Notes under the pieces: model-generated
What the model saw: the letters and a program-made list of their open reading frames with translations, nothing else
Databases searched by the model: none
Told to the model about the DNA's origin: nothing
Part shown: piece after piece, positions 1 to 64,000 of the stretch
How positions within the stretch are numbered: the first letter of the stretch is position 1
Layout of the letters: the number at the start of each line of letters is the position of its first letter
Program-made: the position numbers and the translations under genes
IMG/VR virus record: IMGVR_UViG_3300045988_137040
Reading direction: 5' to 3' (one strand)
DNA from: a virus
DNA length: 64,000 bases

Positions 1-49
1 GACTGATACGTAATATCTCTTCATAACTCTTGTAATTTTGGTTAATATT

Positions 50-96
50 GTTCCGTGTCGGGTCTCGAACCCGATGTGCGCCTGTCGCTCACGGAT
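50..96 (-). ncRNA. tRNA-like minihelix R1 (acceptor-like stem plus T-arm, no D-arm)
   Basis: On the minus strand: aTCCGTG, a 15-nt spacer, T-arm TCGGG-TTCGAGA-CCCGA, then CACGGAA and discriminator C. The stem and T-arm pairing was read directly from the sequence. The element lies about 25 nt upstream of a minus-strand ATG at position 24. Confidence 0.3.
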
Positions 97-104
97 GATA
101 GATG

Positions 105-512
105 TTAGAGTCTCTTGAGAGCAGCTTCGATGCCTGCGACTTTTTTGTCCTCAATCTTCGATATTTCTTGTAATATCTCGTCCAAGTGAGTAACAAAACT
201 AAGTGCATCTACTACGCGACCAACCTTCACATTAAGGTCACCAGCATATATGTCGCATATACCAAACTCTTGCAACAAATAGTAAATGGTGCCACTATTT
301 AGCGCAAGAAGATTGCATTTAACACAACTTATTTGCACGGTAATAACGCTGAAGGTAATACCACAGCGAGGGATGAAGATTTCTGTCATGTCAAGCTCAA
401 TGAGCTTATCGCATATAGCTTTCGCCAGTTCCTCGCACTTTTTTTTCAGTTCTTGAGACTTGTGTGCGTAATCGTCACGTCCAAGTACTTTCCACATTTC
501 TTTTTTCTCCAT
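105..512 (-). CDS. hypothetical protein (135 aa)
   Basis: ATG-initiated ORF, co-oriented and tightly packed in the minus-strand early operon. I recognise no motif. Confidence 0.55.
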   Translation of the reverse strand: MEKKEMWKVLGRDDYAHKSQELKKKCEELAKAICDKLIELDMTEIFIPRCGITFSVITVQISCVKCNLLALNSGTIYYLLQEFGICDIYAGDLNVKVGRVVDALSFVTHLDEILQEISKIEDKKVAGIEAALKRL

Positions 513-562
513 AATTCTCTGTAATTTGGTTCATAGAAGAGGAGCTTGCAAGCTCCCCCTTG

Positions 563-1405
563 TTAGGCTGCGTCATTCTTCTTGATGCCGTTCTCTGTGA
601 GAACCTCGTCGATCAGCTTATCGGTATCCATGTAGTAGCCCCAGCAGGAAACAATCTGCTCCCAGTCGTAGTCGTCCTCCGGCTCACGACCTATTTCCGT
701 GAAGACTTTCTTGTAATGGACTTTCTTCTCCAAGACGAATCCCTTGACATCTCCCCACATCCAAAGACCTATGCACTTAATCTCATGCTCGAATAAGTCC
801 AAGGCTCGCTTTCTCCAGTTTTTTGTATTAGTGTCATAATACTTGGAGAAACGCTCCTTGTCGCAGTAAGCATATCCGCTAACATAGTCTCCCTGGCAAT
901 ATCCGCTGGATGACCACTCGTAGAATGCAATATCCTCGCAATCATGCAGAAGATACGTGAAATCGTCCTCTTCGAGGATATCGCAAAGTTCTTCTCTATA
1001 GACGAATCTCTTTAAGTCGCTCGGGCAGAACTCTTCGTGGTTGTACCACTCGCCCTTGTACAGATTCTCAAGATACCACATGCGGTCACTCTTGTCATAG
1101 CGCATACGGTAATTATCGACGTTTTCACTATTGATGTAGTCGATAATCTTCTTTTGCGACACATATATGCAGACAAGCTCTTTCAAAGCATCCTCTGCAT
1201 TTTTAGCGTCAACTTCGCTGCTGCAACAACGAGACAGACCTCTATTGTATCCGTTGTCGGAATAGTCCCAGAAGTAAACTCCCACCAAATCCCATGCAGT
1301 GCAAGGGCATTCGGCATCCTCATCCTGGTAAATGGTGATTCTGTAATCACCGATTTCCTTCTTTGCAAATTCGTAACTCACATCATTTAATAAATGGTTA
1401 AACAT
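563..1405 (-). CDS. hypothetical protein (280 aa), acidic and rich in Cys and Trp
   Basis: Long ORF immediately downstream of the ArdC-like gene. Motifs such as ITIYQDEDAECP..WD and WGDVKGFVLEK resemble an uncharacterised family I associate with plasmid and phage anti-restriction neighbourhoods. This is from memory, not a search. Confidence 0.6.
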   Translation of the reverse strand: MFNHLLNDVSYEFAKKEIGDYRITIYQDEDAECPCTAWDLVGVYFWDYSDNGYNRGLSRCCSSEVDAKNAEDALKELVCIYVSQKKIIDYINSENVDNYRMRYDKSDRMWYLENLYKGEWYNHEEFCPSDLKRFVYREELCDILEEDDFTYLLHDCEDIAFYEWSSSGYCQGDYVSGYAYCDKERFSKYYDTNTKNWRKRALDLFEHEIKCIGLWMWGDVKGFVLEKKVHYKKVFTEIGREPEDDYDWEQIVSCWGYYMDTDKLIDEVLTENGIKKNDAA

Positions 1406-1425
1406 TGAATATCCCCATACAAGGG

Positions 1426-2520
1426 TTACGCAACCGTGAGCAGCTTGGGGCTCTCATTGCCATTAGCCGCCTCGTCGTACTTGCGCAGGATATAGTTCAC
1501 GGCTTTCTGTACCTGGTCGATGACAGCCGGCACGAAGTCCTTGTCAGTGCGCAGGGCGCGTCGCCAACTCTCAACATAGGCGATAGTGTTCTCGTCGAGC
1601 AGCTTGCCGATGCCGAGCATAGAGCAGACACACGCCGACGAGAGTTCAGCCACAAACTCCTCCATGGCATAGTCCTCAGTACCGAAGGCGCCCGTCACCT
1701 CACGGTTCACGGCCTTGGCCGTGGAGTGTGCCATCTCGTGCAGAGCGGTGCCATAGAACTGGGCATCGCCGAGGAAGTTCTTACGCTCGGGCAGATGTAT
1801 CTCGTCCTTGCCTATGAGGTAGCAACTCTCTCGTCCACCGAAACGGATAGGACAACGCCAACCGCCAAAGAGTATCATGTGCTCCAACACGTCGTCACGC
1901 ACACCCTCCTTGTAGTCATGCTCCGGTGTCTTGGTCATCTCGGCATAGTCGTCGGGGTAGAGCGTGGCGAAGTTCGTTTGGTCGAGGTTATAGACCAGAT
2001 AGCTCTCCTGTATGAACCACGTCTTGCCTTCTTGCTTCTCCTCAAGGGTCAGCTCGTCCCATTCCTCGTCGGTCAGCTTGTTGCCATCGGCATCGTAGTG
2101 GACAGGCTTGTAGAAGATAATCGGAAACCTGCGCTCCACGTCCATCTCCGGCATCCCGTTGTCGCCGAGGATAACCATGCCGTCGTCGTCGAGTTTCGGA
2201 GTGGCGTTAGCCATCAGGCCGTCGTACTTCAATTCTCCGTTCTCGTTCTTCATCTGACTCTTGGTGATGAAGTACGGAGTGTTCCAGCCTCTCACGCTGA
2301 TAAGCATAGAGAGCCAGAAATAATTGCTCTTACGGTATGGCTTTCCCTTGCGGTAGAGGTTGCAGGGCGCACCCACCGTGGCAGCCACCCACGGCTGCTT
2401 GTAGTCGTGCTGCTCCATAGAGTTCAGTGCCTCGATGAACAGCTCGGCATACTTGGCCTTCATAGAGTCCGACATGCGCAGACCCTTACGGCCACCCTTG
2501 TGATTTCTTTTCGTTGCCAT
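1426..2520 (-). CDS. ardC: ArdC-like antirestriction protein (N-terminal ssDNA-binding DUF1738 domain plus zincin metallopeptidase domain)
   Basis: N-terminal region PW..(N)..KPYRKSNYFWL..YFITKSQ matches the ArdC N-domain pattern. C-terminal HEMAHST ... EDYAMEEFVAELSSA matches the HExxH/EELVAE zincin signature of ArdC. Confidence 0.8.
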   Translation of the reverse strand: MATKRNHKGGRKGLRMSDSMKAKYAELFIEALNSMEQHDYKQPWVAATVGAPCNLYRKGKPYRKSNYFWLSMLISVRGWNTPYFITKSQMKNENGELKYDGLMANATPKLDDDGMVILGDNGMPEMDVERRFPIIFYKPVHYDADGNKLTDEEWDELTLEEKQEGKTWFIQESYLVYNLDQTNFATLYPDDYAEMTKTPEHDYKEGVRDDVLEHMILFGGWRCPIRFGGRESCYLIGKDEIHLPERKNFLGDAQFYGTALHEMAHSTAKAVNREVTGAFGTEDYAMEEFVAELSSACVCSMLGIGKLLDENTIAYVESWRRALRTDKDFVPAVIDQVQKAVNYILRKYDEAANGNESPKLLTVA

Positions 2521-2564
2521 AATAGTTCCTCCAATAATTTATGGTTGGTTATTCTGATTGTGTT

Positions 2565-2757
2565 GGTCGCTATCGCTCCACGAATTTTTAGGGTCGCTAC
2601 GCTTGAAATGGAACGTTATCCGTAAAATTAAATTTAGAATTATACTGCACAATCTACCACACGGATAGGGTATGCAATAGCTTAATTCTAAAGTTAATTT
2701 TACGTTTAATTTCAAGCACGAAGTGCGACCCAAAAGAATAAGTACGAAGTGCGACCC
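2565..2757. repeat. composite hairpin repeat, copy A
   Basis: GGTCGCTATCGCTCC module, then a long imperfect palindrome closed by GGGTCGC (2591) and GCGACCC (2731). The arms are built from 12-bp AT-rich modules (CGTAAAATTA / TTTAGAATTA). A second ACGAAGTGCGACCC lies at 2744-2757. Confidence 0.85.
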
Positions 2758-2762
2758 GATAG

Positions 2763-3605
2763 TTATGCGTCAGCCCAGTAAGTCCACGTCTTTAACTTAC
2801 GTGTGCCATAGCGTTTGAGATAGGCGTTGAGACGTTTCTCGAACTTCTCACGCTCGTGCTTCACCCCTTCTAAGATAGTCTTGCGGTCAGCCTCCGTCAT
2901 CTTCATGTGGTCGCCATGGTATTTCGACGGATTTTCCTGCACGTCCCATTCCGACCACGCTTTCCACTGCCATAGGTTCAGCGGCTCCGTCTGGGAATAA
3001 CTCTCACGCTGGAGATAGAGCGTTGTGCCGTCATGCGACAGCGATTGCAACTGCTCAATATCCTTATCGAACTGTGCAAGGTTCTCACGAAGGAAGTATT
3101 GTTTCAGCCGCTCCTCGCTCGACGTTATGCGGTTGTAAGCGTCAAGGCTCGGCCCCTCGTCAGCCCAACAGAAGCGGTTCTCGATAGACGGCTTCTTAAA
3201 TTTGAGGATGCCTCCATTCTGCAAACGCACGGCATAAGAGAACTGCTTGCACTCATAATAGTCAAGCATGTGCTCATCGCTCCACACCTTAGCCATCTCC
3301 CGTTTGAACTCGGGCAACAGAGCCTTGTCGCCCGACGGCTTCTTTTCCGCCGTCTCCTCGGCCTTGATAGCGGCAAGCACGTCATTGAAATCTTCTTCGC
3401 CAAAGCTCTCACCACAAGAGAGCCCATCGGGAAAGTCGCTCGTGTCTTGCACCATCAGTTCCGGCTCGCGCTCATCACGGTGGAGCGCATAGCACTTACT
3501 AAGAAAGTCGTCATAGTTCTTGCAACTCTTAAGGCTTATCCAACCACCGGCAATAGAGCCGTTGTTATACTTGGCGTATGTGCCAACATATACTTTAGGA
3601 TTCAT
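2763..3605 (-). CDS. ardA: ArdA-like antirestriction protein (N-terminal ArdA domain, extended C-terminus)
   Basis: N-terminus KVYVGTYAKYNNGSIAGGWISL ... DDF ... matches the conserved ArdA N-domain pattern (YvanLaaYNeGkLvGeWi). Confidence 0.6.
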   Translation of the reverse strand: MNPKVYVGTYAKYNNGSIAGGWISLKSCKNYDDFLSKCYALHRDEREPELMVQDTSDFPDGLSCGESFGEEDFNDVLAAIKAEETAEKKPSGDKALLPEFKREMAKVWSDEHMLDYYECKQFSYAVRLQNGGILKFKKPSIENRFCWADEGPSLDAYNRITSSEERLKQYFLRENLAQFDKDIEQLQSLSHDGTTLYLQRESYSQTEPLNLWQWKAWSEWDVQENPSKYHGDHMKMTEADRKTILEGVKHEREKFEKRLNAYLKRYGTRKLKTWTYWADA

Positions 3606-3628
3606 ATCGTTGTGATTTAGAATTGTTG

Positions 3629-5041
3629 TTATGCTGCTTTAGCTTGTGTTCTCGATTTCTTCTCCAGCTTCACGAACTCCGCCTTGTTGTCCGTGATAAG
3701 CTTCCGTATCTCCTTGTCACGCTCCGGCACCGCGTTGCAGGCGGCACGGCACTGCACGATAGTGTTCGATGCCATGTTGTACTCGATGGTGGCCAAACGC
3801 TTGCCGTTGTCGTCCTTGGCAGAGAGGATAAGACTTTCGGGGTGGGTAAAATAATTCCAATAGCCCATGCGGTACACGCAGTGGTGCATGTGCTCGGCTT
3901 CTTCCTTGAACTCGTCAACGCTTTGCAGCGGACGGATAGTAAGGTTCGTGGAAGTCAAGTCGATTGTCAGCATCTTGCCCATGTGCTCGGGATAGTGTTG
4001 CGCTGCCTCGGCCTCCCGCTTGGCACGCTTAGCGCACTCCGCATTGTAGAGTATCATGTCTTGCCTCCGTCGCTCAGCCGCCATAGCCTGTAGTCTGGCT
4101 TCGGCAATTTCGTCGATACGCCTCTTGCGCTTCAGCAACATGTCATGCAGGGCGTGCAGATTGTCGGGACACACAAACTTAGGATTGTGGATGTCCATGT
4201 GCAGGAACGTCAGCAGATAGAGCGTGTCAAGCCATAGCGAAGGGTCGTCGATATGATATTTATGTCGGATGCAAATCTTCACGGCCGCCTCCCCACCATG
4301 GGGCAGACGGGTTCGGTTACGCACAAGATGGTCGAAGAGCGGTGTCTGAGAAGCAGACAGCATCGTCTCAGCGATAGGATAGGCTATCACACGGATGCAG
4401 CTGGTGTTATAGTCGTACTTGTCCATCAGTCCCGGCACGTCCTTGTACTGCCACTGCTTAGTGAGCGATTTTATCTCATAGTTCCACACATAGAGATTCT
4501 TCCGCATCATGGAGCCCCAACCCATGCAGTTAGGTGACAACTCCCGGCGAAGTATCAATGGTGAGGACTTGCTGAAGGCGTCATACGCATAGGACATAAC
4601 ATTTACAGTACGCTCATATACCTTGCGCTCTCCCGTAGGAGCATACATGATGCGCTCAATCTCCCACGCATGCACCTGCGCTGCCTTGCCATATTGCAGC
4701 TTACGCTCCACGCGGACATAGCGCACCAACTGAATGTCACGCTTAGCCTCGAAGATAGCAATATCACGAAGCTCGGTATCCACTCGGCGGCGATTTAGCT
4801 CCACCGTCTTTTTCTCCGTCCACTTGGCATGGCACTGAGGACATTCGTGCTGGCCGATAGGGTTGATAGAGCAACCGCACTCGGTGCAGAAGTAAACCAG
4901 CTCGCCACGCAACACCCTCGAAGCAAGACCGGGCTTGAACAGTTTACGATAGAGGCGGTGGGTCTCCGTCTTGCCGGGTTCGTCATGCAGACGCTTGTTG
5001 ATAGCGGCGCAGCGTCTGCCAAATTCTGTCACTCGTTTCAT
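3629..5041 (-). CDS. pcfJ: PcfJ-like protein
   Basis: C-terminal FKEEAEHMHHCVYRMGYWNY ... RLATIEY ... IVQCRAACN matches the PcfJ domain signature. The start overlaps the stop of the PcfK-like gene by 4 nt, as in pcfK-pcfJ pairs of Bacteroides conjugative elements. Confidence 0.75.
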   Translation of the reverse strand: MKRVTEFGRRCAAINKRLHDEPGKTETHRLYRKLFKPGLASRVLRGELVYFCTECGCSINPIGQHECPQCHAKWTEKKTVELNRRRVDTELRDIAIFEAKRDIQLVRYVRVERKLQYGKAAQVHAWEIERIMYAPTGERKVYERTVNVMSYAYDAFSKSSPLILRRELSPNCMGWGSMMRKNLYVWNYEIKSLTKQWQYKDVPGLMDKYDYNTSCIRVIAYPIAETMLSASQTPLFDHLVRNRTRLPHGGEAAVKICIRHKYHIDDPSLWLDTLYLLTFLHMDIHNPKFVCPDNLHALHDMLLKRKRRIDEIAEARLQAMAAERRRQDMILYNAECAKRAKREAEAAQHYPEHMGKMLTIDLTSTNLTIRPLQSVDEFKEEAEHMHHCVYRMGYWNYFTHPESLILSAKDDNGKRLATIEYNMASNTIVQCRAACNAVPERDKEIRKLITDNKAEFVKLEKKSRTQAKAA

Positions 5042-5442
5042 TTCTTTTCCTCCTGCTTTAAGTCCTCGTCCGTTTCGTCATAGTAGTGTACGGCCATGCT
5101 GTAGATTACCTCTGGAGAGCGGAAGATGCCCACGGCAGACTTGCCTTTGCGGTTAGCCTTGGCCACCTTCAGCATCTTGCCGAAGATGTATTCACAGCAT
5201 CCGTCGATGCTCTTTCCGGGTGCTGCAAGTTTCTCGATGATGTCGGGACGGGAATACAGATAACCCTCGATAGCCTCCTTGAACTCCTTGGGGATGACAT
5301 AGCTCGCACCGCCCTCGCTCTTTTTGGTATCGGCGTGGGCCTTGGAAGTACGCTTAGACTCGCTCTTAGGCTGAGCCTCTTGTTCACGCTGCTGCTTCAG
5401 TTCCTCGGCAGCGGCTTTGATAGCTGATAAATCAATAGCCAT
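5038..5442 (-). CDS. pcfK: PcfK-like protein
   Basis: FKEAIEGYL....GKSIDGCCEYIFGKM...VIYSMAVHYYDE matches the PcfK-like family pattern. It sits immediately upstream of PcfJ. Confidence 0.7.
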   Translation of the reverse strand: MAIDLSAIKAAAEELKQQREQEAQPKSESKRTSKAHADTKKSEGGASYVIPKEFKEAIEGYLYSRPDIIEKLAAPGKSIDGCCEYIFGKMLKVAKANRKGKSAVGIFRSPEVIYSMAVHYYDETDEDLKQEEKK

Positions 5443-5477
5443 AATTGCTTGAAATTTGAAAGTTGTTATTGTGTGTT

Positions 5478-5682
5478 GATCGCTAACGCTCCCATGATTT
5501 AGTGGTCGCTACACTCGAAATGAAACGTAAAATTATCCGTAAAATTAAATTTAGAATTATCCTGCGCAACCTGCAACGAGCATGGTATGCGATAGCTAAT
5601 TTTACGTTTAATTCTAAAGTTAATTTTACGTTCCATTTCAAGCCGCGAAGCGGCGACCGAAAAAGAAGAGCGCGTAGCGCCC
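5478..5682. repeat. composite hairpin repeat, copy B
   Basis: Same architecture as copy A: GATCGCTAACGCTCC module, a TGGTCGC...GGCGACCG closing stem, and arms with three 12-bp modules each (CGTAAAATTA, CGTAAAATTA, TTTAGAATTA). Confidence 0.85.
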
Positions 5683-5689
5683 AATAAAA

Positions 5690-6682
5690 TTACGCTGCCT
5701 TGATGATAGGCTCTAAATCTTTTATCTTGCAGCCTAACGACTTGGCCAGCGTCTCGAACGCGCGGCGGATGCGTGCTTTCACCTGTGCCTCGGTATAGAG
5801 CTCCTCGCCATCGGTAGCGGACGACTTAGAAGCCTTGGCCGTCGCCTTGGCTTTCTCAGCCTCCTGCTTCTTTGCCTCACGCTGAGCCTTGCGCTCCAGA
5901 TACTCCGCCTTCTGCTCGGCACGCTTAGCAACCAGGGCCTCGGTGTTCGTCTCAACGATGTCGAGGAGGTCGTCGAAGTCGCAGCCCTCGTTCAGAGCGT
6001 TGCACACCTCACGGGCAGCGTCGGTATAGCGTGGGCTAAACAAGAGCACATAGACACGCTTGCCGTCCTTGCGCTCCCATGTGTGGGAGGCGTGGATTTC
6101 ACCTGCACGCTGATAGGCGGGCTCGTCCTCGTCGAGACCCACAATCTTTCCGGCTTCCTTGCCACGCTTGGTGGTGTATGTCGCAAAGGTGTACTTGCCC
6201 TTAGCGGTGCGCTTAGCGGTGCGCTTAGTGGCCTTCGGCTTAGGCTTGGCCTTAGGCTCGTCCTCGATAGGCTCGTCCTCGATAGGCTCTTCCTCGCCCT
6301 CGTCCTCGACAGGCTGCTCACGCACCTTATCCTTGACGATGCGCCCAGTGACCACACGGAGCTTGGCTTTCGGGCGTACAGGCACCGGCTCCTCGTCGAT
6401 AACGTCATCGGCGTTCTCTTCCTCGACCTCGTCCTCGATGGGTTCGCTCTTAGGCTCGGCCTTTGCCTTGGGTGCCTCCTGCTTAGGCTCGTCGTCAGCC
6501 CAGTGCATCTTGCCCTGCTCGACGAGAGAATTGATCGCTCCCTTCGTCATGGGGAATGTCTGTTTCATGCCCTCGCGCTGGAAGTCTACGACCACGCGGT
6601 CGCCGTCAACGCTCTTTATTGTGTACGTGGCAGCACCGCTACCGATAACTAACACTCTGCCTACTTCAAAATTGTTTGCCAT
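5690..6682 (-). CDS. hypothetical protein (330 aa) with an acidic/lysine-rich low-complexity centre
   Basis: Long ORF. The central region has PIEDE-type repeats (EEEPIEDEPIEDEPKAKPKPK). The flanking N- and C-terminal regions look globular. Confidence 0.6.
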   Translation of the reverse strand: MANNFEVGRVLVIGSGAATYTIKSVDGDRVVVDFQREGMKQTFPMTKGAINSLVEQGKMHWADDEPKQEAPKAKAEPKSEPIEDEVEEENADDVIDEEPVPVRPKAKLRVVTGRIVKDKVREQPVEDEGEEEPIEDEPIEDEPKAKPKPKATKRTAKRTAKGKYTFATYTTKRGKEAGKIVGLDEDEPAYQRAGEIHASHTWERKDGKRVYVLLFSPRYTDAAREVCNALNEGCDFDDLLDIVETNTEALVAKRAEQKAEYLERKAQREAKKQEAEKAKATAKASKSSATDGEELYTEAQVKARIRRAFETLAKSLGCKIKDLEPIIKAA

Positions 6683-6722
6683 AGTTGTAAGAAATTAAAA
6701 AGTTGAATATGTTGATTGATTG

Positions 6723-7031
6723 TTATGCGACCTTAGTGTCTAAGTCCTTCATCATACCCTCGGCCACTACTTCCGTAGGGGTAGAGCCGTCGGGGGTGGC
6801 GATGATGGCATAGTGGGCATCGTCACGGGTCAGTGTACGAAAGAGCCATTGAAGGTTTTTCTCAATGGCCTGCTTACGCCACCCTGCGAGATACTTTAGA
6901 GCCGTGGACGCTCGTTTGCATGCAACACGGTTGAAATCGAGGTCGATGGTCTCACCATTCGACAGACGCGATGCGTCAAGATAGGTAGGAGCACCATACC
7001 AGTGCTCTACGATAAATGTCTGTTTACCCAT
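6723..7031 (-). CDS. hypothetical protein (102 aa)
   Basis: I moved the start to the internal ATG at 7031 (MGKQTF...). The longer ORF would read through hairpin D. Confidence 0.5.
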   Translation of the reverse strand: MGKQTFIVEHWYGAPTYLDASRLSNGETIDLDFNRVACKRASTALKYLAGWRKQAIEKNLQWLFRTLTRDDAHYAIIATPDGSTPTEVVAEGMMKDLDTKVA

Positions 7032-7044
7032 GGAATTTGATTTA

Positions 7045-7082
7045 GGGTCGCTACGCTCCAACGGATTAGGAGCGATAGCGAC
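7045..7082. repeat. mini hairpin, copy D, made of the GGTCGCTAnCGCTCC module
   Basis: GGGTCGCTACGCTCC - AACGGATTA - GGAGCGATAGCGAC. This is the same 15-mer module that precedes copies A and B, here in inverted orientation. Confidence 0.8.
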
Positions 7083-7092
7083 AAATGAAATA

Positions 7093-7335
7093 CTATGCGA
7101 TGAGTCCTCCGAATGGGTCATCATCGGGGTGTACACTCTGCACGTCTGCGATGATGGCACGTGCCTGACGTGCGCCACCCTCACGTGCGATGTCCTGCAG
7201 GGCTGCCTTGGCAGCCTCCGTTTCCTCAGCCGTTAGGCCGAGGTTCATAGCCATGGCAGCAGTGGCAGCTGCGATGGACATGCGTTTAACACTTTTGCGA
7301 ATAAGGCTCTTGCGAAAATCAAACTTGATAATCAT
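7093..7335 (-). CDS. hypothetical protein (80 aa)
   Basis: ORF preceded by the AACTTTCAAAAA-type leader seen before other genes in this operon. Confidence 0.45.
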   Translation of the reverse strand: MIIKFDFRKSLIRKSVKRMSIAAATAAMAMNLGLTAEETEAAKAALQDIAREGGARQARAIIADVQSVHPDDDPFGGLIA

Positions 7336-7370
7336 AGCGATAAGTTTTTGAAAGTTGATACGAATAGATA

Positions 7371-7592
7371 TTAGTCGAGGGTGATATTACACGCATGGGC
7401 GACATGCTCCAAAGCGAGGAACACCACCACGCCAACACATACGGTCACGATAGCGTCGGGGAACACCCAGAACCCCGTGAGGTCGAGATAATCAACCATG
7501 AAGTTGGCCACCAAAACGGCTGCATAGATAGCCGCGCCAAGATTTGCCGCGATGACCACGATAGCCATAGCTACACGAACGATTTTCTTCAT
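7371..7592 (-). CDS. small membrane protein (73 aa, 2 predicted TM segments)
   Basis: Hydrophobic stretches VAMAIVVIAANLGAAIYAAVLVA and AIVTVCVGVVVFLAL. Confidence 0.5.
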   Translation of the reverse strand: MKKIVRVAMAIVVIAANLGAAIYAAVLVANFMVDYLDLTGFWVFPDAIVTVCVGVVVFLALEHVAHACNITLD

Positions 7593-7634
7593 TTTTTGAA
7601 AGTTAAGTGTTTGTTTACTCTGTTACTTTGTCTC

Positions 7635-7853
7635 TTAGGCGACGTTGCTCATGTCGTCGTGGTGCATATCCTTGCGGATAGCACGATGGTCGTCCTCGTC
7701 GACGTCGAAAGCACCGACAACGCAGCCCACAACAAAAAGCACCGTGACAGTCACGGCAATGACAGCATTGTCGCTCCAGTCGAGCATGATAGCGGCAACG
7801 CCTGCGTTCATGGCCACGATGATGGTCACGAACATACGAAGTATAGTTTTCAT
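7635..7853 (-). CDS. small membrane protein (72 aa)
   Basis: Start set at the internal ATG (MKTILRMFVTIIVAMNAG...) to avoid overlap with the upstream gene. Two hydrophobic segments. Confidence 0.45.
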   Translation of the reverse strand: MKTILRMFVTIIVAMNAGVAAIMLDWSDNAVIAVTVTVLFVVGCVVGAFDVDEDDHRAIRKDMHHDDMSNVA

Positions 7854-7866
7854 AAGCGAATAAGAT

Positions 7867-8070
7867 TTAGTCGAAATCGAAAGCGGACTCGATAAAAGTC
7901 CGCAACTTAGTCTCACTCCACCTGCACCCTAAATCCCGGGCGAAAGCGTATAAGATATTCTTCACCTGCACCTCGGTGTAGGTGCGCTCGTTCCTAAGCT
8001 GCTGAAACTTGGGGACGAGCTTTATAACCAGTGCTTTTTCTGCCATAGCGATATTACTCAAGCAGGGCAT
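7867..8070 (-). CDS. hypothetical protein (67 aa)
   Basis: Short ORF in operon register. The start could instead be the ATG at 8046. Confidence 0.4.
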   Translation of the reverse strand: MPCLSNIAMAEKALVIKLVPKFQQLRNERTYTEVQVKNILYAFARDLGCRWSETKLRTFIESAFDFD

Positions 8071-8110
8071 TAAGCAACCATGATGCGTTCATAGTCTGTC
8101 CTCCGATAGT

Positions 8111-8338
8111 TTATTTTTTGAATGGATATTTATATAATCCCAGTAAAACGAACCACGAGACAGCGCAGCTTATTACACAGCCCAATGGCAAAAAGGCCAG
8201 GCACCACGCGCCCTTGATTGATAGCTCGTCCTCTATCCAATGGCACACCAGCGCACCCACATAGAGCGAGCAGAGACCTATTACCATCATAGTTGCAATG
8301 AATGATACCATGGATACGATTGATAAAAACTTCTTCAT
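8111..8338 (-). CDS. small membrane protein (75 aa)
   Basis: Two long hydrophobic segments (IVSMVSFIATMMVIGLCSLYVGALV; AWCLAFLPLGCVISCAVSWFVLLGL). Confidence 0.5.
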   Translation of the reverse strand: MKKFLSIVSMVSFIATMMVIGLCSLYVGALVCHWIEDELSIKGAWCLAFLPLGCVISCAVSWFVLLGLYKYPFKK

Positions 8339-8356
8339 TGTTTTGTCCTCCGAAAA

Positions 8357-8779
8357 TTAAAAAATTCTACTTTTGCAAACACAGGTAACACGGCTACCTG
8401 CAAATCTCTTCACCACGATACGACGGGCAACAGTGCCCATCTTTTCGCTTGATACTTTGTTTTTGGCCTTCTTTGGCTGACGCACCCCCTGCCCATAGAA
8501 GAACATCTGTTTGGTGCTCTCTTTGCGCATAGGCTCCGGCATCGTCTCACGGCGCACCGCCCGACGGCTGCCCTCCAGAGAAACGCCATGCTCACCCCGA
8601 CGGATAGCACGACGCTGCTCTCTCTCACGATAGGCACGCAAACGCTCTCTATTCGCTTTGCGCTGCTCTTTCCATGCAAGGCTTTTTGATAAGCGGATAG
8701 CCTCGTTACGCTCTTTCTTTTCCTCACGCTCTACCCACTCCGTGGGCAGGATAGCGCACAGGTCTGATAATGTTGTCAT
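8357..8779 (-). CDS. hypothetical highly basic protein (140 aa)
   Basis: Start set at the ATG at 8779 (MTTLSDL...). The longer ORF would overlap the upstream gene and element R2. Rich in Arg and Lys. Confidence 0.5.
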   Translation of the reverse strand: MTTLSDLCAILPTEWVEREEKKERNEAIRLSKSLAWKEQRKANRERLRAYREREQRRAIRRGEHGVSLEGSRRAVRRETMPEPMRKESTKQMFFYGQGVRQPKKAKNKVSSEKMGTVARRIVVKRFAGSRVTCVCKSRIF

Positions 8780-8808
8780 AGTCGTAATTTTTTGAAAGTT
8801 ATACAAAA

Positions 8809-8866
8809 GTTCCGTGTGGGGAATCGAACCCCATAGCACCTTTGCAGTGCCACACCATGCACGGAA
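8809..8866 (-). ncRNA. tRNA-like element R2 (7-bp acceptor-like stem, one stem-loop, canonical T-arm, no D-arm)
   Basis: Minus strand: TTCCGTG - CAT - GGCAC/TGCAAAG/GTGCT region - TGGGG-TTCGATT-CCCCA - CACGGAA - C. Total is about 57 nt, too short for a canonical tRNA. Confidence 0.35.
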
Positions 8867-8912
8867 AGCACACCCCCACCCCGTAGGGGATAGGGTGCAT
8901 GATAGTGTTGCA

Positions 8913-9608
8913 TTAAGCAGCCTTCTTGCTGCTCTTGCGTGTGCTCTTGCGAGCGGACTTTTTAGCCTCCTTTTTTGCGCCCGTAGCAACCTCCTGCTTA
9001 GGCTGCTCTTCAACGAACATAGTCCACGTGCCATCAGCATCCTTCACGACGTGTGCCCACTGCTCCACCTTTTTGTCGGTAGATACGTTGACATAGCCCT
9101 CCTTGATAGCGGCACACGCTTTCTCCGACTTGTCAATCTTTGCGAATGTGTCCTCCACAAAGACGCTCTGCTGCAAACCACGCAGAATGTTGGTCTGATT
9201 GACAACGACGGCGTTGTCAAACTTTTTCTTGTCGGTAGCACTCACCACAGGGCAAAGGGTCTGCACTGATACACGGGTGTACTTGCCCTCCACTTTCTGC
9301 TGATAGAGCGGATATTCGTAGCCCATGAAGTTCACCATATAGGGCACACCATGTGCCATATACACCTGCCCGTCCTTCATCATGCGCCCGCTCCAAGCCG
9401 TGAAGATGTCCTTTGGCTTGTAGCTGTTCTTTGCCACGTGTACACCGAGGGACTGCATGAGTTCCAACGGGCGCACCTTCTCCTTGTCGCTGATAGCCAC
9501 GTAGCCACCGATGCCAGAGATAGCCTTGCACACCTGATTCCATGACATAGCCTTTGCAGCCATAGACTTAACACCATTGTTGATTGACTTTTTGCTTGTG
9601 ATAATCAT
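8913..9608 (-). CDS. hypothetical protein (231 aa) with a lysine-rich C-terminal tail
   Basis: First long ORF of the early-left operon. The C-terminus is KKEAKKSARKSTRKSSKKAA. Confidence 0.6.
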   Translation of the reverse strand: MIITSKKSINNGVKSMAAKAMSWNQVCKAISGIGGYVAISDKEKVRPLELMQSLGVHVAKNSYKPKDIFTAWSGRMMKDGQVYMAHGVPYMVNFMGYEYPLYQQKVEGKYTRVSVQTLCPVVSATDKKKFDNAVVVNQTNILRGLQQSVFVEDTFAKIDKSEKACAAIKEGYVNVSTDKKVEQWAHVVKDADGTWTMFVEEQPKQEVATGAKKEAKKSARKSTRKSSKKAA

Positions 9609-9641
9609 AATCGTAAATTTTGAAGTGAAATATTATTGTTA

Positions 9642-9698
9642 GCCCCTAACTCAAGGGAATTGAACCCAAGACACCCAAAGGGTGCAACCATTTAGGGA
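9642..9698 (-). ncRNA. tRNA-like element R3
   Basis: Minus strand: TCCCTAA - hairpin CACCC-TTT-GGGTG - GGG-TTCAATT-CCC - TTAGGGG - C. The closing stem is 7 bp (one G-U pair) and the T-stem is weaker than in R1 and R2. Confidence 0.25.
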
Positions 9699-10109
9699 TA
9701 GTACCTGCCCCCTGCTTATTTCCATAGTCTGTTTTTCGCTTTCCCTTTTGCACTCCGTGCTTTCCGTGTTTTCTTTTGCAAGAACTTTGCACTTATTAAG
9801 GGAGACAAAATTGCATACAAAAGCAATTTAATGCGATTACCCTTAACGTTACTCGCTGAAACATAGCTATTTATTAAGCGTTTAGCAACTTTTCTAACAC
9901 GTACTACAAAGACACTTATCCTGCATACACCGGGTTATGGTACCCTCCGGTATATTGCTTTCGGCCGGCGTAAAAACGCACCCAAACTATTAAGTAGGCT
10001 TACACTCTATTACAAGTGTAACATTGCAGGCAGTCTATCCCCCCCTCCGTGTCGTATGTAAGTAAGTCAAAGATCGCTAGCAAAACATTTTGTTTCTGTG
10101 TTACGTTTG

Positions 10110-10141
10110 CAAAGGTATAACACTTTTTGTTACCCCGCAAA
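10110..10141 (-). promoter_or_regulatory. Bacteroidota-type promoter for the early-left operon
   Basis: Minus strand reads TTTG - 20 nt - TAccTTTG, matching the Bacteroides -33/-7 consensus. No other good match lies between here and the gene at 9608. Confidence 0.55.
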
Positions 10142-10300
10142 TGTTTTTTGGGTTTTAACATGAAATTAACATAATCTTTTTTGTTCACCTTATTATATAG
10201 GGAATTAAGGGTTGTTAACAGTTGTACTGACTACTTGCATACGTACATATTTATCGCGCGCACGTACCTATTAAGCGAAAAAAGTTCATCTCTGGTTATC

Positions 10301-10349
10301 CACACACCACACCAACACCACACCAACACCACACCAACACCACACACAC
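10301..10349. repeat. 11-bp tandem repeat (CACCACACCAA), about 3.5 units
   Basis: Direct reading: caccacaccaa caccacaccaa caccacaccaa caccacacacac, in non-coding DNA. Confidence 0.8.
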
Positions 10350-10490
10350 TACCTTTGCATATTTACGGCAACCGCCTGAGAGAGAGCAGCCCCCCACCGC
10401 GTAGCGAGGCGCGCGCTGTTCTTTTCAAAAAAAAAAGAATTTGAAACATTTTTTTGCGACATGTTACAAAAAAAGAGGATTGGCAAAAAA

Positions 10491-10534
10491 ACAAAAGGCA
10501 ATCCGCAAGAAAACTGCGGATTGCCTTTTGTTTC
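10491..10534. terminator. bidirectional intrinsic terminator
   Basis: 11-bp perfect stem GGCAATCCGCA / TGCGGATTGCC with a 7-nt loop, an A-run upstream and TTTTGTTT downstream. It sits just 3' of the 10605..11153 gene. Confidence 0.7.
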
Positions 10535-10604
10535 AAAACGAATAGGAAAGTTTAAGTCCTATTCATTGACAGCGACGATTTCGCAAATGGAAACCACCAC
10601 CTTA

Positions 10605-11153
10605 TTATTTAGAGCTGCTTGAACTGCTGTTGTCAAAAGCGTTTTCGTCAGGCACAACTTCCACATTCTCCAAGAAACCGACTATAGACATAATCTCCAC
10701 ATTGATAATATCGACATCATCTTCACTGATATTACCATAGTTGTTACTTGACGGGCCACCAAAAATCATGCGTTTCTTCGTCTTACTCCAGCCCAACATG
10801 CGTTCCATGAGAGCCGTGGCGTTAAGATATTTACCTAACTGGTTGATTGGCTCTATCATGCCTGGATCATAGGTGCGTCCATGCTTATTGGTGTACATCT
10901 TGTCAGTACCAAAGTGCAATAGACAACCACGCAACTCATTGGCAAAAACATGGAGTGCATCATTGAGCTTCTGAATATTCTCAACCGTGAAGTAGCGAGG
11001 ATTGCCGTGCCGGTTCGGGCGATGGCAGAAATCAGAGAGAACTGTAGAGGGGGTACTGCCCATCAACTCCGCAATGCGAGACATCTTTATGCCATGTTCA
11101 AGAATAAACTTGTACAATGTGTCTTGAGACACTTTCATTTTTTCCTTATTCAT
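10605..11153 (-). CDS. putative HTH DNA-binding protein (182 aa)
   Basis: The N-terminal segment IKMSRIAELMGSTPSTVLSDF looks like a helix-turn-helix. The gene has its own promoter and terminator. Confidence 0.55.
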   Translation of the reverse strand: MNKEKMKVSQDTLYKFILEHGIKMSRIAELMGSTPSTVLSDFCHRPNRHGNPRYFTVENIQKLNDALHVFANELRGCLLHFGTDKMYTNKHGRTYDPGMIEPINQLGKYLNATALMERMLGWSKTKKRMIFGGPSSNNYGNISEDDVDIINVEIMSIVGFLENVEVVPDENAFDNSSSSSSK

Positions 11154-11179
11154 ATTGTTGTAGCTTTATTTTTCATTTG

Positions 11180-11211
11180 CAAATGTACAACATTTTCTTT
11201 TCACCTCCAAA
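11180..11211 (-). promoter_or_regulatory. Bacteroidota-type promoter
   Basis: Minus strand reads TTTG - 20 nt - TAcaTTTG, about 25 nt upstream of the ATG at 11153. Confidence 0.6.
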
Positions 11212-11488
11212 CAATCTCGCAAATTTTTTTCACTGACCCCCTCATTTTTAACAATTATACAATGTTTTTATTTCACCCTAATTTGTCCTATTAAAATTTA
11301 TATATCATCCATTAATTCTTTTACTATAATGTCTATTTTCTGAAAAACATAGTTCTGTTTGCTGGAAATCATAGTTGTGAATCTCCTAAGCCACTATTGT
11401 GACTTCCCGGGCGCTCCATCGTCGGAATGGTGAAAGAGTGTGAAAGGTATGGGTCAAACTTGTTTTTCAACTCCTAATTCCTCACTTC

Positions 11489-11986
11489 TCACTGCTCACT
11501 CTCCTGCTTTCCCATCACTACCCGACTTCTGAGGTTGCTGTCCTTGGGGTTGTCGAGCTCCACCAGTCCGTCCATGGCGATGAATATTTTCTTCTTCTTC
11601 CCTTTTGACTCAATGGCCTTGCGGACCCGGATGCCGCGCTCGCCGGGGAAGAGGGCGAAGGCCTCATGGGTGGGGTCAAAGTGTGACTCAGCCACCTCAC
11701 GTTTGAGGTTGTTGGCAGGCAGGAACTTCACGATGAGACGTGGCGGCAGCTCCACCATGCGTGTGGTGCCGTCTTTCTCGATACGCTTATAATGGCGTGC
11801 AGGACGCTGGCGCACGACGAAGGTGCCGAAGCTCTCCACCGTCACGCAGCGGTAGTTGCCCTCGCAGAGCATATACCGCATCTCGTCGAAGAGGGCAGGG
11901 AGCACCACCTGGCAAGTGGCGATGCTGATACCACTGCGTTTAGATACGGCCTGCGCAAGCCTGTATAGGTACTTCTTCGGTTCCAT
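11489..11986 (-). CDS. HU/IHF-family DNA-binding protein with a C-terminal extension
   Basis: VTVESFGTFVVRQRPARHYKRIEKDGTTRMVELPPRLIVKFLPANNLKREV matches the HU fold beta-arm pattern (FGtFevrer.aR.grNP.TGe.i.ip....v.Fkp...Lk). Confidence 0.75.
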   Translation of the reverse strand: MEPKKYLYRLAQAVSKRSGISIATCQVVLPALFDEMRYMLCEGNYRCVTVESFGTFVVRQRPARHYKRIEKDGTTRMVELPPRLIVKFLPANNLKREVAESHFDPTHEAFALFPGERGIRVRKAIESKGKKKKIFIAMDGLVELDNPKDSNLRSRVVMGKQESEQ

Positions 11987-12018
11987 GAGCTAATCAAGAA
12001 AAAGAGTTGTTGACGATA

Positions 12019-12846
12019 TTAATAATTGCTAATCGTGTGGGACAAATGGCGGTTCAGCTCCACATATAACATGACAGCATAGCTTGCCATGTCCTTCAAC
12101 GTGTCCATCAGACTCTCGTCTTTGACTTCCGCCTTGCCATTCTTCACAAGACTCTTCACACGCTCCATCTTATCATTAAGGCGTACAACACCGGCAGTAA
12201 CACCGAACTCCTCGAAGCTCTTGTGGAACGCATCACCGTAGTCCTTGTTCTTCTTGGCGTGAAGGTCTCTCATTTCATTGAGAACGGACTCAAAGGTGTC
12301 GGATTCGATACCTTTTGTTTTGCCATGCGAGTACTCTTTCTCTTTGTTGCTTGCCATCTCTTTCAATCCATCAGAGAGCTTGACTTCCTCGTGGGTCTTT
12401 TCATAGCCTTTGCAAAGGTTGTCAATCTTTATATGGGCTGGGGTGATACATACTCCTGCGTCCAAAGATGGCGCTGATCTAAAGACATCCTTAAAGCCTT
12501 TGAAGAACTCATCACGACCGTCAAGAGCCTCCTTGAGGATATTGCTCATGCCTTCCCTGTCAATGCCTTTGCAGTCGTCTTCCTGCACTTCCTCAAAGGT
12601 CTTTCTGAAAGTGGCATCCTTGTAGAACTGAAAGGTTTTGCCATTTCTCACAACCCATCCGAACTTAGGAACGACAACATTAAAATTACGCCCCTTAAGG
12701 TCTGCGTAGGATATATTAAGGTTGCCGGAATGGTCGTCCAGCGTACGATAGGACTTGGTAGTAGGACTGATAAAATTAGAGACTTCTTTCTGGTTGTCCC
12801 CCTTCCACTGGATAGCCTCTACTGGCGTTTTTCTCATGTACTTCAT
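12019..12846 (-). CDS. DUF1599-domain protein (nucleotide-modification-associated / MazG-like all-alpha domain) fused to an unknown N-terminal domain
   Basis: C-terminal KKNKDYGDAF...GVVRLNDKMERVKSL......ESLMDTLKDMASYAVM matches my recollection of the DUF1599 pattern. Confidence 0.6.
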   Translation of the reverse strand: MKYMRKTPVEAIQWKGDNQKEVSNFISPTTKSYRTLDDHSGNLNISYADLKGRNFNVVVPKFGWVVRNGKTFQFYKDATFRKTFEEVQEDDCKGIDREGMSNILKEALDGRDEFFKGFKDVFRSAPSLDAGVCITPAHIKIDNLCKGYEKTHEEVKLSDGLKEMASNKEKEYSHGKTKGIESDTFESVLNEMRDLHAKKNKDYGDAFHKSFEEFGVTAGVVRLNDKMERVKSLVKNGKAEVKDESLMDTLKDMASYAVMLYVELNRHLSHTISNY

Positions 12847-12897
12847 AAGCTATTATAATTATTCATGTATGTTGTATTACTCATGTATCTTCTTTCC

Positions 12898-13167
12898 TTA
12901 AACCACCAGTTCGTAATCGTCCGCCCTGATGATGCAGCAGTCACGCAGCCTTCTAGTTTGGCCGCTTTGCGTGAATTGGACGAGCCGTGAGGGATAGGCT
13001 CCTGGACAATGAGGTGGCACGTCAACGCTAAGGGTGACCACTTCCTCACCACGAATACAGTCTCCGTTGGATGCCGCCACATACCACACCCTCCAAGGCA
13101 TGCGCTCGTGGTTGGCGGTGAATCGCTCGGCAACACGCCGCAGTTCTGATAATGCAAGTTGCTTCAT
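12898..13167 (-). CDS. hypothetical protein (89 aa)
   Basis: ORF with a TAtcTTTG -7 box (plus-strand CAAAGATA at 13186-13193) about 19 nt upstream of the ATG. Confidence 0.45.
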   Translation of the reverse strand: MKQLALSELRRVAERFTANHERMPWRVWYVAASNGDCIRGEEVVTLSVDVPPHCPGAYPSRLVQFTQSGQTRRLRDCCIIRADDYELVV

Positions 13168-13262
13168 GACATGAATTTTACGTCACAAAGATAAGGCAAC
13201 ACGATAGCGATGGCAAGGGCGTTTAGTACATAATGTACGAATTAGAATGTTGTCAACGAAAA

Positions 13263-13369
13263 CGCCACTACCCCCAAAAGCTACAACAGGAGTAGTGGCG
13301 CGGACGGATATAATCTCGTTTCAACGTCGGTCGAAAACGAGGATAACGATGCAAGTCGTCTTATATCCG
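13263..13369. other. two adjacent strong secondary-structure elements in non-coding DNA
   Basis: A 9-bp perfect hairpin CGCCACTAC...GTAGTGGCG (13263-13300). Then a three-way junction (13305-13369): P1 CGGATATAA/TTATATCCG, P2 CTCGTTT/AAACGAG, P3 ACGA/TCGT. Confidence 0.4.
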
Positions 13370-14031
13370 ATAAAATTAGTGTTACTCAAGTGCAAAGGTA
13401 CGAAGATTCACAAAGAACACAAACTTTGTTTCAACTTTAATTGGCCACGCCGATATTTAAGCTTACGGATAAGAGTACATAATATGTTGTTAATCAGACG
13501 GTTAAATGGCATAAAGTATTTTGCCGTTTAAGTTGGTGGGTTCCGTTTTACTTTTTGTATATTGCTGATTTTCAACGGTTTACAAAAAAATTGCGCGGTT
13601 TTTAGTACATAGAATATATTTATTATTATTTTTTTATTTGAAATTTTAGCTTAAAATATATATTATATTATATAACTAATTGATAATCAACTTCTTTTCT
13701 TATTTTATAATACTATTCCTTTATTGATTGGGGTGCGGGGAATTTTCCGTATATGTACGATAAAAAATAATAGAGAGAGAAAGTTTCGGCAAATATGGCA
13801 TATTTCGCTAAAGTCGTGAGCAGTCGATTCGTAATTGCTTGATTTTCAAATGGTTTGAATGGAGAAAACTCGGTTCCACGGTTTTGGTTTTCTCCCACAA
13901 AGGCAGAGCCGATTTCTCGAAGCACCCCATAACCCACTGATTATCAATGCGTATTAAGCAATAAACGCGTTTAGGTGACAACTTAAAAAGATTTTAGTCC
14001 TTAAACGCACAGTCTTATCAGGTTTTTTGCG

Positions 14032-14039
14032 TATATTTG
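14032..14039 (+). promoter_or_regulatory. -7 box TAtaTTTG upstream of the 14073 gene
   Basis: Matches TAnnTTTG 34 nt upstream of the ATG. I found no clean -33 TTTG. Confidence 0.4.
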
Positions 14040-14072
14040 CACCAGACAAACAAAAGGCTACAATAACAACTG

Positions 14073-14651
14073 ATGGGACATATCTGCTGGCTACGTATCA
14101 CGGATTATATGCGAGGATGGGCTCGCATGGCTCTCGGAAACGGAAAGAGCGTGAAAGGCATTCCTGTGCTTGACATTAAGAGTCTTGACGGGATGGAACA
14201 GGTACGGCTCATGTCTACCGACGATGAGCTGCCTGGAGATGGCGTGCCTGGCAACGTGATGTGTGACACGTGGCACGCGACACTGACGGCAGGGATAGAG
14301 ATGGACCCATGGGGCATGGAACAGGAGTTCGGAATCACCAGCGAGGTTCTTGACCAGTACCTGCCGGTGGAGTGCCCAGATTATGCCGTAGGGCAGGATG
14401 GGGCAATACGTCCGTGGGATAACAACACCTGTTTCGGGAAGCAACAGGCCATAGCCATCCTACGGCTCGTCAGAGAGACTTTTTGGGCGTCAGTGGGCAA
14501 CTATGCGTCTGAATACCGGAAAGTCCATTTTGGCACCAAATACGCGCAAATAGACATGCTTGAAAGCTTTTGCAAGGATTACCACATAGACGACACGTGC
14601 ATAGAAGCCATGAGGAGAGAATGGCAGAGGAGGAGTAAAAGGGGTGGCTGA
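14073..14651 (+). CDS. hypothetical protein (192 aa)
   Basis: ATG-initiated ORF convergent with the large terminase gene. No motif recognised. Confidence 0.55.
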   Translation: MGHICWLRITDYMRGWARMALGNGKSVKGIPVLDIKSLDGMEQVRLMSTDDELPGDGVPGNVMCDTWHATLTAGIEMDPWGMEQEFGITSEVLDQYLPVECPDYAVGQDGAIRPWDNNTCFGKQQAIAILRLVRETFWASVGNYASEYRKVHFGTKYAQIDMLESFCKDYHIDDTCIEAMRREWQRRSKRGG

Positions 14652-14662
14652 CCTCTATTCCC

Positions 14663-16582
14663 TCAGCTTTGCATTACCAGGTTTTTGAATCTCCCTCTCA
14701 GTCTTCCTCCTACTTTCCTTTCTCCCTCGGCTCCCATCTTGACACCGATAACGAGATCGTCGAAGGCATCGGTGATGTCGGTACGTGTACGTGGGTCACC
14801 GGCTACGCCGTCGGCACTCTTGTATTTCTCCAGGCTTTTATCCTTTTGGAAGTTGTTGAGCACGCCTGCGTTGTTGATAGCGGTAAGGAGATACTGGCAT
14901 CGTCCGCTCTCCTTACAGATGTAAACGCTCGGGGAAGTCTGGAAGGAGAAGACATCGCAGAACAATTGCCACTTGCGTTCATGACGCCACACGCTGAACT
15001 CCCCACGTGTGACTTTCCATCCATAGCTCTCCAGCTCCAAAACCATAACGTTGTCAAAGCGACTATCTTCAGAGCCTTCTACAGCGTATGCCGTAGCTCC
15101 ACCTTGCTTGATGGTCTGCGTGTAATAGAAGATGACCTCCCCTGCCCCACCAGCCGCGCTGTTTCTTCTACGGAGGTACGGACGGTAGTAATTCGTAAAC
15201 TCTCTCACGAGGCCACGCAACCGCACCTCGCCCTGCACGAAAAACTCATTCATGACGAGAAGGCTCGGCTTACCTTGATAGTTGACAGTCTGCCCTACCA
15301 CCATGCAGCTCATGTCGTGGCCAGCGTCGATGGCGATACGTAATGGCTCGTCATAGCGCAAATCGAGGTCGCAAGAGCAATCCTCTCCCGCGCTCTGCAT
15401 GGCGTCCATGTCAAGTGTCATATATTCAACATCGGTAGGCCACCGTTGCGCGTCGAGGAAACGTCCCTTTGTCTTATGGCTGAACTTGTCGAGGATAAGA
15501 TCCGTACAGTCGGCACTCTCATAGGTGTTAAGCTCTTCGCTGAACTGGCAGTAGAAACCATCCGAAGCCTTGCCAGGCGGCTGACCGAGTATCTGCAGGC
15601 GGAACATCAGGTCTGGCAATTCTCGCTTCATGTCGCGCAGCCACGCCTCGCCACCAAGCATGGCGATGTTCTCAATGCTGCTGAACTGCCAAAAGACTTC
15701 AGACTTGGAACGTAAAAGATTGAGTTTGCGCAGGTAGTTGTCGTTACGTGACAAGGCAATGGCGGTCTTCGGGCTATGCTTCTCCAGGTATTTGAGTTCC
15801 GCGAGCATCTCGGCAATCTGTGCGTTGACGTCTTTAGTCTCATAGTCTTTTTCTTTCTCCCACTCGCATTGTTTCTGCGTCAGTCCCGCGTCGCTGACCC
15901 ATAACTGACTGCAATAGTAAGGATTGATTTTAGGGTCTGTGCCGTAGCCCCACCGCTTGACTTCTGCCTTGCGTGCCGACAACGGCATGAAATCGCCACG
16001 CAGGGTAGGCAATACCTCCTCCTTAACCCTTTGCCACGGGAGGTATTTCGTCTCGTCGCCGATAAGGAAAGCGAGGTTCAGACCGTTCGAGCTTCCCTTG
16101 ACTGCCATGGAGAGCATCTGCACGACCACGCCATTGCTGAAGTGGACACAGTTTTCCCACACTCTCGGCTTGGCAAGAGGTACGTCCCAATGGAGCTTGG
16201 CGGGTGCCTGGCCAAGAAAATAAAATCCCTCGAAGCCTAACTGGTTGACAACCTTTAGCGCGTTGGGCATGGTACGGGTGTAAAGCTGTTTAGCGCTCGC
16301 CCCAACAAAACCACCCATCTGGCGAGGCATGCCGAGGACGCATTTCATCATGTGGCAACCTATATAAGAGGTCTTGCCAAAACCACGCGCGGCGCGTACT
16401 TTCGTGTTCCTCGCGCCAAAGTTGTAGACGTCAAGCTGGCCACGATGCATGTAGATTTTATGTACGCCGTCGCCGACAATATCCACCTCGCCACCGTCTT
16501 GCCCCTGCTCCTCCATGCCGGGGAGCATACGAGCTTCAAGCTTGTCACTGCTCCTGCCTACGTTCGTCCCTACTCTCGTCAT
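14663..16582 (-). CDS. terL: terminase large subunit
   Basis: N-terminal ATPase Walker A-like AARGFGKTS, Walker B-like LIGDETKY, and a C-terminal nuclease-like acidic motif (RIAIDAGHD). The size is typical. An alternative start at 16528 is possible. Confidence 0.75.
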   Translation of the reverse strand: MTRVGTNVGRSSDKLEARMLPGMEEQGQDGGEVDIVGDGVHKIYMHRGQLDVYNFGARNTKVRAARGFGKTSYIGCHMMKCVLGMPRQMGGFVGASAKQLYTRTMPNALKVVNQLGFEGFYFLGQAPAKLHWDVPLAKPRVWENCVHFSNGVVVQMLSMAVKGSSNGLNLAFLIGDETKYLPWQRVKEEVLPTLRGDFMPLSARKAEVKRWGYGTDPKINPYYCSQLWVSDAGLTQKQCEWEKEKDYETKDVNAQIAEMLAELKYLEKHSPKTAIALSRNDNYLRKLNLLRSKSEVFWQFSSIENIAMLGGEAWLRDMKRELPDLMFRLQILGQPPGKASDGFYCQFSEELNTYESADCTDLILDKFSHKTKGRFLDAQRWPTDVEYMTLDMDAMQSAGEDCSCDLDLRYDEPLRIAIDAGHDMSCMVVGQTVNYQGKPSLLVMNEFFVQGEVRLRGLVREFTNYYRPYLRRRNSAAGGAGEVIFYYTQTIKQGGATAYAVEGSEDSRFDNVMVLELESYGWKVTRGEFSVWRHERKWQLFCDVFSFQTSPSVYICKESGRCQYLLTAINNAGVLNNFQKDKSLEKYKSADGVAGDPRTRTDITDAFDDLVIGVKMGAEGERKVGGRLRGRFKNLVMQS

Positions 16583-17240
16583 CGTTAATCACTTCACCTG
16601 GTTTATCCTTAACCTCGCCGCTACGCGCCTCCATCTTGGCAACTTCATCTTCCACCATCTTGCGCTTGTCGTCCACATAAGCACCATATTTCGCGGCAAT
16701 GCGCTTCGTCTCTTCGTCGTCATAGTTCTCCTTTGTCTCGTCCACCTCCTTGATGTTCGTGACGACCACGGACGGGAGAAAAGAAACCTTATTGATGTCA
16801 GTCTTGTTGTCCTCTGGCTTGTCGAGACCCGCCACTTCAAAGAGACGCTTGCCACCCAGGTTGAGGGCGTTCACGTTGTCAGTCTCCATGCCAATACGCA
16901 ACATCTTCTCCGCGGCGACCTGCACTTTGACCTTAGCCTCGTTACGGCTCATCGGGCTTACGGTGTCACGTATAAACTTAAAGAGCAACACGTCTTTGGT
17001 CAAAGCGTGAGTCTCGGACGGCGCGTCGGCATAGGCGTGACTGTTCTTGATAATCTGCCGAAGCAATCCTTTATAGTCTACGGAGAACGGGTTGCGCAGC
17101 CACTGCCAATAAACGTGATCCACTCTCGCCAACCGTCGTTTCTGTTCTGCACGGAGGGAAAGGTCATCGATTGGCACGCCACTTTGGAAATGGAGCAATG
17201 AGCTTTTCATGAGCTCTGCTGATAATGATGATTCGTACAT
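16545..17240 (-). CDS. putative small terminase subunit or DNA-packaging accessory protein (231 aa)
   Basis: Assigned by position only. It lies immediately upstream of terL and overlaps it. I moved the start to the ATG at 17240 because the longer ORF reads through the octamer-repeat palindrome. Confidence 0.35.
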   Translation of the reverse strand: MYESSLSAELMKSSLLHFQSGVPIDDLSLRAEQKRRLARVDHVYWQWLRNPFSVDYKGLLRQIIKNSHAYADAPSETHALTKDVLLFKFIRDTVSPMSRNEAKVKVQVAAEKMLRIGMETDNVNALNLGGKRLFEVAGLDKPEDNKTDINKVSFLPSVVVTNIKEVDETKENYDDEETKRIAAKYGAYVDDKRKMVEDEVAKMEARSGEVKDKPGEVINDDESRDERRQEQ

Positions 17241-17268
17241 GATAATTTGAAATTTTATGATTATTGTT

Positions 17269-17347
17269 TTGCGGTTTCGCAAACATGTGCTTTTGTGCAA
17301 CCGCATGGTCGTGCAACCGCACGGTTGCACGACCATGCGGTTATGCA
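17269..17347. repeat. 8-bp-register GGTT/AACC box array O1, containing a 22-bp-arm palindrome
   Basis: caaccgca tggtcgtg caaccgca cggttgca cgaccatg cggttatg. Positions 17297-17346 form a near-perfect inverted repeat. Confidence 0.85.
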
Positions 17348-17349
17348 AA

Positions 17350-17703
17350 TTAATCACCTTCTTGCGATGGCTTCAAGGAGAGAGGTTTCGCTTCTTGCCA
17401 TCCTGTCTCCTCCACATATCCGTCTTTCTCTTTTAAGTACATGACACGCTGACCATTTAACCAGTGCCACACGAACCCTTGTTCCAGAAGCATCCTCTCT
17501 GCTTCCGGCCAAGGGTCTCCGATGTCAATGGTGGCTCGCATGCCCATGGCGTCTCGAAGTTGGCCTACATCCATGACCTCTACACCGAGGTTGAAATTAG
17601 GCCACGGCATCCAGCGACTCACAAATGAGAAGACCATCGTCTCTATGTTGCTTTTTGCGGAGTCAATATCCGTCACATACGTTGGTTTCTTGTCATTACT
17701 CAT
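17350..17703 (-). CDS. hypothetical protein (117 aa)
   Basis: ATG-initiated ORF between two octamer arrays in the terminase block. Confidence 0.55.
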   Translation of the reverse strand: MSNDKKPTYVTDIDSAKSNIETMVFSFVSRWMPWPNFNLGVEVMDVGQLRDAMGMRATIDIGDPWPEAERMLLEQGFVWHWLNGQRVMYLKEKDGYVEETGWQEAKPLSLKPSQEGD

Positions 17704-17726
17704 GATTTTCCCTTTTGATTTTATGT

Positions 17727-17790
17727 TACACGGTTGTGCGGTTACACGACTATGCAGCTATGCGGCTATGCGGTTACACGACTATGCGAC
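17727..17790. repeat. 8-bp-register array O2
   Basis: cggttgtg cggttaca cgactatg cagctatg cggctatg cggttaca cgactatg cgactcga. Includes an 18-bp direct repeat. Confidence 0.85.
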
Positions 17791-17800
17791 TCGAATAAGG

Positions 17801-18310
17801 CTAAACGTATAAGCCCTTGTCAACACATAGGTTCAACGGCTCTTCTCTTGTGAACTGTACGAGGACGGCAAACCAGCCGTTTTCCAAAGGTCCAACGGAT
17901 TGATAAGAAACGTCGGTATCGTCGAGGGCGATACGCGCGTAGTCGCCGTCCATCTTCCCCTCGTTTATTTCTTTGTCGTGCTTGTCGAGGAGCCACGCCA
18001 CGAAGTTGCGGGCATGATGCAACGCCTCTTGCTTTGCCACGGCAGCGTCATTGCCGTCTGCCATCTTGTTTGCTCGGACGAAGAAATAAACCGGGTAATT
18101 GAACTCTGGCCTGCGGATTGAGCCCCTGTCGCTCTCTATGGTGCTCTCCATCACGACACATGGCGACTGCATGTTACTTATGCCTTTGGCCATCTCAACC
18201 ACTCCCTTCCACGAGTCGGTGAACATGAACCGTATGTTCCCATTGTTCGGATTATGCAGCATATACATGTACCGTGAACACCAATGCTCTACTATTGAAT
18301 AGAATGTCAT
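17801..18310 (-). CDS. hypothetical protein (169 aa)
   Basis: ATG-initiated ORF in the terminase block. No motif recognised. Confidence 0.55.
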   Translation of the reverse strand: MTFYSIVEHWCSRYMYMLHNPNNGNIRFMFTDSWKGVVEMAKGISNMQSPCVVMESTIESDRGSIRRPEFNYPVYFFVRANKMADGNDAAVAKQEALHHARNFVAWLLDKHDKEINEGKMDGDYARIALDDTDVSYQSVGPLENGWFAVLVQFTREEPLNLCVDKGLYV

Positions 18311-18335
18311 GTCTCTTAAAATCTATGTTCTTGAT

Positions 18336-18372
18336 TATGCAACCGCATGGTTGTGCGGTTGGGCGGTTGCTT
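18336..18372. repeat. 8-bp-register array O3
   Basis: atgcaaccgcatggttgtgcggttgggcggttgc, with GGTT boxes every 8 bp. Confidence 0.8.
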
Positions 18373-18378
18373 GATTTG

Positions 18379-19440
18379 TTACTTGGGGATTCTGATTTTA
18401 TAAAACGCCGCAGTCTTTTTCATGCTCTCAGAAAGTTCCACGCCGAGCCCTATCAGTTCTTTAGCGTTCTCTTTCCATTGTTTCTTATGTTCAGGCGTGC
18501 CGGCAGGTCTTGGGTCCCGCAGCCACTTTTGGAGGTATTTAACACGTGCGGCTTTTTCCTCGTCGGTATATATCTTCGATGGCGCGCGTTTCTTTTTGTG
18601 TCTTGTTTGACGTTCACCATCCTGTCCCTTGTCAATACTCGGAGTTCGTGTCTCATCCGCCACCTTGCCGTTCTCGTCAAGGACATGCGCCATGCCTAAA
18701 TCATCCACGACAACACGTCCGGTGCTCGCCACTTTATCCCATTCTTTATCGAGCTCCCTTCTGAGGTCACCAATTCCCTTGTCGAGCGCCACGGCAGTTT
18801 TAGCCCATCGCTCCCTTTCTGTAGCCGTGGCTCCAACGTCATCCATGAGCAACCGCATGTTTCCGCGAGCAGTTCCAAGGTCTTTCATCATCTGACCATA
18901 ATTAGCCGCACGCTTCCGCGTCTCCTCTGGTAACAAATGTGCGTATTGGTCAATATGCTTCGGGCGAGGGACAGCCGCCCCAACCTCAGTGACGACAGCG
19001 TTTATTTTTGCGGTTGTGCTGTCTTGCGGTTGCACGACCGTGCAACTTTGCGGTTGTGCAGCCAACGTGGTATCATGCCCTGGTGTTGGCTTTACTCCTG
19101 GTCTTTGCAGACATTGTGTGAGGACATCTATAATACGGTGTATGCTGCGCTTGGCAGCCTTGGTATAAATCATGGTGGGTAGCCACGTGTCGACAATTCC
19201 CGCAAAGGGAGTCATTAGGCGCACGCCCTCGTTGAAGGCGTCTTGGGCGTCGGTAGACCAGCCACCGCACACTTGCTCAACGCTCATTATCCTCGCCGAC
19301 GGTTCATTGGCTTTAGGCAAAAGGATATTGGCTTCCTGCTTCAGCCACTCCCCTACCCTCTTAGAGAGGTCTTGCTTTTCGCCTTCCGTCATGTTGCTCA
19401 CTCTTCTAAGCCACTCGTTAGACGCTATCCGGTATATCAT
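18379..19440 (-). CDS. hypothetical protein (353 aa), containing intragenic octamer array O4
   Basis: Continuous ORF. The C-terminal half is charged and helical. Confidence 0.55.
   Translation of the reverse strand: MIYRIASNEWLRRVSNMTEGEKQDLSKRVGEWLKQEANILLPKANEPSARIMSVEQVCGGWSTDAQDAFNEGVRLMTPFAGIVDTWLPTMIYTKAAKRSIHRIIDVLTQCLQRPGVKPTPGHDTTLAAQPQSCTVVQPQDSTTAKINAVVTEVGAAVPRPKHIDQYAHLLPEETRKRAANYGQMMKDLGTARGNMRLLMDDVGATATERERWAKTAVALDKGIGDLRRELDKEWDKVASTGRVVVDDLGMAHVLDENGKVADETRTPSIDKGQDGERQTRHKKKRAPSKIYTDEEKAARVKYLQKWLRDPRPAGTPEHKKQWKENAKELIGLGVELSESMKKTAAFYKIRIPK
19008..19062. repeat. 8-bp-register array O4, inside the 353-aa CDS
   Basis: cggttgtg ctgtcttg cggttgca cgaccgtg caactttg cggttgtg. 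On the minus strand it encodes ...AAQPQSCTVVQPQDSTT... Confidence 0.8.
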
Positions 19441-19540
19441 ATTGATAGTATATAATTGTTTTATGGGCTAAAGATAATACAGACGTGACAAGTAGGCAAG
19501 GGCAAGGGCAAGAGTTCTCATTATTAAAAATGTTTAATAT

Positions 19541-19688
19541 TATGCGGTTTTGCGGTCGCACGGTTGTGCGGTTGCAGAATTTTCAATAACTTTGCATCGC
19601 TACAACAAAACAAGACCGTTCGATTTTGTGGTTACACAGTCGCACAACCGCATAATTGCAGTAACTTGCGGTCGCACATCTGCGCATA
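19541..19688. promoter_or_regulatory. parA-upstream centromere/operator candidate (arrays O5a 19541-19580 and O5b 19626-19688 flanking a promoter)
   Basis: O5a: atgcggtt ttgcggtc gcacggtt gtgcggtt. O5b: cgattttg tggttaca cagtcgca caaccgca taattgca gtaacttg cggtcgca. Between them lies TTGT - 19 nt - TAacTTTG (19563-19594). Confidence 0.55.
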
Positions 19689-19714
19689 TTCATATTTTAT
19701 ATAAAGCTACATTT

Positions 19715-20581
19715 ATGAGTAAGGTAAAATCTACACATCTCCGGCACATAGTTGCCGTGAGCAACAACAAGGGTGGGGCAGGGAAGACCACCACGGTATT
19801 GAACCTCGCTGCGGCAATCGCGCGCAAAGGCTACCACGTGCTTGTCATCGACACTGACCCTCAATGCAACCTCTCGCTCTCTGTAGGATGGGACACGACA
19901 AGAGAGGGCACGCGAACCAAACCTGGCGAGCCGACTATCTTCAATGCGATATGCCTCGGACAGAACATCCCCGTCTATCGCAATGAGACAGGGTTGTACT
20001 ATACGCCGTCATCTCCGCGCATGGAAGACGCCGACATCCACTTGAACAGCTCTGAGGTGACAGACCCTGTGCGTGTGTTGAAGATGCTCTTCGCTGAACC
20101 TATAGACGACCACACGGGCGAGGGCTTGAAAGAGTGGGAAAGCAGCTTCGACTTCATCTTCATCGACACACAGCCTGCCATGAGCCGAGTCACGGTCAAC
20201 GTGATATGCGCGGCCACGGGTATCATCATACCAGTTGAACTGGAGCCGTTGGCCGTTGACGGCTATGTCAAGACCATCGGTAAAATCATGAAGATTAAAA
20301 AGGTGAGCAATCCATCCCTGCAAATCCACGGTATCCTGCTCACCAAGAAAGACCGACGACTGGTAAGCGCACGGAGTTTCGAGGAACAACTGCGTGAGGA
20401 GGGAGACGTTTTCGAGACGACCATCAGCCGCACCAACGATGTGCCCAACTCGCAAGACCGGGACTACGACGAACGGCCCGGTATCTGTCACGACATCTTC
20501 AGCTACCAAAAAGGCAGAGGACGTGCCAAGGAAGATTTCACCAACCTTGCCGAAGAGTATATCAAGAAGTGGGGAAAGTAA
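19715..20581 (+). CDS. parA: ParA/Soj-family partition ATPase
   Basis: Deviant Walker A VAVSNNKGGAGKTTT and VLVIDTDPQCNLS. The start is set at the ATG at 19715; the listed ORF begins at a TTG inside the repeat array. Confidence 0.85.
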   Translation: MSKVKSTHLRHIVAVSNNKGGAGKTTTVLNLAAAIARKGYHVLVIDTDPQCNLSLSVGWDTTREGTRTKPGEPTIFNAICLGQNIPVYRNETGLYYTPSSPRMEDADIHLNSSEVTDPVRVLKMLFAEPIDDHTGEGLKEWESSFDFIFIDTQPAMSRVTVNVICAATGIIIPVELEPLAVDGYVKTIGKIMKIKKVSNPSLQIHGILLTKKDRRLVSARSFEEQLREEGDVFETTISRTNDVPNSQDRDYDERPGICHDIFSYQKGRGRAKEDFTNLAEEYIKKWGK

Positions 20582-20740
20582 CACAACCGCACGACCATGC
20601 AACTGCATAACTGCAATAATATGCAACCACTTAACTACATAACCGCATAGTTGAGCAGTTGGGCAGTTACTAAAACACACGTATGTGCAACTATGTGGTT
20701 GCATAGTTGTGTGGTCGCACAGATAAGCAACCGCAAAAAA
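20581..20740. repeat. 8-bp-register array O6 (20 consecutive octamers) between parA and the small downstream gene
   Basis: acacAACC gcacGACC atgcAACT gcatAACT gcaaTAAT atgcAACC acttAACT acatAACC gcatAGTT gagcAGTT gggcAGTT ... atgtGGTT gcatAGTT gtgtGGTC ... aagcAACC. Box orientation flips midway. Confidence 0.85.
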
Positions 20741-20748
20741 CATAAGAT

Positions 20749-21123
20749 ATGAACAAGAAAGAAAAACCGCAGCGCAGATCGCTAAACGCAAGAATAGACG
20801 CAGAGTTGGCAAGCGCAGAAAACATACCGTTGGCAGGAATGACCAGAGAGCCAGCAAAACCAGTGAAAACTCCATCGCAGAGCTCAACTTTGGGGCGGGG
20901 TGGGGGAGAGCCTATAGCAACCAAGAAGGCAACGACCATCATGCCCAAGGATGTGTTCGTGGCCCTGCAACGCTATTGCATCAACAAGGACACGCCCAAG
21001 CACCGTGCGCTCTATTTCTTCATCCTTGACGGACTGCATGCCGCTGGGGAAATCAATGATGCCGACTATCAACGCTTCCGCGATATGGCCGAGCAGATAA
21101 CTACGACATACGAAAAGAAGTAA
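20749..21123 (+). CDS. putative centromere-binding protein (ParG/RHH-like, 124 aa)
   Basis: Position directly after parA. The N-terminal half looks basic and disordered. The C-terminal TTIMPKDVFVALQRYCINKD...LYFFILDGL is compatible with a ribbon-helix-helix fold. Inference only. Confidence 0.4.
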   Translation: MNKKEKPQRRSLNARIDAELASAENIPLAGMTREPAKPVKTPSQSSTLGRGGGEPIATKKATTIMPKDVFVALQRYCINKDTPKHRALYFFILDGLHAAGEINDADYQRFRDMAEQITTTYEKK

Positions 21124-21136
21124 ACAATCAAGACAA

Positions 21137-21571
21137 ATGAAACAAGAAAAATTATTTACTATTCTCATGCTCCTCTTCCTGAGCATGATGGCCATCAGCT
21201 TCGCCGCGTGCAGCAGCAGCGACGACGAAGAGGACGACGGATCGCAACGTTACAAGAATCAAATCATCGGAACATGGTATTGCGACCGCGTTTCGTATGT
21301 GTTCGAGTCGGACGGCACCGGATGGTCTAACAGCGACAGCTGGGACGTTATTGCCCACTTCAAGTACACCATCGAGGGGCAAGGCGTGCAGATGCATCAG
21401 TTCACCTACGTTAACACCACCACTGGCAGTCTTTGGTACGGCGAGGACCAATCCGCTTCCTACAATCCTGAGCAGAACACCATGCGCATCGAAGGACGTG
21501 TCTTCACGCGTCAGAAGCCGACACACAAACCGCCCACAGAGGAGCCGGTGGACACCGTGGTGACGGAGTAG
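21137..21571 (+). CDS. lipoprotein (144 aa)
   Basis: Signal peptide plus lipobox MKQEKLFTILMLLFLSMMAISFAAC followed by SSSDDEEDD. Followed by an intrinsic terminator. Confidence 0.65.
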   Translation: MKQEKLFTILMLLFLSMMAISFAACSSSDDEEDDGSQRYKNQIIGTWYCDRVSYVFESDGTGWSNSDSWDVIAHFKYTIEGQGVQMHQFTYVNTTTGSLWYGEDQSASYNPEQNTMRIEGRVFTRQKPTHKPPTEEPVDTVVTE

Positions 21572-21607
21572 GGTAGGGCGTCCATCATCACACCCGACAC
21601 TTCAACG

Positions 21608-21637
21608 GCAAGGAGCGTGGCTCCTTGCCTTTTTTTG
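21608..21637 (+). terminator. intrinsic terminator after the par-lipoprotein operon
   Basis: GCAAGGAGC-gtg-GCTCCTTGC followed by CTTTTTTTG. Confidence 0.7.
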
Positions 21638-21894
21638 TTTGGCACTCACATCTATAGCCGACACTTCCGTTTTTGTCGGGATTTTCAACTTGCTAAATAC
21701 TTCTAACTCAAAGGTTTACAAATTTAGCTATTTCTAATTATTCTTTGAAGTTACTAATTTGTCGGTAAAGCTATAAATCTGTCATCAAAGTTGTGTTTTT
21801 CCGACCGACCTAATTATTAGGCAGTTACGGCTATATATTTGGATTATACTATATCGACCACTCTATATATCAACAACTTATGGACTTTGCCAAA

Positions 21895-22284
21895 TTGAGG
21901 ACAGATTAACAGCTAAAAGAAAAAATCAAAAATACTCGATTCTTATTATATAATTATTGGTATAGATAGTATATAGTATATAAGGCTTTGTAACTTATTG
22001 ATAATCAAATAATAGCAAGGTGAATTGAGGACAGATTAATAGCTTTTTGAGGACAGATTAATAGGTTTCGGGGGACAGATTAATAGCTTTTTGAGGACGG
22101 ATTAATAGGTATTATCTATGAATTGAGGACAAATTAATAGCTTTGGAAACTCCGACAAATAGGTAACTCCATATTATTGAGGACAATTTTATAGCTTTAT
22201 CAATTATTTAAGGAGTGCTAAAATTCAAAACTATCTGAAAATAAACACGTAAAGCCTTGTGTAATTGAGGACAAATTTATAACT
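21895..22284 (+). promoter_or_regulatory. iteron-type replication origin (8 iterons plus an AT-rich unwinding region)
   Basis: Eight copies of about 20 bp, consensus TTGAGGACAGATTAATAGCT, at 21895, 22025, 22047, 22069, 22091, 22123, 22177 and 22265. The central four are spaced exactly 22 bp apart. A very AT-rich tract lies at about 21925-22015. The last iteron overlaps a TAacTTTG -7 box (22280-22287) upstream of rep. Confidence 0.85.
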
Positions 22285-22350
22285 TTGCCAACAAATGGTA
22301 AAAGACATGGCTACAACTGTCCGAGCTACCACACATTAAAAGCTACAAAC

Positions 22351-23562
22351 ATGGCAAGAAAATCACGAAAGGCTGAGCAGCTCAAGCAAGAGTTGTTGAG
22401 CACAGTGCAGCAGCAGGAGCTGATTACTCAGCCTGTTACCTTCGCTTACATCAAAGGTGAGATGTCAGTGATGCAGGCACGTATTCAGACAATCATCATG
22501 GAGAAGCTGCAACTGCGCATCGCAAAGTTCTTAAAGGAGAGGGCGCATGATGGCTTTGCTGGATGCTTATTCTCCGATGAAGATTTCGCCCCGCTCAAGG
22601 GGGAAAATGACAAGAGCAGGTATCTCACGTTCAGTGTGAAATACTCAGAGCTCGGCATACCGTCGGCAAATTACCGCTACGTCTCGGACGCTGCGAGAGC
22701 CATGCAGGGCTCTTTGGTATATGAAAAAAGCATTGTTGACGACGGAAAGACTTATAAGCGATATATCGTTGCTTTTCCCGTAGTCGATGTCCCGGACGAG
22801 AGCCTTGGAGAGCGACGCACTGACATCAAGCTCCACATGACAGAGAGCACTGCAAAATATCTCTTCCGTATTACGCCCTATCACCGATACCTTAAAGACG
22901 CGGTGTTTCTATTCAACAGCGGATATACGGGCAGGATATATCTGCTTATCAATGCCAATAAGCAGTTGGGTACATGGAATATTGACTACGACGAGCTGCG
23001 CAAGATACTCCTTACCACCTATGACAAAGAAAATGATAAATATGTCTGTGACAAATACCCTGATATTAGGGATTTCAAGCGCCGTGTCCTCGAACCGGCC
23101 CGCAAGGAAATCATGGAGGTCGCAAAACGTATTGACTGCACTTTCGACTACGAAATAAAAAAGAAGCGTGGCTCGAATGAGAACATCAAGATAGTTTTCC
23201 ATATCCACCTCACAGACCTCGGAAAGAACATCAAGCAGGGGCAGCTGGAAAGCCAGGAGGCCGTGACGCTGCGCAATGCGCTGATGAACCTGCATATCAC
23301 CATCACCGACGCAAACAGGTTGATGAAGCAAGTCTCCGCCGAGCAATATCCAGCTCTAACCAACAAGGCAAGAGAACTGATGAAATACTACCAAGACGTC
23401 AGAGAGGGGAGGGCAAAGGGAGTCTCAATCAAGGACTACCGAGCCCATGCCGTTAAGTCCCTTCAAAACATTATCTTAGGAAAAGGCAACTTCTTCAGCG
23501 AAGCCGTCGAGATAAATGACAAGCCTATTTCAGAACCCCAAAAATCATTAAACGAATGGTAA
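22351..23562 (+). CDS. rep: plasmid-type replication initiator (Rep_3/RepB-like, iteron-binding)
   Basis: Lies directly downstream of the iterons. NSGYTGRIYLLI......GTWNIDYDELRKIL.....YPDIRDFKRRVLEPARKEI matches the second winged-helix pattern of the Rep_3 family (S.Y.iRlYell...G...i...eLr..L....Y..f.dfkrrVlepa.kEi). Confidence 0.75.
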   Translation: MARKSRKAEQLKQELLSTVQQQELITQPVTFAYIKGEMSVMQARIQTIIMEKLQLRIAKFLKERAHDGFAGCLFSDEDFAPLKGENDKSRYLTFSVKYSELGIPSANYRYVSDAARAMQGSLVYEKSIVDDGKTYKRYIVAFPVVDVPDESLGERRTDIKLHMTESTAKYLFRITPYHRYLKDAVFLFNSGYTGRIYLLINANKQLGTWNIDYDELRKILLTTYDKENDKYVCDKYPDIRDFKRRVLEPARKEIMEVAKRIDCTFDYEIKKKRGSNENIKIVFHIHLTDLGKNIKQGQLESQEAVTLRNALMNLHITITDANRLMKQVSAEQYPALTNKARELMKYYQDVREGRAKGVSIKDYRAHAVKSLQNIILGKGNFFSEAVEINDKPISEPQKSLNEW

Positions 23563-24434
23563 GAACAACGAAACCCAATTATACCGCCCTCTGGCAGCAG
23601 TGCCTTAACTATATCCGTGACCGTTACCCTAAGGGCGAGAAGTACGACCACTGGTTCAACGTCTGGTACGGCGACGTGAAGTTTGAGAGCTATGATGCCG
23701 ACAAACGTCAGTTGCGTATCAACGTGCCGTCGAAGTATGTGTACGAGTACCTCGAGACGCACCAACTGGAAACGCTCAATGAGGCTCTGCGGGCCACTTT
23801 TAAGGAACAGGTGGTGCTGTCCTACCATATAGCTCCGCAAGAGCCGTCATTCGCTGATATGGCTGCTTACCTGCAACGGCAGTCGGGTGGGGTAGGACAG
23901 GGTAAAATCCATATCCATATCGACAACGCAAGAGAACGGTTGGAAGATGGTTTGAAATACTATCTGAAGGATAAACCTGTCACATGGCTACCGGGTTATG
24001 AGCATATCGTCCGATGGTTGACCGACAACGACAACCGGGGACTGTTGTGTTTCGGCTATTCGGGGGTGGGAAAAACATTGATATGTCAAAAGATTCTTCC
24101 GATACTGATAGGCCGGCCCGTTGTCAGTGTCAGGGCAACAGACCTGCACGACCGTCTCGAAGAGCTGAAGCGTGAGCGCATCGTCGTCATCGACGACCTC
24201 GGCAAGGAGCCACGCAAACACTATGGCGACACCGACCAGAGTTTCTACGAGTTGTGCGACAATGCCGAGCATACTGGCAACATCCTTATCATCACCACGA
24301 ACCTCTCCACCAATACCGTTGACGACCCACACTATCCCGACAGCATAAAGAACCGCTATGGTGAAGAAGTTTTTACCCGGCTGAAGGCCATCACTCACAC
24401 CGCACGTATTGAAGCCGAGAGCCTGCGCGAGTGA
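23556..24434 (+). CDS. DnaA-N-like / DnaC-IstB-like AAA+ ATPase (putative helicase loader)
   Basis: Walker A GYSGVGKT and Walker B RIVVIDDLG. The N-terminus LWQQCLNYIRDRY....W...V....FESYD...LRINVPSKYVYEYLE resembles DnaA domain I. ATGGTAA overlaps the rep stop. Confidence 0.7.
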   Translation: MVRTTKPNYTALWQQCLNYIRDRYPKGEKYDHWFNVWYGDVKFESYDADKRQLRINVPSKYVYEYLETHQLETLNEALRATFKEQVVLSYHIAPQEPSFADMAAYLQRQSGGVGQGKIHIHIDNARERLEDGLKYYLKDKPVTWLPGYEHIVRWLTDNDNRGLLCFGYSGVGKTLICQKILPILIGRPVVSVRATDLHDRLEELKRERIVVIDDLGKEPRKHYGDTDQSFYELCDNAEHTGNILIITTNLSTNTVDDPHYPDSIKNRYGEEVFTRLKAITHTARIEAESLRE

Positions 24435-24437
24435 TAT

Positions 24438-24543
24438 GGGCGCCGCTTCGCAGCTTGAAATTAAACGTAAAATTATCCGTAAAATTAAACTTAAAATTAT
24501 TCAACCAACCAAGGCTTGCTGAGAGATAGGGTAGTGGGCGCCC
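24438..24543. repeat. composite repeat, copy C (half-size variant)
   Basis: GGGCGCC...GGCGCCC closing stem and GCTTGAAATT, followed by four direct 12-bp modules (aattaaacgtaa aattatccgtaa aattaaacttaa aattattc). Located at the convergent junction between the replication module and the late block. Confidence 0.75.
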
Positions 24544-24586
24544 AAAGGAAAGGAATTGATGCGACCAGTATCAATTCCACGTCTCT

Positions 24587-25504
24587 CTATGTTCCCATGC
24601 ACACCGTGCGTTTTGCGGTTGTGCGACCGCATAGCTTTGCGGTTATCGTCTCACGCACGAGTTTAGCGCGTGATTCCCAATCCGCGATATTCTCGTTGTC
24701 ATTGAGACAGACGACGCCAGCCATCGGGTCGTTGATGAGCGCAGGGAGGTCGGCGGTGGGCGTGTCCTCGTCGGCGTACTGCATACGCGGGGAATGGTCG
24801 ATGTCAAGACCCGCGAAGTGCTGATAGAGCAAGTAGATGTACTGGTTGAACGAATGCTCGGTGCGAACGAGAGGACTCATCCACCGCTCTATCTCCTCGC
24901 CATGCCGTTGCCAAACCGCCTCGCAAGCAGAGCGGAGGATGGGCGCATAGGAATGGCCCGTCGTCAGCCAGGTGCGCACATAGTGTCTACCAAAAGGTCT
25001 GCCAATCATGTTCTGCTGATTCAGACATTTTCGATGAAAGATATTCGGCACATCGGGAAAGAGTTTTTCTTTGAAGTGGACACACGGACGACCGTCAAGA
25101 AAGAAGTCGGACGGCTGTAAAGGTGAGAGCGGGAACATATCGTCGTTGGCATAGACAAACCTTTCCGACAGCCCCGGTATGCGGCCTAAGAACATCTCAA
25201 TGCAGGGCGAGGAAAAGCAAGGAAGATACTTCTCCGGAATGAAGTCACGATGAAAGACGATATGCACCTTATCGTAGCGTGACATCCACGGCTGCACCTG
25301 ACTCTCACGGGCGAGAAGGATATGGATGGTACGGAGCCATGGCATATACTTCATGCAACAACGAACCAACAACTCTTCCGTCCCCCATGAACGGAAGCGG
25401 ACGTTGGCACAAGCGTCATCGCCGTGGTAACGGCGATAATCGCTGAGCCAGTCCGCATCCTGGGGAAACACCATCGGAACTACTAAATCAATATTTTTCT
25501 CCAT
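24587..25504 (-). CDS. Stealth-family protein (putative sugar-1-phosphate transferase, capsule-modification type)
   Basis: IDLVVPMVFPQDADW (CR1-like). RFRSWGTEELLVRCCMKYMPWLRTIHIL and FIPEKYLPCFSSPCIEMFLGRIPGLSERFVYANDDMF match my recollection of Stealth CR2/CR3 (RF.d..ELrYSlRS....PW.r.i.iv ... lP.FnS.aIE..l..IpgLsE.F.Y.NDD.f). Confidence 0.55.
   Translation of the reverse strand: MEKNIDLVVPMVFPQDADWLSDYRRYHGDDACANVRFRSWGTEELLVRCCMKYMPWLRTIHILLARESQVQPWMSRYDKVHIVFHRDFIPEKYLPCFSSPCIEMFLGRIPGLSERFVYANDDMFPLSPLQPSDFFLDGRPCVHFKEKLFPDVPNIFHRKCLNQQNMIGRPFGRHYVRTWLTTGHSYAPILRSACEAVWQRHGEEIERWMSPLVRTEHSFNQYIYLLYQHFAGLDIDHSPRMQYADEDTPTADLPALINDPMAGVVCLNDNENIADWESRAKLVRETITAKLCGRTTAKRTVCMGT
24605..24647. 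repeat. 8-bp-register array O7, at the 3' end of the Stealth gene
   Basis: cgttttg cggttgtg cgaccgca tagctttg cggttatc. Confidence 0.75.
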
Positions 25505-28500
25505 ATCTTCCTACATTTTTCTTGCCCGTGTCATAACTATCTATTATTCCACCTTTGCCATAGACATTAAAGACACCCTTGATACCATTGCTGACAGCTT
25601 TCTCCATAACCTCGCTGTTACGGTCAAGACTTGCTTGAATGGCCGCAAGCATATCGGTGAATGCAGGTTGTGCTGAGCCAGCAGAGCCTTGTGCGCTCGC
25701 GCCATCGGCAAATTCATCGAGGTTACCGTCGGCAAAGTTGCTCATGCCACCGCCACGCTGACGGGTAGCACGCACACGGCCTCCATTGTAAAGCGTTTGG
25801 ATTGCCTGCCAAATGCCCGTATCGTTCATCTGCAACTTGCGGGTGGTATTGGCGTCGATAATCGCCTCACGGCCACGCTCACCGACAAGGTGGAACTCTG
25901 GGCCGTTGGTGAGGTGAGTAGTTGGGTTCGCACCCATATATCGCGCGCGATACGTTTTACCATCAGCGGCATCCACGTTGTATCGCTGCCCAGGGGTAAG
26001 CGACGACGGGTTCGTGAACTCATTGACGTTACCCTCGGCATAGGTCAGCATACCCGTGGAGAGACGACCGGCGGAAACGTTAGCACCAGTTGCTTGAGCG
26101 ATTTGCGATTTACTCTTTGACGCTTGACTTACGGCCAAGGCCATCAAACCGCCCATTAGAGCAGTCACGGCGGCATAAGTTGCTATTGCAGCCGGATATG
26201 GCATCTCACCCAACAACTTGCCGAGGATTCCAGGCATCTGCACCGTTTGCTTAGCTTGTTGCTGGAACAAGTCGGTTGTCAGCATTGTTATGGCTGCTTG
26301 GCCAGCGGCTTGCACAGCGAACATCTGAAATTTCTGCGAGGTGCTCAAGTTGTTATTACTCATTGCTTGGTAGGCGGTGCCGTAAAGATTGGCGGCTTGT
26401 GTCATCTTGGCGAAAGCACTGCGGGTGCCTTCTTCGTTTGCCTTGTTAACGCTTTTAGTGGAAGCAATGATTTTATTGTTATTGGCGATTTGTACCTTGG
26501 CAGACCCGTTGGAAGCGGCTATCTGCGCGTCGGCAATTTGTTGGCTCTGTTCGGTGATGTTCTGCACTTGCTCATCTGAGGTGCCCGTCGACCACGACTT
26601 GCCGTTCCAGCCATCTTGCGTTTCGTCAGGCCATGGAGACTGCCACTGGTCGGCCGGCTCTTTTGCGCTGTTTGCTTGTGTGTTGTCAAAAGGATTCTCA
26701 TTCACCGGTAACCCCGCACGTTTACGACGGGCGCGTAGCCATGTGGATGGATTATTCTCATCTTGATAAGGGGTTTCCACGTCGTCAGGAGAAACAGGGT
26801 TGATAGGGTAGACTATGTTACCCAACGCGTCCACAGCCATGCCCTCAAGATTTCGTTCAAGGTTCGTGAAATCGTTACTCTCCACGGGGCGCGTAGCATA
26901 CAGGGCTTCGGTGTTGGCAATCAACGCCGAGGTGTTGTTGTCCACGGCTTGGTTTTGCATGGCCGCGTTCATCCAGTCGGTGATTTGTTCGTTTATCTTA
27001 CTGTTGACGTCGTCCATCACCTTCTTCCACGCGTCAGCCGTGGCGTTCTTCTGTTCAATCTCAAGCTGTCGCTTTAAGGCGTCCTCGCCATCGAGACTCT
27101 CATAATGAGACACGGCTTCTTTCGTGCCCGCATGCTCGGTTATTATATAAGTGCCCCCGGCACTGCCCTCACCCGTTAGGCGCATCTTGGCGAGGCTGTT
27201 GTAATAGTCGGCCTCGCCCGTCACACTCGCTTCAAACACACTCTTAGCGGAACTGGACAGCAGCGAGCCCCATTCCCTCAAAGACGTATAAAGGCGGTTC
27301 TCGCTTTCCTCCGCCTTTGCAGCGAGGTCGGCGCGCTGCTTGGCGAGGTCGGCTTCCTCTTCAGAGAGAGTGAGGTTCAGGCTCATCTTGGCGTGCTTGG
27401 CATCAAGACGGAGCTGTTCGGCTTTATCCATTTCACCCTGTTCCTCTTTCAGTTTAGCTTGCCTTTCAAGGTCGTCTATGCGCTGTTGTCCTGTCTTACG
27501 CACGAGGGCGTAATAATGATCTTGCATATTCAGCTGAATCTGCATCTGCTTGATGGCGAGACGGTCAGCGACTCGCCCGGAGGCTGGCCCTGCATTGATA
27601 AGCGAGTTGGCACGCGAGACGCTGCTTTGCTCCATGCCCAACGCCGAGGACGCTTTCTCATACAGTTGCTTCATGCTTATGTCACCGACGACAGTAGTGT
27701 CGTTCCAAGTAATCTCCACCTGTTTTTTTACCTCCGACGCCTCTCTCTTGATAGCGTCTTGAACAGTATCATAAACCGTGCGAAGCTGGGCGAGCAACGC
27801 CTCCTTCATGTCCTCGGCATGTTCGTTGTTAAGGATGGCGTCGGCCCAATCGCCAAAGCCACTCACCCGCATGTTGTTGACAAGCCGCTCCCATGTCATG
27901 TTGTAAGCATCCTCACTCTGTTGGAGGAGGAACGTGAGTCGAGGGTTGCGCTGTGTGCCATATTCGGCATTAAGGTTCTGCATCTCGTCACTGCCATAAC
28001 CCTTGCCGGAGAGCAGAATCTTTTCCTTGCGCTTGTCAAGGTCGGTATAGAGCAATCCCATCTTTTCCACGTTTTGACGCAGATTCTTGACAATGCCGTC
28101 AAAAGGCCGTTCCTTGCTGACGATTTCCTCAATGGCGTCGAGCTGCTTTTTCACGGCGGCACGCATCTTCAAGAAATCCTGTTCAACACCCTTGTCGAGG
28201 TCGCCATAAATCTTGCGCATAGCAGGAGCACTCTTGTCGCCTACCTGCTTAATCAAGTTCACCGTGGTACCGATATTCGACTTGATGAACGCCACGCTGT
28301 CACCTGTGCGGTCGGCAAGAATCTCATAGATGGTGTCGGCTTCCTGCTGCGTCACCTCCTTGCTGTTCTTAGAGTAGAGCTGTTGCAGTTCAGCGCGCTT
28401 CTGACGATACACCTGTTCGTTCTGCAACATCCGCCGCCAACCCTCTTCCTCGGTAATCTCGCCACTGTTCTGCGCATCCTCAATCTGCGACTTCTGTTCG

Positions 28501-31500
28501 GTGTAGTAGGCATCGAGCTCGTCCATATAGTAAGCCATGTCGTCCTTGACGAGCTTACTGATGGACTTCGCCCGCTTGTGTGCCTGCTTCGGGTCCTGCC
28601 AGTTGCCAGTGTTGGACAGCGCACGGGAGTGGAGCACCTGCTGGATAGCCAACCGCTGCTTGTCATACCATGCCATCACGCTGTCAGCATCTTTCTTCAC
28701 TGCTCCTTTCTTGATAGCTGCCATCAATGCCGGATCCTCACTCAGCACGCTCTCCACATCGGTGTCACCCTGGAGAGCCAGCACGAACTCGTTCATCTGC
28801 TTGCGACGGGCAACGAGATCCTTGCCGTTCATCTTCGACCAGTTGGTGGATGCGGCATCGGGGTTAGCACCCCATGGGTTATTCTTGTCGGTGCCGCCAC
28901 CACCACCGCCGCTGATACCACCTCCGCCGCCAGTACCACTGTCGTTGCCATTCCCGTTTCCTTTTTTACCAAGAGAGTTCGCAAGGTCGCTTTCGGCAAT
29001 TTGGTTTCCGAAGCTGTCTTGCAATGCCTGTAATGCGTCGTTGGCCTCACGGTTTTTGTTTTGCAGACTTCTCAACTTTGATTTCATTCCCAAAATTTCC
29101 ATCGACGCAGCAGCCCGTGCTTGTACGCTTACGGGGGCAGCGGTTCCTTGCGAAGTTTGTGGTCTCGCTTGCATAGCACCAGCTGCTTCCTTACTCCGGT
29201 CTTTAATGGCTTTCTCTTGCTTGGTAATTTCTACCGTTGTATGAGCTACCTCTTTACCCAAAGACTGCATTTCTTCTTTAGCTCCCTCAACAAGAGCCTT
29301 TTCCTTGAGTTTATTAATATAGGCTGTTAATAACGCCGTATTTCGCTTATAGGCTTTCCCCTCTCCATTCACGGTAGCAATATAGTTAGGTACGGCTTTC
29401 TGTATCTCAAGGATAGCCGCCTTCCTTTCTTTCACCGACCTTGTGTTGTCATTAACGATTTTTCTCAGATTCTCCAATCGGCCACTTTCTTCCGCCGCTT
29501 TTACTTCTGCTTGGTCTTGGACTTTATTTAGCTCTTTCTGAGCTCTTGTCATCGAAGTAAGTTGCCTAACATACTTTATCGCAGTCATCGTCAGGAATAC
29601 GACAGCCATTGCTACAGCTGCGATTACATTCGCCTTTTGCGCTGCGTTCAGCCTACGCCATGCAGTTGTAAATAGATTCGTCTTAGCTGCCGCGGTAGCA
29701 TTAGCATTTCCGAGCGCAACGGTTGAAGTAGTCTCGAAGGCTTTAGCTGTGGCATCAGCGGTTGACGCAACAGTAGAGGCTTTCGTAGTAAAGATGAGTT
29801 TACCCAAATACATGATACCAGAGCCGATAGCTTCAGTCCACTTCGCTTTCAGCATCGCGAGGTAAACAACCGTATATCGTAAGGCTCTGCCAATAGGCCC
29901 ATCATCGGTAATGAAATTGACCAATACACGTAAAGCGCTGATGATACCGCCAAAGAACCGCTGAGAGGAATCATTAACGAAAAACTCTTGAAGCTGATTC
30001 TTTAAACGCTCCCATCTGGCAGCAGTTGTATCGTTCATCTTGTCATACTCCTGCTGAATGGCAATATTATCGGCATAGGCTTCTTTAGCCGTACCGAGGT
30101 TTTTACGCAATTCGCCAACATTCTGGGAAAGACCGGCGAATACAATACCTGCACGAGCACCCTGCTGATCGAGTTCCTTCATAATCTCGCCCATGCCGCC
30201 CGTACCTAATAGTTTTTCGATACCGTCTGGATTCAAATTCTGGTCGTGGATATGTTGCAGAATCATCAGAATGACATCCATAGCCTTACCACTATCATAT
30301 AAATCACGGATGGTCTTTGGCGTAACACCAATAGCCCGCGCAATATCAAACGCATGGTTCTTGATAGCCGGTATCATTCTGGAGATTGCCGTGGCCGCCA
30401 TTTCGGTACCCATACCGAGCTCGTCCACGGTGGCACCGAGGGCGGCTACTTGGTCCACGGTGATGCCACTCTGCGCACCCACGGCACCGACACGTTTCAC
30501 AAAGTCGGCAACAGGCTGGGCGGCGGCAGCAGTGGTGGCACGCAGACGGTCGATGGTAGACGCGATCTTCTCCATGGCCACGGCGGTAGCCGACGAACCC
30601 TCTACGGTACCGTCCTCCATCTGCTTGCGAATCTTATTTACTTCTCCCGTTGCCAAAGCCACTTTCATCATTTCCGTAGCACCTTCCTCACCCAACTCGG
30701 GCAGAGCAACGTGCAACATATTGGCAGCCTCGGTGAAGCCACGCACGTCCTCCTCGGTATGCAAACCGAGCTGACCGGCGGCGGCGGCCATATCCATAAG
30801 GTCTTGAATAGGGGTACGTGTATCGAGTTTGGCAAGATTATCAGACAACCGTCCTACCTGGTCCGCCGTGAATCCTGTTGTCTTTCGCACCTCACCCATC
30901 TTGTCGGAGAGGGTCATCATGTCGCCCATGGCACCACTAATCTTCTGGATGGCCACGGCGGTACCCATATACAGCGTGATATAGGTCTTCAGTCGTGACA
31001 CAGCCTTCTCAAACGCACTCGTGGTACCCTTGGATTCATTGCCGAGATTCTTCATCTCCAAATCGGCATTGCGCACCTTCTCGGCCAGCTCGTCATACGC
31101 CTTCTGACCCTCCTTGGTGGTACGGCTCATGTCGTTCAACGCCTTGCGCCCCTGCTCCACGGCCATCTTCAGCTCGTTGAAGGAACGACCCTTGGGAGCG
31201 TCGAGAACAGCCTGCATCTCCTTGGTGACACCTCCAACACGTTTTTCTTCGAGGGCGACACCGTCGAGGGCGCGACGGAGTTGCTCGTATCTATGCGAGC
31301 CTTTTTCAGTAGTCGCCAATGTTTCTTCCAGTACCTGCTTGGCTTGTTTGAGTTGTTCGGGTGTACCCTTAAATATGTTGGCAGCACCCTGCAATCCCAT
31401 ACGGAAAGCGTCACGCAACGACATTATCGGCCCAGCCGCACCTTGTGCAGCCTGTCCCGTTTGTGCCAAATACCCATTGATTTCGCGGATGACATCTGCG

Positions 31501-34439
31501 TTGGTCTGTTGCGGCAGCGAGTCGCGGTATTTCTTCAATGCCTCGGCTTGCGTGCGTATCTCTTCGGCGGACGCATCGCCCGTACCATTACGGAAGAAGC
31601 TAAGCGCCTTACCACCGGCATCCTCCATCATCAGTTTTTGTGCGAGATGTACTTTGTCGAGGTTGGCTTTATATTGTGACAGACTTGACGCTGCTGTCTT
31701 AGGATCATCAATCAGTCGCTTCCAATAGCTCTCCTGCGCCTTCAACGCCGATGCCGTGAGACTGCTGCTGTTTTGCAGTTGCGACTCCATAAGTTGATTA
31801 GCTTTGGCACGCTCGTCAGCCGCTTTCTTCACAGCTTCACGCTCTCTCACGGCTGACCGCTCAGCTTCGAGGCCATACTGCTTCAAGTGCTGCTCGGCAT
31901 TGACAATCTGCTGAGCCAATTTCTTTGCAGCAGGGTCTGCGGTGTTATAGGTCTGAATGAGTTGTTTGCCGGCTTCGATGGCCTGGCGTATCTCGCTCTC
32001 GCTCAACTGGCCGAGGTTGCCACCGAGTTTCTGCACCGCCATCTCATTGGAGAGTTGGCGGCGCTCGGCTTCCTCCTGCTTAACCTTATCGAGGTTGACT
32101 TGGTACTGTTTCAGTTCGTTGCTACCCTTGGCGGCACTGTCCACTTGCCCCTGCCAAAACTTCTTCGTCTCGGCCAAAGCAGAATCGGAGAGGGTCGTCA
32201 GCTTCTGCATCTGACCCTCAAACTTGACAACGCTGTCCACCTGCGCCCACTCTTGCAGATACTTCTTACCCTGTTCTACAAGACTGTTGTAGTGGTTCCA
32301 CTCCTTAGAGCCGTGGGCTTGCGCGTCACGCAGTTCCTCCATCGCTTTCACAGCCTGGCGGATTTCAGCGTCACCATAGTTTTCGGGCTTTGCCATCACG
32401 CGCATACCCCATGATGCCTTGTGGGTCTGCTCTACCTGCGCAATCTTTTCAAGGTTGGCAGCAGCTTGCTTGTATTCATCCGATGTGCGCTCAGCACTCT
32501 CCATCTGCGATTGCCAAAACTTCTTGGTCTCGGCAAGGGTGGAATCTGAGAGAGTCATCAGAGTGGTCATGCGGGAGGTCATCGTAGCCTTCAGCTGTTC
32601 CTCTTTCAGTTTGGCTTTGTCGGCCTCGATGCCATATTGCTTCAGATATTCCTCGGCAGTGAAGATGGCTTTCGATAAACTGGTATAAGCATCGCTGTCA
32701 GCCTGTAAGGTCTTTTGATATTCACGGGCAGCGTCGATGGCCTTGCGTATCTCGCCCTCGCCCATACCTTTCAGTGCGGACGTACCACCCATGAGTTTGT
32801 TGGCCGAGGCGAGATTCTGCGCCTGCACCAACTTACGCTGACGCTCTACGATGGCATCGAGGTTGGTCTTGTAAGTGTTGTAAGCCTTACTGCCACGCTC
32901 AGCACCATCCATCTGTGCCTGCCAGAACTTACGGGTTTCCTCCAACGCACCGTCGGACAATTTGGAGAGATGGCTCATGCGGTCGTTCATAGCCTGCATC
33001 TGTTCGACAGCCATACGGGAACTGCGCTGACCCTCCAGTCCGAACTCCTTGACGTACTTCTCGGCACGCATGATATTATTCACAAGGTCCTTGTAGGCTT
33101 GATCGCCCGGCTTCATAGACTGAGCAAGCTGCTTGGCGGCAGCGATGGAGGCTTGCAGCTCTTTCTCCGACAATAGTCCGAGATTTTTCCGTTCCAACTG
33201 CTTGGCGCTCTTTTGCAACTGGAGTGTGTTGAGACGCTGCTGTTCATTGGCAAGTGCTTTCAGATTGCGCTCCGCCTCCTTATAGGCCGTACTGCCACGC
33301 TTCGAGCCATCGAGCTGCTCCTGCCAAAAGCGTTGTGTCTCGGTGAACGCTCCACGTGAGAGTTTGGTGATATTGCTCATGCGGTCCTGCATGAGTTTAT
33401 ACTTATCGGCAGCCTGTAGTGCGGCATCGGCTTGCTGACGGGCAGCACGGGCACCCTCCACGCCGACGGTCTTTAGATACGACTCGGCATTGACAATCTG
33501 CGCGGCCAACGTCTGCGCCTGCTTGCTCGACGTGCCATAGACTTGTATCAGTTCCTTGGCGCTGGCAATGGCCTGGCGGATGTCGCCCTCGCTCTGACGA
33601 CCGAGGTTGCCACCGAGTACTTTTTGTACACGACGCTCCTGCTCAGCACGAATCTCTTTCATGGCTTGCTTGTTCTCACGCATGATGCTCGTGCTGACCT
33701 TTCCCGCGCGGTTGGTCTGCTCCAACTCCGTGTACATCGTGCGCAACGTTTCGCTCGACACGCGCTTGGTGTCGGTGATATGCTTACGCACAAACTCATA
33801 GCTGCCACCCATCTTCTTCAGCTCATACTCAAGAGTGGCCACCTGCTCAACCGTACGCTTATAACCTCTGTCCTTTTCAGACAGGACATTGAGAAGTTCC
33901 TTCTGCTGCTGTAACTCCTCGGTAAGTGCCTGGCGAGATACCTTTCCACCCTTGCTGATTGTGTCAAGCACTTTCTGCGTGTCAGTTTGTATGGACGCAT
34001 AATATTGCTGGGTAGCGTCCATAAGGGCTGTCATTTCCTCTCTGTCTTTCTTGTAACTCGCTGAAGTACGGTCAAGTCTCGATCTCGTCAGTTTGGCAGC
34101 ATTATAAACTGCCTTCTGAAAAGCTGCGTTCATCGTAGCCAACGAACCATCGTTGAACGCCTTGATGCCTTGATCGAGAACGCGCATACCCTTAGCGAGC
34201 TCACCGTAAGCCTTGTTGAACTGACGGGCTTGTTTGGTTGCCGCATCCAAATTATCTCGCAGTTTTTGGATTTGACTCGACGGAAGATTGGCTTCTATTC
34301 CATCCTTCAACTTTTTTTGGAGATCCTTGACCTGCTTGTTGCATCTTTCACTCTCTTGACGCATAGACTCTATGGCGGCATTGGCATTTCGCGCGTTTGC
34401 CTGAAAGTCAATATGGATAATATCGTATCTCTGTGCCAT
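25488..34439 (-). CDS. tail tape measure protein (2983 aa)
   Basis: Very long coiled-coil-rich ORF. TMP core-like segment TGFTADQVGRLSDNLAKLDTRTPIQDLMDMAAAAGQLGLHTEEDVRGFTEAANML. Hydrophobic segments and a glycine tract (GNGNGNDSGTGGGGGISGGGGGG). Confidence 0.75.
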   Translation of the reverse strand: MAQRYDIIHIDFQANARNANAAIESMRQESERCNKQVKDLQKKLKDGIEANLPSSQIQKLRDNLDAATKQARQFNKAYGELAKGMRVLDQGIKAFNDGSLATMNAAFQKAVYNAAKLTRSRLDRTSASYKKDREEMTALMDATQQYYASIQTDTQKVLDTISKGGKVSRQALTEELQQQKELLNVLSEKDRGYKRTVEQVATLEYELKKMGGSYEFVRKHITDTKRVSSETLRTMYTELEQTNRAGKVSTSIMRENKQAMKEIRAEQERRVQKVLGGNLGRQSEGDIRQAIASAKELIQVYGTSSKQAQTLAAQIVNAESYLKTVGVEGARAARQQADAALQAADKYKLMQDRMSNITKLSRGAFTETQRFWQEQLDGSKRGSTAYKEAERNLKALANEQQRLNTLQLQKSAKQLERKNLGLLSEKELQASIAAAKQLAQSMKPGDQAYKDLVNNIMRAEKYVKEFGLEGQRSSRMAVEQMQAMNDRMSHLSKLSDGALEETRKFWQAQMDGAERGSKAYNTYKTNLDAIVERQRKLVQAQNLASANKLMGGTSALKGMGEGEIRKAIDAAREYQKTLQADSDAYTSLSKAIFTAEEYLKQYGIEADKAKLKEEQLKATMTSRMTTLMTLSDSTLAETKKFWQSQMESAERTSDEYKQAAANLEKIAQVEQTHKASWGMRVMAKPENYGDAEIRQAVKAMEELRDAQAHGSKEWNHYNSLVEQGKKYLQEWAQVDSVVKFEGQMQKLTTLSDSALAETKKFWQGQVDSAAKGSNELKQYQVNLDKVKQEEAERRQLSNEMAVQKLGGNLGQLSESEIRQAIEAGKQLIQTYNTADPAAKKLAQQIVNAEQHLKQYGLEAERSAVREREAVKKAADERAKANQLMESQLQNSSSLTASALKAQESYWKRLIDDPKTAASSLSQYKANLDKVHLAQKLMMEDAGGKALSFFRNGTGDASAEEIRTQAEALKKYRDSLPQQTNADVIREINGYLAQTGQAAQGAAGPIMSLRDAFRMGLQGAANIFKGTPEQLKQAKQVLEETLATTEKGSHRYEQLRRALDGVALEEKRVGGVTKEMQAVLDAPKGRSFNELKMAVEQGRKALNDMSRTTKEGQKAYDELAEKVRNADLEMKNLGNESKGTTSAFEKAVSRLKTYITLYMGTAVAIQKISGAMGDMMTLSDKMGEVRKTTGFTADQVGRLSDNLAKLDTRTPIQDLMDMAAAAGQLGLHTEEDVRGFTEAANMLHVALPELGEEGATEMMKVALATGEVNKIRKQMEDGTVEGSSATAVAMEKIASTIDRLRATTAAAAQPVADFVKRVGAVGAQSGITVDQVAALGATVDELGMGTEMAATAISRMIPAIKNHAFDIARAIGVTPKTIRDLYDSGKAMDVILMILQHIHDQNLNPDGIEKLLGTGGMGEIMKELDQQGARAGIVFAGLSQNVGELRKNLGTAKEAYADNIAIQQEYDKMNDTTAARWERLKNQLQEFFVNDSSQRFFGGIISALRVLVNFITDDGPIGRALRYTVVYLAMLKAKWTEAIGSGIMYLGKLIFTTKASTVASTADATAKAFETTSTVALGNANATAAAKTNLFTTAWRRLNAAQKANVIAAVAMAVVFLTMTAIKYVRQLTSMTRAQKELNKVQDQAEVKAAEESGRLENLRKIVNDNTRSVKERKAAILEIQKAVPNYIATVNGEGKAYKRNTALLTAYINKLKEKALVEGAKEEMQSLGKEVAHTTVEITKQEKAIKDRSKEAAGAMQARPQTSQGTAAPVSVQARAAASMEILGMKSKLRSLQNKNREANDALQALQDSFGNQIAESDLANSLGKKGNGNGNDSGTGGGGGISGGGGGGTDKNNPWGANPDAASTNWSKMNGKDLVARRKQMNEFVLALQGDTDVESVLSEDPALMAAIKKGAVKKDADSVMAWYDKQRLAIQQVLHSRALSNTGNWQDPKQAHKRAKSISKLVKDDMAYYMDELDAYYTEQKSQIEDAQNSGEITEEEGWRRMLQNEQVYRQKRAELQQLYSKNSKEVTQQEADTIYEILADRTGDSVAFIKSNIGTTVNLIKQVGDKSAPAMRKIYGDLDKGVEQDFLKMRAAVKKQLDAIEEIVSKERPFDGIVKNLRQNVEKMGLLYTDLDKRKEKILLSGKGYGSDEMQNLNAEYGTQRNPRLTFLLQQSEDAYNMTWERLVNNMRVSGFGDWADAILNNEHAEDMKEALLAQLRTVYDTVQDAIKREASEVKKQVEITWNDTTVVGDISMKQLYEKASSALGMEQSSVSRANSLINAGPASGRVADRLAIKQMQIQLNMQDHYYALVRKTGQQRIDDLERQAKLKEEQGEMDKAEQLRLDAKHAKMSLNLTLSEEEADLAKQRADLAAKAEESENRLYTSLREWGSLLSSSAKSVFEASVTGEADYYNSLAKMRLTGEGSAGGTYIITEHAGTKEAVSHYESLDGEDALKRQLEIEQKNATADAWKKVMDDVNSKINEQITDWMNAAMQNQAVDNNTSALIANTEALYATRPVESNDFTNLERNLEGMAVDALGNIVYPINPVSPDDVETPYQDENNPSTWLRARRKRAGLPVNENPFDNTQANSAKEPADQWQSPWPDETQDGWNGKSWSTGTSDEQVQNITEQSQQIADAQIAASNGSAKVQIANNNKIIASTKSVNKANEEGTRSAFAKMTQAANLYGTAYQAMSNNNLSTSQKFQMFAVQAAGQAAITMLTTDLFQQQAKQTVQMPGILGKLLGEMPYPAAIATYAAVTALMGGLMALAVSQASKSKSQIAQATGANVSAGRLSTGMLTYAEGNVNEFTNPSSLTPGQRYNVDAADGKTYRARYMGANPTTHLTNGPEFHLVGERGREAIIDANTTRKLQMNDTGIWQAIQTLYNGGRVRATRQRGGGMSNFADGNLDEFADGASAQGSAGSAQPAFTDMLAAIQASLDRNSEVMEKAVSNGIKGVFNVYGKGGIIDSYDTGKKNVGRYGEKY
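31650..33632 (-). repeat. five tandem repeats of about 120-136 aa inside the tape measure protein
   Basis: Recurrent pattern GNLG..SE.EIRQAI.A.K.L......AE.YLK.YG.E......LS..AL.ET.KFWQ.Q.D.A.RGS..Y...NL, with the FWQ/YWK motif at aa 371, 505, 641, 761 and 905. Confidence 0.75.
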
Positions 34440-34461
34440 GATTCGGTGTTTTTATTGTGTT

Positions 34462-35025
34462 TTATCTATTTGTCTTGCCTTGCTCCAATGCCCATTCAAC
34501 AGCCTGGTTGTAAGCGGCGGAAGCCGACTTATTGCTTCCCATGGCGTAGAGCATGTAGATAGTTCCTGTAAAGGAGAGCCGTCCGCGGACAAAGGCGGTA
34601 AATTTACTTGCCTGACTGCGCATCTCGGTGACAACATGCGGACGGCCTTTGCGAGACCTTGAAGGAACCGGTATAGGTCCCCATTTGGGATGGGGAATAT
34701 CAGGTACAGGGCCATTGTATTTCTCCTTGCCACCGACAGCGAGCTCCAGGAACTTGGCATAGTAAATATAACGTGCCTCGAAAACCTGCGAGTCGCCATT
34801 GCTGGCAGCCCATGTCTTCCATGCAAGAGTCCGACGGAGTCTGCCTGTGCGATTTTTAATCTGACGATCTACGTTGGCTAAGGTGTTAGAACCTGTGATT
34901 TCGTCGAAATGGTTGATCCAGTCTACGATGTGTTGGTCACGCCAATCGAACTTCCACGACAATACCTTCTCCCCATATTTGTCGGTAGCCCAAGAGCGTT
35001 CCGTTTGTTCGGATAACAAAGGCAT
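34462..35025 (-). CDS. hypothetical protein (187 aa)
   Basis: ORF immediately upstream of the tape measure gene. A tail-assembly-chaperone role is possible by position only. Confidence 0.45.
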   Translation of the reverse strand: MPLLSEQTERSWATDKYGEKVLSWKFDWRDQHIVDWINHFDEITGSNTLANVDRQIKNRTGRLRRTLAWKTWAASNGDSQVFEARYIYYAKFLELAVGGKEKYNGPVPDIPHPKWGPIPVPSRSRKGRPHVVTEMRSQASKFTAFVRGRLSFTGTIYMLYAMGSNKSASAAYNQAVEWALEQGKTNR

Positions 35026-35037
35026 AGCTTGATGTTT

Positions 35038-35568
35038 TTAAGCGTTGTCTTTTCCTTTGCCGGCCTCGTTCATATTTGGCTCCTCTTTGTCGTCCGGCAA
35101 AGGAGCGTTCATCAGTCGAAGCGTCACTTCCGCAAGACAGTGCTGCCACCGCTTTTTCATGTCGCCACCCTCGCGTTCCACGACATCGAGCCGTTTATAC
35201 AGTTCCGTCTCTAACAAGGCGATGGAGCCGTGGCCATAGGCGGGGACGTCTGGGTTCGACAGCTGTTGCTCGCAGTAGCAAAGGAAACGCAGGGCACGCT
35301 GACGAGCCGCATGATATGCTTCACGGATATGCTCTGAGAGGTGCTTGTAGTAAGCCACCCCATTCCTATCTCCGCTTTTCTCCAAGTCTTTGTCTTTTTT
35401 ATGCTTTTTCCACTTCTTGGCTTTCTTCTCTAATAAGATTTCGAGGATTGCCTGAGCTGCGATTTCCGTATCGTCTGGTTCTGGTGTCATAGGCGCGTCA
35501 TCTATGCCTTGGATGCGCAAAGGCGTTATGGGCGAGGCCTTCTTGCGTTTGAATATGTTTATTTTCAT
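35038..35568 (-). CDS. hypothetical charged helical protein (176 aa)
   Basis: ORF between the putative portal gene and the tape measure gene. No motif recognised. Confidence 0.45.
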   Translation of the reverse strand: MKINIFKRKKASPITPLRIQGIDDAPMTPEPDDTEIAAQAILEILLEKKAKKWKKHKKDKDLEKSGDRNGVAYYKHLSEHIREAYHAARQRALRFLCYCEQQLSNPDVPAYGHGSIALLETELYKRLDVVEREGGDMKKRWQHCLAEVTLRLMNAPLPDDKEEPNMNEAGKGKDNA

Positions 35569-35579
35569 GATTTCACTGT

Positions 35580-37508
35580 TTATGCGTTCTCACCGGAGAT
35601 GGTTTCCACCGTGCCGGTCTTACTGTTATCGAGGGTTGTGAGCGTCTGCTGCTTGATATGCCATTCGGCTTTCGCCCAGCCATTATAGTTTGCTACGGCG
35701 TTGAGAAAACGGCAATAGCCACGTTGGTGTATAGATAGCATCTGTTGCTTGAGCAATTGCATCTCACGCAGTGCCGTGCCACCATTAGAGGCCGCCACCA
35801 TTGGCACTCCCACGAGACGAGGATCCACCTGCAGGGCAAGGAAGATAGGGGAGGTGCTTAACTCTAATTCATCCTTACCGGCTTTCACCGTGTCGGAGGA
35901 CGTGTCTTTTACATCAACCACCTCGATGTTATGGTGCTCCTTGCCATCAGCTCCGAGCCACATGAATTGACGCATCATTTTGCCGTTGTTCTCCCTGTGC
36001 CGCAAGAACTCTTCCACGTTGCTGTCGAGGTTGTCAATGAACTCCCGTTGCTTCTCGGCATTGCCTTTATAGCCTTCGTCGGCAAACACTTGGTCAAGGT
36101 AGTCAAGGGAGATGTAGATAATCCTGCCCCACGACGTGTTGTTCTCACGCTGCTTATACTTGTCGTAGAGGATGGTGGCCGAGAAGTCGAAAGCCTTGGA
36201 GGTAAACACGCTCCACCATGTGCATTGCGGGTAATAAGGCTTTTGACCGCTTGGATAGAATGTAGGGCATACTATCCATGTTGGGCGATCCTTGATGCGT
36301 GTCTTGACATTCGACTGCACGAGATAGCGTATCTCGGATAAAAGATGTTGTGGCATGGCACAAGGATACATCTTGAACGAGTTGTCAACAGGCGTGCCGA
36401 CAACCTCTACTTTCGTGCCAAAGGCACCCTTGGTGCGAAGACTGTCAGAAAAATAGACATTACGGATGTAGCGGTTCCTGTTCATCACTCCCAACCTTGT
36501 TGAATGGCACGGCAAGAAACCTATTCGTGTGATACGAGGTTTCTCTGGATAATCCCAACGCCGAGACCGTCCTCGCTGCAACCCCACAGTGGGAAAGTAG
36601 ATGTTCAGCATCATGTTGTCTGTCATGCACTGCGACAGGTGCAAATCAATGTCATTCTCCTCGACAAATTCCTTCGCCCCTGGAATATGGGTATAGGTGC
36701 GCAAGTCCTCGTTTGGCTCATTGGGATTATCACATACTTCGTAGCCGTAGTATGATTTTTCCCAGTCTTGCAGTTCTTGCTTCGCCCTTTGCAAAGCCAC
36801 ACTGTCTTTGTGAGTTGGTTCGTATAGGTTTGACACGATGCTTGACGCGTCAGAGGAACGCTCTTGTTCCTCGAGTTCGTCGATGCGCTGCCGCAGAACA
36901 TCTCCTGCATCCTTGTATTCTACAAGGTCATTAGGGCCGAGACGGTACATAAGCCTGGCACCTAACCCTCCTGCAAGGTCGGCGAGGTACTGGAGTGGGG
37001 CGGCGGTGTAAGGACTTGACATCGCCAAAGGTGGAATTACGGATGGAATATTATCAGCAGTTCCCCATTTGACATAGCCATCGCCCAACGTTTTACCATC
37101 TTCACCCGTAGGCTTGACGATAGGTTCGTTATTACTATAAAAGCTCCACGCCACGCTTGCCAATGGCCCATTGCTCCAAGAGCCTGCGCCTAACGCGCAC
37201 GCCATATCTTGTGCTCCAGACCGGGCGGCATCTGCGACAGCAAGACTGATGTTTCTCACGTCGCCATTCTTCAGCAAATCGACGGCGACATAGCCACGTC
37301 CATTGAGATCGCGGTTAATACGCTCAAAGTCCTGTTTAGTTTTAGGGTGCTGTATCATGATGCCGCCCATGCTTGTAGGGTTTAATCTTGCAGATTTCCT
37401 ACCCAGATTTGCCATCGACTTTCCGGTACCATTCTTTCTACTCATAATTTTTTTGAGATGTAAATTTACCCGAAAGTTATCTTTTTTTTGTGTTGCCGTC
37501 AAGGGCAT
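35580..37508 (-). CDS. putative portal protein (642 aa)
   Basis: Size is right, and the C-terminal segment LELSTSPIFLALQVDPRLVGVPMVAASNGGTALREMQLLKQQM resembles portal clip/tunnel regions (..gvP..l.g..). The functional call is weak. Confidence 0.35.
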   Translation of the reverse strand: MPLTATQKKDNFRVNLHLKKIMSRKNGTGKSMANLGRKSARLNPTSMGGIMIQHPKTKQDFERINRDLNGRGYVAVDLLKNGDVRNISLAVADAARSGAQDMACALGAGSWSNGPLASVAWSFYSNNEPIVKPTGEDGKTLGDGYVKWGTADNIPSVIPPLAMSSPYTAAPLQYLADLAGGLGARLMYRLGPNDLVEYKDAGDVLRQRIDELEEQERSSDASSIVSNLYEPTHKDSVALQRAKQELQDWEKSYYGYEVCDNPNEPNEDLRTYTHIPGAKEFVEENDIDLHLSQCMTDNMMLNIYFPTVGLQRGRSRRWDYPEKPRITRIGFLPCHSTRLGVMNRNRYIRNVYFSDSLRTKGAFGTKVEVVGTPVDNSFKMYPCAMPQHLLSEIRYLVQSNVKTRIKDRPTWIVCPTFYPSGQKPYYPQCTWWSVFTSKAFDFSATILYDKYKQRENNTSWGRIIYISLDYLDQVFADEGYKGNAEKQREFIDNLDSNVEEFLRHRENNGKMMRQFMWLGADGKEHHNIEVVDVKDTSSDTVKAGKDELELSTSPIFLALQVDPRLVGVPMVAASNGGTALREMQLLKQQMLSIHQRGYCRFLNAVANYNGWAKAEWHIKQQTLTTLDNSKTGTVETISGENA

Positions 37509-37760
37509 AAAAGTGGTGAAAAACGGCGTGTCCCGACCTCACGGCCAAGCCACGCCCTCTGGTTCAGCCGTCTCCCGACGGCCGTCCCCCTCATAAGTTT
37601 AATTAACCTATCACAAAAAGAAAACCAAAAACTAAATCAAATACGTTATCCTGAATAATCTCTTTTACCTTTGTCTACCCAATGCCTATCACGCCTATAT
37701 CGTTTCTTCCCTCGTTCTTTCCTTTCCTCGTTCTTTCCTTCCCTCGCTCTTTCCTTTCCT

Positions 37761-38282
37761 TCACTTCGTCCACAGCGTCAGCCACACGTCCGCGAACCCT
37801 GCCACCTCGGCCCAATAGAGCCTGTGAAAGTACGTCTTGCCCCTGCTCATGTACCAAACGTTATCCAGTATCTTATATGCCTCCGCCACGGCCACATAAG
37901 CCGCATACATGGACGCCACGAGCACCGTAGGCCACCAGTTCACGCTCGTCGCCCAGCCCACGCAGCCAATGGCCGCCACCATCGCGCCGCCCTTGTGTAC
38001 CGGGTACGTGTCCCTGTCGCAGTAGTTAGGCGCGACACCCACTATCATGAGCCCCACGCAGCCCAGGAACGCCAGCGGTTGCGCGCCGCCTGCCTCCAGC
38101 ATCACGGGCAGCATGGCGAGCGCGCTGCACATCATCACCATAGAGAACACGAACCCCATATTCTTCCTCCAGTCCTCAAGCTGATAGAACGTGTCGCTCA
38201 CCATTTCGGGCAGTCCGAATTTCCATGCCATAATCACAAAATACGCGGCCAGCACCGCGAACGCAATAATCGAAATCATCAT
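37761..38282 (-). CDS. polytopic membrane protein (173 aa)
   Basis: At least four hydrophobic segments. Adjacent to the lysis genes. Confidence 0.55.
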   Translation of the reverse strand: MMISIIAFAVLAAYFVIMAWKFGLPEMVSDTFYQLEDWRKNMGFVFSMVMMCSALAMLPVMLEAGGAQPLAFLGCVGLMIVGVAPNYCDRDTYPVHKGGAMVAAIGCVGWATSVNWWPTVLVASMYAAYVAVAEAYKILDNVWYMSRGKTYFHRLYWAEVAGFADVWLTLWTK

Positions 38283-38361
38283 AATATCTTTTTTGTCTTA
38301 AAAATCTATCTATAATAGTCTATAAAGGCCTATCGCCCTTAAAGAGATTCTTCCGTCTTCA

Positions 38362-38976
38362 CTAAAAGATTCTCCACGTGCATCCCACGCCCACCCACAC
38401 GTCGGGCTTCCTCGTGAAGACCCCATACCCGAAGCCACCCGTCAGCCCCACGTTGAAGCGCCTGTTCTTCACTCTCCCCTCTACGCTCTTCGTTACGACC
38501 ACCGTCTTCCGATACACCTCAATGCTGTCCAGCCTCGGCTCATATCCGCTCACCCACGCCGTGTAAGTGCTGTCCCCGTATCGCTTCTGCGTCCGTGGGA
38601 CAACAGCCCATACCGTGTCCTTCCGTGCGAACTTACCTATTTCCTGCGCCTTTGAGTCACCGTCATTGCCCGTATGTCCGTCCATGACCTCAGACAGGCG
38701 GCCCGGCTCAAAGACCTCTATCTCTGCCTTGGGAACGGTCGGTTCTGTGGGGAGTGCCACCGGCACCCGTATCACCCCTGTCACCACGCTATCCTTGGCC
38801 ATCGGCATCGTCTGCCTCACAGTGTCCCTTATCGTCACCGTGTCCACGGTCACCATTCCCTTGCCGTCGCGCGAATGGTAGTTGCAGTGGTTAGCCAGCC
38901 CAGCCCCAAGGCAGAAGCCAGCGAACGCCACCGCCGCCATCACCCCGACAATATTGTCTTTCTCTTTCTTGTTCAT
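38362..38976 (-). CDS. membrane-anchored protein (204 aa), possible spanin-like lysis accessory
   Basis: N-terminal TM segment VGVMAAVAFAGFCLGAGLA. The C-terminus GLTGGFGYGVF...VGVGCTWRIF ends in an aromatic residue like outer-membrane beta-signals. Located directly downstream of the endolysin. Confidence 0.45.
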   Translation of the reverse strand: MNKKEKDNIVGVMAAVAFAGFCLGAGLANHCNYHSRDGKGMVTVDTVTIRDTVRQTMPMAKDSVVTGVIRVPVALPTEPTVPKAEIEVFEPGRLSEVMDGHTGNDGDSKAQEIGKFARKDTVWAVVPRTQKRYGDSTYTAWVSGYEPRLDSIEVYRKTVVVTKSVEGRVKNRRFNVGLTGGFGYGVFTRKPDVWVGVGCTWRIF

Positions 38977-39006
38977 GTCTATCTTGTCTATAAAAGTTTA
39001 CTTTCT

Positions 39007-39546
39007 CTAAACCTCCGATATGCAGCTGTTCGCCTTCTTCAGCCACGCCAAGCGGTCGGCCATGCCGTTCGTGCCGCCGTTGATCCGCTTGGTGAGAGCC
39101 GTATAAGCGTCTTTGTCGGCGTAGATGTTCAAGTTGTTCCGCCGCCAGAACCACAGCGCCGACAGTATCGCGTATTTCGGCCGCTCCAGCAGCTCCGGGT
39201 GGTTCACGCAGTCAATCTTCAAATCCTTGGCCAGAGCCGTATAGTTCGCTTTCCCCGTGATTTGTATGTACCCACGACCCTTGTACCGTTGACCGTCTCC
39301 GTCCTTCTCAGGCGTGTTGCCGAGCATCCTCGCCTTTCGCCCCGTGTCATAGGCAGCTCCTGAGCCTATCTCCTTCGTGTACGTCAACCCCGCGCTCTCG
39401 TGCCCAATCTGCGCCAAGAAGTATCTCAATCTCCTCACCGTGTCGAATCCATATTCCGCCATCAACGGGTTCATGGTTCTCACTATCTCGAATATCTGCC
39501 TTTCCTTTCCTTTCCCGAAAAGGCTAACTAATTCACTTGCCAGCAT
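39007..39546 (-). CDS. endolysin, glycoside hydrolase family 19 type
   Basis: YFLAQIGHESAGL and YKGRGYIQITGKANY match the GH19 catalytic signatures. Also ALWFWRRNNLN and INGGTNG. Confidence 0.85.
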   Translation of the reverse strand: MLASELVSLFGKGKERQIFEIVRTMNPLMAEYGFDTVRRLRYFLAQIGHESAGLTYTKEIGSGAAYDTGRKARMLGNTPEKDGDGQRYKGRGYIQITGKANYTALAKDLKIDCVNHPELLERPKYAILSALWFWRRNNLNIYADKDAYTALTKRINGGTNGMADRLAWLKKANSCISEV

Positions 39547-39615
39547 CTTTTCTGCCTCCTGTTTTTTTATGTTATCGTTGTTATTGTCATTGCCTATTCA
39601 GCCAGTCAGGTCTAT

Positions 39616-40305
39616 TCAGCCCACCAAGCTATCCTTGCCGCCGTGTTCGCCGTCACCCTCGGCGGGACCTGTGTTCCCCTCGCTGGAGCTTGCGTCAAAG
39701 TCAATCATCTCCGGGTAGCCTGTGGTGTAGTCATAGTCGCACACCTCCTCCACGGTCGTCAGCTTCTCCACCGCTTGCAGGTGCTTCTCCGTCGCGTTCT
39801 GACATTCTGAGGCATACTGCTCAATCTTGGCCAGCATATCCCTGTAGGTCTCTATCGGCATCGTGTATTCCGTGCCGTCCCACATCTTCGTCATCGTCTT
39901 CTCCCCGTTGTGCTCGTAAGCGTCCAGCGCGATGGTCACCGCCAGCCTCTCTTGCAGCGTCAGCCACATCCGCTTGCCGCCCAGCTTAAAGCCGTTCACC
40001 TCCGCGGAGTTGTTGTAGGCGTTTATCTCGGCCACCTTGCCGGCAATAGCGTCGGAGAGCGTAGGCACGAGATGGGGCGGCTCTGGCGTCTCCTCCGTAC
40101 CCGGTGAAGAGCCTTCGCCAACATGCTCAGCGGCGTGCTCCTTCACGTATGCCTCATATTCGTCACGGCATACTTCCGTGTAGTTCTCCGCCTTGTCGTA
40201 ACGTCCGAGGACAACAGTTTCCGAAAAGCTGTCACCGTTCCTCAGCATCATGCCCTCCGAGGCCGAAAGCACCGTCAGGCCGTTTATCTTCTTTGTTTCT
40301 TCCAT
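39616..40305 (-). CDS. tail-fiber chaperone-like protein (229 aa), paralog of 43836..44273
   Basis: Immediately downstream of the LRR fiber gene. The C-terminal ~130 aa are near-identical to the other paralog (NGFKLGGKRMWLTL.ER.AV.IALDAYEHNGE ... TTVEEVCDYDYTTGYPEMIDFDASSS). Confidence 0.5.
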   Translation of the reverse strand: MEETKKINGLTVLSASEGMMLRNGDSFSETVVLGRYDKAENYTEVCRDEYEAYVKEHAAEHVGEGSSPGTEETPEPPHLVPTLSDAIAGKVAEINAYNNSAEVNGFKLGGKRMWLTLQERLAVTIALDAYEHNGEKTMTKMWDGTEYTMPIETYRDMLAKIEQYASECQNATEKHLQAVEKLTTVEEVCDYDYTTGYPEMIDFDASSSEGNTGPAEGDGEHGGKDSLVG

Positions 40306-40329
40306 AATGTTGTTTTTTAATCATTCCGT

Positions 40330-42690
40330 TTATTCAAACTGCACCGTCCAGCCCTTGTCCGTAGCTATCTTCAGGTCGTCGTCCGATATGGAGTCTGAAC
40401 CCTTGCCGCCAAGGCTCACCGGCTTGTTGTTAACGCCGAGAGTCAGCGTCTTGGCCTCCGTCACCATCTCCAAACCGTTGATGACGACCATGCAGCTGTC
40501 ACGGGTCATGCGGCTTGACACTGCCCTGAAGTCGTTACGTATGCCCCTCAGCGTACCTGTAAGCTCCCTGGGGTTAGTTCCCCACTCGAAGAGGTCGATA
40601 CTGTCGCACGGCGAAAAGTCTATAAGTCCTATCCTCAGCGTCTTGAGCCGGTTTAAGCCAGTGAAACATCCACCCCAGTCATTGCATTTCGTGATATTGC
40701 AGCTGCTGAGGTCTATTTCCCGAAGGCTCGCGCAGTCTCGGAAGCATAATCTCATATTCGTCACGTTTCCTAACGTCCACTTGCTCGTATCAAGAGTCAG
40801 AAGAGAGCTGCATGCGAAGAAGCATTCAAACATATTCGTCACGTTCGCAAGCGTCCATTTGCTCGTGTCGAGAGACTGAAGTTTCTCGCACTTACCGAGG
40901 CATCTTGACATATTCGTCACGTTCGCAAGCGTCCACTTGCTCGTGTCAAGAGTCAGAAGATTCGCGCAGCCATTGAAGCAACTTTCCATATTCGTCACGT
41001 TTCCTAACGTCCACTTGCTCGTGTCAAGAGACATAAGATTCGCGCAGCCATTGAAGCAACTTTCCATATTCGTCACGTTTCCTAACGTCCACTTGCTCGT
41101 GTCAAGAGACATAAGAAGTCTGCAATCGTAGAAGCATCGAAGCATATTCGTCACGTTCGCAAGCATCATATTTTCGGGGAGCGTGAGCGTCTTGAGGCCC
41201 GAAGCATAATATAAGAAATAAGTCATATCAGTAGCTGCCTCGAAGTCCCAGCCGCTGAGGTCAAGACTTCTGATTAATATGTTTCTGCGATAACCTATCA
41301 CCATGCAATTCCCTTCTCCCGGCATGATGCTCCGCTTCCCTGCGTAATAGACAGCAGCTGCGTTCGGACCAAGCTGTTCCGTGTTCGGCATGCTCTTGAC
41401 ATTTCCATCATTAGCGTCGAGATACACGAACTCGTCCGTGCCCTTGATGGTGTTCTTTATCGCCTCCACAAGCTTGACATCCACCTCGAGGTGGTTGTCC
41501 TTGATATACTGCAACAGCTCTTCGAGATGCGCCGCCTTCTCCGTGAATCCCTGCTCCCTTTCGCCCTCAGCCGTCACCCTTTCGCCCTCAGCCGTCACCC
41601 TTTCGCCCTCAGCTGTCACCCTTTCGCCCTCTGCTGTCACCCTTGCGTTCTCTGCTGTTACACGGGCGTTCTCGGCTATTACGCGTCCCTGCTCGGCAGC
41701 CAATCTTTGCCCCTCGCTGTTCTCGCGCACCTGTTCGGCTTGCACTCTCTCCGCCTCACTGCTTGCGCGTGTCTTCTCGGCTTCCTGCCTTGCCTCTTCC
41801 GCCTCAGTTCTCGCGTTTTCAGCCGTCACCCTTTCGCTCTCTGCCGTCGCCCTTGCGTTCTCAGCGTCAGCCCTCGCGTCCTCTGCCGTAACACGGGCGT
41901 TTTCAGCCGTCACCCTTGCGTTCTCTGCGTCAGCCCTCGCGCCCTCTGCCGTAACACGGACGTTTTCTGTCTCTACGCGTCCCTGCTCTGCCGTCACCCT
42001 TGTGTTTTCTGCGTCAACCCTTGCGCTCTCAGCCGTCACACGGACGGCTTCTGCCTCTACGCGAGCGTTCTCGGCGTCAGCCCTCGCGTTCTCGGCTGAC
42101 TCGCGCACCTGTTCTGCTTGCACTCTTTCCGCCTCAGTGCTTGCGCGTGTAAGCTCAGCTTGCACCCTTGCCTCTTCGCTCTTCGCCCTTAGTTCTTCAC
42201 TTTTTACCCTTCCCTCTTCACTCGCCTTTATCGTGTCGCTCAGCTCGCTCATCACCTTATTCTGCGCCTGCGCCTCCTTTACCAGCGCTTCCAGCTCCCT
42301 GTCAGGCGGCAGCACCACCACAGCCGTGTCCATCTCCACCGAGTTCTCGCCCTCGTCGGTCTCGCCCAGTTCCGTGTCGGCGTCAGCGTTCCTGTCAACG
42401 ATAGCCACCTGCTCATACTCGTTGCTACGCCAATCATTCCCGAATATCTTTCCGCGCACCTCCAGCGCGTAAGTGCCCAGTGGTATCCGGTCTCCCTCGA
42501 CCCTCGCCACAATCACGTTGTCCTCTTTCGCGTCAATTGTGTGAGCCAGCTCCAGCCGCCTGTACGCCGAGCACAACCTCACCACGATGTCGGTACAGCC
42601 CGGCAACGGGAACGCCACCTTCTCGCCCTCAACTATCTTCACCACGGGTATCCTCATTGTGAAGTCATTACCTCTCACTATCCTTTTCAT
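40330..42690 (-). CDS. receptor-binding tail fiber with heptad-repeat stalk and C-terminal DUF285/BspA-like leucine-rich repeats (786 aa)
   Basis: About 245 aa of AENARVT/GERVTAE heptads, then seven or more 23-aa units of the type LDTSKWTLGNVTNMxxCFxGCxxLxS. Confidence 0.65.
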   Translation of the reverse strand: MKRIVRGNDFTMRIPVVKIVEGEKVAFPLPGCTDIVVRLCSAYRRLELAHTIDAKEDNVIVARVEGDRIPLGTYALEVRGKIFGNDWRSNEYEQVAIVDRNADADTELGETDEGENSVEMDTAVVVLPPDRELEALVKEAQAQNKVMSELSDTIKASEEGRVKSEELRAKSEEARVQAELTRASTEAERVQAEQVRESAENARADAENARVEAEAVRVTAESARVDAENTRVTAEQGRVETENVRVTAEGARADAENARVTAENARVTAEDARADAENARATAESERVTAENARTEAEEARQEAEKTRASSEAERVQAEQVRENSEGQRLAAEQGRVIAENARVTAENARVTAEGERVTAEGERVTAEGERVTAEGEREQGFTEKAAHLEELLQYIKDNHLEVDVKLVEAIKNTIKGTDEFVYLDANDGNVKSMPNTEQLGPNAAAVYYAGKRSIMPGEGNCMVIGYRRNILIRSLDLSGWDFEAATDMTYFLYYASGLKTLTLPENMMLANVTNMLRCFYDCRLLMSLDTSKWTLGNVTNMESCFNGCANLMSLDTSKWTLGNVTNMESCFNGCANLLTLDTSKWTLANVTNMSRCLGKCEKLQSLDTSKWTLANVTNMFECFFACSSLLTLDTSKWTLGNVTNMRLCFRDCASLREIDLSSCNITKCNDWGGCFTGLNRLKTLRIGLIDFSPCDSIDLFEWGTNPRELTGTLRGIRNDFRAVSSRMTRDSCMVVINGLEMVTEAKTLTLGVNNKPVSLGGKGSDSISDDDLKIATDKGWTVQFE
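40740..41170 (-). repeat. 69-bp tandem repeats encoding the LRR units
   Basis: Units begin catattcgtcacgtt...gtccacttgctcgtgtcaagag. Two adjacent units (about 40986-41054 and 41055-41123) appear identical. Confidence 0.8.
41505..42243 (-). repeat. 21-bp (heptad) tandem repeat tract
   Basis: For example, four consecutive near-perfect copies of ccctttcgccctcagccgtca at about 41556-41645. Degenerate copies continue across the whole tract. Confidence 0.8.
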
Positions 42691-42748
42691 GTACTGTTTC
42701 CTTATTAAGCCTATTGTTTACCTACATTGATTCCTCACTCTCCCATCT

Positions 42749-43357
42749 TCACTCGTCACTTTTCCTTCCCTCTTCACTCTCCGCCTTCCTGAACGCCTCG
42801 TTCACGGCCTCGCCCATGGCTGGGTCTTTCTGCCTTGCCAACGCCACGGCGAAACCCTTGCCAAAAGCCATCAGATACCCCTTGATGGTGCGCTTCTCTA
42901 TCCTCACGTTGTGTATGTAGAGGAAGTGGCCACCTATGGAGCTTATCTCGCACAGGCAGGCTATCACGCCGCCGACCCACGCGCCGAAGATGTAGTTTAT
43001 GCCCACGAGCGGCAGAAAGCCAGCGCCTATCGCTTCAGCCACCATCATCAGCATGAGGTAGTCGATAAACTTGTTCAGGCTACGCCGCCACGCCCGCGAG
43101 CGGTGGAACTTATACACCTCCGCCAGCACCTTGTCACCTTGCTTTAACGCCTTGTCGCGCCTTAGCCTGCTCTCCTTGCAGCCGAAGCGGAAGTCGAGCA
43201 TACATAGCAAGCCTATCGCTATCCAAATCCACTTAGAGTCCGCCAGCATCTGCGTTATCTCCGAGGAGAACAACGTCATGCCGAATGCTCTTACCCCTGT
43301 ATGCACGCTGTTCCCCGTAAGAAAACTTGTCTGTAATACCGAGCTGCCCATCGTCAT
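42749..43357 (-). CDS. membrane protein, possible holin-family protein (202 aa)
   Basis: Several TM segments. The segment LDFRFG...SRAWRRSLNKFIDYLML is reminiscent of phage holin_4-type proteins. Weak call. Confidence 0.4.
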   Translation of the reverse strand: MTMGSSVLQTSFLTGNSVHTGVRAFGMTLFSSEITQMLADSKWIWIAIGLLCMLDFRFGCKESRLRRDKALKQGDKVLAEVYKFHRSRAWRRSLNKFIDYLMLMMVAEAIGAGFLPLVGINYIFGAWVGGVIACLCEISSIGGHFLYIHNVRIEKRTIKGYLMAFGKGFAVALARQKDPAMGEAVNEAFRKAESEEGRKSDE

Positions 43358-43445
43358 ACCTTACTTGTTATTGTCGTTATCGTTCTTTTCGTTCTCACGA
43401 TTCTATATTCTTCACTCTTCGTTCTTCACTCTAAGGGGGAGGGGT

Positions 43446-43742
43446 CTACATCATCCACAACCCGCAACCAATCACGCCGCCAATGCACATGAAAGCCCAG
43501 TCCAGCGCGTCGCTCTCACCCTCATAGGTCTGGTCGGCGACCTCCTTCAAGATGCCCACCACCACTGTCACCATCAAGGCGAAGCCAGCGCACGTCCAGC
43601 GTCCCTCGCCAGCCACGCCCTGCATCAGCATGGCCGTGAAGAAGGCTATCACCAAGCCAGCCAATAAGTGCAAGTACCTGTCAGCCCCTGCCTTTGCCAG
43701 CCACTCACCAATACTCTTAAACACATTGTAAACCTTTTTCAT
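43446..43742 (-). CDS. small 3-TM membrane protein (98 aa), holin/antiholin candidate
   Basis: Three hydrophobic segments, small size, adjacent to another membrane protein. Confidence 0.45.
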   Translation of the reverse strand: MKKVYNVFKSIGEWLAKAGADRYLHLLAGLVIAFFTAMLMQGVAGEGRWTCAGFALMVTVVVGILKEVADQTYEGESDALDWAFMCIGGVIGCGLWMM

Positions 43743-43835
43743 AATTTCTTTGCCTTTAATCGTTAAACATTCATTTCCGTTCTCCTCTGCCCAATATGCC
43801 CATCAAAGCCCAAGGGGTAGCCGCACGGCCATTCT

Positions 43836-44273
43836 TCACTCATCAAAAGAGCCCCCCTTGCTGGAGCTTGCGTCAAAGTCAATCATCTCCGGGTAGCCTG
43901 TGGTGTAGTCATAGTCGCACACCTCCTCCACGGTCGTCAGTTTCTCCACGGCTTGCAAGTGCCTCTCCGTGACGTTCTGACACTCCGAGGCGTACTGCTC
44001 AATCCTCGCCAGCATGTCCCTGTAAGTCGCCAGTGGGAACGTGTATTCCACGCCGTCCCAAATCTTCGTCATTTCGGTCTCGCCGTTGTGCTCGTAAGCG
44101 TCCAGGGCTATCTTCACCGCCTGTCGCTCCTCCAGCGTGAGCCACATCCGCTTGCCGCCCATCTTGAAGCCGTTTACCTCCGATGAGTTGTTGTAGCCGT
44201 TAATCTCGGTTATAGTGTCGTTCTTCGCGCCTTGCAAGTAGCGCGCCTTCATTGCCTCACTGTCCCTTGCCAT
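43836..44273 (-). CDS. tail-fiber chaperone-like protein (145 aa), paralog of 39616..40305
   Basis: Immediately downstream of the 1642-aa fiber gene. Shares an 80-81-bp stretch identical at the DNA level with the paralog (43861-43940 vs 39682-39762). Confidence 0.5.
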   Translation of the reverse strand: MARDSEAMKARYLQGAKNDTITEINGYNNSSEVNGFKMGGKRMWLTLEERQAVKIALDAYEHNGETEMTKIWDGVEYTFPLATYRDMLARIEQYASECQNVTERHLQAVEKLTTVEEVCDYDYTTGYPEMIDFDASSSKGGSFDE

Positions 44274-44305
44274 AATCTGTCCGTTTTTATTAAGTCTATC
44301 ATTGT

Positions 44306-47300
44306 CTAAAATATCAATATCTCTTCATAGCTCCCGGCGTACTCAAACTTCGAGGCCAGCAGGTCCGAGTGGGTGTTGCGCTTCATGTACGCCCTCACCG
44401 TCCTTGCCACCTTGCCGCCCTCGTAGTAGTAGAACGTCTGGTAATACAGCGTCGGCGTCGGGTCATCCACCATCTGCCGCTTTATGGGCAGCTGGCCGTC
44501 GTTAGGCTTAACGTACCAGCCGTTTGGCAAGAGGTTGCCGCCGTTTGGCCAGTTCATGCCCGAATATTCCTTGGTGAACACGCAGCCGTCATAGATGTCG
44601 TAATTCTTGCTCGCGTCCGTCGTCGGTATCTGCTTGCGGTAGATGTACCGCATGTCATTCTTCTCCCCGCTCGCCACGTATAGCCATTCGAAGCCCTTCA
44701 GCGTCGAGTTATTAATATACACCGAGCCTGTAGCATCCCTTAAATACGCCGTGTCGCTGTGTGCACGTTGTATCGAGCTTATCAAGCTCTGCAACCCGCT
44801 CGGCCCGATGTCATACTTCTGCTTGCCGTCCGTGCCGTAAAAGGCGAGATGGGGCACGCCTGCCGCGTCGTAAAACACCGCTATTCCCGGCGTCACGCCG
44901 TCTTTTTGGAACCACACCGTCGTGTTGCCTTCTATCACCGTGTGGCCCTGTCCCCTGTCCGTCGTAGCTATCCTCGTGGCCCGCAAGCCGTCATGGTCTA
45001 TCACCGCCATCTCGTTGCCGTCGTTGTCGCGGAACTTGGTGTTGTCCGCCGTCAGCGTTATCTTCCGGTTCTCTATGTCTATCCCCGTGGCGTACAACGC
45101 CCGCTTGTCCACCATGTCCGCGCGCTTCTCCGTCCACTCCGTCATCGTCGCGCCCACCTCAAGTTTCGGCCGGGCAATCTCTATCGCGAACTCCGTCGCC
45201 TCCCAGTAGCTCGACGCGCCGGGCTCATATCCCGACCCGGCCTTCTGGCACACGTAGTACGTGCCGCCATACAGCACCACGTCTCCCACGTTGTAGCTCG
45301 TGGATGAGTCGTAACTTCCCTGGTCCGTGCCAGGTCTCAGCAAGCGGAACAGTACGTGTAGTGGGACGTTCCCCATCGGCCTCCAATGCACCCAGTAGCG
45401 TTTCCATGCCGTCGGCGGCGTGATATGGGTGTGCAAGTCCCCATCGCCTGGATTCCACAAGAAATCTAACTTCTCATGACTGCTTTCCGTCATGACGATT
45501 CCCGTGCTTGGATCGTAGAGATAGCATTGCAGCTCGCCGTGCGCGTAGCCGCTCGCCGCCCTCGCGTAAAACGACAGCATGCAGTCCTCGCCGACATTCA
45601 GCCCCATGTCCGTCGTGGAGTATCGCAGGAAGTCGTATTCTTTCCAGGTAGGCTGGAGTATCGCTTTCACGCTCGCGCTCTCGTTGTTGTAGCCGCCTTG
45701 CTTCACGGTCGTCTCGTCCAGCACCTCCACGTTTCCCGTCTTCGTCAGCGTGCCCGTGCCGTCCAGCAGGTTACCGCCCACGTAGTCATAGTCCTGTTCC
45801 GAGAGCGTCCAGCCATTATACTCCTCGCCTTCCTCCAACATAGGCTTGCAGATATAACCGTCAACGAAAAAGTCGTTCTGCACCCCCCTTGCGAAGATAT
45901 TTATCTCTTCATGCTCATACTTAGCTTTAGATGGAACAGAAACCTTCACGGTAAACAATTCCCACTTATTGGCTTCTGATACAGAAAAAGTCGTGCTATG
46001 GCCTGTAGGACCATCATATTTAGCAGGGCGAGAAGTGTCTATCTTGGAACCTTGGTATAGAACTTCCGCAATGAAATAAATATCATTTGGTGTAGGCGTC
46101 TTGGCATAGAACGAGAGAACATAGTTCTTCCCCTTCTCCAACTTGATGTTGCCTTGTGGCGAAATACCATTCCAGCTAAAACCAGACAAGTGATAACTGT
46201 CCGTTCCTGTCCGTTTAGTGCGGCAATGGATGCAATTAACGCCATCAATGCCACTGTTTATCTCTATCTGTTCTAACGGATAGCCATCATAATACTGCGT
46301 CTCCGAACCGCTCATGTACGTAAATCCGTCCCCGTATTTACGGCACGCGCTTCCCACAAGCATATTTCTTCTGCCCACTGACTTCTCGCTCACCTTCAGG
46401 CTTATCTCTTTGGCCGTCTGCAATATCTCGCTCTTATACTCTTTCAAGTCCGTTACCGTGCCGTTGTTTGTCAAAATCGAGTATTGCGATTGCAGCTTCT
46501 TGTTGTCGGCTTTCAAGCCTCCCGTGTACCTCGCCACGTTCACCGCGAACGGCACCGTCTTTACATACGTAGTCTTCGTCGTCGGGTCCGTGACGCTCAC
46601 CGTCACGCTTCCGCTCGTGCAGCTCACCTCTACCGTCTGGCCGTCCACGGTCACGCTCTGCTTATCCACGCGGGTTATCGCCACCACGTGAGTGTTAGTA
46701 TTCACCGTTGCTTCGCAGTTCACGCACGAGCCCTTCTTGTAGGTCACGCCGCTCACCTCCTTGCCGTCCCTCAGGCACATCAGCGAAGCATAGGCGTTAT
46801 CCAGTCCAGTGGCCAGCCCGTTGTCGTCGGTGTCTATCACTATCGTCTCAGGGTCGCACAATATCTCGAAAGCACCGATGCCGTCGGCACCGTTTATTTT
46901 CACGGGCGTAGACCACGGCAATACGCACTTGCCGCCGCTCACCTTGGCCTGGCTCATCCACACCGTGTCCGAGACCGCCACCTCGTTGTCGGAGAGGTCG
47001 AGGCGGAAAAGGCCGTAGTCACCGTTGTCATCCCCCGAGATGTCCTTAGCGTAGGTCACGCAGATGAAGTGCCGGCCCGCCTTGGCCACGGTGAACGAGT
47101 ACGCCTGCTCCACACCGTTGCCCGATGCTTGGGCAAGTCCCTGCCCGCGGAAGGAGGTGCCAGTGGAGGGCGCGGTGTCCAGCGCCCACACCTCCACAAG
47201 GTCGTAGTTCTGCTCCGAGTAGGCCTTTATCTCCACGTCCACCGTGGTATTGTCGTATTGCGTGATGAACGACACCTTCATCATTGCGTAGCCATAGTTG

Positions 47301-49234
47301 TAGCTCAGGCCGCTCGGCGACTTCATCCACGTCCGCCCGTCGTCCTCGGCCTCCGCCCACTCCTTGGCTGTCGCATCCGTTCCCTTGTTGGTGCCGTCAT
47401 ACGTGCCGCTCTCGTAGCCGCCGTACCTCACGTCAGTCACCTTCTCCCCGGCCGTGGCCGCGTCGGGCGAGAGGCTCCATCCGTCGCCTGGGTATTCAGG
47501 GTCGGTGCCCGTGGGCGCGTCAGGCTGCGTGTCGGCGTGCTTGTAGGCCATCACCACGCCGTCGCCCTGCTTGCCGTTGGAGTAGTTGGCCGTGGCCACC
47601 ACCGTGTCGTCCACAAGCAGCTCCACCGTTATCACGCTCGCCGTGCCTATCGACGCGGTGTTGTTAGTGCCGTCAAAGGTATAGTAGTCGAATATTATCC
47701 TGCTGTAGCCACTGTTGAGGTGGTCGCTCGCTCTCTTTATCTCCGTGCCGTCAGCGTACACCTTGGCGGCGCCCAACACCTGCACGTTGTCGTAGCTCGA
47801 TACCGTCATGCCCGTGGTCTTGGTGTACGCCACCTTTATGCCAGCGTGCTTCTTGGCGTCGCTCGATACCTCATAGGTAGACGATAGCTGCACGCCATAC
47901 GTCACGGCGTCCTCTCCCTTGTCTCCTTTCTCACCCTTACGGATGAAAGCTATGTGGGAACGATAAATCTCCAAGTAGTGCGCCTTGACTATGCGAACAT
48001 TGACGTTCTGTTGTGCCTCGAAAGCCTTAATGGGAATATTCGCTTTCGCTACGGCAGTGGCAGCACCATTAAAATCACAGTTGGACCATATTTCGGGGTG
48101 TTCAAGGCTGTACTGTACGAGAAGGTTCGCTGCTCCAAGTTGAGCATTAGTAAGTTTGAATACTTTGCCCCTTTGGTCGGTGGCACGCACCATGACATCA
48201 ATCCCATTTGCAGGATTGTAAGTTCCTGACGAAGGATCATAATTGACGACTGACGAGGACATTTCCAACGCATATTGCTCGCCGGTCTCTGCCATGATGT
48301 TGATAGACTTCTCCGCCAATTTCTCATAGACATTAGCCGTGACAGTGCCACTCGTGCTGCTGGAAGATGACGTGTTGTCTGCCACATTTGCTTTTAAGCC
48401 CCAGGCTATTACGGTCCAAATAGAAGACACCGTGCCATTGAACACATCTCCGGTGCCCCTGGCATGGCTAAGGGTGATAATGCCATTATCCATTTGCCTG
48501 CCCGATGACGGATTCTCGCTATCGCTCTTTTCGTCCGGGTAATTATATTTCTTATCGGACAACTCATCTCCCGTGTTTCTTTGAATCGTAAAATGGTGGA
48601 AACGCTGCACGTTGGCATTGGCCCAGCCTTCAAGGAGATTAGCTTTTAGAGTGAGCTTCTTGTCCCATTCTACATAGGGTTTATCACCGGCGTCCTTCGC
48701 ATCAATCGTTGCGGAAAGCTCAATGCGCAAAGGCATCTGGTCGGGGTCAATGTTCCAGTCTGTATTAAATTTGTCTGTGCCGAGTATGCCCGTGTCAAGG
48801 GTTACGGTACGGGCATTATTCGTAGGTAGGCTAACATCACCAAGCTTGACATACCAATAGTCTTCGCTGTTCTTGTTAGCCGTACCCGTTGCCAGGCCAC
48901 CGACCGTGACATAAGCGTACTTGTCGAGCCATTCTGTTCCGCTTGCCACCTTTGGGGCGAACACAAGATAACCATCTTCCTTGTTGCTCTTCGCAAGTCG
49001 GGCGTATATAGAGTAGGGCTTCGTATTATCTGCAAGGCGACGGTTTAGTCCCGTTAAAGTCCATTGCTGAAAACTGACATCAGAATATCCCAAGGCAGGC
49101 ACCCCCGGACTGTAAACCTTTATTTTCGCGCCCCTTACCACATTGACGGCAATGTCGCTCGCCGAGCCATTAGCGTTAGGCGAGACGGAGATAGCAGTCG
49201 GTGCTATATAAAAACATGGAGATGTCCTTGCCAT
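44306..49234 (-). CDS. large tail fiber / receptor-binding protein (1642 aa) with carbohydrate-binding-module-like domains
   Basis: Size, position, and a following chaperone-like gene. A short collagen-like GEKGDKGED. Two segments end in the CBM4/9-like pattern (KGKNYVLSFYAKT; VGEDCMLSFYARA). Confidence 0.6.
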   Translation of the reverse strand: MARTSPCFYIAPTAISVSPNANGSASDIAVNVVRGAKIKVYSPGVPALGYSDVSFQQWTLTGLNRRLADNTKPYSIYARLAKSNKEDGYLVFAPKVASGTEWLDKYAYVTVGGLATGTANKNSEDYWYVKLGDVSLPTNNARTVTLDTGILGTDKFNTDWNIDPDQMPLRIELSATIDAKDAGDKPYVEWDKKLTLKANLLEGWANANVQRFHHFTIQRNTGDELSDKKYNYPDEKSDSENPSSGRQMDNGIITLSHARGTGDVFNGTVSSIWTVIAWGLKANVADNTSSSSSTSGTVTANVYEKLAEKSINIMAETGEQYALEMSSSVVNYDPSSGTYNPANGIDVMVRATDQRGKVFKLTNAQLGAANLLVQYSLEHPEIWSNCDFNGAATAVAKANIPIKAFEAQQNVNVRIVKAHYLEIYRSHIAFIRKGEKGDKGEDAVTYGVQLSSTYEVSSDAKKHAGIKVAYTKTTGMTVSSYDNVQVLGAAKVYADGTEIKRASDHLNSGYSRIIFDYYTFDGTNNTASIGTASVITVELLVDDTVVATANYSNGKQGDGVVMAYKHADTQPDAPTGTDPEYPGDGWSLSPDAATAGEKVTDVRYGGYESGTYDGTNKGTDATAKEWAEAEDDGRTWMKSPSGLSYNYGYAMMKVSFITQYDNTTVDVEIKAYSEQNYDLVEVWALDTAPSTGTSFRGQGLAQASGNGVEQAYSFTVAKAGRHFICVTYAKDISGDDNGDYGLFRLDLSDNEVAVSDTVWMSQAKVSGGKCVLPWSTPVKINGADGIGAFEILCDPETIVIDTDDNGLATGLDNAYASLMCLRDGKEVSGVTYKKGSCVNCEATVNTNTHVVAITRVDKQSVTVDGQTVEVSCTSGSVTVSVTDPTTKTTYVKTVPFAVNVARYTGGLKADNKKLQSQYSILTNNGTVTDLKEYKSEILQTAKEISLKVSEKSVGRRNMLVGSACRKYGDGFTYMSGSETQYYDGYPLEQIEINSGIDGVNCIHCRTKRTGTDSYHLSGFSWNGISPQGNIKLEKGKNYVLSFYAKTPTPNDIYFIAEVLYQGSKIDTSRPAKYDGPTGHSTTFSVSEANKWELFTVKVSVPSKAKYEHEEINIFARGVQNDFFVDGYICKPMLEEGEEYNGWTLSEQDYDYVGGNLLDGTGTLTKTGNVEVLDETTVKQGGYNNESASVKAILQPTWKEYDFLRYSTTDMGLNVGEDCMLSFYARAASGYAHGELQCYLYDPSTGIVMTESSHEKLDFLWNPGDGDLHTHITPPTAWKRYWVHWRPMGNVPLHVLFRLLRPGTDQGSYDSSTSYNVGDVVLYGGTYYVCQKAGSGYEPGASSYWEATEFAIEIARPKLEVGATMTEWTEKRADMVDKRALYATGIDIENRKITLTADNTKFRDNDGNEMAVIDHDGLRATRIATTDRGQGHTVIEGNTTVWFQKDGVTPGIAVFYDAAGVPHLAFYGTDGKQKYDIGPSGLQSLISSIQRAHSDTAYLRDATGSVYINNSTLKGFEWLYVASGEKNDMRYIYRKQIPTTDASKNYDIYDGCVFTKEYSGMNWPNGGNLLPNGWYVKPNDGQLPIKRQMVDDPTPTLYYQTFYYYEGGKVARTVRAYMKRNTHSDLLASKFEYAGSYEEILIF

Positions 49235-49323
49235 TTGTCTTCTTATATTTTTTGGGTGAAGTTACAACAAGATGCCACAAGAATCAAGGGCATATTGCCC
49301 TTGAAACTTTAAGTTCAGATGAC

Positions 49324-49331
49324 TAACTTTG
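49324..49331 (+). promoter_or_regulatory. -7 box TAacTTTG in the divergent late control region
   Basis: Matches TAnnTTTG 40 nt upstream of the ATG at 49372, with CTTG 20 nt upstream of it. Confidence 0.4.
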
Positions 49332-49371
49332 TCATGGATAGGCACAAGCAAGTGCCGAAAAACGGAATAAC

Positions 49372-52300
49372 ATGGAACATCTATCTCTTGAGATATTTGA
49401 CCGCAACGGAAAAGGCAGTCAATACGCTTACCTTACCGAGGACGCCAACATCACCATCACCGACACGAGCGAGATCTTCGCGAGTGGAGATGTTTGGAGC
49501 TTGCCGTTCTCGCTCAATGTCGTAGCCAACGCAAAGATTTTCGGGACAAGCGGCGACCTTCATGGCGGTCGTCTGCATGAACAGTTGAACGAACGGCGTG
49601 CTCGTTTGTGGGTAGACGGGTTACCTCTCTACCTTGGTTATCTAAAGCTTGACAGCGAAGTGGACGTGGATGATGACGGCAATGTCGACGTAATTTTTGA
49701 GAGCGGTCAAAAGACCTTCAACGAGCTTATCGAGGGGGGGAAGGCCAACCAAGTGCCAATGCTGAGCGACGTACAGTTCGGCATGGCGTTGTGGAGGAAG
49801 CGGTGGACGCGGGTGCAGATGCAACTTGCCGCAAAAGTAAACTACGAGAAAAACAACGCGAACGAAAACGAAGAAATCATAATTACTCATGATAGACATA
49901 GTATAGACGCGAGCGATGAAGACGAACAGTTGACAGACTTTATATGCGATGGTGAGGACGATGGTAGTTCCATACAATTATACCCTCGCATGGTGTTCCC
50001 GAAAGGTACATTCTACAATATGGACACAGAACAAGAGGAGGACGTTGATTTCCTTAATACGGATACTCCTTATGACGATTCCCATCCTTATTGCAACGTC
50101 GCTCTCTGTTACCAGAAATATGGCTATACTGTGACGACGGAAAGCTCCGGAGTGAAATATACCCATGATGATTATTCGAGCGACCCTACCGCCCAGCGAG
50201 GCTATGAGGTTATGCCTGCAAATCGCGTTAATTCCGCCCCTAACTTTTTCGTCATTTACTGGCTGAGAGCCTTGATGTCGCACCTTGGTATCCATATAGA
50301 CGAGAACCAGATGATGGAAATGGAGGATTTGCGCCGGTTGTTTTTCGTGAATACAAATTGTGCTTACGAAGAGACAAAGTATCTCCGGAAAGGAGTTTCG
50401 GGCAATTACTACGGCAAGTATCAGTTTGGCGACAATGGACCATTGGTGGCAGAATATTTCGGCGATTTAGTAGAAGAAAAATACGAACGCAAAAGGAAGA
50501 GGTGGAACGGGATTAAGAATATCGCCAAAATTGAGAACTGCGGGCTTGTGTGCAGTGAATTCACGGAGGGTACATGGCATGAGAAAATACTATCATCAGA
50601 TGATAATGGCTACGATGTCTGGGAGGAAGTAGATGCCACGGATGTAGTGAAAAGAGTTCTTGGCGGAATTAAGAGAATAACAATCACTCCTAAATCGATT
50701 GCCGGTATGGGTGAAGAAACAAGAGCATATTATGATGGGTATGGTCGTGACTCTGCCCCTGGCCGCGGCGATCGAAAAGACCAGAAAAACCTTTTGCTTC
50801 ATCGTGCTATCGCGTCAAGCGAGTGTTTCCCTAACGAGGACATTTCCACGGTTATCAAGGCACTTGAAAATGGTTTTGGCATCCGTCTCTTGTTCGACAA
50901 TAGTTATAAGCGCGTTCGTATCGTATTGCTGAAAAACATCTTCCGCAATAGTAGTGTACAGAATATAACATGCAATATCCTCAATGAGACGAAGAGCGAG
51001 AACTGTATTCGTGGGTTCATGATGACCTATGGAGACAGCAATGACACCTCGTTTTACTACAAGGGTTTCGCCGACCTATTGCCGCACAAGAAACAGTTGT
51101 GGATAGATAATAGCGACAAGCACGACTACTCACATTGGGATTTGAACGCAAAATATGCGGACTTACTAAACAAGGTGTCAGCTTTCGACAAGACTTGTTA
51201 TATAGAGCTAACTACAGGCAACGCTTACGGCATTAAGGTAGATAAGGACGCAAAACGCTTTGATGATTTGCATCCGTCGCTCTTTGAGTTTGCTGGGTTC
51301 ATGGATGCCGAAGACGGAGACTGCACTGGCGAGGACGAGACGATTGAAACTATCAACGTCGGATTCAAGCCTGCAATCATGAACGACACCAACTATGAGA
51401 ACGAGCGCGGGACTCTAAAAACCAAAGAACAGCATTACGCGCTGTTCGTTGATGAGACCATGCGACCGCGTCGACCAGACCTTAAAGACCTGCCCAACAA
51501 CAAACAGCCAAAAGTAAAATCATATAACGATTCCGATGCTGTATACAGTACCGACAAGCTCTACGCACTCCATGGAAACAACGGCACAGATGTGAAAATG
51601 GTAAGCGGTGGTGTTGTCACCCCGGGGTCGTTTGCCGTGGCCTCCGATATGTCAGTTGAGAAGACGCTCCCAAGTCTGCCAGTATCCGTAACGTTCTATG
51701 AACGTGACGGAAATATGGAAGGAGTTGAGCACAAGTGTTACTGCACGCTGACGAATCTTAAAATATCGGGGTATATCAACGAAGGTTATCGGCTGTACTT
51801 GCAGGACAACTTCGAGCCTAACGATGATGGGGTGTGCCCGATAGAGTCGCACGACTGGGGGCTGACATTGGGTATAATGAGAGGAAGCGGAAGTGATGCT
51901 TACGTAGATTACTATAACGACCCTAACGATGAGGAAGGTAACGACACATGGAGTATCGTACAGGGCAGTAGTGCAACGGCACACCCGGATATATGTAACA
52001 ACTATGGAGAGCTCTGGGACTATAACGGCACACTACACGTAAGCACTCCAGCTGACGCGAAAGCGGCAATCGAGGCGCGTTGCCCATCTACTGCGGACAA
52101 TATGCTAACCGAGCGTGTTGTCGTCCAGGTACAAGAACTTAAAAACGCGGGGTGGACAGTCAGCGGAGACATGACACGCACGGCAAAGTATTTTTACTAT
52201 AAGCTTGTTATCAACTCACGCTCGAAAGGCAATGTCACTGTTTATGCCACGCCTATAGCAGCGCTGACGACACAGCAAGCAATGGGCAAACCTGTCTACA

Positions 52301-52830
52301 CACAAAAAGAGATAAAAGATTACATTCTCGCCTTGTGGAATAAGCACGCAACCGACTTGATAAGTCATGACGAATATAAACTAATATTAGCCGTGTCTCC
52401 GTCAGATTGGTCTACGCTTGCTTATCTAAGAGCCATTTACTTTGGCTACCGCAGTGAGAAAGACTTTGATAATGGCGTGGGCCCAACCGATGATCGTTTC
52501 TCCTTGAAACTGCGCGCAGAAAAGCTCAACCCCTACTATGTTAAGGGCAGTACCGAAGAAGGCAAGAACAATCAATATCTACCTATCAGCAACGACGCGC
52601 TGAAGGGTCGCGGACTGATGGACAAGTTCTACAAGGAATATAGTTATTGGGTTCGTAACGCACGAATCGTGAAATTGACGGCGCGCATGACTTTGGCCCA
52701 GTTCCTCGCTATTGATAAGACAGAGAAAGTGCGTATGGGCGATTACTTAGGGTTCATTAAAAAGATGCAGTTCAACGTGAGCAATAAGACGGGCTTCGGA
52801 AATGTGACCGTAGAGCTGATGTATATCTAA
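49372..52830 (+). CDS. large virion-associated protein (1152 aa), putative baseplate/tail component
   Basis: Long ORF divergent from the fiber gene. The functional call rests on context only. Confidence 0.45.
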   Translation: MEHLSLEIFDRNGKGSQYAYLTEDANITITDTSEIFASGDVWSLPFSLNVVANAKIFGTSGDLHGGRLHEQLNERRARLWVDGLPLYLGYLKLDSEVDVDDDGNVDVIFESGQKTFNELIEGGKANQVPMLSDVQFGMALWRKRWTRVQMQLAAKVNYEKNNANENEEIIITHDRHSIDASDEDEQLTDFICDGEDDGSSIQLYPRMVFPKGTFYNMDTEQEEDVDFLNTDTPYDDSHPYCNVALCYQKYGYTVTTESSGVKYTHDDYSSDPTAQRGYEVMPANRVNSAPNFFVIYWLRALMSHLGIHIDENQMMEMEDLRRLFFVNTNCAYEETKYLRKGVSGNYYGKYQFGDNGPLVAEYFGDLVEEKYERKRKRWNGIKNIAKIENCGLVCSEFTEGTWHEKILSSDDNGYDVWEEVDATDVVKRVLGGIKRITITPKSIAGMGEETRAYYDGYGRDSAPGRGDRKDQKNLLLHRAIASSECFPNEDISTVIKALENGFGIRLLFDNSYKRVRIVLLKNIFRNSSVQNITCNILNETKSENCIRGFMMTYGDSNDTSFYYKGFADLLPHKKQLWIDNSDKHDYSHWDLNAKYADLLNKVSAFDKTCYIELTTGNAYGIKVDKDAKRFDDLHPSLFEFAGFMDAEDGDCTGEDETIETINVGFKPAIMNDTNYENERGTLKTKEQHYALFVDETMRPRRPDLKDLPNNKQPKVKSYNDSDAVYSTDKLYALHGNNGTDVKMVSGGVVTPGSFAVASDMSVEKTLPSLPVSVTFYERDGNMEGVEHKCYCTLTNLKISGYINEGYRLYLQDNFEPNDDGVCPIESHDWGLTLGIMRGSGSDAYVDYYNDPNDEEGNDTWSIVQGSSATAHPDICNNYGELWDYNGTLHVSTPADAKAAIEARCPSTADNMLTERVVVQVQELKNAGWTVSGDMTRTAKYFYYKLVINSRSKGNVTVYATPIAALTTQQAMGKPVYTQKEIKDYILALWNKHATDLISHDEYKLILAVSPSDWSTLAYLRAIYFGYRSEKDFDNGVGPTDDRFSLKLRAEKLNPYYVKGSTEEGKNNQYLPISNDALKGRGLMDKFYKEYSYWVRNARIVKLTARMTLAQFLAIDKTEKVRMGDYLGFIKKMQFNVSNKTGFGNVTVELMYI

Positions 52831-52842
52831 AGACGACAAATT

Positions 52843-53907
52843 ATGGCAGTAGATATAAAAGGAATGTTTGGGGACAACAAGACCTACTTTGCAGGTTCTC
52901 CGGTTGTCATCGACATAACCGGGCTGGAATGGAATAGCAACAGTCCGTTTAACATCGTGCGTGTCAACGTGGTAGACTACAAAGACAACAACAAGGTTTT
53001 TGGCGACTTTCATGCCGACACGGGCGGTCAGACGGCTATCTCTTTTGACATTCAGTCGGCGCTGCGAAGCATTTGGGCTGACTACGATTTTGCCTCGGAA
53101 GTGAGTACGGCCACACTCACGGCGACAAGCGGCGTAGGGCAATCGGCGACGCGTAAATATAGACTTTACTCCATTCAGCTCTCTACAGAATATCTCGACA
53201 GCCATGATAATGAGTTTACGTCAACGGTGAGTAAGACATTCGAGGGCGGAAGTTGCATGATAGGAGCATTGACAGAATGGGAGCGCTACAATATCGAAAA
53301 CAAGGAAGAGGCCGACGCAAGCCATTTGGAGGGCACCAACCAGCGCAACGGTGACGCATCGACGAAGCCGACGAGCTCACCGGAAAGGGTAGGGAGGTCG
53401 AGCCTTACGTCGTGGGTGGATCTTAGCGGAGATGGCACGACGAGTGTATTTTACCCACCAGCGGCACCGCCCAGTGGCGACGACACGGAGAAACACGCAC
53501 CTCTCGTGTTGCGTGACACAATAGACTATCAAGACTTTCTCTTTGTCAACCGTCGTGGAGCCGTAGAGACAGCGAGCGCGCTAATGAAAGAGGCTCTGAA
53601 TGTCAGCGCAGAGGTAAAACAATACAACAAGGTGGAGCGGCCTGCGTTCAAGCCGTCACGTTCATTGCTCTCCGTGCCATCTGGAGGAAGACGATCATGG
53701 GAGATGTCGAGCGGATATGTCAGCCGAGAATGGGCAGCGTGGTGGGCACAGGAATTTCTTAAAGGACAACGCCACTGGATGCTTCTCGAAGGAATGTTTG
53801 TCCCTGTCATAGTGGAACCGGCAAAAAAGAGCGTGAGCATCTACGACCGTTCTAAGCAGCAGTTGTCACATGTTGACTTCACCGTGACACTGGCGTTGGA
53901 AGGGTGA
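52843..53907 (+). CDS. hypothetical virion-associated protein (354 aa)
   Basis: ORF 12 nt downstream of the 1152-aa gene. Confidence 0.45.
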   Translation: MAVDIKGMFGDNKTYFAGSPVVIDITGLEWNSNSPFNIVRVNVVDYKDNNKVFGDFHADTGGQTAISFDIQSALRSIWADYDFASEVSTATLTATSGVGQSATRKYRLYSIQLSTEYLDSHDNEFTSTVSKTFEGGSCMIGALTEWERYNIENKEEADASHLEGTNQRNGDASTKPTSSPERVGRSSLTSWVDLSGDGTTSVFYPPAAPPSGDDTEKHAPLVLRDTIDYQDFLFVNRRGAVETASALMKEALNVSAEVKQYNKVERPAFKPSRSLLSVPSGGRRSWEMSSGYVSREWAAWWAQEFLKGQRHWMLLEGMFVPVIVEPAKKSVSIYDRSKQQLSHVDFTVTLALEG

Positions 53908-54380
53908 CACCAACTTAACGCAATATAGTCAGCTGGGTCTCTCGCATCTTTGTTACAACGAGAAAATATAAGCTGAAAGACTTGAAAATAAAATATTTGC
54001 AGTATCTTTGTGGATATAAAAACTCTCTTTAGTGAACATTTCTTTTCATTGTTTTTAATGATTTAACTACGCGAAGTTATGTTGTATTAGGTTTTCTCTT
54101 TAGGAAGAGAATACTTTTGCATTTTGACAAGGTGTGACGTTGGGATAACGTTTGCCTTGTTCTTACTATTAAAGGTTAGTAAGGAACCAACGATTTTACA
54201 TTGAATGTTTTTTGTGAGGTTGGAGAACCAGCGCGTGCCGCCCCTGTCGTGATAGACAGAGGCGGCATTCGTCGTTTTTTTGGCACTTTGAAGTGTTAAA
54301 GGCCGTTGAGAGAGGCGTGAGTTATCAGAGAATTGTATAACTTTGCGATTATCCATACTAACTAACTGTTGTTTACGCTT

Positions 54381-54887
54381 ATGACAAAGGATGACGAGGA
54401 CAACCTTCTAAGGTGGTTGCAAGACAAAGACGTCAGCGAGATTATGTCGTTGCTGATGAAACATGGTAACAGATATTCAAGGAGAATTTTGAAGTTCTTT
54501 AGGTGGTTCTGCAAGTATGTTCCGATAATTATTATGTGCTTCCACGCATACGGGATGTGGGATTTTAGCCAGCATCCAAGGGAAATGTTTATCCCTTATG
54601 CGGAGAATATGCCTTGCTATCTCTACATATATTTCATGGTTTACATTCTGCCAATGGTTTTGATATTAGCGAGCCGATTCTTCTTCTTATGTTGGAAATA
54701 CCGCATTCCATTCTTTTATTTCTTTGGTATCAATGCGGCTCATATCGTGGAATGGAGTTGGTACACAACAAATGACATGATAGACTCCTGCTTTACCGTT
54801 ATGATTGTAACGGCAATGTTTTATTTATATGGATTTGTAGATATGTTTATTAACAGAACAAAGTTAGGACGTAAAATCTGTGCGTGA
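54381..54887 (+). CDS. polytopic membrane protein (about 168 aa)
   Basis: Start set at the ATG at 54381. Multiple hydrophobic segments (YVPIIIMCFHAYGMW, YIYFMVYILPMVLILASRFFFLCW). Confidence 0.5.
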   Translation: MTKDDEDNLLRWLQDKDVSEIMSLLMKHGNRYSRRILKFFRWFCKYVPIIIMCFHAYGMWDFSQHPREMFIPYAENMPCYLYIYFMVYILPMVLILASRFFFLCWKYRIPFFYFFGINAAHIVEWSWYTTNDMIDSCFTVMIVTAMFYLYGFVDMFINRTKLGRKICA

Positions 54888-54926
54888 AGGCGATTTCTGA
54901 GAGTTTTTCGTAAAAACAAAGGTAAT

Positions 54927-55268
54927 ATGGAAAAGATACTAAATTATAAGCTGCTCGGCACGGCTTTGAAGTCGCTAAGTGACGCTTGCTTTAAGGCAGA
55001 CGAACAGCAGAAGAACGGAGAAAAAGTCACCGCTTGCGGAATGAGCGATGAGGACTTGGATAGATTGTGCGACATCCTTCCCGACATGCTCAACCCGATG
55101 ATGAGCACAGAGGAAGTCAAGGAGAAGCTTCACGTTTCTGATGCTACACTCAATCGTATGGTGGCGAGAGGCGACCTGCCCAATGGCGAGCACAAGAAGC
55201 GAGGACATACGAGATATTGGAAGAAGTGGGATATACTACACTTCATAAAAAGCAAGAGAAAATCATAA
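54927..55268 (+). CDS. excisionase/AlpA-like HTH protein (113 aa)
   Basis: C-terminal MSTEEVKEKLHVSDATLNRMVARGDLP......RYWKKWDILHFI fits the HTH_17/Xis pattern. Confidence 0.5.
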   Translation: MEKILNYKLLGTALKSLSDACFKADEQQKNGEKVTACGMSDEDLDRLCDILPDMLNPMMSTEEVKEKLHVSDATLNRMVARGDLPNGEHKKRGHTRYWKKWDILHFIKSKRKS

Positions 55269-55306
55269 CGTATAAGCCCTATCGCAGTACGGATAAGCGA
55301 GCATGT

Positions 55307-55504
55307 ATGAGTATTATGGATTTTATGTTTCAGACTTTGATTATAGTAGCGATGCTAGTAATCATCAACAGCACTTTCATTGCATACCTATACTATTCTT
55401 ACGAGTATAAGAAGGTCGATAAGTACTTCTTAGCTTGGGTAACGGTGTCAACTATGATGTTGACAATGTGGTTCGGAGTAGGATTGTACGTGTATCTACA
55501 ATAA
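55307..55504 (+). CDS. small 2-TM membrane protein (65 aa)
   Basis: Start set at the internal ATG (MSIMDFMFQTLIIVAMLVII...). Confidence 0.4.
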   Translation: MSIMDFMFQTLIIVAMLVIINSTFIAYLYYSYEYKKVDKYFLAWVTVSTMMLTMWFGVGLYVYLQ

Positions 55505-55527
55505 CAAGTTCGACAACTGGTGGACGT

Positions 55528-55593
55528 GTTAACAAAAACGTTTTTTTTTAACATGAGCCATGCAATGTGTTAACTAATTCCCATTTTGTTAAC
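55528..55593. promoter_or_regulatory. cluster of GTTAAC palindromes (operator candidates)
   Basis: tGTTAACa at 55528, a partial ttaaca at about 55548, tGTTAACt at 55569 and tGTTAACt at 55588. All lie in the intergenic region upstream of 55737. Confidence 0.35.
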
Positions 55594-55736
55594 TTGACAG
55601 AACCTCCTATCATCTTAAAACACTGATAATCAACGAGAAATAAAAAGTGTGAGCGAGTTGCGGCCTTTATGGTGGTAACTCGCTAATTTTGTGGGCGTAA
55701 CGTTACTTAATGTTTAACCTCTAAAAGATTATCGTT

Positions 55737-56501
55737 ATGGAGATGACAGACGCAAAAGTCGTGGAGAAGAAAATCTACGAGGAAGGAAAAGAGAAGAAGG
55801 AGTACGCGAGCAAGGGTATTGCCGGCACTGGCTTAGGTCTCGGCATAGCCGGCACGGCACTCGGCCTTGGCGCATGGTTGCTCGGAAGTCGCAGTCCATT
55901 CGGTTCGCTCGGTGGAGGCAATATGCCCGACAACGTGAACATCAACGCAAACGGCGTTGGCGCAGGCTCAAATCAGCCATCCGCATTGCAAGTGCTGGAG
56001 AAAGAGAACGCCGATGAGGTGGCTCTCCTGGAGAAGATGTATGGCCTGAAACTCGACACAGCCAACAAGTTCTATGCCATGCGCGAGACTGACGTGGCAG
56101 AGAAGTTCGGTCTGTTCAAAGGCAGCGTGGAAGCTTTGAACGCGGAGAACCGTCGTGCCGAGCGCGCAGAGTTCGGTCTTTACAAGTCGCAAATTGAAGG
56201 CGACTTCGGTCTCTATAAGGCAGGCCGAGACCAGTACGACGCAGCCAACGCAAAGATTTCGGCGCTCGAAACAAAGATTGCCGTTTTGGAAGCTACGGCT
56301 CCTTACAAGGAGAAGATTATCATGCAAGCCATCGAGATGATGGGTGAGCGTGGCGTGAACTACACTGACAGGAAGACTTGCCGCTGCATCTATGGTGTAG
56401 TAGGCTTACCTTCTACTCCCACCACTACCGTTTTGGAGGGTGCAAGCCCTTTCGGTTGCAACTGCGCACGCAACACTACGACTCCTACAACAGGAGCGTA
56501 G
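55737..56501 (+). CDS. hypothetical glycine-zipper membrane / coiled-coil protein (254 aa)
   Basis: GIAGTGLGLGIAGTALGLGAWLLG segment, three FGL(F/Y)K repeats, and a Cys-rich, Thr/Pro-rich C-terminus. Confidence 0.5.
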   Translation: MEMTDAKVVEKKIYEEGKEKKEYASKGIAGTGLGLGIAGTALGLGAWLLGSRSPFGSLGGGNMPDNVNINANGVGAGSNQPSALQVLEKENADEVALLEKMYGLKLDTANKFYAMRETDVAEKFGLFKGSVEALNAENRRAERAEFGLYKSQIEGDFGLYKAGRDQYDAANAKISALETKIAVLEATAPYKEKIIMQAIEMMGERGVNYTDRKTCRCIYGVVGLPSTPTTTVLEGASPFGCNCARNTTTPTTGA

Positions 56502-56639
56502 CGACGCGTAAGGTCGCAAAGACCAAGAAGAAATGAGTTGGTGAGGGGTGTTCGCCCTCGTTGGCGGATGCCCTCTCACCACTCTCGCCTCTCACACAAA
56601 AACTTATCACCAACTTATCACCAACTTAAAAGACTTATA

Positions 56640-57131
56640 ATGATGAATTTCGGGAGCAGTCCATTGTTGGACTACAATCAACAAGCGCAGCCATCACAGC
56701 AAATAGACGGAGAACTACAAAAGCTGATGGAAGCCATAAACCAAAAACGAGCTTGCATCAACATGCAAGTCAATCAATCAAAGACACCTCTCTGGGACGA
56801 GATAGACAAGATAGAAGACAGCCTTACAGGAGCGCAACGACAATACTTGATGCAGAATCAGGAATATGCGGAAAGCTTGCAATACGTGACCAAGCTCATA
56901 CAGGACGAGGAATTGCGTATCATTCGCCCACGCATAGAGGCTACGCAACAAGGACAAGAGGCGTTGAAACGACACTTATCCTTGATGCAACACTTGAAGA
57001 AGGAGGCAACACAGGTAGAGGAACAGAAGAACGCTCTGCGTGACGAGTACTTCGAGCATTATGCCGACAAGATGAATTATGCCGAGTTTATCTCGATGAA
57101 GCAAGGCAAGAAAGGAGGAGCCAAGAAATGA
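56640..57131 (+). CDS. hypothetical coiled-coil protein (about 163 aa)
   Basis: Start set at the ATG at 56640. Gln- and Glu-rich helical sequence. Confidence 0.5.
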   Translation: MMNFGSSPLLDYNQQAQPSQQIDGELQKLMEAINQKRACINMQVNQSKTPLWDEIDKIEDSLTGAQRQYLMQNQEYAESLQYVTKLIQDEELRIIRPRIEATQQGQEALKRHLSLMQHLKKEATQVEEQKNALRDEYFEHYADKMNYAEFISMKQGKKGGAKK

Positions 57132-57559
57132 AGATAGACGACCTGAAAGATAAGCTGCTCACATCAATAGACCTATGGGCAGACGCGAGAATAGACGACA
57201 TGGTTAAGGGCAGTCCGATGTTGGCTATTCCGTCGGTTTACATGAAGCGAGCCGCGCACAACATGATAGCAAGGAAAAAGGACGCTTGGGGCAAGCAGCT
57301 GGACACTGCCTCCCTGTTCGTAGCAGACGAGAACGGCGAGATAAATGCGGACACCATCTTTGAGGACTTGACGCAGATGTTGAAGTCGATAGAGGACTAT
57401 CACTTTGATCTTGGCATCCTGCATGGCCACATTGACAATGGTACGATATTTATTGACTTGCCAGATAACATAGTCACAACATTGCTGTTTGGCAGCAAGA
57501 AGAGTATTGGGATAGGAGAGAGCGACCTTGCGGAGCTGAAAAACCTTATCGTGAGCTAA
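57128..57559 (+). CDS. hypothetical protein (143 aa)
   Basis: ATGA start/stop overlap with the upstream gene. Confidence 0.5.
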   Translation: MKIDDLKDKLLTSIDLWADARIDDMVKGSPMLAIPSVYMKRAAHNMIARKKDAWGKQLDTASLFVADENGEINADTIFEDLTQMLKSIEDYHFDLGILHGHIDNGTIFIDLPDNIVTTLLFGSKKSIGIGESDLAELKNLIVS

Positions 57560-57595
57560 GTTGCCGTAACCCTTGGCTTGGCGATAGCGAGGTCT

Positions 57596-58315
57596 TTACT
57601 CACTCTTTTGCGCATCAGGTCGCTCGTCTGCGGCGATACCGATGTGGTCAATGCCTATATGAGAGCTCTGCACGTTCTGAATGTTTACGTTCACACGCTT
57701 GGTAAGCTCCTCTTGACGATGCAATAATGTCGTGAACCTTTGCTTGAGGTCAGCAATATCGTGCTCGAGTGCATCCACCCTGTGCTGTAACTCTGCATAG
57801 GAAGGTATGGCGCCACGTCTTTTCGTCTTGCCTACGGGCCGGTTAGGGTCATTTAGAAACATGAAAGGAGAAAGGTTGAAAGCGTTGCAAGCCGTGAAGA
57901 AGTCGGTTACCTTGAATCGGGTTCGCAAAGCAAAACGCTCATGCGGCTTTTGTAAGCTGACGTTCATCGCCCCGGCCACATCTTTCCACTTAATGCGCCC
58001 TTCGCCATCTCCAAAAGTTTGCTCTACGACTTTTTTGTTCCAAGAGATTTCATGCCACTCGTTTTGAGGAATAGTAGCACTTTCTCGGTTAGGTATCACG
58101 AAATTGTTGTCTTCCGACACGAAATAATAGGCTGGCAAACGTAAAGCGTTGCAGAGTTTAAGAAGTACTTGGATAGTTACAACACTTTCGTTTGTTATGT
58201 AACGGCTCAGTACATTCTGTCGCAGTCCACAACGCCTTGCCATCTCAGTGACAGTGATGTCCAATACGTTGGGTAACTGGCAAAAAAGCGGCATGTTAAA
58301 GCTCCATTTGTTCAT
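57596..58315 (-). CDS. XRE-family HTH regulator (239 aa), CI-like repressor candidate
   Basis: N-terminal TEMARRCGLRQNVLSRYITNESVVTIQVLLKLCNALRLPAYYF. Divergent from a Cro-like operon. Confidence 0.6.
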   Translation of the reverse strand: MNKWSFNMPLFCQLPNVLDITVTEMARRCGLRQNVLSRYITNESVVTIQVLLKLCNALRLPAYYFVSEDNNFVIPNRESATIPQNEWHEISWNKKVVEQTFGDGEGRIKWKDVAGAMNVSLQKPHERFALRTRFKVTDFFTACNAFNLSPFMFLNDPNRPVGKTKRRGAIPSYAELQHRVDALEHDIADLKQRFTTLLHRQEELTKRVNVNIQNVQSSHIGIDHIGIAADERPDAQKSE

Positions 58316-58384
58316 ATTATGTCAAATCTATGGGTATATTTGTACAATTTTTATATGATATTGGATAAATTATATCATAAAAAG

Positions 58385-58426
58385 TTTGCGTATTCACGAA
58401 ATTGTTATATCTTTGCCACAAAGATA
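58385..58426. promoter_or_regulatory. divergent switch region: plus-strand promoter TTTG - 19 nt - TAtcTTTG, overlapping the palindrome TATCTTTGCCACAAAGATA
   Basis: TTTG at 58385-58388 and TAtcTTTG at 58408-58415. The palindrome's other half (CAAAGATA, 58419-58426) is a minus-strand TAtcTTTG box. A further CAAATCTA lies at 58324-58331, next to the repressor ATG. Confidence 0.55.
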
Positions 58427-58441
58427 CAACAATTCTGTGAG

Positions 58442-58783
58442 ATGAGCAATCGATTATACAAATCAATCGCGCGGTACTTTTATCGTCTCGGTCTCGCCAT
58501 CGTCGGTAAGGACTACATATATAGCAATGTGTATGTAGCACTGAACGAAAGCGTGGAGAAAGCTGAGTCTGATTTGAAGCAGTTGAAGGAAATGTACAAT
58601 GCTGTTCTTGACAAATGGAGTACGGATGCAAGTCTCGTGAAAAGGCTTGCTGAAGAAAGTACGCGATTACACACTGAAGTTAACAGCTATAAGCAACTTG
58701 TTGAGACCCTCCGCGGTAGCATCCGTGATAAGCAGTCGTTGATAGATGCCTATGCCAAGATGGAGAGAAAAAAAGAACGATGA
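58442..58783 (+). CDS. hypothetical coiled-coil protein (113 aa)
   Basis: Start set at the ATG at 58442, downstream of the promoter. First gene of the rightward operon. Confidence 0.45.
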   Translation: MSNRLYKSIARYFYRLGLAIVGKDYIYSNVYVALNESVEKAESDLKQLKEMYNAVLDKWSTDASLVKRLAEESTRLHTEVNSYKQLVETLRGSIRDKQSLIDAYAKMERKKER

Positions 58784-59068
58784 ATGGATATTGGTCAAGC
58801 TATAAGGACGCTTCGACAGAAGCAAAACATGACACAAGGCGATCTGGCTTCACGTATCGGAATGAGCGTGAATGCGGTGAGCTCGTGGGAGGTCGGCAAG
58901 AGTAATCCTCCTAAAGAAAGTATCAAGTTGATATGCGATGCCTTTCATGTGCCAGTGTCGTATCTTCTGCTTTCGACTGTTGAGGAAAAAGACTTTCCTG
59001 AAAACAAGCGTCTGCTTTATCGTGTTCTTTTAGAGTCGCTGAAAAACGAATTGTTAAGTAAGGCATGA
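58784..59068 (+). CDS. XRE-family HTH regulator (94 aa), Cro-like
   Basis: IRTLRQKQNMTQGDLASRIGMSVNAVSSWEVGKSNP is a classic HTH_3 motif. Confidence 0.75.
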   Translation: MDIGQAIRTLRQKQNMTQGDLASRIGMSVNAVSSWEVGKSNPPKESIKLICDAFHVPVSYLLLSTVEEKDFPENKRLLYRVLLESLKNELLSKA

Positions 59069-62000
59069 GAAAGGATAGCCTACATATACTTAGGAACATT
59101 TCGCTCGTGGAGGTGATGCGTGCCAATGGTCATGAGCCTGTGCGTTTGCCGAAGGGCAACGGGCGGGTGTGGTACCTCTGCCCGTTCCATGATGAGCATG
59201 AAGCCTCCTTTGCCGTGGAGCAGCATGCCAAGGATGGAGCGGATGCTCCAGGATGGGGATGCTTCGGATGTGGGCGCAAAGGCTATGGTGCCGTGGCACT
59301 GCAAGCCGCGTTGATGGGATTCGACTATACAGCTCTCAACGCACAGCAGATGCGCGAGGTTTGTCAACGCCTCGTGGATGATCATGACATAGAACTTCCC
59401 GATGTGAAGTCTACGGAGGAGAGTAAGCGCACTGAAGCTATTGCGCCACAAGATTGTGAGTTTGAACTCGCGCCGTGGACGGTGCAACATCTCAATTCTC
59501 TCGGTTTCGCTACCAAGCTTGCTACCGAGCAGCAAGGCGACGAACTCATTGTTAAGTGCAATGCGACCGACGGCAACGAGGAAGTTGAACCTCTTTACCT
59601 CTGTTCTCTTGACCGTGAATTTTGGTGGGGCGGGGGAGAGGTCCATACGGCAAAAGAGTGGGGCAATATACTTGAAAAAACATTTAACGTGTTCCCAGTG
59701 TCAACGTTTATCACAGACCCCGTAACCGTTACGAATGGAGCAGGGAAGGTGTCGCTGAAGATTTCGTCGAGAACGACTTACCCCATCTTTGTTTTCCCAT
59801 ATAAATGGGGCAAGAAAAAGTATGAGCCGAGAGGCAACAGGGCTCACAAATGGTATTGGAGCCGCAGTCAAGGTGTCGCCACGAAAGTTTATGGAGATAG
59901 CACAGCCGTGGCTGCTATGGAATGGGCAGCGCGCTCGAAAGACGAAAGCTCTATGCCTGTGGAGCCGTGGTTTGCTGATTCACTGAAGGACCGCCGTCAT
60001 CCTGTCGTTGTCACGCTGCGTGACGCGGACAAGAATCCGATTAAGGCGAAAATGAAAGAGCTTGTCCTTTGCTCGGGCCCAAGAGACGCAATGCAAATGT
60101 GGGCGGCCACTGACGCTCATGTGCTATGGCTTCATAATGAATTGGCTGGTATCAAGGACGGAGTGTTGGAAGGCTGGCTGAAGGTACTCTTAGTGAGGAT
60201 GTCTTTTGTGGCCGTGGAAGTCTATGTATGTTACGACCGTGACAATACGGGGGAAGCCTGCTCGTCTGCCATCGCGTTGGAAAACGCAAACGTGCGTTGG
60301 CTGCGCCTTCCGAAAGAAATGACTGAAGTGACATTGCCAGGCAAAGACAAGAACGACGTGAGACGGCTGAAGGACGTGACCGATTTCGTCACGCGCTTTA
60401 ACCAGATTCAAAAGCGTTTTGCCCCCGACACACGAAAAAACAACCCCTCAGAAGCGTTGATGCGGTTGCTTAAAAACTCGCTGACGATGCAGTTCTGGAT
60501 AGACAAACCGACAACGAAGAAAGACAAAGACGGGACGCGAGAAACGAATGTGCGTTATGTGTTGAGTGTGGCCAACCTCCTGCAGTTCCTTAGCGCCAAG
60601 GGAATCCGAAGCACTCAGGACGAGCACGGGCAGCGGGCGTTCTACCAGCTCTCGTTCAACAACACTTACCGCTATCTTGACACGTCGAGGGCGGGCAGTC
60701 AGTTGGAGAGCGTATGCCGTACCGCCATGCTCAACTGGATAGACGCGCATATCACTGACGAGGACGCACCCTACAAGGCCAACCTCGTGAACACCATCTT
60801 CACGGGCAAGGGCCTCGACCCACGCACGATGAACACCATGCCACCAACCAAAATTAACGAGCACTCATGGGGAGAGGACTTCGACCATTTCTTCTTTGCC
60901 AACTGTGCCGTGAGGGTTGACAAGGACAGCATTAGGGCGGTGCCCTACACCCAACTGCCGTATGTGACGAATGAAGAATGTATCCTGCCTGGTGACTACT
61001 CCTACATTAAACAACCGTGGCGCATCATCATCCACCCAAAATACGAGATGGAGAAGAAACGCCACGAAGACATAAGCAAGGATTGTAACACTCCAACCAT
61101 GCGTGCCGCCGAGAACAGGCGATGGACACAATGGGAACAGCTTTGGAAATACAAGCTTGTCATGGACAAGCCACTTGTAGAGATGCCGCTACATTTCCGA
61201 TTCCTCTACAATCTTGGAAGAATATTCTGGGAGAAGGAAAGCTATGGAGAGAAACTGACGGAGACGGAGAAACAAATGCAGGATATGCATTTCATAAACA
61301 AGGTCCATGCTATCGGCTATGCCATAACACGGTATCGCAGTCGTGCCCGTCAGCAGATTGTACACTTCACCGACTATGCTGTCAGTGATGAGCAGAAGGC
61401 AAGCGGGCGAAACGGTAAGAGCGCGGTCATAGATATGTTAGCTTCAGTTAGGCCATCCTCGGCAAACGTGGCAGGAAAAAGTATCAACGGCAATAATATC
61501 ACTTTGAGCATTATGCTGGGCGACGTGATAGCCGGAGTACATAGCCTGGTCTGTATCGACGAACTTCCTGACGGATTCAAGGCCGAGGAACTATACAACG
61601 CCCCTGTATCGCTTGTCTGCAAGACGCTCTACAAGCAACCCGTGACCCTCCGGGGCGACGACGTGCCCAAGCTCTTTATCGCAAGCAACAAGCCCTTCGA
61701 CCGATCCAGCGGTTCGACGAAAGGACGTATTTATCCTTGCTTCACGAGCGACTACTATCATGCCGCCACCGACGACGGACGTTGGTTGGACTTCTCGCCC
61801 AAGGATGAGTTCATGGAGCAGTACGGCGTGCAGGAGGTGGCCAACGGCCTCTCAGACGAGTTGCTGAATGAAGAGCGCAACATGTTATTGGCTTGTGCCC
61901 AGTTCTTCTTCCAGCACCCTACCGACACCATTCTACCGCCTGCGGAGAGCCGCTCGTTGCGACGCGAACTGTACGCGATGACGAAAGATTCAGGTCTAAC

Positions 62001-62499
62001 AGATTGGTTGCTCTCCTATTTTGAGGACACGCCCGACAATATGCACTTTGGTCAGCCTATACCTCCTGTCGAAATGGCGATTTCGTTGCTTGACTCAGAG
62101 AGTGACAACGTAACAGCTATAACGATAGAGAAAGCGAAGAAGCGCATCATGAAATACTTGAAGCCCTGTTTGAACAGGATGGGTGTTGTCATGGATCCTG
62201 ATGTAGTGCTGAACACAGCCTCATATCGCAGGCATGGCGGTCGTCACATGAGAGCCTGGTTGACGCAGCTCGATGCCGAGGGCAAGCCGATAGAGAAGAA
62301 GGTGAAAAACAAATACAGGCAAGAAGTAAGTACTGGTGAACGTGTGCCGCGTGAATTAAGCTCGCACGTCTTCGTTCATTACTTCTATCACAACCGTCCT
62401 GGTGGTGTGCCAACAAAGCCTTACGAGACTGGGCATGAAGGCGACATCAACCATGTACAGGGCGCGCTGAAAGACGACCCCGAAGGAAATGAAAAATAA
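59065..62499 (+). CDS. DNA primase (CHC2 zinc finger plus Toprim) fused to a P-loop SF3/D5-like helicase domain (1144 aa)
   Basis: CPFHDEHEASFAV...CFGCGRKG zinc finger. Toprim-like LCSGPRDAM and CYDRDNTGE. Walker A-like SGRNGKSA and Walker B-like LVCIDELPD in the C-terminal half. Confidence 0.75.
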   Translation: MRKDSLHILRNISLVEVMRANGHEPVRLPKGNGRVWYLCPFHDEHEASFAVEQHAKDGADAPGWGCFGCGRKGYGAVALQAALMGFDYTALNAQQMREVCQRLVDDHDIELPDVKSTEESKRTEAIAPQDCEFELAPWTVQHLNSLGFATKLATEQQGDELIVKCNATDGNEEVEPLYLCSLDREFWWGGGEVHTAKEWGNILEKTFNVFPVSTFITDPVTVTNGAGKVSLKISSRTTYPIFVFPYKWGKKKYEPRGNRAHKWYWSRSQGVATKVYGDSTAVAAMEWAARSKDESSMPVEPWFADSLKDRRHPVVVTLRDADKNPIKAKMKELVLCSGPRDAMQMWAATDAHVLWLHNELAGIKDGVLEGWLKVLLVRMSFVAVEVYVCYDRDNTGEACSSAIALENANVRWLRLPKEMTEVTLPGKDKNDVRRLKDVTDFVTRFNQIQKRFAPDTRKNNPSEALMRLLKNSLTMQFWIDKPTTKKDKDGTRETNVRYVLSVANLLQFLSAKGIRSTQDEHGQRAFYQLSFNNTYRYLDTSRAGSQLESVCRTAMLNWIDAHITDEDAPYKANLVNTIFTGKGLDPRTMNTMPPTKINEHSWGEDFDHFFFANCAVRVDKDSIRAVPYTQLPYVTNEECILPGDYSYIKQPWRIIIHPKYEMEKKRHEDISKDCNTPTMRAAENRRWTQWEQLWKYKLVMDKPLVEMPLHFRFLYNLGRIFWEKESYGEKLTETEKQMQDMHFINKVHAIGYAITRYRSRARQQIVHFTDYAVSDEQKASGRNGKSAVIDMLASVRPSSANVAGKSINGNNITLSIMLGDVIAGVHSLVCIDELPDGFKAEELYNAPVSLVCKTLYKQPVTLRGDDVPKLFIASNKPFDRSSGSTKGRIYPCFTSDYYHAATDDGRWLDFSPKDEFMEQYGVQEVANGLSDELLNEERNMLLACAQFFFQHPTDTILPPAESRSLRRELYAMTKDSGLTDWLLSYFEDTPDNMHFGQPIPPVEMAISLLDSESDNVTAITIEKAKKRIMKYLKPCLNRMGVVMDPDVVLNTASYRRHGGRHMRAWLTQLDAEGKPIEKKVKNKYRQEVSTGERVPRELSSHVFVHYFYHNRPGGVPTKPYETGHEGDINHVQGALKDDPEGNEK

Positions 62500-62512
62500 A
62501 TAATTAAACAAT

Positions 62513-62971
62513 ATGGTCAACAAGCAAAATGGAAAAGTACTTATCGTGAAACGCTCCTGCCTAACGGATAGGATTGTGTGGGTATATCACGGCACAAGTG
62601 AGGAAGCCGCGCGCAAAGCATATTGGAGAGCATGCAAAAAAGAAATTTTCCGCATTCGGAACTGGATGAATAAAATGATTCGCAGACGCAATCGGTTGCT
62701 GAGCATCATCACACATGGCGACAATAGTTCTGCGAGCAGTTCTGCCTTTAAGCTTACGCCCCCCGAAAAGCGAAAGTCAGCTCGCAAAATCATACAGCTC
62801 GCCAAGGATGAGCCACAACCCGACCGTGAGTTTTACGACCACATTATAGAGGAAAGCAGACGTCGCAACTGGGCCTCTGACAGATGGAAAGACAATCGCA
62901 TGAAGATGATAAAGTATGGTCAGACGCATGTCGCAAGTGAATATCAAGCAAAGGGAAAGAAAAATAAATAG
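62513..62971 (+). CDS. hypothetical basic protein (152 aa)
   Basis: ORF 13 nt downstream of the primase-helicase gene. Confidence 0.5.
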   Translation: MVNKQNGKVLIVKRSCLTDRIVWVYHGTSEEAARKAYWRACKKEIFRIRNWMNKMIRRRNRLLSIITHGDNSSASSSAFKLTPPEKRKSARKIIQLAKDEPQPDREFYDHIIEESRRRNWASDRWKDNRMKMIKYGQTHVASEYQAKGKKNK

Positions 62972-63018
62972 TGCAACCCGGCCAAACCCCAATGCGGTTC
63001 TTGAATATTACGCCAATT

Positions 63019-64000
63019 ATGATAAATACACGAAAAAGATTTCCTCCTCTGCCGGCATCTTGGTCCTCTCTCACATGGCAGCAGCTGTCTGACATGTGGA
63101 CTCTGAAACTCCGCTACAGTGAGGCCCCCGATGCCGCGCTATGCAAGGCATTGCTCAATCTCTTAGGACTGACCGTAACAGGACATGGAGAGGAAGATGG
63201 CAAGTCAGGAGAGACCACATACCTCTTCCGTGACGGTGGCGGACAAATGTGGACAGCTACTTCTCGAGAGATTGCCTATTATGCAAAAGAAGCGCTGAAG
63301 TGGTTTGAGTTCCCATACGGGGACTGTGGGCAGAGCGAGAAGAAAGACGAAAACGGCAACGTTATTCAGAAACGGCGCGACCCGCATATCGGTTTCGTTG
63401 GCAATCTTCGTGACGCTCTCTCGCTCCCAGTCGAAACAGTGGCTATCAGAGGCAAGGTTTTCGCCTTACCACAACTCGCCTGCAACAACCTTACATGGCA
63501 GCAATATCGCGCACTTCAAGCTATCACCCCCCAGTTGTGGCATGACGGTATCGGCGATGTTGAGATTGTTGACTTACAGGCGCAATTCATGGCCAACATT
63601 CTCGTACCTCGATCCGTGGCTCTCTTAGATAAGAGCGGTGATACTGTCCGACTACGCCCACACTTCACCTTCAAATATAATGTTGAACAGGCCGACAAGC
63701 TTGTCACGTATTGGGGGAAAAAGTTACAACGTGGAAGTATAAAGATTGTTGTGCTCTTCCACATCTGCCATCAGGCGTGGCAGACGGCTCTCCTGTATTA
63801 CTCGCGCGCCTATCCCCTACTCTTTGCCGAGACAGGCAAGGGTGACGCGATGAAAGACGCGCTACAAGGCGAGGTCGGGACAATAAACGCAATAATGAAA
63901 TATGCTGGCTACGCCGAGCAACAACAAGTCTACGATTCTAATCTTCCTTTTGTCTTAGACATCCTAAACACCATGACGAAAGAGGCAAAGGACATTGAAG
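63019..64000 (+). CDS. hypothetical protein, 3'-truncated by the window edge
   Basis: My own translation from the ATG at 63019 (MINTRKRFPPLPASWSSLTWQQLSDMW...) stays open to position 64000. It is absent from the ORF track because no stop lies in the window. Confidence 0.5.
   Translation, partial: MINTRKRFPPLPASWSSLTWQQLSDMWTLKLRYSEAPDAALCKALLNLLGLTVTGHGEEDGKSGETTYLFRDGGGQMWTATSREIAYYAKEALKWFEFPYGDCGQSEKKDENGNVIQKRRDPHIGFVGNLRDALSLPVETVAIRGKVFALPQLACNNLTWQQYRALQAITPQLWHDGIGDVEIVDLQAQFMANILVPRSVALLDKSGDTVRLRPHFTFKYNVEQADKLVTYWGKKLQRGSIKIVVLFHICHQAWQTALLYYSRAYPLLFAETGKGDAMKDALQGEVGTINAIMKYAGYAEQQQVYDSNLPFVLDILNTMTKEAKDIE

What the first reader, a model, noticed from the sequence alone, without database searches (positions are those of the whole stretch)
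2565..7082. Family of composite hairpin repeats punctuating the anti-restriction operon
Seen in sequence: copies A (2565-2757) and B (5478-5682) share three parts.
- A GGTCGCTAnCGCTCC module.
- A GC-rich closing stem GGGTCGC...GCGACCC.
- Long AT-rich arms built from 12-bp modules (nnCGTAAAATTA, aaTTTAGAATTA) in inverted order around a ~35-nt loop.

Copy D (7045-7082) is a small hairpin made from two inverted copies of the 15-mer module alone. The copies sit just upstream (in the direction of transcription) of ardC, of pcfK-pcfJ-ardA, and of the 102-aa gene.

Established knowledge: in conjugative plasmids, leading-region anti-defence genes are often preceded by large hairpins that act as single-strand promoters or initiation sites.

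Inference, speculative: these could be analogous ssDNA or RNA structures, binding arrays for the HU-like or another phage protein, RNA processing or attenuator sites, or a miniature mobile repeat.
Basis: partly seen in the sequence, partly recalled or inferred. Interest (0 to 1): 0.65.

Follow-up and report, generated by a model that had tools for sequence, protein, structure and literature searches.

The report
Gene-less palindromic repeats of GxxExxY element
The hairpin repeats between the phage's anti-restriction genes are real, and they are most likely miniature, gene-less copies of a small palindromic element whose full-length form, found in sister phages and in Bacteroidales chromosomes, carries a nuclease-fold gene of unknown function (GxxExxY); this gives that gene family a testable role.

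Summary
A (2565-2757) and B (5478-5682) are 83% identical composite palindromes, D (7045-7083) is a box-only hairpin, and a further copy C lies at 24438-24543.

The basic unit is not the hairpin but a ~60-95-nt half-unit: GC box(es) GGTCGC-N3-GC, then TTGAAAT, then 2-4 AT-rich modules phased at 12 bp. Elsewhere half-units also occur singly, in tandem and nested. The two arms match because both fit one consensus; there is no compensatory covariation.

The window is phage-like with plasmid functions (terminase, tape measure, Rep3, ParA) and is not conjugative. The units lack the host -33/-7 promoter and match no Rfam family, so the ssDNA-promoter analogy is not supported.

Key result: all 12 GxxExxY (PD-(D/E)XK, PF13366) genes examined have these half-units next to them. 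In sister genomes (L235-L238) such a gene sits exactly at the C locus, and its arms are 50-53/59 identical to the arms of A and B. One identical 573-nt element, bounded by the boxes, occurs in different bacterial contexts.

Near-identical phages differ at the units. Best reading: MITE- or REPIN-like derivatives of a GxxExxY-carrying element. Mobility and nuclease action are inferred, not shown.

The parts
2565..2757 (-). Unit A: complete gene-less palindromic unit, with the polarity of the minus-strand operon. On the + strand it reads: outer box 2565-2579 (GGTCGCTATCGCTCC), inner box 2591-2602 (GGGTCGCTACGC), TTGAAAT plus 12-bp modules 2603-2642, centre 2643-2682, inverted modules 2683-2716, inner box with GAA mini-hairpin 2716-2731 (GCACGAAGTGCGACCC), A-rich spacer, outer box 2742-2757.
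   Evidence: An HMM built only from arms that flank GxxExxY genes hits 2587-2647 (E 1.3e-6) and 2681-2735 (E 7e-4).
5478..5682 (-). Unit B: complete gene-less unit with one more 12-bp module per arm than A. Outer box 5478-5492, inner box 5504-5514, modules 5526-5559, centre 5560-5596, inverted modules 5597-5630, inner box with GAA mini-hairpin 5643-5658 (CCGCGAAGCGGCGACC), outer box and small hairpin 5668-5682, followed on the minus strand by TTCTTTTT.
   Evidence: HMM hits at 5598-5654 (E 2.4e-4) and 5500-5555 (E 9.7e-4). The right arm is 53/59 identical to the right arm of the GxxExxY element in L235.
7045..7083 (-). Unit D: minimal form with two inverted GC boxes only (GGTCGCTACGCTCC ... 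GGAGCGATAGCGAC), a 9-nt loop and no AT modules. It lies 13 nt upstream of the ATG of the 102-aa gene.
   Evidence: folds at -22 kcal/mol. The box is the next-best HMM hit, 7041-7058 at E 0.14; on its own that is weak.
24438..24543 (+). Copy C: an internally deleted unit. It keeps the left arm (box GGGCGCCGCTTCGCAGC, TTGAAAT and three direct 12-bp modules, 24438-24499), about 36 nt of remnant sequence, and the terminal box GGGCGCCC (24536-24543). It starts 4 nt after the stop codon of the DnaC-like gene.
   Evidence: E 7.9e-5. It is 78/78 identical to left arm #2 of L235. Sister genomes carry a GxxExxY gene plus an inverted right arm at this locus.

Best explanation
A, B, C and D are gene-less members of a family of modular palindromic elements found in Bacteroidales and their phages.

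Anatomy. Each arm (half-unit) consists of a terminal GC box (GGTCGC-N3-GC, often doubled, with a T-rich or A-rich spacer between the two boxes), the motif TTGAAAT, and 2-4 AT-rich modules phased at 12 bp. The full-length form carries a ~140-aa GxxExxY protein between the arms. This protein has the PD-(D/E)XK nuclease fold, and its D...ExK motif is intact.

What is shown:
1. The window's arms belong to the same sequence family as the arms that flank GxxExxY genes.
2. Sister genomes carry such a gene exactly at the C locus, and its arms closely resemble those of A and B.
3. An identical full-length element, bounded by the GC boxes, lies in different chromosomal contexts.
4. Near-identical phages differ in the presence, size and type of units.

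What is inferred:
1. The GxxExxY protein binds the phased subterminal modules and cuts at or near the terminal boxes, moving or copying the element. The gene-less units would be mobilised in trans or spread by recombination, like MITEs or REPINs.
2. Because the units lie inside a ~10-kb operon with no internal host-type promoter, they are co-transcribed. They would then fold into long AU-rich hairpins that RNase III would be expected to cut.
3. As dispersed patches of homology they serve as joints for gain and loss of gene cassettes. The window's C arrangement is what recombination between the two direct left arms of an L235-like ancestor would produce.
For: Family and anatomy
- The half-unit consensus was derived from 35 non-redundant copies.
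- Single arms, tandem direct arms and nested double units exist in relatives.

Non-circular membership test
- An HMM built only from arms flanking GxxExxY genes, none of them from the window's lineage, finds exactly five hits in 64 kb on both strands. These are the two arms of A, the two arms of B, and C, at E 1e-6 to 1e-3. The next hit is D's box (E 0.14), then noise.

Association with GxxExxY
- 12 distinct GxxExxY proteins were examined.
- 11 have half-unit HMM hits at E<0.01 within 260 nt upstream or 360 nt downstream.
- The twelfth (L217) has phased repeats of its own sequence type, visible by eye.
- 7 of the 12 show the arrangement left arm - gene - right arm.

The window's own lineage
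- L235-L238 are 84-97% identical to window 23352-25365.
- They carry GxxExxY protein P0027 between the DnaC-like gene and the Stealth_CR2 gene, which is the locus of C.
- The right arm there is 57/59 the reverse complement of the left arm. It is 53/59 identical to B's right arm and 50/59 to A's.
- The left arm is present twice (75/78 between the two copies); the second copy is 78/78 identical to the window.

Signs of mobility
- The identical protein P0052 occurs in at least 3 different bacterial contexts.
- L223 and L224 share 573 nt at 99% identity, running from GGGTCGC... to ...GCGACCC, and their flanks are unrelated.
- The gene is followed by 0, 1 or at least 2 gene-less units in otherwise matching copies.

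Polymorphism in phages that are 96-99% identical in the flanking genes
- The site of B holds a full unit in the window, a medium unit of another sequence type plus an extra gene in L089, and a 47-nt hairpin in L090.
- L090 lacks ArdA together with unit A.
- L089 and L090 have a B-like copy (95-97% identical) after ArdC, where the window has none.

Arms are conserved as sequence, not as pairs
- At variable columns, true partner arms are 0.52 identical and non-partner arms 0.57.
- 87.8% of cells are paired against 88.5% after shuffling partners.

Catalytic motif
- D74, E83 and K85 are invariant among three GxxExxY homologs.
Against: - No target-site duplication or clean empty site was found. The only recurring flank is CAT|GGGTCGC...GCGACCC|ATG. 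The attempt to find an empty site through neighbouring genes failed.
- GxxExxY is not a known transposase. It could be a passenger gene that merely travels with these repeats.
- In two GxxExxY lineages (P0117, P0099) the flanking half-units are direct rather than inverted.
- The 64-kb window encodes no GxxExxY gene.
- In about 15 cases the orientation of a unit follows the direction of the neighbouring genes. Random insertion would not predict this. It fits either a transcription-level role or replication-coupled insertion.
- A and B are only 83% identical, so they are not recent copies of each other.
Confidence: 0.55

Rival explanations
1. Selected transcript punctuation. The units are regulatory RNA structures of the early operon: long AU-rich hairpins, closed by GC clamps, that are cut by RNase III or act as attenuators or insulators. 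They would uncouple and stabilise the cistrons, as the RNase III sites do in the T7 early region.
For: - The units are strictly intergenic, with the same polarity as the flanking genes in about 15 cases.
- They lie inside an operon with no exact host -7 box on the minus strand between about 10110 and 4181; the match at 4174-4181 is inside PcfJ.
- Folding is strongly non-random, with z-scores of -6.6 and -7.6.
- In the window's lineage the sense strand folds 7-14 kcal/mol better than the antisense strand.
- The same operon contains a tRNA-like element at 8809-8898, another possible RNA-processing signal.
- B starts with a small hairpin followed by a T-run.
Against: - There is no compensatory covariation; the variable spacer positions are mostly unpaired.
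- Single arms and tandem direct arms exist.
- In the L172-type lineage the antisense strand folds better. G-U pair counts are 73 on the sense strand and 67 on the antisense strand overall.
- The U-rich tract is 5' of the unit and the A-rich tract 3', so the unit itself is not an intrinsic terminator.
- Near-identical phages do without a unit at a given site, or hold a different one.
- The same family flanks GxxExxY genes in unrelated bacterial operons.
Confidence: 0.2
2. Arrays of binding sites on double-stranded DNA. The phased 12-bp modules and the GC boxes would be operators for a phage or host DNA-binding protein, for example the HU/IHF-like protein at 11489-11986, a repressor, or a partition or silencing protein. 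They would block or modulate transcription in the way that stoperators do in cluster A mycobacteriophages.
For: - The module core (AATTnTAAnT or AAATTTT) and the box are conserved as sequence across lineages, while the spacers vary freely and do not covary.
- Half-units occur singly, in tandem or inverted.
- An HU-fold protein is encoded upstream in the same operon.
Against: - No protein has been linked to the sites.
- The sequence type of the modules differs between genomes, and even within one genome (two types in the 74-kb contig). A single regulator would not predict this.
- The box-only forms (D, and the short L090 unit) have no modules or only one per arm.
- The regular association with GxxExxY genes and the discrete 573-nt element in different contexts are left unexplained, unless GxxExxY itself is the binding protein. 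In that case this rival merges with the best explanation.
Confidence: 0.12
3. Single-stranded DNA signals: hairpins formed on incoming or lagging-strand DNA that act as promoters (like Frpo) or as priming sites (ssi) for the phage primase.
For: - The boxes contain GCG-N-AGC and GC...GAA...GC mini-hairpins of the GNA-triloop type, with the stems varying in a compensatory way: GCAC/GTGC, GCCGC/GCGGC, GCCC/GGGC. The unusual stability of such DNA mini-hairpins is stated from memory.
- The window encodes a 1144-aa primase-like protein.
- As DNA, the B region folds with z-scores of -5.6 and -4.7.
Against: - The element is phage-like, so there is no reason to expect entry as single-stranded DNA. No conjugation genes were found.
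- There is no -33/-7 promoter in the stems.
- PcfK/ArdA regions of conjugative elements lack the units.
- There is no covariation.
Confidence: 0.04

Closest known systems
MITEs, including MITEs shared between Bacteroidota hosts and their phages (Nadal-Molero et al. 2024, PMC11602168), and Correia elements of Neisseria (features of Correia elements stated from memory)
   Same: Small, non-coding, AT-rich and intergenic elements with terminal inverted repeats. Several diverged copies per genome. Presence or absence varies between close relatives. A longer form with the same ends carries a gene. They are co-transcribed and able to form hairpins. Sharing of MITEs between Bacteroides or Prevotella and their phages has been published as a general phenomenon.
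   Different: No target-site duplication was found. The ends are long and modular, with terminal GC boxes plus 2-4 subterminal repeats phased at 12 bp, and they can be duplicated in tandem or nested. Orientation follows the direction of the neighbouring genes. The gene in the full-length form is a 140-aa PD-(D/E)XK protein, not a known transposase.
REPINs and RAYTs (REP doublets forming hairpins, and the REP-associated tyrosine transposase gene flanked by inverted REPs); stated from memory
   Same: Hairpin-forming doublets of a short repeat are dispersed in intergenic regions, and a small gene is itself flanked by the same repeats in inverted orientation.
   Different: The flanked gene has a PD-(D/E)XK fold, not an HUH/Y1 transposase fold. 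The repeat unit is longer and built from phased AT-rich modules. The family lives in phages as well as in chromosomes.
PeSLs, the promoter-early stem-loop cassettes of T4-type phages (Arbiol et al. 2010, PMC2839356; Comeau et al. 2014, PMC4122927)
   Same: Repeated composite intergenic motifs, each a stem-loop plus an AT-rich tract, that flank accessory genes. They lie at the insertion, deletion and replacement boundaries that distinguish closely related phages, and they act as joints for homologous recombination (searches compared).
   Different: PeSLs are defined by a strong host sigma-70 early promoter plus a terminator. The units here contain no exact host -7 box and are not terminators in themselves. 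PeSLs are not long palindromes and have no associated nuclease gene.
RNase III processing hairpins between the early genes of phage T7 (stated from memory)
   Same: Large imperfect hairpins punctuate a long early operon that begins with anti-restriction functions.
   Different: The T7 sites are short, are not built from phased repeats, do not occur as single arms, and are not shared with host chromosomes or with a nuclease gene. Processing was not tested here.

Membership tests
MITE (non-autonomous element with terminal inverted repeats) | Terminal inverted repeats enclosing a short non-coding sequence | tested here: met
   Inverted GC boxes and arms are present in A, B and D. The units are 39-205 nt long and contain only spurious ORFs.
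MITE (non-autonomous element with terminal inverted repeats) | A longer relative with the same ends that encodes the mobilising enzyme | tested here: inconclusive
   Full-length forms with the same arms exist and encode GxxExxY/PDDEXK_3. That this protein mobilises anything is unproven, and it is not a known transposase.
MITE (non-autonomous element with terminal inverted repeats) | Target-site duplication at the insertion point | tested here: inconclusive
   The flanks of A, B, D, the L009 units and the P0052 element show no consistent duplication. The only recurring flank is CAT|...|ATG. No clean empty site was obtained.
MITE (non-autonomous element with terminal inverted repeats) | Presence or absence varies between close relatives, and copies lie in different contexts | tested here: met
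   Comparison of the window with L089, L090 and L235. The identical 573-nt element lies between unrelated flanks.
Frpo/ssi-type single-strand promoters of plasmid leading regions | Location in the leading region of a conjugative element, next to oriT | tested here: not met
   The window encodes terminase, a tape-measure protein, Rep3 and ParA. No relaxase or type IV secretion domains were found in the ORFs scanned.
Frpo/ssi-type single-strand promoters of plasmid leading regions | Host promoter elements formed within the hairpin stem | tested here: not met
   There is no exact TAnnTTTG in the units. Only versions with one mismatch occur, and these are not conserved in L009. Genuine operon heads in the window do have the exact box.
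PeSL (T4-type promoter-early stem-loop) | A strong host-type early promoter within the motif | tested here: not met
   The sigma-70 consensus scan also finds none in A, B or D.
PeSL (T4-type promoter-early stem-loop) | A stem-loop that acts as a terminator | tested here: inconclusive
   Only B has a small hairpin followed by a T-run. In general the U-rich tract precedes the unit and the A-rich tract follows it.
PeSL (T4-type promoter-early stem-loop) | Lies at insertion, deletion and replacement boundaries between close relatives | tested here: met
REPIN/RAYT system | The gene flanked by the repeats is an HUH/Y1 (RAYT) transposase | tested here: not met
   The flanked gene matches PF13366 (PDDEXK_3) and TIGR04256 (GxxExxY).
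Any curated RNA family (Rfam 15) | A match that reaches the family's gathering score | tested here: not met
   No match in the whole window at gathering thresholds. The E-value scans of A and B give only chance-level matches to long-hairpin families, far below gathering scores.
Structured RNA or ssDNA element maintained by selection for pairing | Compensatory covariation between the two arms | tested here: not met
   87.8% of cells are paired against 88.5 +/- 0.8% after shuffling partners; 437 of 500 shuffles were at least as high. The covariation score is 0.084 against 0.087.

The most novel reading that the evidence does not exclude
GxxExxY (PDDEXK_3) proteins form a family of unknown function with thousands of members. 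On this reading they are the nucleases (transposase-like or homing) of a previously unrecognised class of small palindromic mobile elements in Bacteroidota and their phages. The ends of these elements are built from a terminal GC box plus 12-bp phased subterminal repeats that co-evolve with the protein. The hairpins in this window would be the miniature derivatives of such elements. They would shape phage genomes by shuffling cassettes and by being excised from transcripts at the RNA level.
Probability: 0.3. Interest if true: 0.8.

Novelty: new variant of a known kind. Interest (0 to 1): 0.6.

Why it matters
If the reading holds, it does three things.
1. It explains a conspicuous feature of the early anti-defence operon of an uncultivated Bacteroidales phage-plasmid as selfish DNA rather than as an anti-defence device. 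This warns against reading every large hairpin next to ardA or ardC as a leading-region promoter.
2. It gives the widespread GxxExxY/PDDEXK_3 family a concrete, testable hypothesis: a nuclease that acts on its own phased-repeat arms. The family has 4926 homologs at E<=1e-10, and no paper in the searched library describes its function.
3. It identifies the sequences at which gene cassettes, including ardA itself, are gained and lost in this phage lineage. It also provides a repeat shared by host and phage that could be used for host assignment.

Tried and rejected
Searches that found nothing useful
- Exact scans for the AT-module pattern in viral and genome collections gave only chance hits in AT-rich coding DNA.
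- Megablast and blastn of the region and of single units against GenBank phages and PLSDB plasmids gave no match.
- Rfam at gathering and at E-value thresholds gave nothing meaningful.

Functional ideas tested and set aside
- Host promoter in the units: no exact TAnnTTTG. Versions with one mismatch occur in the arms of A and B but are not conserved in L009.
- Unit as an intrinsic or bidirectional terminator: rejected, because the U-rich tract is 5' and the A-rich tract 3' of the palindrome. Only B's outer box looks like a small terminator.
- Strand test by folding energy and G-U counts: inconsistent between lineages, 73 against 67 G-U pairs.
- Covariation between the arms: none.

Ideas considered by eye and dropped
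- Mimic of a CRISPR repeat (GTCGC-hairpin-TTGAAAT resembles type I repeats). The boxes are too short, and no CRISPR-DR family appears among the Rfam matches.
- Lambda-like nut site (boxA-like CGCUCUUC followed by a hairpin in B). It is not conserved in A or in the relatives, and it is mirrored by the palindrome.
- Integron attC sites. No integrase was found and the core sites are absent. The junction GCATAAC at the ArdA cassette is only a microhomology.
- Unwinding element of a replication origin, for C. This is superseded by the finding that C is an arm of a GxxExxY element.

Attempt that failed
- Search for an empty site through the amidohydrolase neighbour of L217: the homologs found are not syntenic.

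Full report
**1.
All genes from about 11150 down to 105 lie on the minus strand. They include an ArdC-like gene (1426-2520), an ArdA-like gene (2763-3605), PcfJ (3629-5041), PcfK (5038-5442), and genes of 330, 102 and 80 aa with no family match.

A (2565-2757) and B (5478-5682) fill the two large gaps between genes and align at 83% identity. The 15-mer GGTCGCTAnCGCTCC occurs three times against 0.4 expected. CGTAAAATTA occurs ten times against 3.5 expected, and all 8 exact matches lie in A, B or a third site near 24470.

Both units fold far better than shuffled sequence. The z-scores are -6.6 and -7.6 as RNA, and -5.6 and -4.7 as DNA. The folds show that the palindrome is doubly nested. The 15-mer at the downstream end pairs with a second GC box just after the upstream stop codon. 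The box GGTCGCTACGC pairs with an inner box that carries a small GAA-loop hairpin.

D (7045-7083) consists of two inverted boxes only. A further copy, C (24438-24543), lies directly after the Rep3/DnaC-like operon.

**2. What kind of replicon this is.**
The window encodes:
- a large terminase;
- a 2983-aa protein with a tape-measure domain, and tail-fibre-like proteins;
- a Rep3 initiator whose nearest relatives are on Bacteroidales plasmids;
- ParA, a DnaC-like loader and a primase-like protein.

No relaxase or type IV secretion domains were seen. The window is therefore a phage, probably a phage-plasmid, of a Bacteroidales host, and not a conjugative element.

Exact Bacteroidetes-type -7 boxes (TAnnTTTG) precede the heads of its operons: 11187, 13193, 49324, 54338 and 55684. 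There is no exact box in A, B or D. On the minus strand there is none between about 10110 and 4181, and the match at 4174-4181 lies inside PcfJ. The units are therefore internal to a long operon. This removes the basis for the analogy with single-strand promoters of plasmid leading regions.

**3. The unit of the family is a half-unit, not a hairpin.**
Relatives were found through PcfK and through the conserved closing stem ATTTCRAGYGNAGCGACC. From 35 non-redundant copies the half-unit reads: three modules of AATTnTAAnTnn at a 12-bp period, then AATTTCAAGCG-N-AGCG(A/C)CC, often followed by an A-rich spacer and a second box GGAGC-N3-GCGACC.

Half-units occur in several arrangements:
- as diverging inverted pairs, which are the hairpins;
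- as single arms (C, L184, L181, L093);
- as tandem direct arrays (three in L187, with a 96-nt period);
- as nested double units (L188).

The sequence type of the modules differs between genomes: CGTAAAATTA and TTTAGAATTA here, AATTCTAAATA and AATTTTAAGTAA in the 74-kb contig, and CTGAAAATTAT in others. The period and the box stay the same.

Pairing between the arms is a by-product of both arms matching the consensus. At variable columns, true partner arms are no more alike (0.52) than non-partner arms from the same genome (0.57). In the formal count, 87.8% of cells are paired against 88.5% after shuffling partners, and the variable spacer positions are mostly unpaired. A comparison of sense and antisense folding gave no consistent strand preference across lineages.

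**4. The units mark differences between near-identical phages.**
L089 and L090 are 96-99% identical to the window in the flanking genes. They differ as follows.
- At the site of B, L089 has a medium-sized unit of another sequence type plus an extra 73-aa gene, and L090 has a 47-nt hairpin made of the closing stems only.
- L090 lacks ArdA together with unit A.
- Both carry a copy of B (95-97% identical) directly after ArdC, followed by genes that are absent from the window.
- The more distant L009 has units before PcfK and after ArdC, but none between ArdA and ArdC.

Not every indel uses a unit. An extra gene in L090 is flanked by a duplicated short leader sequence instead.

**5. The link to GxxExxY genes.**
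In several unit-bearing contigs the centre of a unit is occupied by a 140-aa ORF. It matches PF13366 (PDDEXK_3, E 1.3e-30) and TIGR04256 (GxxExxY, E 2.1e-32). The D...ExK residues are invariant among three homologs.

I then examined 12 distinct homologs, 58-100% identical, from viral contigs and metagenome assemblies.
- 11 have half-unit HMM hits at E<0.01 within 260 nt upstream or 360 nt downstream.
- The twelfth has phased repeats of its own sequence type.
- 7 have the arrangement left arm - gene - right arm.
- For comparison, about 160 PcfK loci (roughly 1.3 Mb) contain units only in the window's own lineage.

The arms of gene-containing units are the most perfect: 55/58 in L170 and 57/59 in L235, against 72-85% for the gene-less units.

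The identical protein P0052 lies in at least three different bacterial contexts. Two of these share 573 nt at 99% identity, running exactly from GGGTCGCTTCGCTTGAAAT... to ...ATTTCGAGCGCAGCGACCC, with unrelated flanks. The gene is followed by 0, 1 or at least 2 gene-less hairpin units. This is the behaviour of a discrete element bounded by the GC boxes. It also shows that the family lives in host chromosomes as well as in phages.

**6. The link holds in the window's own lineage.**
Protein P0027 (76% identical to the L170 protein) is encoded in L235-L238. These contigs are 29-113 kb long and 84-97% identical to window 23352-25365. The gene lies between the DnaC-like gene and the Stealth_CR2 gene, exactly where the window has C.

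L235 reads, in order:
1. left arm #1;
2. the ORF;
3. the right arm;
4. a copy of window 24538-24604;
5. about 80 nt of other sequence;
6. left arm #2;
7. the rest as in the window.

Left arm #2 is 78/78 identical to the window, and the two left arms match at 75/78. The right arm is 57/59 the reverse complement of the left arm. It is 53/59 identical to B's right arm and 50/59 to A's.

Recombination between the two direct left arms would yield the window's arrangement. C is therefore the remnant of a GxxExxY element. A and B have arms of the same sequence type as the gene-carrying copy in sister genomes.

An HMM built only from arms flanking GxxExxY genes in other lineages recovers exactly the five arms in the window (E 1e-6 to 1e-3), then D's box (E 0.14), then noise.

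**7. Interpretation.**
The best-supported reading is that A, B, C and D are gene-less derivatives of a modular palindromic element whose full-length form carries a GxxExxY nuclease-fold gene.

Shown:
- family membership;
- the regular association with the gene;
- a filled locus in sister genomes against a remnant locus in the window;
- identical elements in different contexts;
- polymorphism between close relatives.

Inferred:
- that the protein recognises the phased modules and cuts at the boxes;
- that the small units are mobilised in trans or spread by recombination;
- that, being co-transcribed, they fold into AU-rich hairpins of 30-45 or more base pairs. RNase III would be expected to cut such hairpins, because it cuts long double-stranded RNA with little sequence requirement (established knowledge).

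Points that do not fit neatly:
- No target duplication was found.
- The flanking arms are direct rather than inverted in two lineages.
- Unit orientation follows gene direction. This suits either a transcription-level role or strand-biased insertion, as is known for hairpin-dependent IS200/IS605 elements (from memory).

The rivals are transcript punctuation, arrays of operators on double-stranded DNA, and single-strand signals. They are listed with their evidence in the rival explanations.

**8. Comparison with known systems, and novelty.**
- In the way they shape the genome, the units behave like PeSLs of T4-type phages, but they lack the promoter that defines a PeSL.
- In form and in their relation to a flanked gene, they resemble MITEs, and REPINs with their RAYT. 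However, the gene has a PD-(D/E)XK fold, the ends are long phased-repeat arrays, and no duplication is seen.
- That Bacteroidota and their phages share MITEs is already published in general terms (PMC11602168).
- A role for GxxExxY is not published. The only mentions found are a catalogue entry marked 'Unknown' and incidental annotations.

I therefore rate the finding as a new variant of a known kind. There is a fair chance (about 0.3) that it points to a new class of element-borne nuclease.

Noticed in passing
window 8809-8898 (minus strand): A tRNA-like element lies in the gap between gene 8913-9608 and the next ATG at 8782. It has a 7-bp acceptor-like stem, an anticodon-like arm, a T-arm GGGGTTCGATTCCCC, and no D-arm. 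Rfam gives sub-threshold matches to mascRNA (22.6 bits, E 0.02) and tRNA-Sec (20.8 bits, E 0.08). ARAGORN calls no tRNA. The folding z-score is -3.2. Its 3' part, including the T-arm, is also seen in L090. It could be an RNase P/Z processing signal or the remnant of an attachment site.
   Followed up: partly
window, upstream of the ATGs at 5442, 7335, 7592, 8782, 9608 (and 8070, 6682, more degenerate): A start-associated motif, (T/C)AACTTTCAAA, lies 5-21 nt before the start codons of early-operon genes. It resembles the host -7 box with the final G replaced by C, and also the ATTTCAAG next to the unit boxes. In L090 an extra 86-aa gene is inserted between two copies of this leader.
   Followed up: partly
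L170 3300-3722; L181 11304-11723; L185 3056-3478; L210, L211, L214, L217, L223-L246: GxxExxY/PDDEXK_3 genes are regularly embedded in, or flanked by, phased-repeat half-units. Many homologs sit on very short contigs, as if their flanks break assemblies. In L224, L225 and L228 the neighbourhood is also full of another palindromic repeat, GGTGTCGGATTRCAAATCCGACAC.
   Followed up: yes
window 21893-22292: Six or more copies of a ~22-30-nt repeat (AATTGAGGACAnATTAATAGCT) lie just upstream of the Rep3 gene (22351-23562). They look like iterons of the plasmid-type origin.
   Followed up: no
window 17278-20668: Dispersed direct and inverted repeats built on GCAACCGCA / TGCGGTTGC lie around the genes upstream of ParA (19715-20581) and just after it. 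They are a candidate centromere or regulatory sites.
   Followed up: no
window 39676-39975 and 43854-44153: A 300-nt direct repeat, 87% identical, lies in the tail-fibre region: within gene 39616-40305 (DUF4376) and overlapping gene 43836-44273. In addition, gene 40330-42690 (DUF285/BspA-like) contains long in-frame 21-nt and 78-nt tandem repeats.
   Followed up: no
window 11489-11986 (minus strand): An HU/IHF-fold protein of 165 aa is encoded in the same long minus-strand gene array (Pfam Bac_DNA_binding 6.8e-12; weak matches to IHF-alpha). It is a candidate binder of bent or cruciform DNA. No link to the units was tested.
   Followed up: no
window 6200-6500: The 330-aa protein encoded upstream of B contains short in-frame repeats rich in acidic residues (DNA repeats CTCGTCCTCGATAGGCT and similar). 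No family match was found in Pfam, PHROGs or NCBIfam.
   Followed up: no

Follow-up and report, generated by a model that had tools for sequence, protein, structure and literature searches.

We found that the octamer repeats filling three intergenic gaps in the packaging operon of a phage genome (IMG/VR virus record IMGVR_UViG_3300045988_137040) are extra copies of the arrays that flank the parA gene of the same genome. Therefore, they are most likely docking sites for a partition protein and not RNA hairpins. The theme, plasmid segregation, is a known one; the spread of the repeats into packaging genes is a new variation on it. The stretch of DNA that we analyzed, here called the window, is 64,000 nt of one strand, 5' to 3' (features in Table 1).

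Table 1. Genes, promoter elements, and octamer arrays of the packaging operon and par locus
Feature	Position	Strand	Remarks
Leftward operon with extra arrays	14663..19440	-	gene order kept in ~30 relatives
Large terminase, TerL	14663-16582	-	leftward packaging operon
p231, probable small terminase	16545-17240	-	leftward packaging operon
Gap 1 array, p117 stop to p231 start	17270..17349	.	isolated unit and palindrome
p117	17350-17703	-	leftward packaging operon
Gap 2 array, p169 stop to p117 start	17727..17790	.	8 forward units
p169	17801-18310	-	leftward packaging operon
Gap 3 array, p353 stop to p169 start	18335..18372	.	~4.5 units
p353	18379-19440	-	leftward packaging operon
Array inside 353-aa ORF	19009..19064	.	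7 units
Probable promoter of leftward operon	19469-19512	-	TATCTTTA on minus strand; -33 region CAAGGGCA
Operator-like array	19543..19582	.	4-5 forward units, directly upstream of parA promoter
-7 promoter box of parA, Bacteroidota-type	19587..19594	+	TAACTTTG fits TAnnTTTG
parA leader array	19631..19694	.	~8 units, mixed orientation
parA, Walker-type partition ATPase, 288 aa	19715..20581	+	Pfam, PHROG, and PDB matches
Main array, parA to 124-aa gene	20583..20740	.	~20 units, probable centromere
124-aa candidate centromere-binding protein	20749..21123	+	alignment; AF2 model of C-terminal domain
Outlying array	24606..24645	.	5 units; 3' end of 305-aa ORF, downstream of DnaC-like gene

The repeats are degenerate, with the consensus RYRCGRYT, and are present in both orientations (for example, ATGCGGTT and ACACGACT). 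Eight arrays in strict 8-bp register lie between positions 17270 and 20740, and a ninth is the outlying array. The largest flank parA, and all are within ~7 kb of it. The octamers are enriched well above chance. The window contains 27 copies of TGCGGTT, compared to 9.7 +/- 3.2 in shuffled sequences, and none of 100 shuffles reached 27; 19 of the 27 copies fall in 17270-20771. A scan of the window for purine/pyrimidine autocorrelation at a lag of 8 gave nine segments, eight of them in 17278-20738. Scans at lags of 7, 9, 10, and 11 gave low-complexity matches only. Among pairs of cores in the same orientation and no more than 120 bp apart, the spacing was a multiple of eight in 58 of 76 pairs inside the array region versus 13 of 75 outside.

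An earlier reading of this DNA (the sequence-only reading) had described the three gaps as made almost wholly of octamers, and this was correct. Each of the gaps consists of contiguous octamers in a single register, and these arrays and the par-flanking arrays have a unit family and a register in common. It had also placed arrays between every gene of the terminase block. That is not the case: p231 overlaps TerL, and no array is present past TerL. Arrays of like type that it had missed are those inside the 353-aa ORF, upstream of the parA promoter, in the parA leader, between parA and the 124-aa gene, and at the outlying site.

The product of parA lacks an N-terminal HTH domain, and its Walker A motif is deviant (NNKGGAGKTT). 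The protein matched Pfam AAA_31 (3.6e-34) and CbiA, the PHROG ParA-like family (5e-46), and, in the PDB, Soj (1wcv), ParF (4dzz), and delta (2oze). TAnnTTTG is the -7 consensus of Bacteroides promoters. The operator-like array overlaps the -33 region of the parA promoter, and the order array, TAnnTTTG, GCTACAACA recurs in relatives that have either type of par cassette (see below). The array in the parA leader separates segments that are contiguous in two relatives, L014 and L016. The main array fills the 167-bp spacer before the gene for the 124-aa protein; its first eight units are in reverse orientation (AACY GCAY) and the rest are mostly forward. The main array is probably the centromere. 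The sequence anatomy of a type Ib system is present, with arrays upstream and downstream of parA and one abutting the promoter.

The ORF that starts 167 bp downstream of parA encodes a protein in which a variable linker joins a basic N-terminal tail (KKEKPQRRSLNARIDAEL) to a C-terminal domain. In an alignment of the family, which has only 14 clusters among 1.84 billion representatives, an N-terminal KKExPRRRSLN motif and the C-terminal domain are conserved and the linker is variable. The C-terminal domain contains a putative ribbon (KKATTIMP) and then three helices, and the protein was predicted to form an extended segment followed by helices (monomer model). In the AF2 model, pLDDT was low for residues 1-55 and high for residues 60-115; the model of the C-terminal domain had a pLDDT of 82.6. 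A Foldseek search with this domain gave small-protein matches that were mostly ribbon-helix-helix (RHH) proteins, none of them significant (E-values 0.3-4). The compact matches were all RHH: Arc (prob 0.91, TMt 0.73), CopA-SO (TMt 0.76), CdbA, AtaR, SegB, and Reg576, with TM 0.5-0.76 normalised by target and E-values in the same range. With the full-length model, ribosomal helical proteins dominated. Pfam searches at E-values up to 10 gave nothing meaningful for the 124-aa family or for the second small-protein family described below, and no ParB/SopB domain was found in the 124-aa protein; a sequence-profile search of the PDB with the 124-aa family gave no match. The resemblance of the domain model to RHH proteins is weak, and we favor an RHH fold for this protein only moderately.

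We compared the locus to those of ~30 syntenic relatives, phage contigs of 72-145 kb, two of which are binned to Prevotellaceae. In every one of them, the stop codon of parA is followed at once by an array in 8-bp register, and a second array is usually present upstream. The relatives carry 26-50 units, and the par-proximal arrays in the window contain ~35. We rejected the idea that the arrays in the packaging block compensate for a reduced par-proximal load, as ~35 units is the load of the relatives.

As read from the sequences, the unit shifts when the small protein encoded downstream shifts family, a covariation that comprises two to three protein states and not many independent switches. 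Loci encoding a p124-type protein were enriched for the words ACCGCA, AACCGC, and GCACAA (12 of 13), and those encoding a second small-protein family (RFMRLPNP...) were enriched for TAAGCA and AAGCAA (7 of 8). The unit is TGCGGTTG in the p124-type cassette versus TTAAGCAT in the RFMRLPNP type, and the one variant (RLTHLPNP, in L016) has ACAAACGT units. The structural genes of L014 are the closest to those of the window, but both its cassette and its unit are of the other kind. Both L014 and L016 also encode a second p124-like paralogue, so this phage group may have more than one array-binding protein.

The sequence-only reading had suggested a search of related phages for conservation of the arrays, and the outcome was split. 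Par-flanking arrays are kept in every relative. In contrast, arrays in the packaging gaps were found only in one strain-level lineage and in no relative outside it, even those with the same cassette. Therefore, the packaging-block arrays are not part of the conserved system. Phage and plasmid collections yielded no megablast match to 14-25 kb, and an exact 18-mer from gap 2 was not found in viral contigs. A 14-mer operator word gave mostly chance matches to viral contigs and was set aside. A single-sequence search with p169 for relatives gave only L032, a locus of the contig from which L014 had been taken.

The extra arrays differ in arrangement. Gap 1 has an isolated unit (17270-17277) and then a palindrome of three reverse and three to four forward units. 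Its inverted repeat has 28-nt arms that are 89% complementary, with 2 nt between them. The sequence-only reading had noted a near-perfect palindrome in one gap and had given it 22-bp arms. Gap 2 contains, in order, ACACGGTT GTGCGGTT ACACGACT ATGCAGCT ATGCGGCT ATGCGGTT ACACGACT ATGCGACT. Within it, the 19-bp sequence TGCGGTTACACGACTATGC is repeated exactly, in direct orientation, at 17737 and 17769; the sequence-only reading had noted an 18-bp direct repeat in one gap. Gap 3 has one reverse unit and then three forward. The array inside p353 encodes residues 126-144, which belong to a hypervariable linker. No canonical Bacteroidota -7 box (TAnnTTTG) was found on the gene strand of gaps 1-3.

The lineage with extra arrays consists of seven genomes, and all seven keep arrays at all sites. 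Array indels in these strains are 8, 8, and 32 bp, and the register is preserved. Gap 2 occurs as variants of 97, 89, and 65 bp, that is, with losses of one and four units, and the main arrays differ by exactly one 8-bp unit. Whole-unit indels of this kind are what tandem-repeat slippage would give without selection. In gap 1, 66 bp that are present in five other strains are missing from the near-identical strain L024. This strain lacks the palindrome, which is dispensable in it. Gap 3 is kept in all seven strains with four substitutions, all transitions. The p353-linker array is also kept in all strains, with an AACT/GGCT polymorphism, and the outlying array is conserved in strain L037. Polymorphic sites made up 12 of 182 in the arrays versus 66 of 533 at fourfold-degenerate sites (p = 0.038, marginal), and the ratio of transitions to transversions was 11:1 in the arrays versus 38:24 at fourfold sites (p = 0.05, marginal).

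The 124-aa partition protein is the best candidate binder because the gap arrays share units and register with the par arrays, the par arrays are conserved in position, and the unit tracks the protein family. The sequence-only reading had named the partition protein, or another phage regulator, as a possible silencer or insulator of the packaging genes, with RNA hairpins as the alternative. The sequence comparisons favor the partition protein as the binder and not the hairpins; silencing or insulation is an inference. We think it likely that the 124-aa protein binds the octamer arrays. That the octamers are its cooperative binding sites within a type-Ib-like partition system is, on balance, the reading that we prefer.

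A dimer of the 124-aa protein would recognise a single degenerate octamer (RYRCGRYT) in either orientation, probably through the RHH-like beta ribbon KKATTIMP. Neighboring dimers would coat the array at 8-bp spacing, and the basic N-terminal tail would contact ParA. The array that overlaps the parA promoter (19543-19582) would be an autoregulatory operator, with the main array (~20 units) serving as the centromere. The arrays in gaps 1-3, in the p353 linker, and at 24.6 kb would be supernumerary copies of the par sites, acquired in this strain-level lineage only. They would extend the protein-coated region by ~35 units, into the adjacent packaging operon, where they might both add to the centromere sites and block read-through transcription from the p353 promoter.

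The arrays might alter expression of the packaging genes, a possibility that we hold only tentatively; silencing would be a plausible form of it. It is conceivable, although we rather doubt it, that the partition protein doubles as the silencer of the packaging operon. It would coat the arrays in the three gaps and the coding linker and block read-through, and a fall from its level in the plasmid state would derepress the terminase. The arrays would then be a fast-evolving form of addressing, expandable unit by unit and able to colonise intergenic sites and even coding linkers.

A different possibility, which we consider unlikely, is that the gap, p353-linker, and 24.6-kb arrays are neutral or selfish by-products. 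They could have been seeded from the nearby centromere by gene conversion or microhomology and expanded by replication slippage, with incidental binding perhaps but with no role in partition or regulation. Such an origin would fit the confinement of these arrays to one strain-level lineage, their polymorphic unit number, and the loss of the palindrome in L024. Each array contains duplications of its own (in gap 2 a 32-bp repeat, in gap 1 the palindrome), one sits in a hypervariable coding linker that is tolerant of anything, and the par-proximal arrays by themselves already match the load of the relatives. However, arrays were retained at all sites in all seven strains sampled, and their polymorphism is below that of fourfold-degenerate sites and biased to transitions (both marginal). 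In addition, drift alone would have to account for four to five independent insertions within 2.4 kb, all on the same side of the par locus, which is a lot.

We think it quite improbable that another DNA-binding protein reads the octamers, as operators of a circuit unrelated to partition. A phage repressor or late regulator, the divergent 353-aa protein, or a host factor could be such a protein. The 124-aa protein lacks a recognised DNA-binding domain, and some relatives encode a second p124-like protein. The p353 gene, poorly conserved, is always adjacent and divergent to parA, and homologues of its product have an AT-hook-like KRKRGRP motif. In contrast, the type of unit tracks the small-protein family encoded right after the array, and does so across the cassette swap in L014, whereas p353 is homologous across both cassette types although their units differ.

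It is highly improbable that the arrays act as RNA hairpins for termination, processing, or stabilisation between the packaging cistrons. The RNA of gap 1 folds into a perfect 20-bp stem (z = -8.1), because of the palindrome, and there is an 8-bp stem in gap 3 (z = -4.2) and a z of -3.7 for the array downstream of parA. However, gap 2 is unstructured (z = +0.19), the hairpin of gap 1 has been deleted in L024, no stem is followed by a U-tract, and there was no relevant Rfam match. What the arrays have in common is the octamer and the register, not pairing. Terminator-like sites were at chance level (4 found versus 4.7 expected), in a scan for sigma-70 promoters and terminators that was at chance level overall and is uninformative for a Bacteroidota host.

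Known pac sites often hold short repeated boxes, and the arrays adjoin p231 and TerL, just upstream of the terminase genes, but there is very little chance that the small terminase binds them as a pac site. Relatives whose p231 and TerL are homologous (50-68% identity) have no arrays in this block, and the units are densest around parA and change with the par cassette, not with the terminase.

The locus resembles several known systems. In the type Ib partition system of TP228, a small Walker ParA, ParF, is paired with ParG, whose folded C-terminal domain is preceded by a basic, flexible N-terminal tail (PMC3130281). ParG is both an operator-binding repressor and a centromere binder. Its sites (parH and O_F) are degenerate 4-bp boxes with 4-bp spacers, direct or inverted, bound by one dimer per box with cooperative coating (PMC3130281). 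The phage locus similarly combines a small Walker ParA, a small protein with tail, linker, and domain, and direct and inverted units in 8-bp register. It differs in that the 124-aa protein has neither sequence similarity to ParG nor a Pfam match, in that the units are G+C-rich (RYRCGRYT) and not ACTC boxes with AT-rich spacers, and in that the main array is between parA and the gene for the binding protein. It also has extra arrays within a packaging operon, and it belongs to a Prevotellaceae phage and not to an enterobacterial plasmid.

The omega protein of pSM19035, an RHH protein, is a centromere binder and global repressor that acts at heptad arrays upstream of different operons; the heptads are in mixed orientation, and at least four contiguous units are required for function (PMC9499535, PMC2441792). 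Like the delta/omega system, the window has several separate arrays of mixed orientation, nine in all with three in gaps of the packaging operon, and one array is between the genes for the ATPase and the binding protein. The omega unit is 7 bp (WATCACW), whereas the unit here is 8 bp and the lag-7 scan was empty. Omega arrays overlap promoters, whereas the gap arrays have no canonical promoter on the gene strand, and the 124-aa protein shows no homology to omega; its Pfam search matched no family, omega included.

The linear phage-plasmid N15 has a SopAB system with four dispersed inverted-repeat centromere sites (IR1-4), some of them in phage gene regions (PMC7205306), and the earlier appeal to these scattered sites was apt as an analogy. 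In both cases a phage-plasmid has centromere-type sites outside the partition operon. The binding protein of N15 is a type Ia ParB/SopB with an HTH, and its sites are single palindromes spread genome-wide, whereas the window has a small non-ParB protein and multi-unit arrays within ~7 kb of parA. Its ParA, unlike those of N15 and F-type systems, lacks the type Ia N-terminal domain. Sop reportedly affects N15 late gene expression (a finding attributed to Ravin, Rech and Lane, 2008).

MetJ dimers bind tandem 8-bp met-boxes, AGACGTCT, and have the ribbon KKITVSIP (PMC3413123). The putative ribbon KKATTIMP and the unit ACACGACT are similar to these. However, MetJ is a chromosomal metabolic repressor with two to five boxes and a corepressor, and we detected no homology between it and the 124-aa protein. 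The resemblance is a lead for binding geometry and not evidence of membership.

In cluster A mycobacteriophages, stoperators are repressor sites, many of them in short intergenic gaps of operons, that block elongating RNA polymerase. The window likewise has many sites of one kind in short gaps of a phage operon. Each stoperator is a single asymmetric site of 13 bp in the orientation of transcription; stoperators are found genome-wide and are bound by the immunity repressor. Unlike the octamers, they are not arrays and not sites for a partition protein.

To our knowledge, there has been hardly any study of partition systems in phages and plasmids of Bacteroidota. This locus is a compact and testable one: its parts are a ParA, a small protein of an orphan family, and repeats with a clear 8-bp grammar. 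Variants for dissection occur naturally: a cassette swap with a different unit, gains and losses of single units, and extra arrays specific to one lineage. If the extra arrays repress packaging genes, this would be the second phage-plasmid, after N15, to wire segregation into control of lytic genes, with a different class of protein and in a different phylum. For work in Prevotella and Bacteroides, the arrays and the 124-aa protein could also provide orthogonal parts, either as operator and repressor or for DNA labelling.

Two minor points concern the repeats themselves. The octamers are not Rep iterons: the real iterons adjoin a Rep3-type gene at 21.9-22.3 kb and are unrelated 22-bp units, TTGAGGACAGATTAATAGCTTT. 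On comparative grounds we rejected this assignment, as we did that of a pac site. In addition, the octamer arrays mark sites at which automatic gene callers yield spurious ORFs; the peptides with HGCAV/CGCT motifs that the sequence-only reading had put down as spurious are indeed by-products of the arrays.

We found that gaps 1, 2 and 3, which separate genes of the packaging block, are made of contiguous octamers in one register, in line with the sequence-only reading. Each unit consists of two 4-bp blocks, one of RYRY type (GCAC, ATGC or GTGC) and one of RRYY type; the latter sets the orientation of the unit (forward, GGTT, GACT or GGCT; reverse, AACC, AGTC or AACT). In the frame RYRC/GRYT, gap 2 reads ACACGGTT GTGCGGTT ACACGACT ATGCAGCT ATGCGGCT ATGCGGTT ACACGACT ATGCGACT. 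In gaps 1 and 2 every second unit is of GGTT type and the others are of GACY type, hence the 16-bp superperiod that TRF reports. Gap 3 combines a single reverse unit with three in forward orientation. The palindrome and direct repeat described earlier are present with other dimensions: the inverted repeat, in gap 1, has 28-nt arms that are 89% complementary (not 22 bp), and the direct repeat, in gap 2, is exact over 19 bp (not 18). Apart from the arrays tabulated, the intergenic gaps of the 64-kb window contain none of these octamers.

Octamer arrays and other features of the window
Feature	Position	Description
Gap 1	17270-17349	p117/p231
Gap 2	17727-17790	p169/p117
Gap 3	18335-18372	p353/p169
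p353 gene	18379-19440	(-)
Array	19009-19064	inside 353-aa ORF; same units and register as gaps
Divergent promoters	19469-19512, 19587-19594	p353/parA
Array	19543-19582	upstream of parA; same units and register as gaps
Array	19631-19694	upstream of parA; same units and register as gaps
Array	20583-20740	~20 units, about half per orientation; fills 167-bp spacer between parA and 124-aa gene
124-aa protein gene	20749-21123	(+)
Iteron region	21890-22300	tandem copies at 22025-22108
Rep3-type initiator gene	22285-23562	
Array	24606-24645	same units and register as gaps
Second repeated element	2521-2762, 5443-5519, 24435-24586	intergenic
786-aa virion protein gene	40330-42690	in-frame repeats at 40753-41162 and 41556-42093
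7-9-bp tandem units	43358-43445	abut a start codon

The word TGCGGTT occurs 27 times in the window, compared to 9.7 +/- 3.2 times in dinucleotide shuffles, and 19 of the 27 copies fall within 3.5 kb (17270-20771). A scan for purine/pyrimidine autocorrelation at lag 8 (at least 35 matches in 40) returned nine segments; eight are in 17278-20738, and the other is a polypyrimidine tract. With lags of 7, 9, 10 and 11, low-complexity tracts alone came up. Of 76 pairs of same-orientation core hexamers up to 120 bp apart inside the region, 58 were spaced by multiples of 8 bp, compared to 13 of 75 outside. Opposite-orientation pairs had one fixed offset in common.

The packaging genes, all on the (-) strand, are p353, p169, p117, p231 (named by length in amino acids) and the large terminase (TerL; 639 aa, weak PHROG match), in that order. 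p231, whose gene overlaps that of TerL, is the probable small terminase. Divergent from p353 are genes for ParA (288 aa, Walker type; AAA_31, 3.6e-34; PHROG ParA, 5e-46), the 124-aa protein (p124) and a lipoprotein-like protein, then 22-bp iterons and genes for a Rep3-type initiator and a DnaC-like loader. Elsewhere in the window are genes for virion proteins, for a primase and for a tape-measure protein of 2983 aa. Based on the tape-measure and virion genes and the plasmid-type replication and partition module, we infer a large tailed phage that is a candidate phage-plasmid. Deposited phages and plasmids gave no close match. Two clues bear on the host: relatives are on two MAG contigs binned to Prevotellaceae, and the parA promoter matches the Bacteroidota consensus TAnnTTTG. 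The iterons (TTGAGGACAGATTAATAGCTTT; 3.8 tandem and at least five dispersed copies) lie upstream of and overlap the start of the initiator gene, which the loader gene follows; this region is a probable plasmid-type origin.

Searching viral contigs with ParA gave 20 syntenic loci (contigs of 72-145 kb), and more were added from a protein collection, GTDB genomes and metagenomes. All 20 have the gene order TerL-p231-p117-p169-p353 and, divergently, ParA and a small protein, then Rep-DnaC-p192. Every relative locus has an 8-bp-register array directly after the parA stop codon, and most have further arrays upstream. The register of these arrays is conserved but the unit sequence is not. Loci with the p124 family (invariant segment TKKATTIMPKE) have TGCGGTTG-like units. 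Loci whose ParA is 45-49% identical encode another small protein (MAKKDKF..., C-terminal domain RFMRLPNPQIPLxEYNLVSxYC...) and have units TTAAGCAT/ATAAGCAG; locus L016 has RLTHLPNPWIS at the RFMRLPNP position and units ACAAACGT. The p124 and RFMRLPNP families align across their C-terminal domains, with a hydrophobic pattern in common. Locus L014 is the closest relative in TerL-block, structural and replication proteins (p169 78% and DnaC 66% identical), but its ParA has no more than 45% identity, and its small protein and repeat unit both belong to the other type. The partition cassette has been swapped here; the par gene pair therefore moves together with its repeats.

L014 (11575-12250) and L016 (11526-11864), both of the second cassette type, encode one more small protein that is p124-like (91% probability in hhalign). 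Between the two small genes of L014 there is another long array in 8-bp register (TGCTTGAA / CAAGCTAA / CAAGGCAT).

Our main argument that the small protein binds the arrays is the co-variation of unit and protein, together with the conserved position. The best explanation of the octamer arrays is that the small protein of the partition system binds them, and in the window this is probably p124. The par-flanking arrays are best explained as a conserved centromere/operator; the system would be type-Ib-like, and its protein family is new. ParG/parH is nearest to the 8-bp grammar, and omega/parS of pSM19035 (PMC9499535) to the multi-array layout.

In p124, a basic N-terminal motif (KKExPRRRSLNxRIDAELA) and the C-terminal domain are conserved, and the linker is variable and of low complexity. 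This layout matches that of TP228 ParG, a protein with a ribbon-helix-helix (RHH) domain and with flexible tails that bear an arginine-finger-like motif; ParG binds arrays of direct and inverted 4-bp boxes separated by 4-bp spacers, and each box takes one dimer (PMC3130281). KKATTIMP, the putative ribbon of p124, resembles the ribbon KKITVSIP of MetJ, which binds tandem 8-bp met-boxes (PMC3413123). p124 has no sequence match in Pfam, PHROG or PDB. The AF2 model of its C-terminal domain (pLDDT 82.6) has an extended segment followed by three helices. Foldseek found nothing significant with this model (E-values 0.3-4); the compact non-significant matches were nearly all RHH proteins (Arc, CopA-SO antitoxin, CdbA, AtaR, the archaeal centromere binder SegB, and Reg576). 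An RHH fold is likely but unproven. The family is very small, with 14 clusters (E <= 1e-3) among 1.84 billion representatives. In two of these the C-terminal domain is part of a fusion with a different domain, which suggests that it is an autonomous module. In proteins P0125 and P0128 this domain (KKATTIMPKEVF...) follows an unrelated N-terminal domain (~190-250 aa), suggestive of a portable DNA-binding module.

The array at the parA promoter stops 4 bp short of TAACTTTG; GGTTG of its penultimate unit falls at -33 (spacer, 20 nt). The order array, TAnnTTTG, GCTACAACA also occurs in relatives of both cassette types, and is what would be expected of an autoregulatory operator. The leftward p353 promoter (TATCTTTA, with conserved CAAGGGCA as -33 region) is ~30 bp from the same array. 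Both divergent promoters are of Bacteroidota type (leftward TATCTTTR, with GGCAAG three times in the window; rightward TAnnTTTG then GCTACAACA) and are kept in L012, L014, L016, L019, L025 and L027. The interval from the 20-unit array to the p124 start codon lacks a promoter consensus; p124 is probably translated from a transcript that crosses its own putative binding array.

Conservation in related phages, proposed earlier as a check, did not extend to the gap arrays. We found par-type arrays in the TerL block in no locus outside one strain-level lineage; relatives with the same cassette (L001-L010, L025, L027, L030, L031) have them only around parA. The TerL-block gaps of these relatives contain other short tandem units of 7-9 bp that abut start codons, are A/C-rich on the coding strand and look like unstructured leaders.

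Such gaps precede p231, p117 and p169 homologues in L001, L004, L008, L010, L020 and L027, and similar units abut start codons in the window and in L014 (12245-12312). The units (AACTTGA, CAATTTAC, TAATTCGT, CTGTCCGT, TCTTCAC, AACTCAAY) differ among relatives and, on the coding strand, are rich in A/C or in purines. They may be unstructured leaders that are prone to slippage, or other regulators may act at them. L003, L004 and L016 have tRNA-like sequences (GGTCGAACCC...) between the p169 and p353 homologues, upstream of the former. The window has no tRNA gene.

An exact-word metagenome scan found five more strain-level relatives (96-100% protein identity), bringing the lineage, with strain L024, to seven genomes. 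All seven keep arrays at all sites. Gap 2 is 97, 89 or 65 bp (one and four units lost) and the array downstream of parA 167 or 175 bp (one unit); L024 is missing 66 bp of gap 1, palindrome included. In L033, another strain, the gap 1 array is separated from the p231 leader by an adjacent insertion, an element of the IS200/IS605 family (3700-5420; TnpB-like 432-aa ORF, subterminal hairpins). Among the seven genomes, 12 of 182 array sites were polymorphic, fewer than the 66 of 533 fourfold-degenerate sites of flanking genes (p = 0.038). Transitions:transversions were 11:1 compared to 38:24 at fourfold-degenerate sites (p = 0.05). These differences are marginal but suggestive of constraint on the purine/pyrimidine pattern. 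The intragenic array sits in a hypervariable linker of p353 (residues ~120-165), where the window lineage encodes octamers (AAQPQSCTVVQPQDSTT) and homologues carry an AT-hook-like KRKRGRP motif.

The gap arrays are extra copies, specific to this lineage, within the packaging operon. They may be extra centromere sites, transcriptional roadblocks, as the sequence-only reading proposed, or tolerated by-products of repeat turnover. Gaps 1-3 have no strict TAnnTTTG on the gene strand; thus, the gap arrays lie inside the p353-to-TerL transcription unit and not on obvious promoters. It is doubtful that they regulate the packaging genes. The earlier alternative that the arrays act as RNA hairpins fits the coding-strand folding of gaps 1 and 3 (z = -8.1 and -4.2) but not that of gap 2 (z = +0.19), the stems lack following U-tracts, terminator-like sites are at chance level and Rfam gave nothing; we consider it very unlikely, the hairpins being a by-product of inverted unit orientation and not a common feature of the arrays.

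A second repeated intergenic element, unrelated to the octamers and without a match in Rfam, is present in the window and in L014 (~8330-8460). It consists of GGTCGC...CTTGAAAT, then AAATTAAACGTA-like 12-bp repeats, then GATAGGGTA, and its copy at 2521-2762 is a ~240-bp imperfect palindrome. The gene for the 786-aa virion structural protein contains long in-frame tandem repeats with units of 78 bp and 21/42/63 bp.

Follow-up and report, generated by a model that had tools for sequence, protein, structure and literature searches.

A candidate gut phage-plasmid: partition genes and an iteron-type replication cassette in a tailed-phage genome

The viral DNA analysed here (IMG/VR record IMGVR_UViG_3300045988_137040; 64,000 nucleotides, hereafter the window) represents ~63% of a tailed-phage genome of roughly 102 kb. 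Within a segment of about 5 kb, a putative partition operon flanked and interrupted by short repeats is followed by iterons, an AT-rich tract, an initiator gene and a helicase-loader candidate (Table 1). A first-pass annotation of the sequence had named a ParA with a deviant Walker A motif, eight ~20-bp iterons (the central four 22 bp apart) beside an AT-rich tract, a Rep_3-like initiator and an AAA+ loader whose start overlaps the rep stop, as well as a terminase, tape measure, fibres and endolysin on the same contig; every one of these features was recovered where it had been placed, and profile searches confirmed ParA, the Rep_3-type WH2 domain and the phage hallmark genes.

Table 1. Positions of the principal features in the window.
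Feature	Position	Strand	Basis or detail
TerL (large terminase)	14663-16582	-	tblastn 5e-36 over 90% of query to annotated TerL of a Microcystis phage
Octamer arrays upstream of parA, TGCGGTTG-type units	19540-19680		TRF, sequence; 8-bp period
parA, Walker-type partition ATPase, 288 aa	19715-20581	+	Pfam and PHROG matches
Second octamer set, CAACCGCA/AACTGCAT-type units	20584-20735		8-bp period; fills gap between parA and small gene
Small protein, 124 aa, candidate centromere-binding protein/ParA adaptor	20749-21123	+	position after parA
Lipoprotein-like cargo gene, 144 aa	21137-21571	+	signal peptide and Cys (lipobox) in translation
Intrinsic terminator closing par operon	21607-21639	+	10-bp stem, 7 G-C pairs, then T run
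Inverted iteron	21767-21788	-	2 mismatches
Outlying direct iteron	21895-21916	+	3 mismatches; far side of AT-rich tract
AT-rich tract, ~20% GC	~21917-22010		GC profile; between first direct iteron and tandem array
Four tandem iterons (starts 22025, 22047, 22069, 22091)	22025-22112	+	exact 22-bp spacing; TRF period 22, 3.8 copies, score 133
Three further direct iterons	22123-22144, 22177-22198, 22265-22286	+	
rep, iteron-type initiator, 403 aa	22351-23562	+	Pfam Rep3_C, predicted fold
Helicase-loader candidate, 292 aa	23556-24434	+	Pfam and PHROG matches
Tape measure, 2983 aa	25488-34439	-	PHROG tape measure 1.9e-40; precomputed PhageMin_Tail match
GH19 lysin	39007-39546		family match
BspA/DUF285 fibre	40330-42690		family match
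HTH_17 'excisionase-family' DNA-binding protein	54927-55268		family match
cI-like HTH repressor candidate, 239 aa	57596-58315	-	Pfam HTH_26/HTH_3

The parA open reading frame spans 19550-20581, with the ATG at 19715 as the start favoured by homologues and gene callers. Residues 17-24 of the product form the deviant Walker A motif KGGAGKTT (sequence VAVSNNKGGAGKTT), and the protein matches Pfam AAA_31 (3.6e-34), CbiA (1.9e-20) and the PHROG ParA-like family (5.2e-46), as well as NCBIfam ParA_partition at a value (6.3e-24) under that model's cut-off. Identical proteins in public databases are named 'ParA family protein, Prevotella sp.' and 'MAG TPA: ParA [Caudoviricetes sp.]'. Since it lacks an N-terminal HTH domain, this ParA is type-Ib-like. 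The gene that follows, which is invariably next after parA in relatives, encodes a protein in which a disordered Ser-rich linker joins a basic N-terminus to a helical C-terminal domain; 503 homologues (118-154 aa) were found, with no family match in any library searched, no PDB or fold match, and no recognisable DNA-binding fold. Its position makes it a candidate centromere-binding protein or ParA adaptor. The operon ends with a lipoprotein-like gene (a 134-aa allele in other strains), whose product weakly matches DUF5640, BamJ and PG1828 lipoprotein families.

Both sides of parA are occupied by arrays of octamers, described here for the first time as candidate centromeres. Upstream, TGCGGTTG-type units run in direct orientation at 19540-19576 and inverted at 19625-19680, with a Bacteroidota -7-like box (TAACTTTG, 19587-19594) between the two blocks; the octamer motif is enriched (90 matches vs 47 expected, clustered at 17.2-20.8 kb), and the array has a lag-8 autocorrelation of z = 4.3, so that this region is a candidate centromere and/or operator. 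Downstream, the autocorrelation is 0.45, 0.42 and 0.37 at lags 8, 16 and 24 (z = 5.3). Relatives carry arrays in the same position between parA and the small gene, built of octamers that differ by lineage. The type-Ib-like ParA would act in segregation together with the 124-aa protein, which we propose binds these arrays as centromere and operator.

The putative origin consists of eight direct and one inverted copy of a 22-bp iteron (consensus TTGAGGACAGATTAATAGCTTT), none with more than 3 mismatches; elsewhere in the 64 kb, no site has 5 or fewer. The inverted copy had been missed in the first-pass annotation. The AT-rich tract is a candidate DNA-unwinding element, and no DnaA box with up to 1 mismatch lies in 21400-22500. 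A second TAACTTTG box (form TAnnTTTG, Bacteroidota-type) at 22280-22287, 64 nt ahead of the rep ATG, overlaps the last iteron at its 3' end, which makes a predicted rep promoter over that iteron plausible.

Rep matches Pfam Rep3_C above threshold (3.3e-8, 34.1 bits, cut-off 21.1) and the R6K pi protein 2nra at E = 0.0023, the N-terminal WH1 domain being undetected by sequence profiles. All of the top 40 Foldseek PDB matches to its AF2 model (pLDDT 76.5) are RepE/Rep-iteron complexes (~210 aligned columns, probability 1.0), with TM-scores that are low (~0.35), probably because domain orientation differs; the core is thus predicted to be a RepE/pi-like double winged helix with a C-terminal helical extension. 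The loader candidate, which begins 7 nt before the end of rep (stop at 23562) and is translationally coupled to it, fuses an N-terminal DnaA domain-I-like module, unseen in the first-pass annotation, to a DnaC/IstB-like AAA+ domain (Walker A GYSGVGKT, Walker B VVIDDLG). It matches Pfam DnaA_N (2.9e-8) and AAA (1.7e-4) and the PHROG DnaC-like loader family (1e-20), and NCBIfam PRK08116 under cut-off (5.4e-11). Homology suggests that the RepE/pi-type initiator would bind the nine iterons and open the adjacent 20% GC tract, and that the co-translated loader would recruit and load the host replicative helicase; iteron binding probably controls both the copy number and the expression of rep, by handcuffing and by occupying the last iteron, which overlaps the rep -7 box.

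Iterons beside an AT-rich tract, together with an initiator and a helicase loader, are also the design of the lytic origins of lambda-type phages. The phage may accordingly be virulent or only pseudolysogenic, with Rep, iterons and loader serving as a vegetative theta origin like lambda O/P/ori, and with ParA and the small protein positioning replicating or carrier-state genomes rather than a stable prophage; we consider this unlikely, though the strongest of the alternatives. Because lambda-type phages use such modules lytically, the argument leans mostly on the partition genes, on the repressor switch and on the absence of an integrase; a partition operon of its own, flanked by repeat arrays and kept in all relatives, is not what a virulent phage would lead one to expect.

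The remaining genome was reconstructed from the window and an independent 101,875-bp contig (ena:ERZ27229761:k119_213702), each of which bridges the ends of the other, giving a circular map of ~101.8 kb without host flanks. The two are mutual circular permutations: the first base of the contig corresponds to window position 30578, the two ends of the window fall at contig positions 33402 and 71191, and the contig is 119 bp longer than the inferred circle, a surplus equal to the assembler's k-mer. A circular assembly is equally expected if the virion genome is terminally redundant or circularly permuted, so that headful packaging in a virulent phage would give the same map. The phage occurs across many human gut metagenomes and was recovered mostly from bulk metagenomes, with occasional binning into Prevotella or Bacteroidaceae MAGs, a pattern that speaks against purely virulent growth; the host is likely a Prevotella (Segatella) or related Bacteroidales bacterium of the human gut.

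Had the phage instead an integrated prophage stage, by means of a recombinase too divergent to detect or of borrowed host Xer, the circular contigs would be excised or induced genomes. Many genes lack a family assignment (including ORFs of 353, 354, 343, 335 and 425 aa), and the HTH_17 'excisionase-family' protein also lends itself to this reading. The first-pass annotation had seen no integrase or recombinase in 64 kb, and indeed the ~50 largest mutually non-overlapping ORFs (≥100 aa) of the window match no integrase, recombinase, transposase or protelomerase family; nor was any such family detectable in the other 37.8 kb, where recombinase families were sought at E up to 0.1 in the ten largest unassigned proteins. 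Phage_integrase, Resolvase, Recombinase, rve and DDE are without a match in the ~101.8 kb, and the window contains no tRNA genes or att-like features. Contigs carrying the window proteins that were looked up never exceed 200 kb (size histograms, 71-106 sample blocks per protein), and none of those read had host flanks; in the ParA, Rep, loader, small-protein and TerL clusters, the longest contigs, from unfragmented assembly, measure 101-120 kb. As a partition system would moreover be superfluous for an integrated prophage, we regard integration as very improbable.

Equally doubtful is the reading as a plasmid that took up structural genes from a phage (as a defective prophage, a tailocin or GTA-like cargo), or as an assembly chimera of the two. 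The genome does have ArdA, ArdC, PcfJ, PcfK and DpnD-PcfM, all typical of conjugative elements, but neither a relaxase nor a type IV secretion family was detected in the element, which encodes a full set of packaging, head, tail and lysis functions: in addition to the genes in Table 1 (TerL also weakly matches PHROG 2), these include a head protease and a virion protein. The junction order tape measure, Stealth gene, loader, rep, par, 353-aa gene, TerL recurs across numerous assemblies made independently, in different studies and with different assemblers, and in diverged relatives the rep/par cassette still adjoins phage genes (e.g. the TerL-side block and an Amidase_2 lysin).

Relatives at 50-75% Rep identity (59-67% in IMG/VR; also in ENA, NCBI and JGI) retain the order parA, small gene, 22-bp iterons, rep and, always adjoining rep, the DnaA_N-AAA+ loader; their iteron sequences differ while the 22-bp period is kept, and their longest contigs reach ~145 kb, never more than 200 kb. 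The closest Rep and ParA relatives of known context lie on bona fide Bacteroidales plasmids with the same layout, which weighs against a virulent phage. Rep shares 25-27% identity over 80-93% of its length with Bacteroides/Prevotella plasmid initiators, and the Prevotella plasmid pE2-28 has ParA, then 22-bp iterons, then Rep, its ParA being 28% identical to that of the phage (6e-22). On the other side, PLSDB holds no close relative or isolate lysogen, a GTDB pattern scan found a Rep relative in just 1 of 185,579 species representatives, and the element yielded neither a toxin-antitoxin or addiction module nor a dimer-resolution function. The scarcity in GTDB and PLSDB is weak evidence, because binning often drops plasmids and the pattern scan has limited sensitivity.

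A virulent lifestyle is further disfavoured by the cI-like repressor gene, which is oriented divergently to a small Cro-like HTH gene and to a primase-like gene (59065-62499) with a CHC2 primase zinc finger. The neighbouring Cro-like HTH_3 gene (68-94 aa) is present in identical strains, and in some related phages the position corresponding to the cI-like gene is taken by a Peptidase_S24 repressor. We infer that the cI/Cro-like pair is a lysogeny switch that would govern the lysis-lysogeny decision. The primase-like gene is likely a separate lytic replication function, and its product probably drives lytic replication; lytic growth could thus be served by a replication gene other than rep.

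Taken together, the circular map, the absence of a detectable integrase, the conservation of the cassette and the layout shared with a Prevotella plasmid favour a tailed temperate phage whose prophage is a low-copy free circular plasmid, not inserted in the chromosome, a lifestyle to which we assign a probability of roughly 70%. The suggestion in the first-pass annotation that the element persists as an extrachromosomal prophage is thereby strengthened. Its remark on the poor documentation of phage-plasmids in Bacteroidota now holds only in part: one published report describes crAssphage as a phage-plasmid (PMC10983915), and episomal replication has been proposed for an integrase-less, RepA-encoding branch of 'Quimbyviridae' (PMC8008677). 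Alongside these precedents, the phage and its relatives form a credible phage-plasmid lineage.

Our analysis best supports the reading of a temperate phage that persists, as a prophage, in the form of a circular plasmid of low copy number, to which we assign a probability of roughly 0.7. The first-pass annotation had placed a terminase, tape measure, fibers and an endolysin on the same contig as a plasmid-type maintenance module, and family and tblastn matches bear this out, the window's products including a large terminase (tblastn 5e-36 to an annotated TerL, with 90% query coverage), a tape measure protein (PHROG, 1.9e-40), a GH19 lysin, and fibre-type proteins of the BspA/DUF285 and DUF4376 families. 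Both ends of the window lie on an independent contig, ena:ERZ27229761:k119_213702 (101,875 bp), window position 64000 corresponding to contig position 33402 and window position 1 to contig position 71191, and the contig's own start falls within the tape measure gene (window position 30578). Since the window and this contig bridge each other's ends, they yield a circular map of ~101.8 kb that has no chromosomal flanks; the contig exceeds this circle by 119 bp, the assembler k-mer, a figure that rests on direct reading of the contig up to its last 19 kb and that may be blurred by indels. A check for circularity had been suggested at first pass, and the closed map from two assemblies supplies it.

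The 37.8 kb outside the window were retrieved in three steps, the final gap being closed by exact-protein look-ups of locus proteins. They encode a head maturation protease (PHROG, 1e-27), a head-region protein with an Ig domain, ThyX, methyltransferases, a Tad2-like protein, a DnaJ protein, and a 1659-aa methylase-helicase, the indexed counterparts of which are only 815-aa products truncated at contig ends. No integrase, resolvase, transposase or protelomerase family was found anywhere in the ~101.8 kb, either among precomputed Pfam matches or in our own scans, so that the earlier remark that no integrase or recombinase is visible in the window holds for the remainder of the circle as well; integration by way of an unrecognised recombinase is a reading that we regard as very improbable. 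Packaging, head, tail and lysis genes share the replicon with Rep, the iterons and ParA, and this arrangement of phage and plasmid genes recurs in many independent assemblies; that the element is a plasmid with defective phage cargo, or a chimera of assembly, seems to us similarly improbable. Identical genes occur in 71-106 sample blocks (exact-protein look-ups), many of them from PRJNA217052, which we take to be Fijian gut metagenomes. Clusters of exact window proteins have longest contigs of 101-120 kb where assembly is unfragmented, and none of the carrying contigs in the protein histograms read is longer than 200 kb.

Other features of the phage lie around this core. The tape measure is unusually long, reaching 3145 aa in one strain, and several assemblies break inside its gene, k119_213702 among them, which may reflect internal repetitiveness or strain variation. 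The BspA/DUF285 fibre-like gene contains long in-frame tandem repeats with units of 78/156 bp and 21/42/63/84 bp, and its product varies by strain (786 vs 779 aa). One gene, which overlaps the tape measure stop and adjoins the replication cassette, encodes a member of the capsule-type sugar-phosphate transferase family (Stealth_CR2, 1e-26) and may be cargo for lysogenic conversion or surface modification. Near the window start lies a cluster of anti-restriction/conjugative-element type; beyond that start, on the phage locus L015, follow DpnD-PcfM, the DnaJ protein and the methylase-helicase, an N6-methylase/SNF2-helicase reminiscent of P1 DarB, and in the strain of another such locus, L016, the block from PcfK to DpnD-PcfM is duplicated in tandem. 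Rfam families and tRNAs were not found in the window, and PADLOC gave no defence matches for ten unknown proteins.

The maintenance cassette forms part of a run of five plus-strand genes that sits between two minus-strand phage blocks (ORF listing); its features, and those of the surrounding phage regions, are collected in the table.

Features of the maintenance cassette and of neighbouring phage regions, in window coordinates
Feature	Position	Strand	Remarks
ArdC-N/zincin	1426-2520		anti-restriction/conjugative-element-type cluster (1426-5442)
ArdA	2763-3605		same cluster
PcfJ	3629-5041		same cluster
PcfK	5038-5442		same cluster
Neighbouring octamer arrays	17270-17340, 17725-17791, 18340-18369, 24614-24645		TGCGGTTG type; intergenic, around minus-strand genes
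353-aa gene	18379-19440	-	divergent from parA
Octamer arrays	19540-19680 and 20584-20735		both sides of parA; TGCGGTTG/CAACCGCA type, strict 8-bp period
parA	ORF 19550-20581, likely start ATG 19715	+	288 aa
Small gene	20749-21123	+	124 aa; always follows parA in relatives
Lipoprotein-like gene	21137-21571	+	144 aa; inside par operon
Intrinsic terminator, strong	21607-21639		3' of lipoprotein-like gene
Iteron, inverted copy	21767-21788	-	sequence match to 22-bp consensus
Iterons, direct	starts 21895, 22025, 22047, 22069, 22091, 22123, 22177, 22265	+	consensus TTGAGGACAGATTAATAGCTTT
AT-rich tract	21917-22010 (~90 bp)	.	20% GC; between first iteron and tandem block
-7-like box TAACTTTG	22280-22287		fits Bacteroidota motif TAnnTTTG; overlapped by last iteron; 64 nt 5' of rep ATG
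rep	22351-23562	+	iteron-type initiator
Putative helicase loader	23556-24434	+	292-aa AAA+; overlaps rep stop by 7 nt
Stealth_CR2 gene	24587-25504	-
Tape measure	25488-34439	-	2983 aa
BspA/DUF285 fibre-like gene	40330-42690	-	tandem repeats at 40753-41162, 41556-42093
HTH_17 'excisionase-family' protein	54927-55268		no partner integrase
cI-like HTH gene	57596-58315	-	239 aa; HTH_3/HTH_26
Cro-like HTH_3 gene	within 57596-59068		68-94 aa; divergent from cI-like gene

The iterons are housed in a 780-bp gap upstream of rep, where the eight direct copies reported at first pass, the central four spaced at exactly 22 bp, were all recovered beside the AT-rich tract. Nine of nine copies, the inverted one included, have at most three mismatches to the consensus, and no further site at five or fewer mismatches exists in the rest of the 64-kb window. 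The candidate promoter that had been placed over the last iteron is supported at the level of sequence, by a match to the TAnnTTTG motif. This motif was used in place of a sigma-70 model, which we rejected because its scan showed no excess over shuffles (10 promoters found vs 7.3 expected) and because it is unsuited to Bacteroidota. DnaA boxes with at most one mismatch are absent from 21400-22500.

Rep matches the WH2 domain of Pfam PF21205 Rep3_C (34.1 bits against a cut-off of 21.1; E = 3.3e-8), which is carried by all but two of 120 listed Rep homologues, and its residues 181-276 match the R6K pi protein 2nra in a PDB sequence search (E = 0.0023); Pfam PF01051 Rep_3 (WH1) gave no match in Rep at E up to 0.01. 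For an AlphaFold (AF2) model built from a 67-sequence alignment (pLDDT 76.5), the top 40 Foldseek matches in the PDB are all mini-F RepE54 or Rep-iteron-DUE complexes (probability 1.0), aligned over ~210 columns, essentially the whole target, and the model shows an added helical C-terminal extension of ~110 aa. Because the TM-scores are low (0.33-0.39 normalised to the target, or ~0.35), the WH1-WH2 tandem suggested by this predicted fold is likely rather than proven. Origin features typical of Rep_3/RepE-pi initiators are present, namely phased direct iterons by the gene and an adjacent AT-rich region, and the 22-bp period is kept in relatives despite differing iteron sequences.

The start of the AAA+ loader gene does overlap the rep stop, as the first-pass annotation had it. 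The C-terminal half of its product is DnaC/IstB-like (PHROG 3277, DnaC-like loader, 1e-20), with a Walker A motif (GYSGVGKT) and a Walker B motif (VVIDDLG); NCBIfam matches to PRK08116 (5.4e-11) and IstB (3e-6) both fall under their cut-offs. In place of a DnaC-type N-terminal helicase-binding domain there is a match to DnaA_N (DnaA domain I; residues 11-79, 2.9e-8), in a DnaA_N-AAA+ fusion that adjoins rep in every relative examined. Judged by these domains, the protein is best described as putatively loader-like in its working, with a different architecture, rather than as a plain DnaC. PDB sequence searches with this protein and with the primase-like protein described below were uninformative.

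ParA contains VAVSNNKGGAGKTT, the deviant Walker A (KGGAGKTT at residues 17-24 of 288) already noted at first pass, and its family matches agree (Pfam AAA_31 3.6e-34 and CbiA 1.9e-20; PHROG ParA-like 5.2e-46). The AAA_31 and CbiA domains begin at residue 11, leaving no N-terminal HTH domain; as a short Walker ATPase with a deviant Walker A and no HTH, this ParA has the features of type Ib. The 124-aa protein encoded by the gene that follows has 503 homologues of similar size and no match in Pfam, PHROG, NCBIfam or the PDB (profile search included); its AF2 model is of low confidence (pLDDT 57.7), with no Foldseek match below E = 2.3. A ribbon-helix-helix fold, tried as a candidate, was supported by none of these searches. 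Solely from its position and conservation, we infer that this protein is the partner of ParA. The lipoprotein-like gene occurs as two alleles (144 aa vs 134 aa) among otherwise near-identical strains, its slot being a moron-like variable site between the partition genes and the origin. On the other side of parA, the 353-aa protein, for which no family match was found, is kept at the same position in all relatives at 33-35% identity.

Absent from the first-pass list are the octamer arrays on both sides of parA, in which autocorrelation peaks at lags of 8, 16 and 24 (z = 4.3 and 5.3 vs shuffles). Relatives have arrays at the same places and with the same 8-bp period, built from other octamers: GCAATAAT/TATTGCAA in the related loci L061, L062 and L064, and GTACAAAC and CAAAAGTA in the related locus L002. 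Arrays flank parA in most relatives examined, those that bear a signal having z = 3.7-8.7; in L061, one of the two parA flanks tested is without signal (z = 0.3). In type Ib partition systems, such as ParF-ParG/parH of TP228 and delta-omega of pSM19035, the gene for a short Walker ParA precedes that of a small protein whose basic N-terminus is flexible, and very short repeats of fixed period flank the operon and its promoter. In layout, the window resembles these systems in its short ParA, its small protein and its 8-bp-period arrays, the short repeats beside the operon being found here at the level of sequence only; it appears to differ in that a ribbon-helix-helix is not demonstrable in the 124-aa protein and in that arrays also occupy neighbouring intergenic gaps. 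A fixed architecture with lineage-specific octamers would be expected of a centromere or operator whose binding protein co-evolves with it. The arrays are candidate centromere or operator sites, and, by analogy with type Ib systems, we propose that the 124-aa protein may bind them.

The nearest Rep proteins with known context are plasmid initiators of Bacteroides, Phocaeicola and Prevotella, which share 25-27% identity with the window Rep across 80-93% of the query; the RepB/Rep_3-type replicon of Phocaeicola salanitronis pBACSA01 (Rep WP_013619565.1) was among the Bacteroidales plasmids compared. The 205-kb plasmid pE2-28 of Prevotella sp. E2-28 (NZ_CP091789.1) shares with the cassette a ParA (WP_237827962.1, 28% identical), a ~1.3-kb non-coding gap with iterons of 22-bp period, and a Rep (WP_237827961.1). 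The kinship of the initiators together with the layout of pE2-28 marks the cassette as a divergent copy of a true plasmid replicon of Bacteroidales. These plasmid replicons differ from it in having conjugation/mobilisation genes aboard and no phage genes, as well as in their low sequence identity; in pE2-28, judged by size, no gene as long as that of the loader (~290 aa) follows rep, downstream of which lie three small ORFs, and on an informal look no homologue of the 124-aa protein was noted. Mini-F RepE, R6K pi and pPS10 RepA resemble the window Rep in WH2 by sequence and in a predicted fold alignable to RepE54, and their origins likewise have iterons at two helical turns beside an AT-rich tract; the window Rep differs in having no sequence-detected WH1 and in its C-terminal extension, and no DnaA boxes lie near its origin. 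F, R6K and pPS10 depend on the DnaA, DnaB and DnaC of the host, whereas the window element appears to bring its own helicase loader.

The divergent cI-like and Cro-like genes lie upstream of the gene for a 1144-aa primase-like protein with a CHC2 zinc finger; in some related phages, the equivalent repressor position holds a Peptidase_S24 repressor. In a temperate phage with a plasmid prophage, iteron-bound Rep would melt the AT-rich tract, the coupled loader would bring the host helicase, and the copies would be segregated by ParA together with the 124-aa protein and the arrays of octamers, with the cI/Cro-like switch and the primase-like gene serving the lytic pathway. The main alternative, that the cassette is the vegetative origin of a non-lysogenic phage, we consider unlikely: lambda shares the origin design, and permuted virion DNA also assembles as circles, yet it sits badly with the conservation of the partition operon, with the presence of a repressor switch and of a second gene for replication, and with the descent of the cassette from plasmids.

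Read as a plasmid prophage, the element belongs with the general class of phage-plasmids (Pfeifer et al. 2021, PMC7969092). Like P1 (RepA/oriR, ParA-ParB-parS) and N15 (RepA, SopAB), it would be temperate and tailed, lack an integrase, and carry iterons, an initiator of plasmid type and a Walker partition ATPase. Its size of ~100 kb is like that of P1, and there are further resemblances in a candidate function set apart for lytic replication and in anti-restriction cargo, a DarB-like methylase-helicase among it. It differs in its short ParA with no HTH, in having the 124-aa protein rather than ParB/SopB as putative partner, in the absence of a Cre/lox-type or protelomerase function, and in its host phylum, Bacteroidota. 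No relatedness to P1-, N15- or SSU5-type phages emerged from blastn with 19000-25000 or tblastn with Rep, neither of which gave a match in the 50,697 records of INPHARED, a collection that should presumably include the classical phage-plasmids; the same DNA had no match among PLSDB plasmids. On its gene content, the element would functionally be a P1-style phage-plasmid, apparently unrelated in cassette and Rep sequence to the INPHARED phages.

Gut Bacteroidota phages have been proposed before to be extrachromosomal without an integrase: crAssphage (Carjivirus communis) has been reported to be a phage-plasmid in Bacteroidales (PMC10983915), and an integrase-less, RepA-encoding branch of 'Quimbyviridae' has been proposed to persist as an episome, with only a RepA-like wHTH protein noted (PMC8008677). 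The terms 'Iteron' and 'Rep_3' are absent from the crAssphage report (PMC10983915), and its ParA passages, among those listed and read, concern P1 or words like Parabacteroides. The genomes of these phages are unrelated to the present one, whose cassette DNA and Rep have no match in the phage collection and whose TerL matches are all distant, namely phages of Flavobacterium, Microcystis and Polaribacter and unclassified gut phages. Within the literature library searched, no paper turned up on this phage family or on a ParA-iteron-Rep cassette of this kind.

Rep has 139 homologues at a minimum of 50% identity, the longest contigs of which measure 83-143 kb, with none above 200 kb, and IMG/VR holds 11 Rep-bearing loci on contigs of up to 144 kb. 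Gene order is constant in the relatives (parA, small gene, 22-bp iterons, rep, loader). Identical or near-identical proteins bear the public names 'ParA family protein, Prevotella sp.', 'MAG TPA: ParA [Caudoviricetes sp.]' and 'MAG: replication initiation protein [Bacteroidaceae bacterium]'. A scan of genome contigs with Rep alone gave no match, and a repeat scan with an alignment found one GTDB species representative only, a Bacteroidaceae MAG from the rumen, with the relative on a contig of 113,572 bp. Relatives from the human gut in IMG/VR are mosaic and not collinear with this phage. Numerous gut phage contigs, 60-116 kb long (L038-L060 and L068-L077, from IMG/VR and ENA), share blocks at >90% nucleotide identity, including ThyX, a 299-aa gene and DUF6948; their early regions, in the stretches read, have ERF, RecT/YqaJ, RepL-like or DNA polymerase III beta subunit genes instead, and none of these human-gut IMG/VR contigs is among the Rep-bearing loci found. 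This pattern points to extensive mosaicism, in which the Rep/Par cassette would be one exchangeable module among several. Identity with the 'large extrachromosomal elements' of Segatella was rejected because the paper on them makes no mention of phage (PMC10635906) and Rep identity is low: 52 Rep matches all fall below 60%, the best at 26.9%, two of them being Segatella plasmid records that may or may not be those elements.

A wider reading, to which we give even odds, is that the window may represent a large, previously unrecognised phage-plasmid family of ~100-145 kb in Prevotella/Bacteroidaceae of the human gut and rumen, in which a Rep/iteron origin of plasmid descent goes together with two components lacking any described counterpart: a DnaA domain I-DnaC-like AAA+ loader, and a partition system in which a new 124-aa adaptor family would read lineage-specific octamers. 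As a candidate phage-plasmid the element is well supported, widespread and of use to Prevotella genetics, yet conceptually expected; the components worth following are the pair of octamer array and 124-aa protein, which would be a new centromere-adaptor pair, and the unusual DnaA_N-AAA+ helicase loader. If the reading is true, a fragment with ori, rep and loader, to which par could be added, would be a ready stable replicon for genetically intractable Segatella/Prevotella, and the cassette is a candidate replicon/stability module for their genetics. The phage-plasmids of Proteobacteria, Firmicutes and Actinobacteria are well charted, and the authors of the 2021 survey describe them as under-detected in Bacteroides-type hosts, a blind spot (PMC7969092). 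With its partition genes, iteron origin, repressor switch and closed circle, and with no integrase, the present element would be a clear case at the level of genes. It is prevalent in gut samples and has relatives in the rumen, and it would recast such gut-virome contigs as instances of lysogeny without integration, missed by integrase-based lifestyle predictors.
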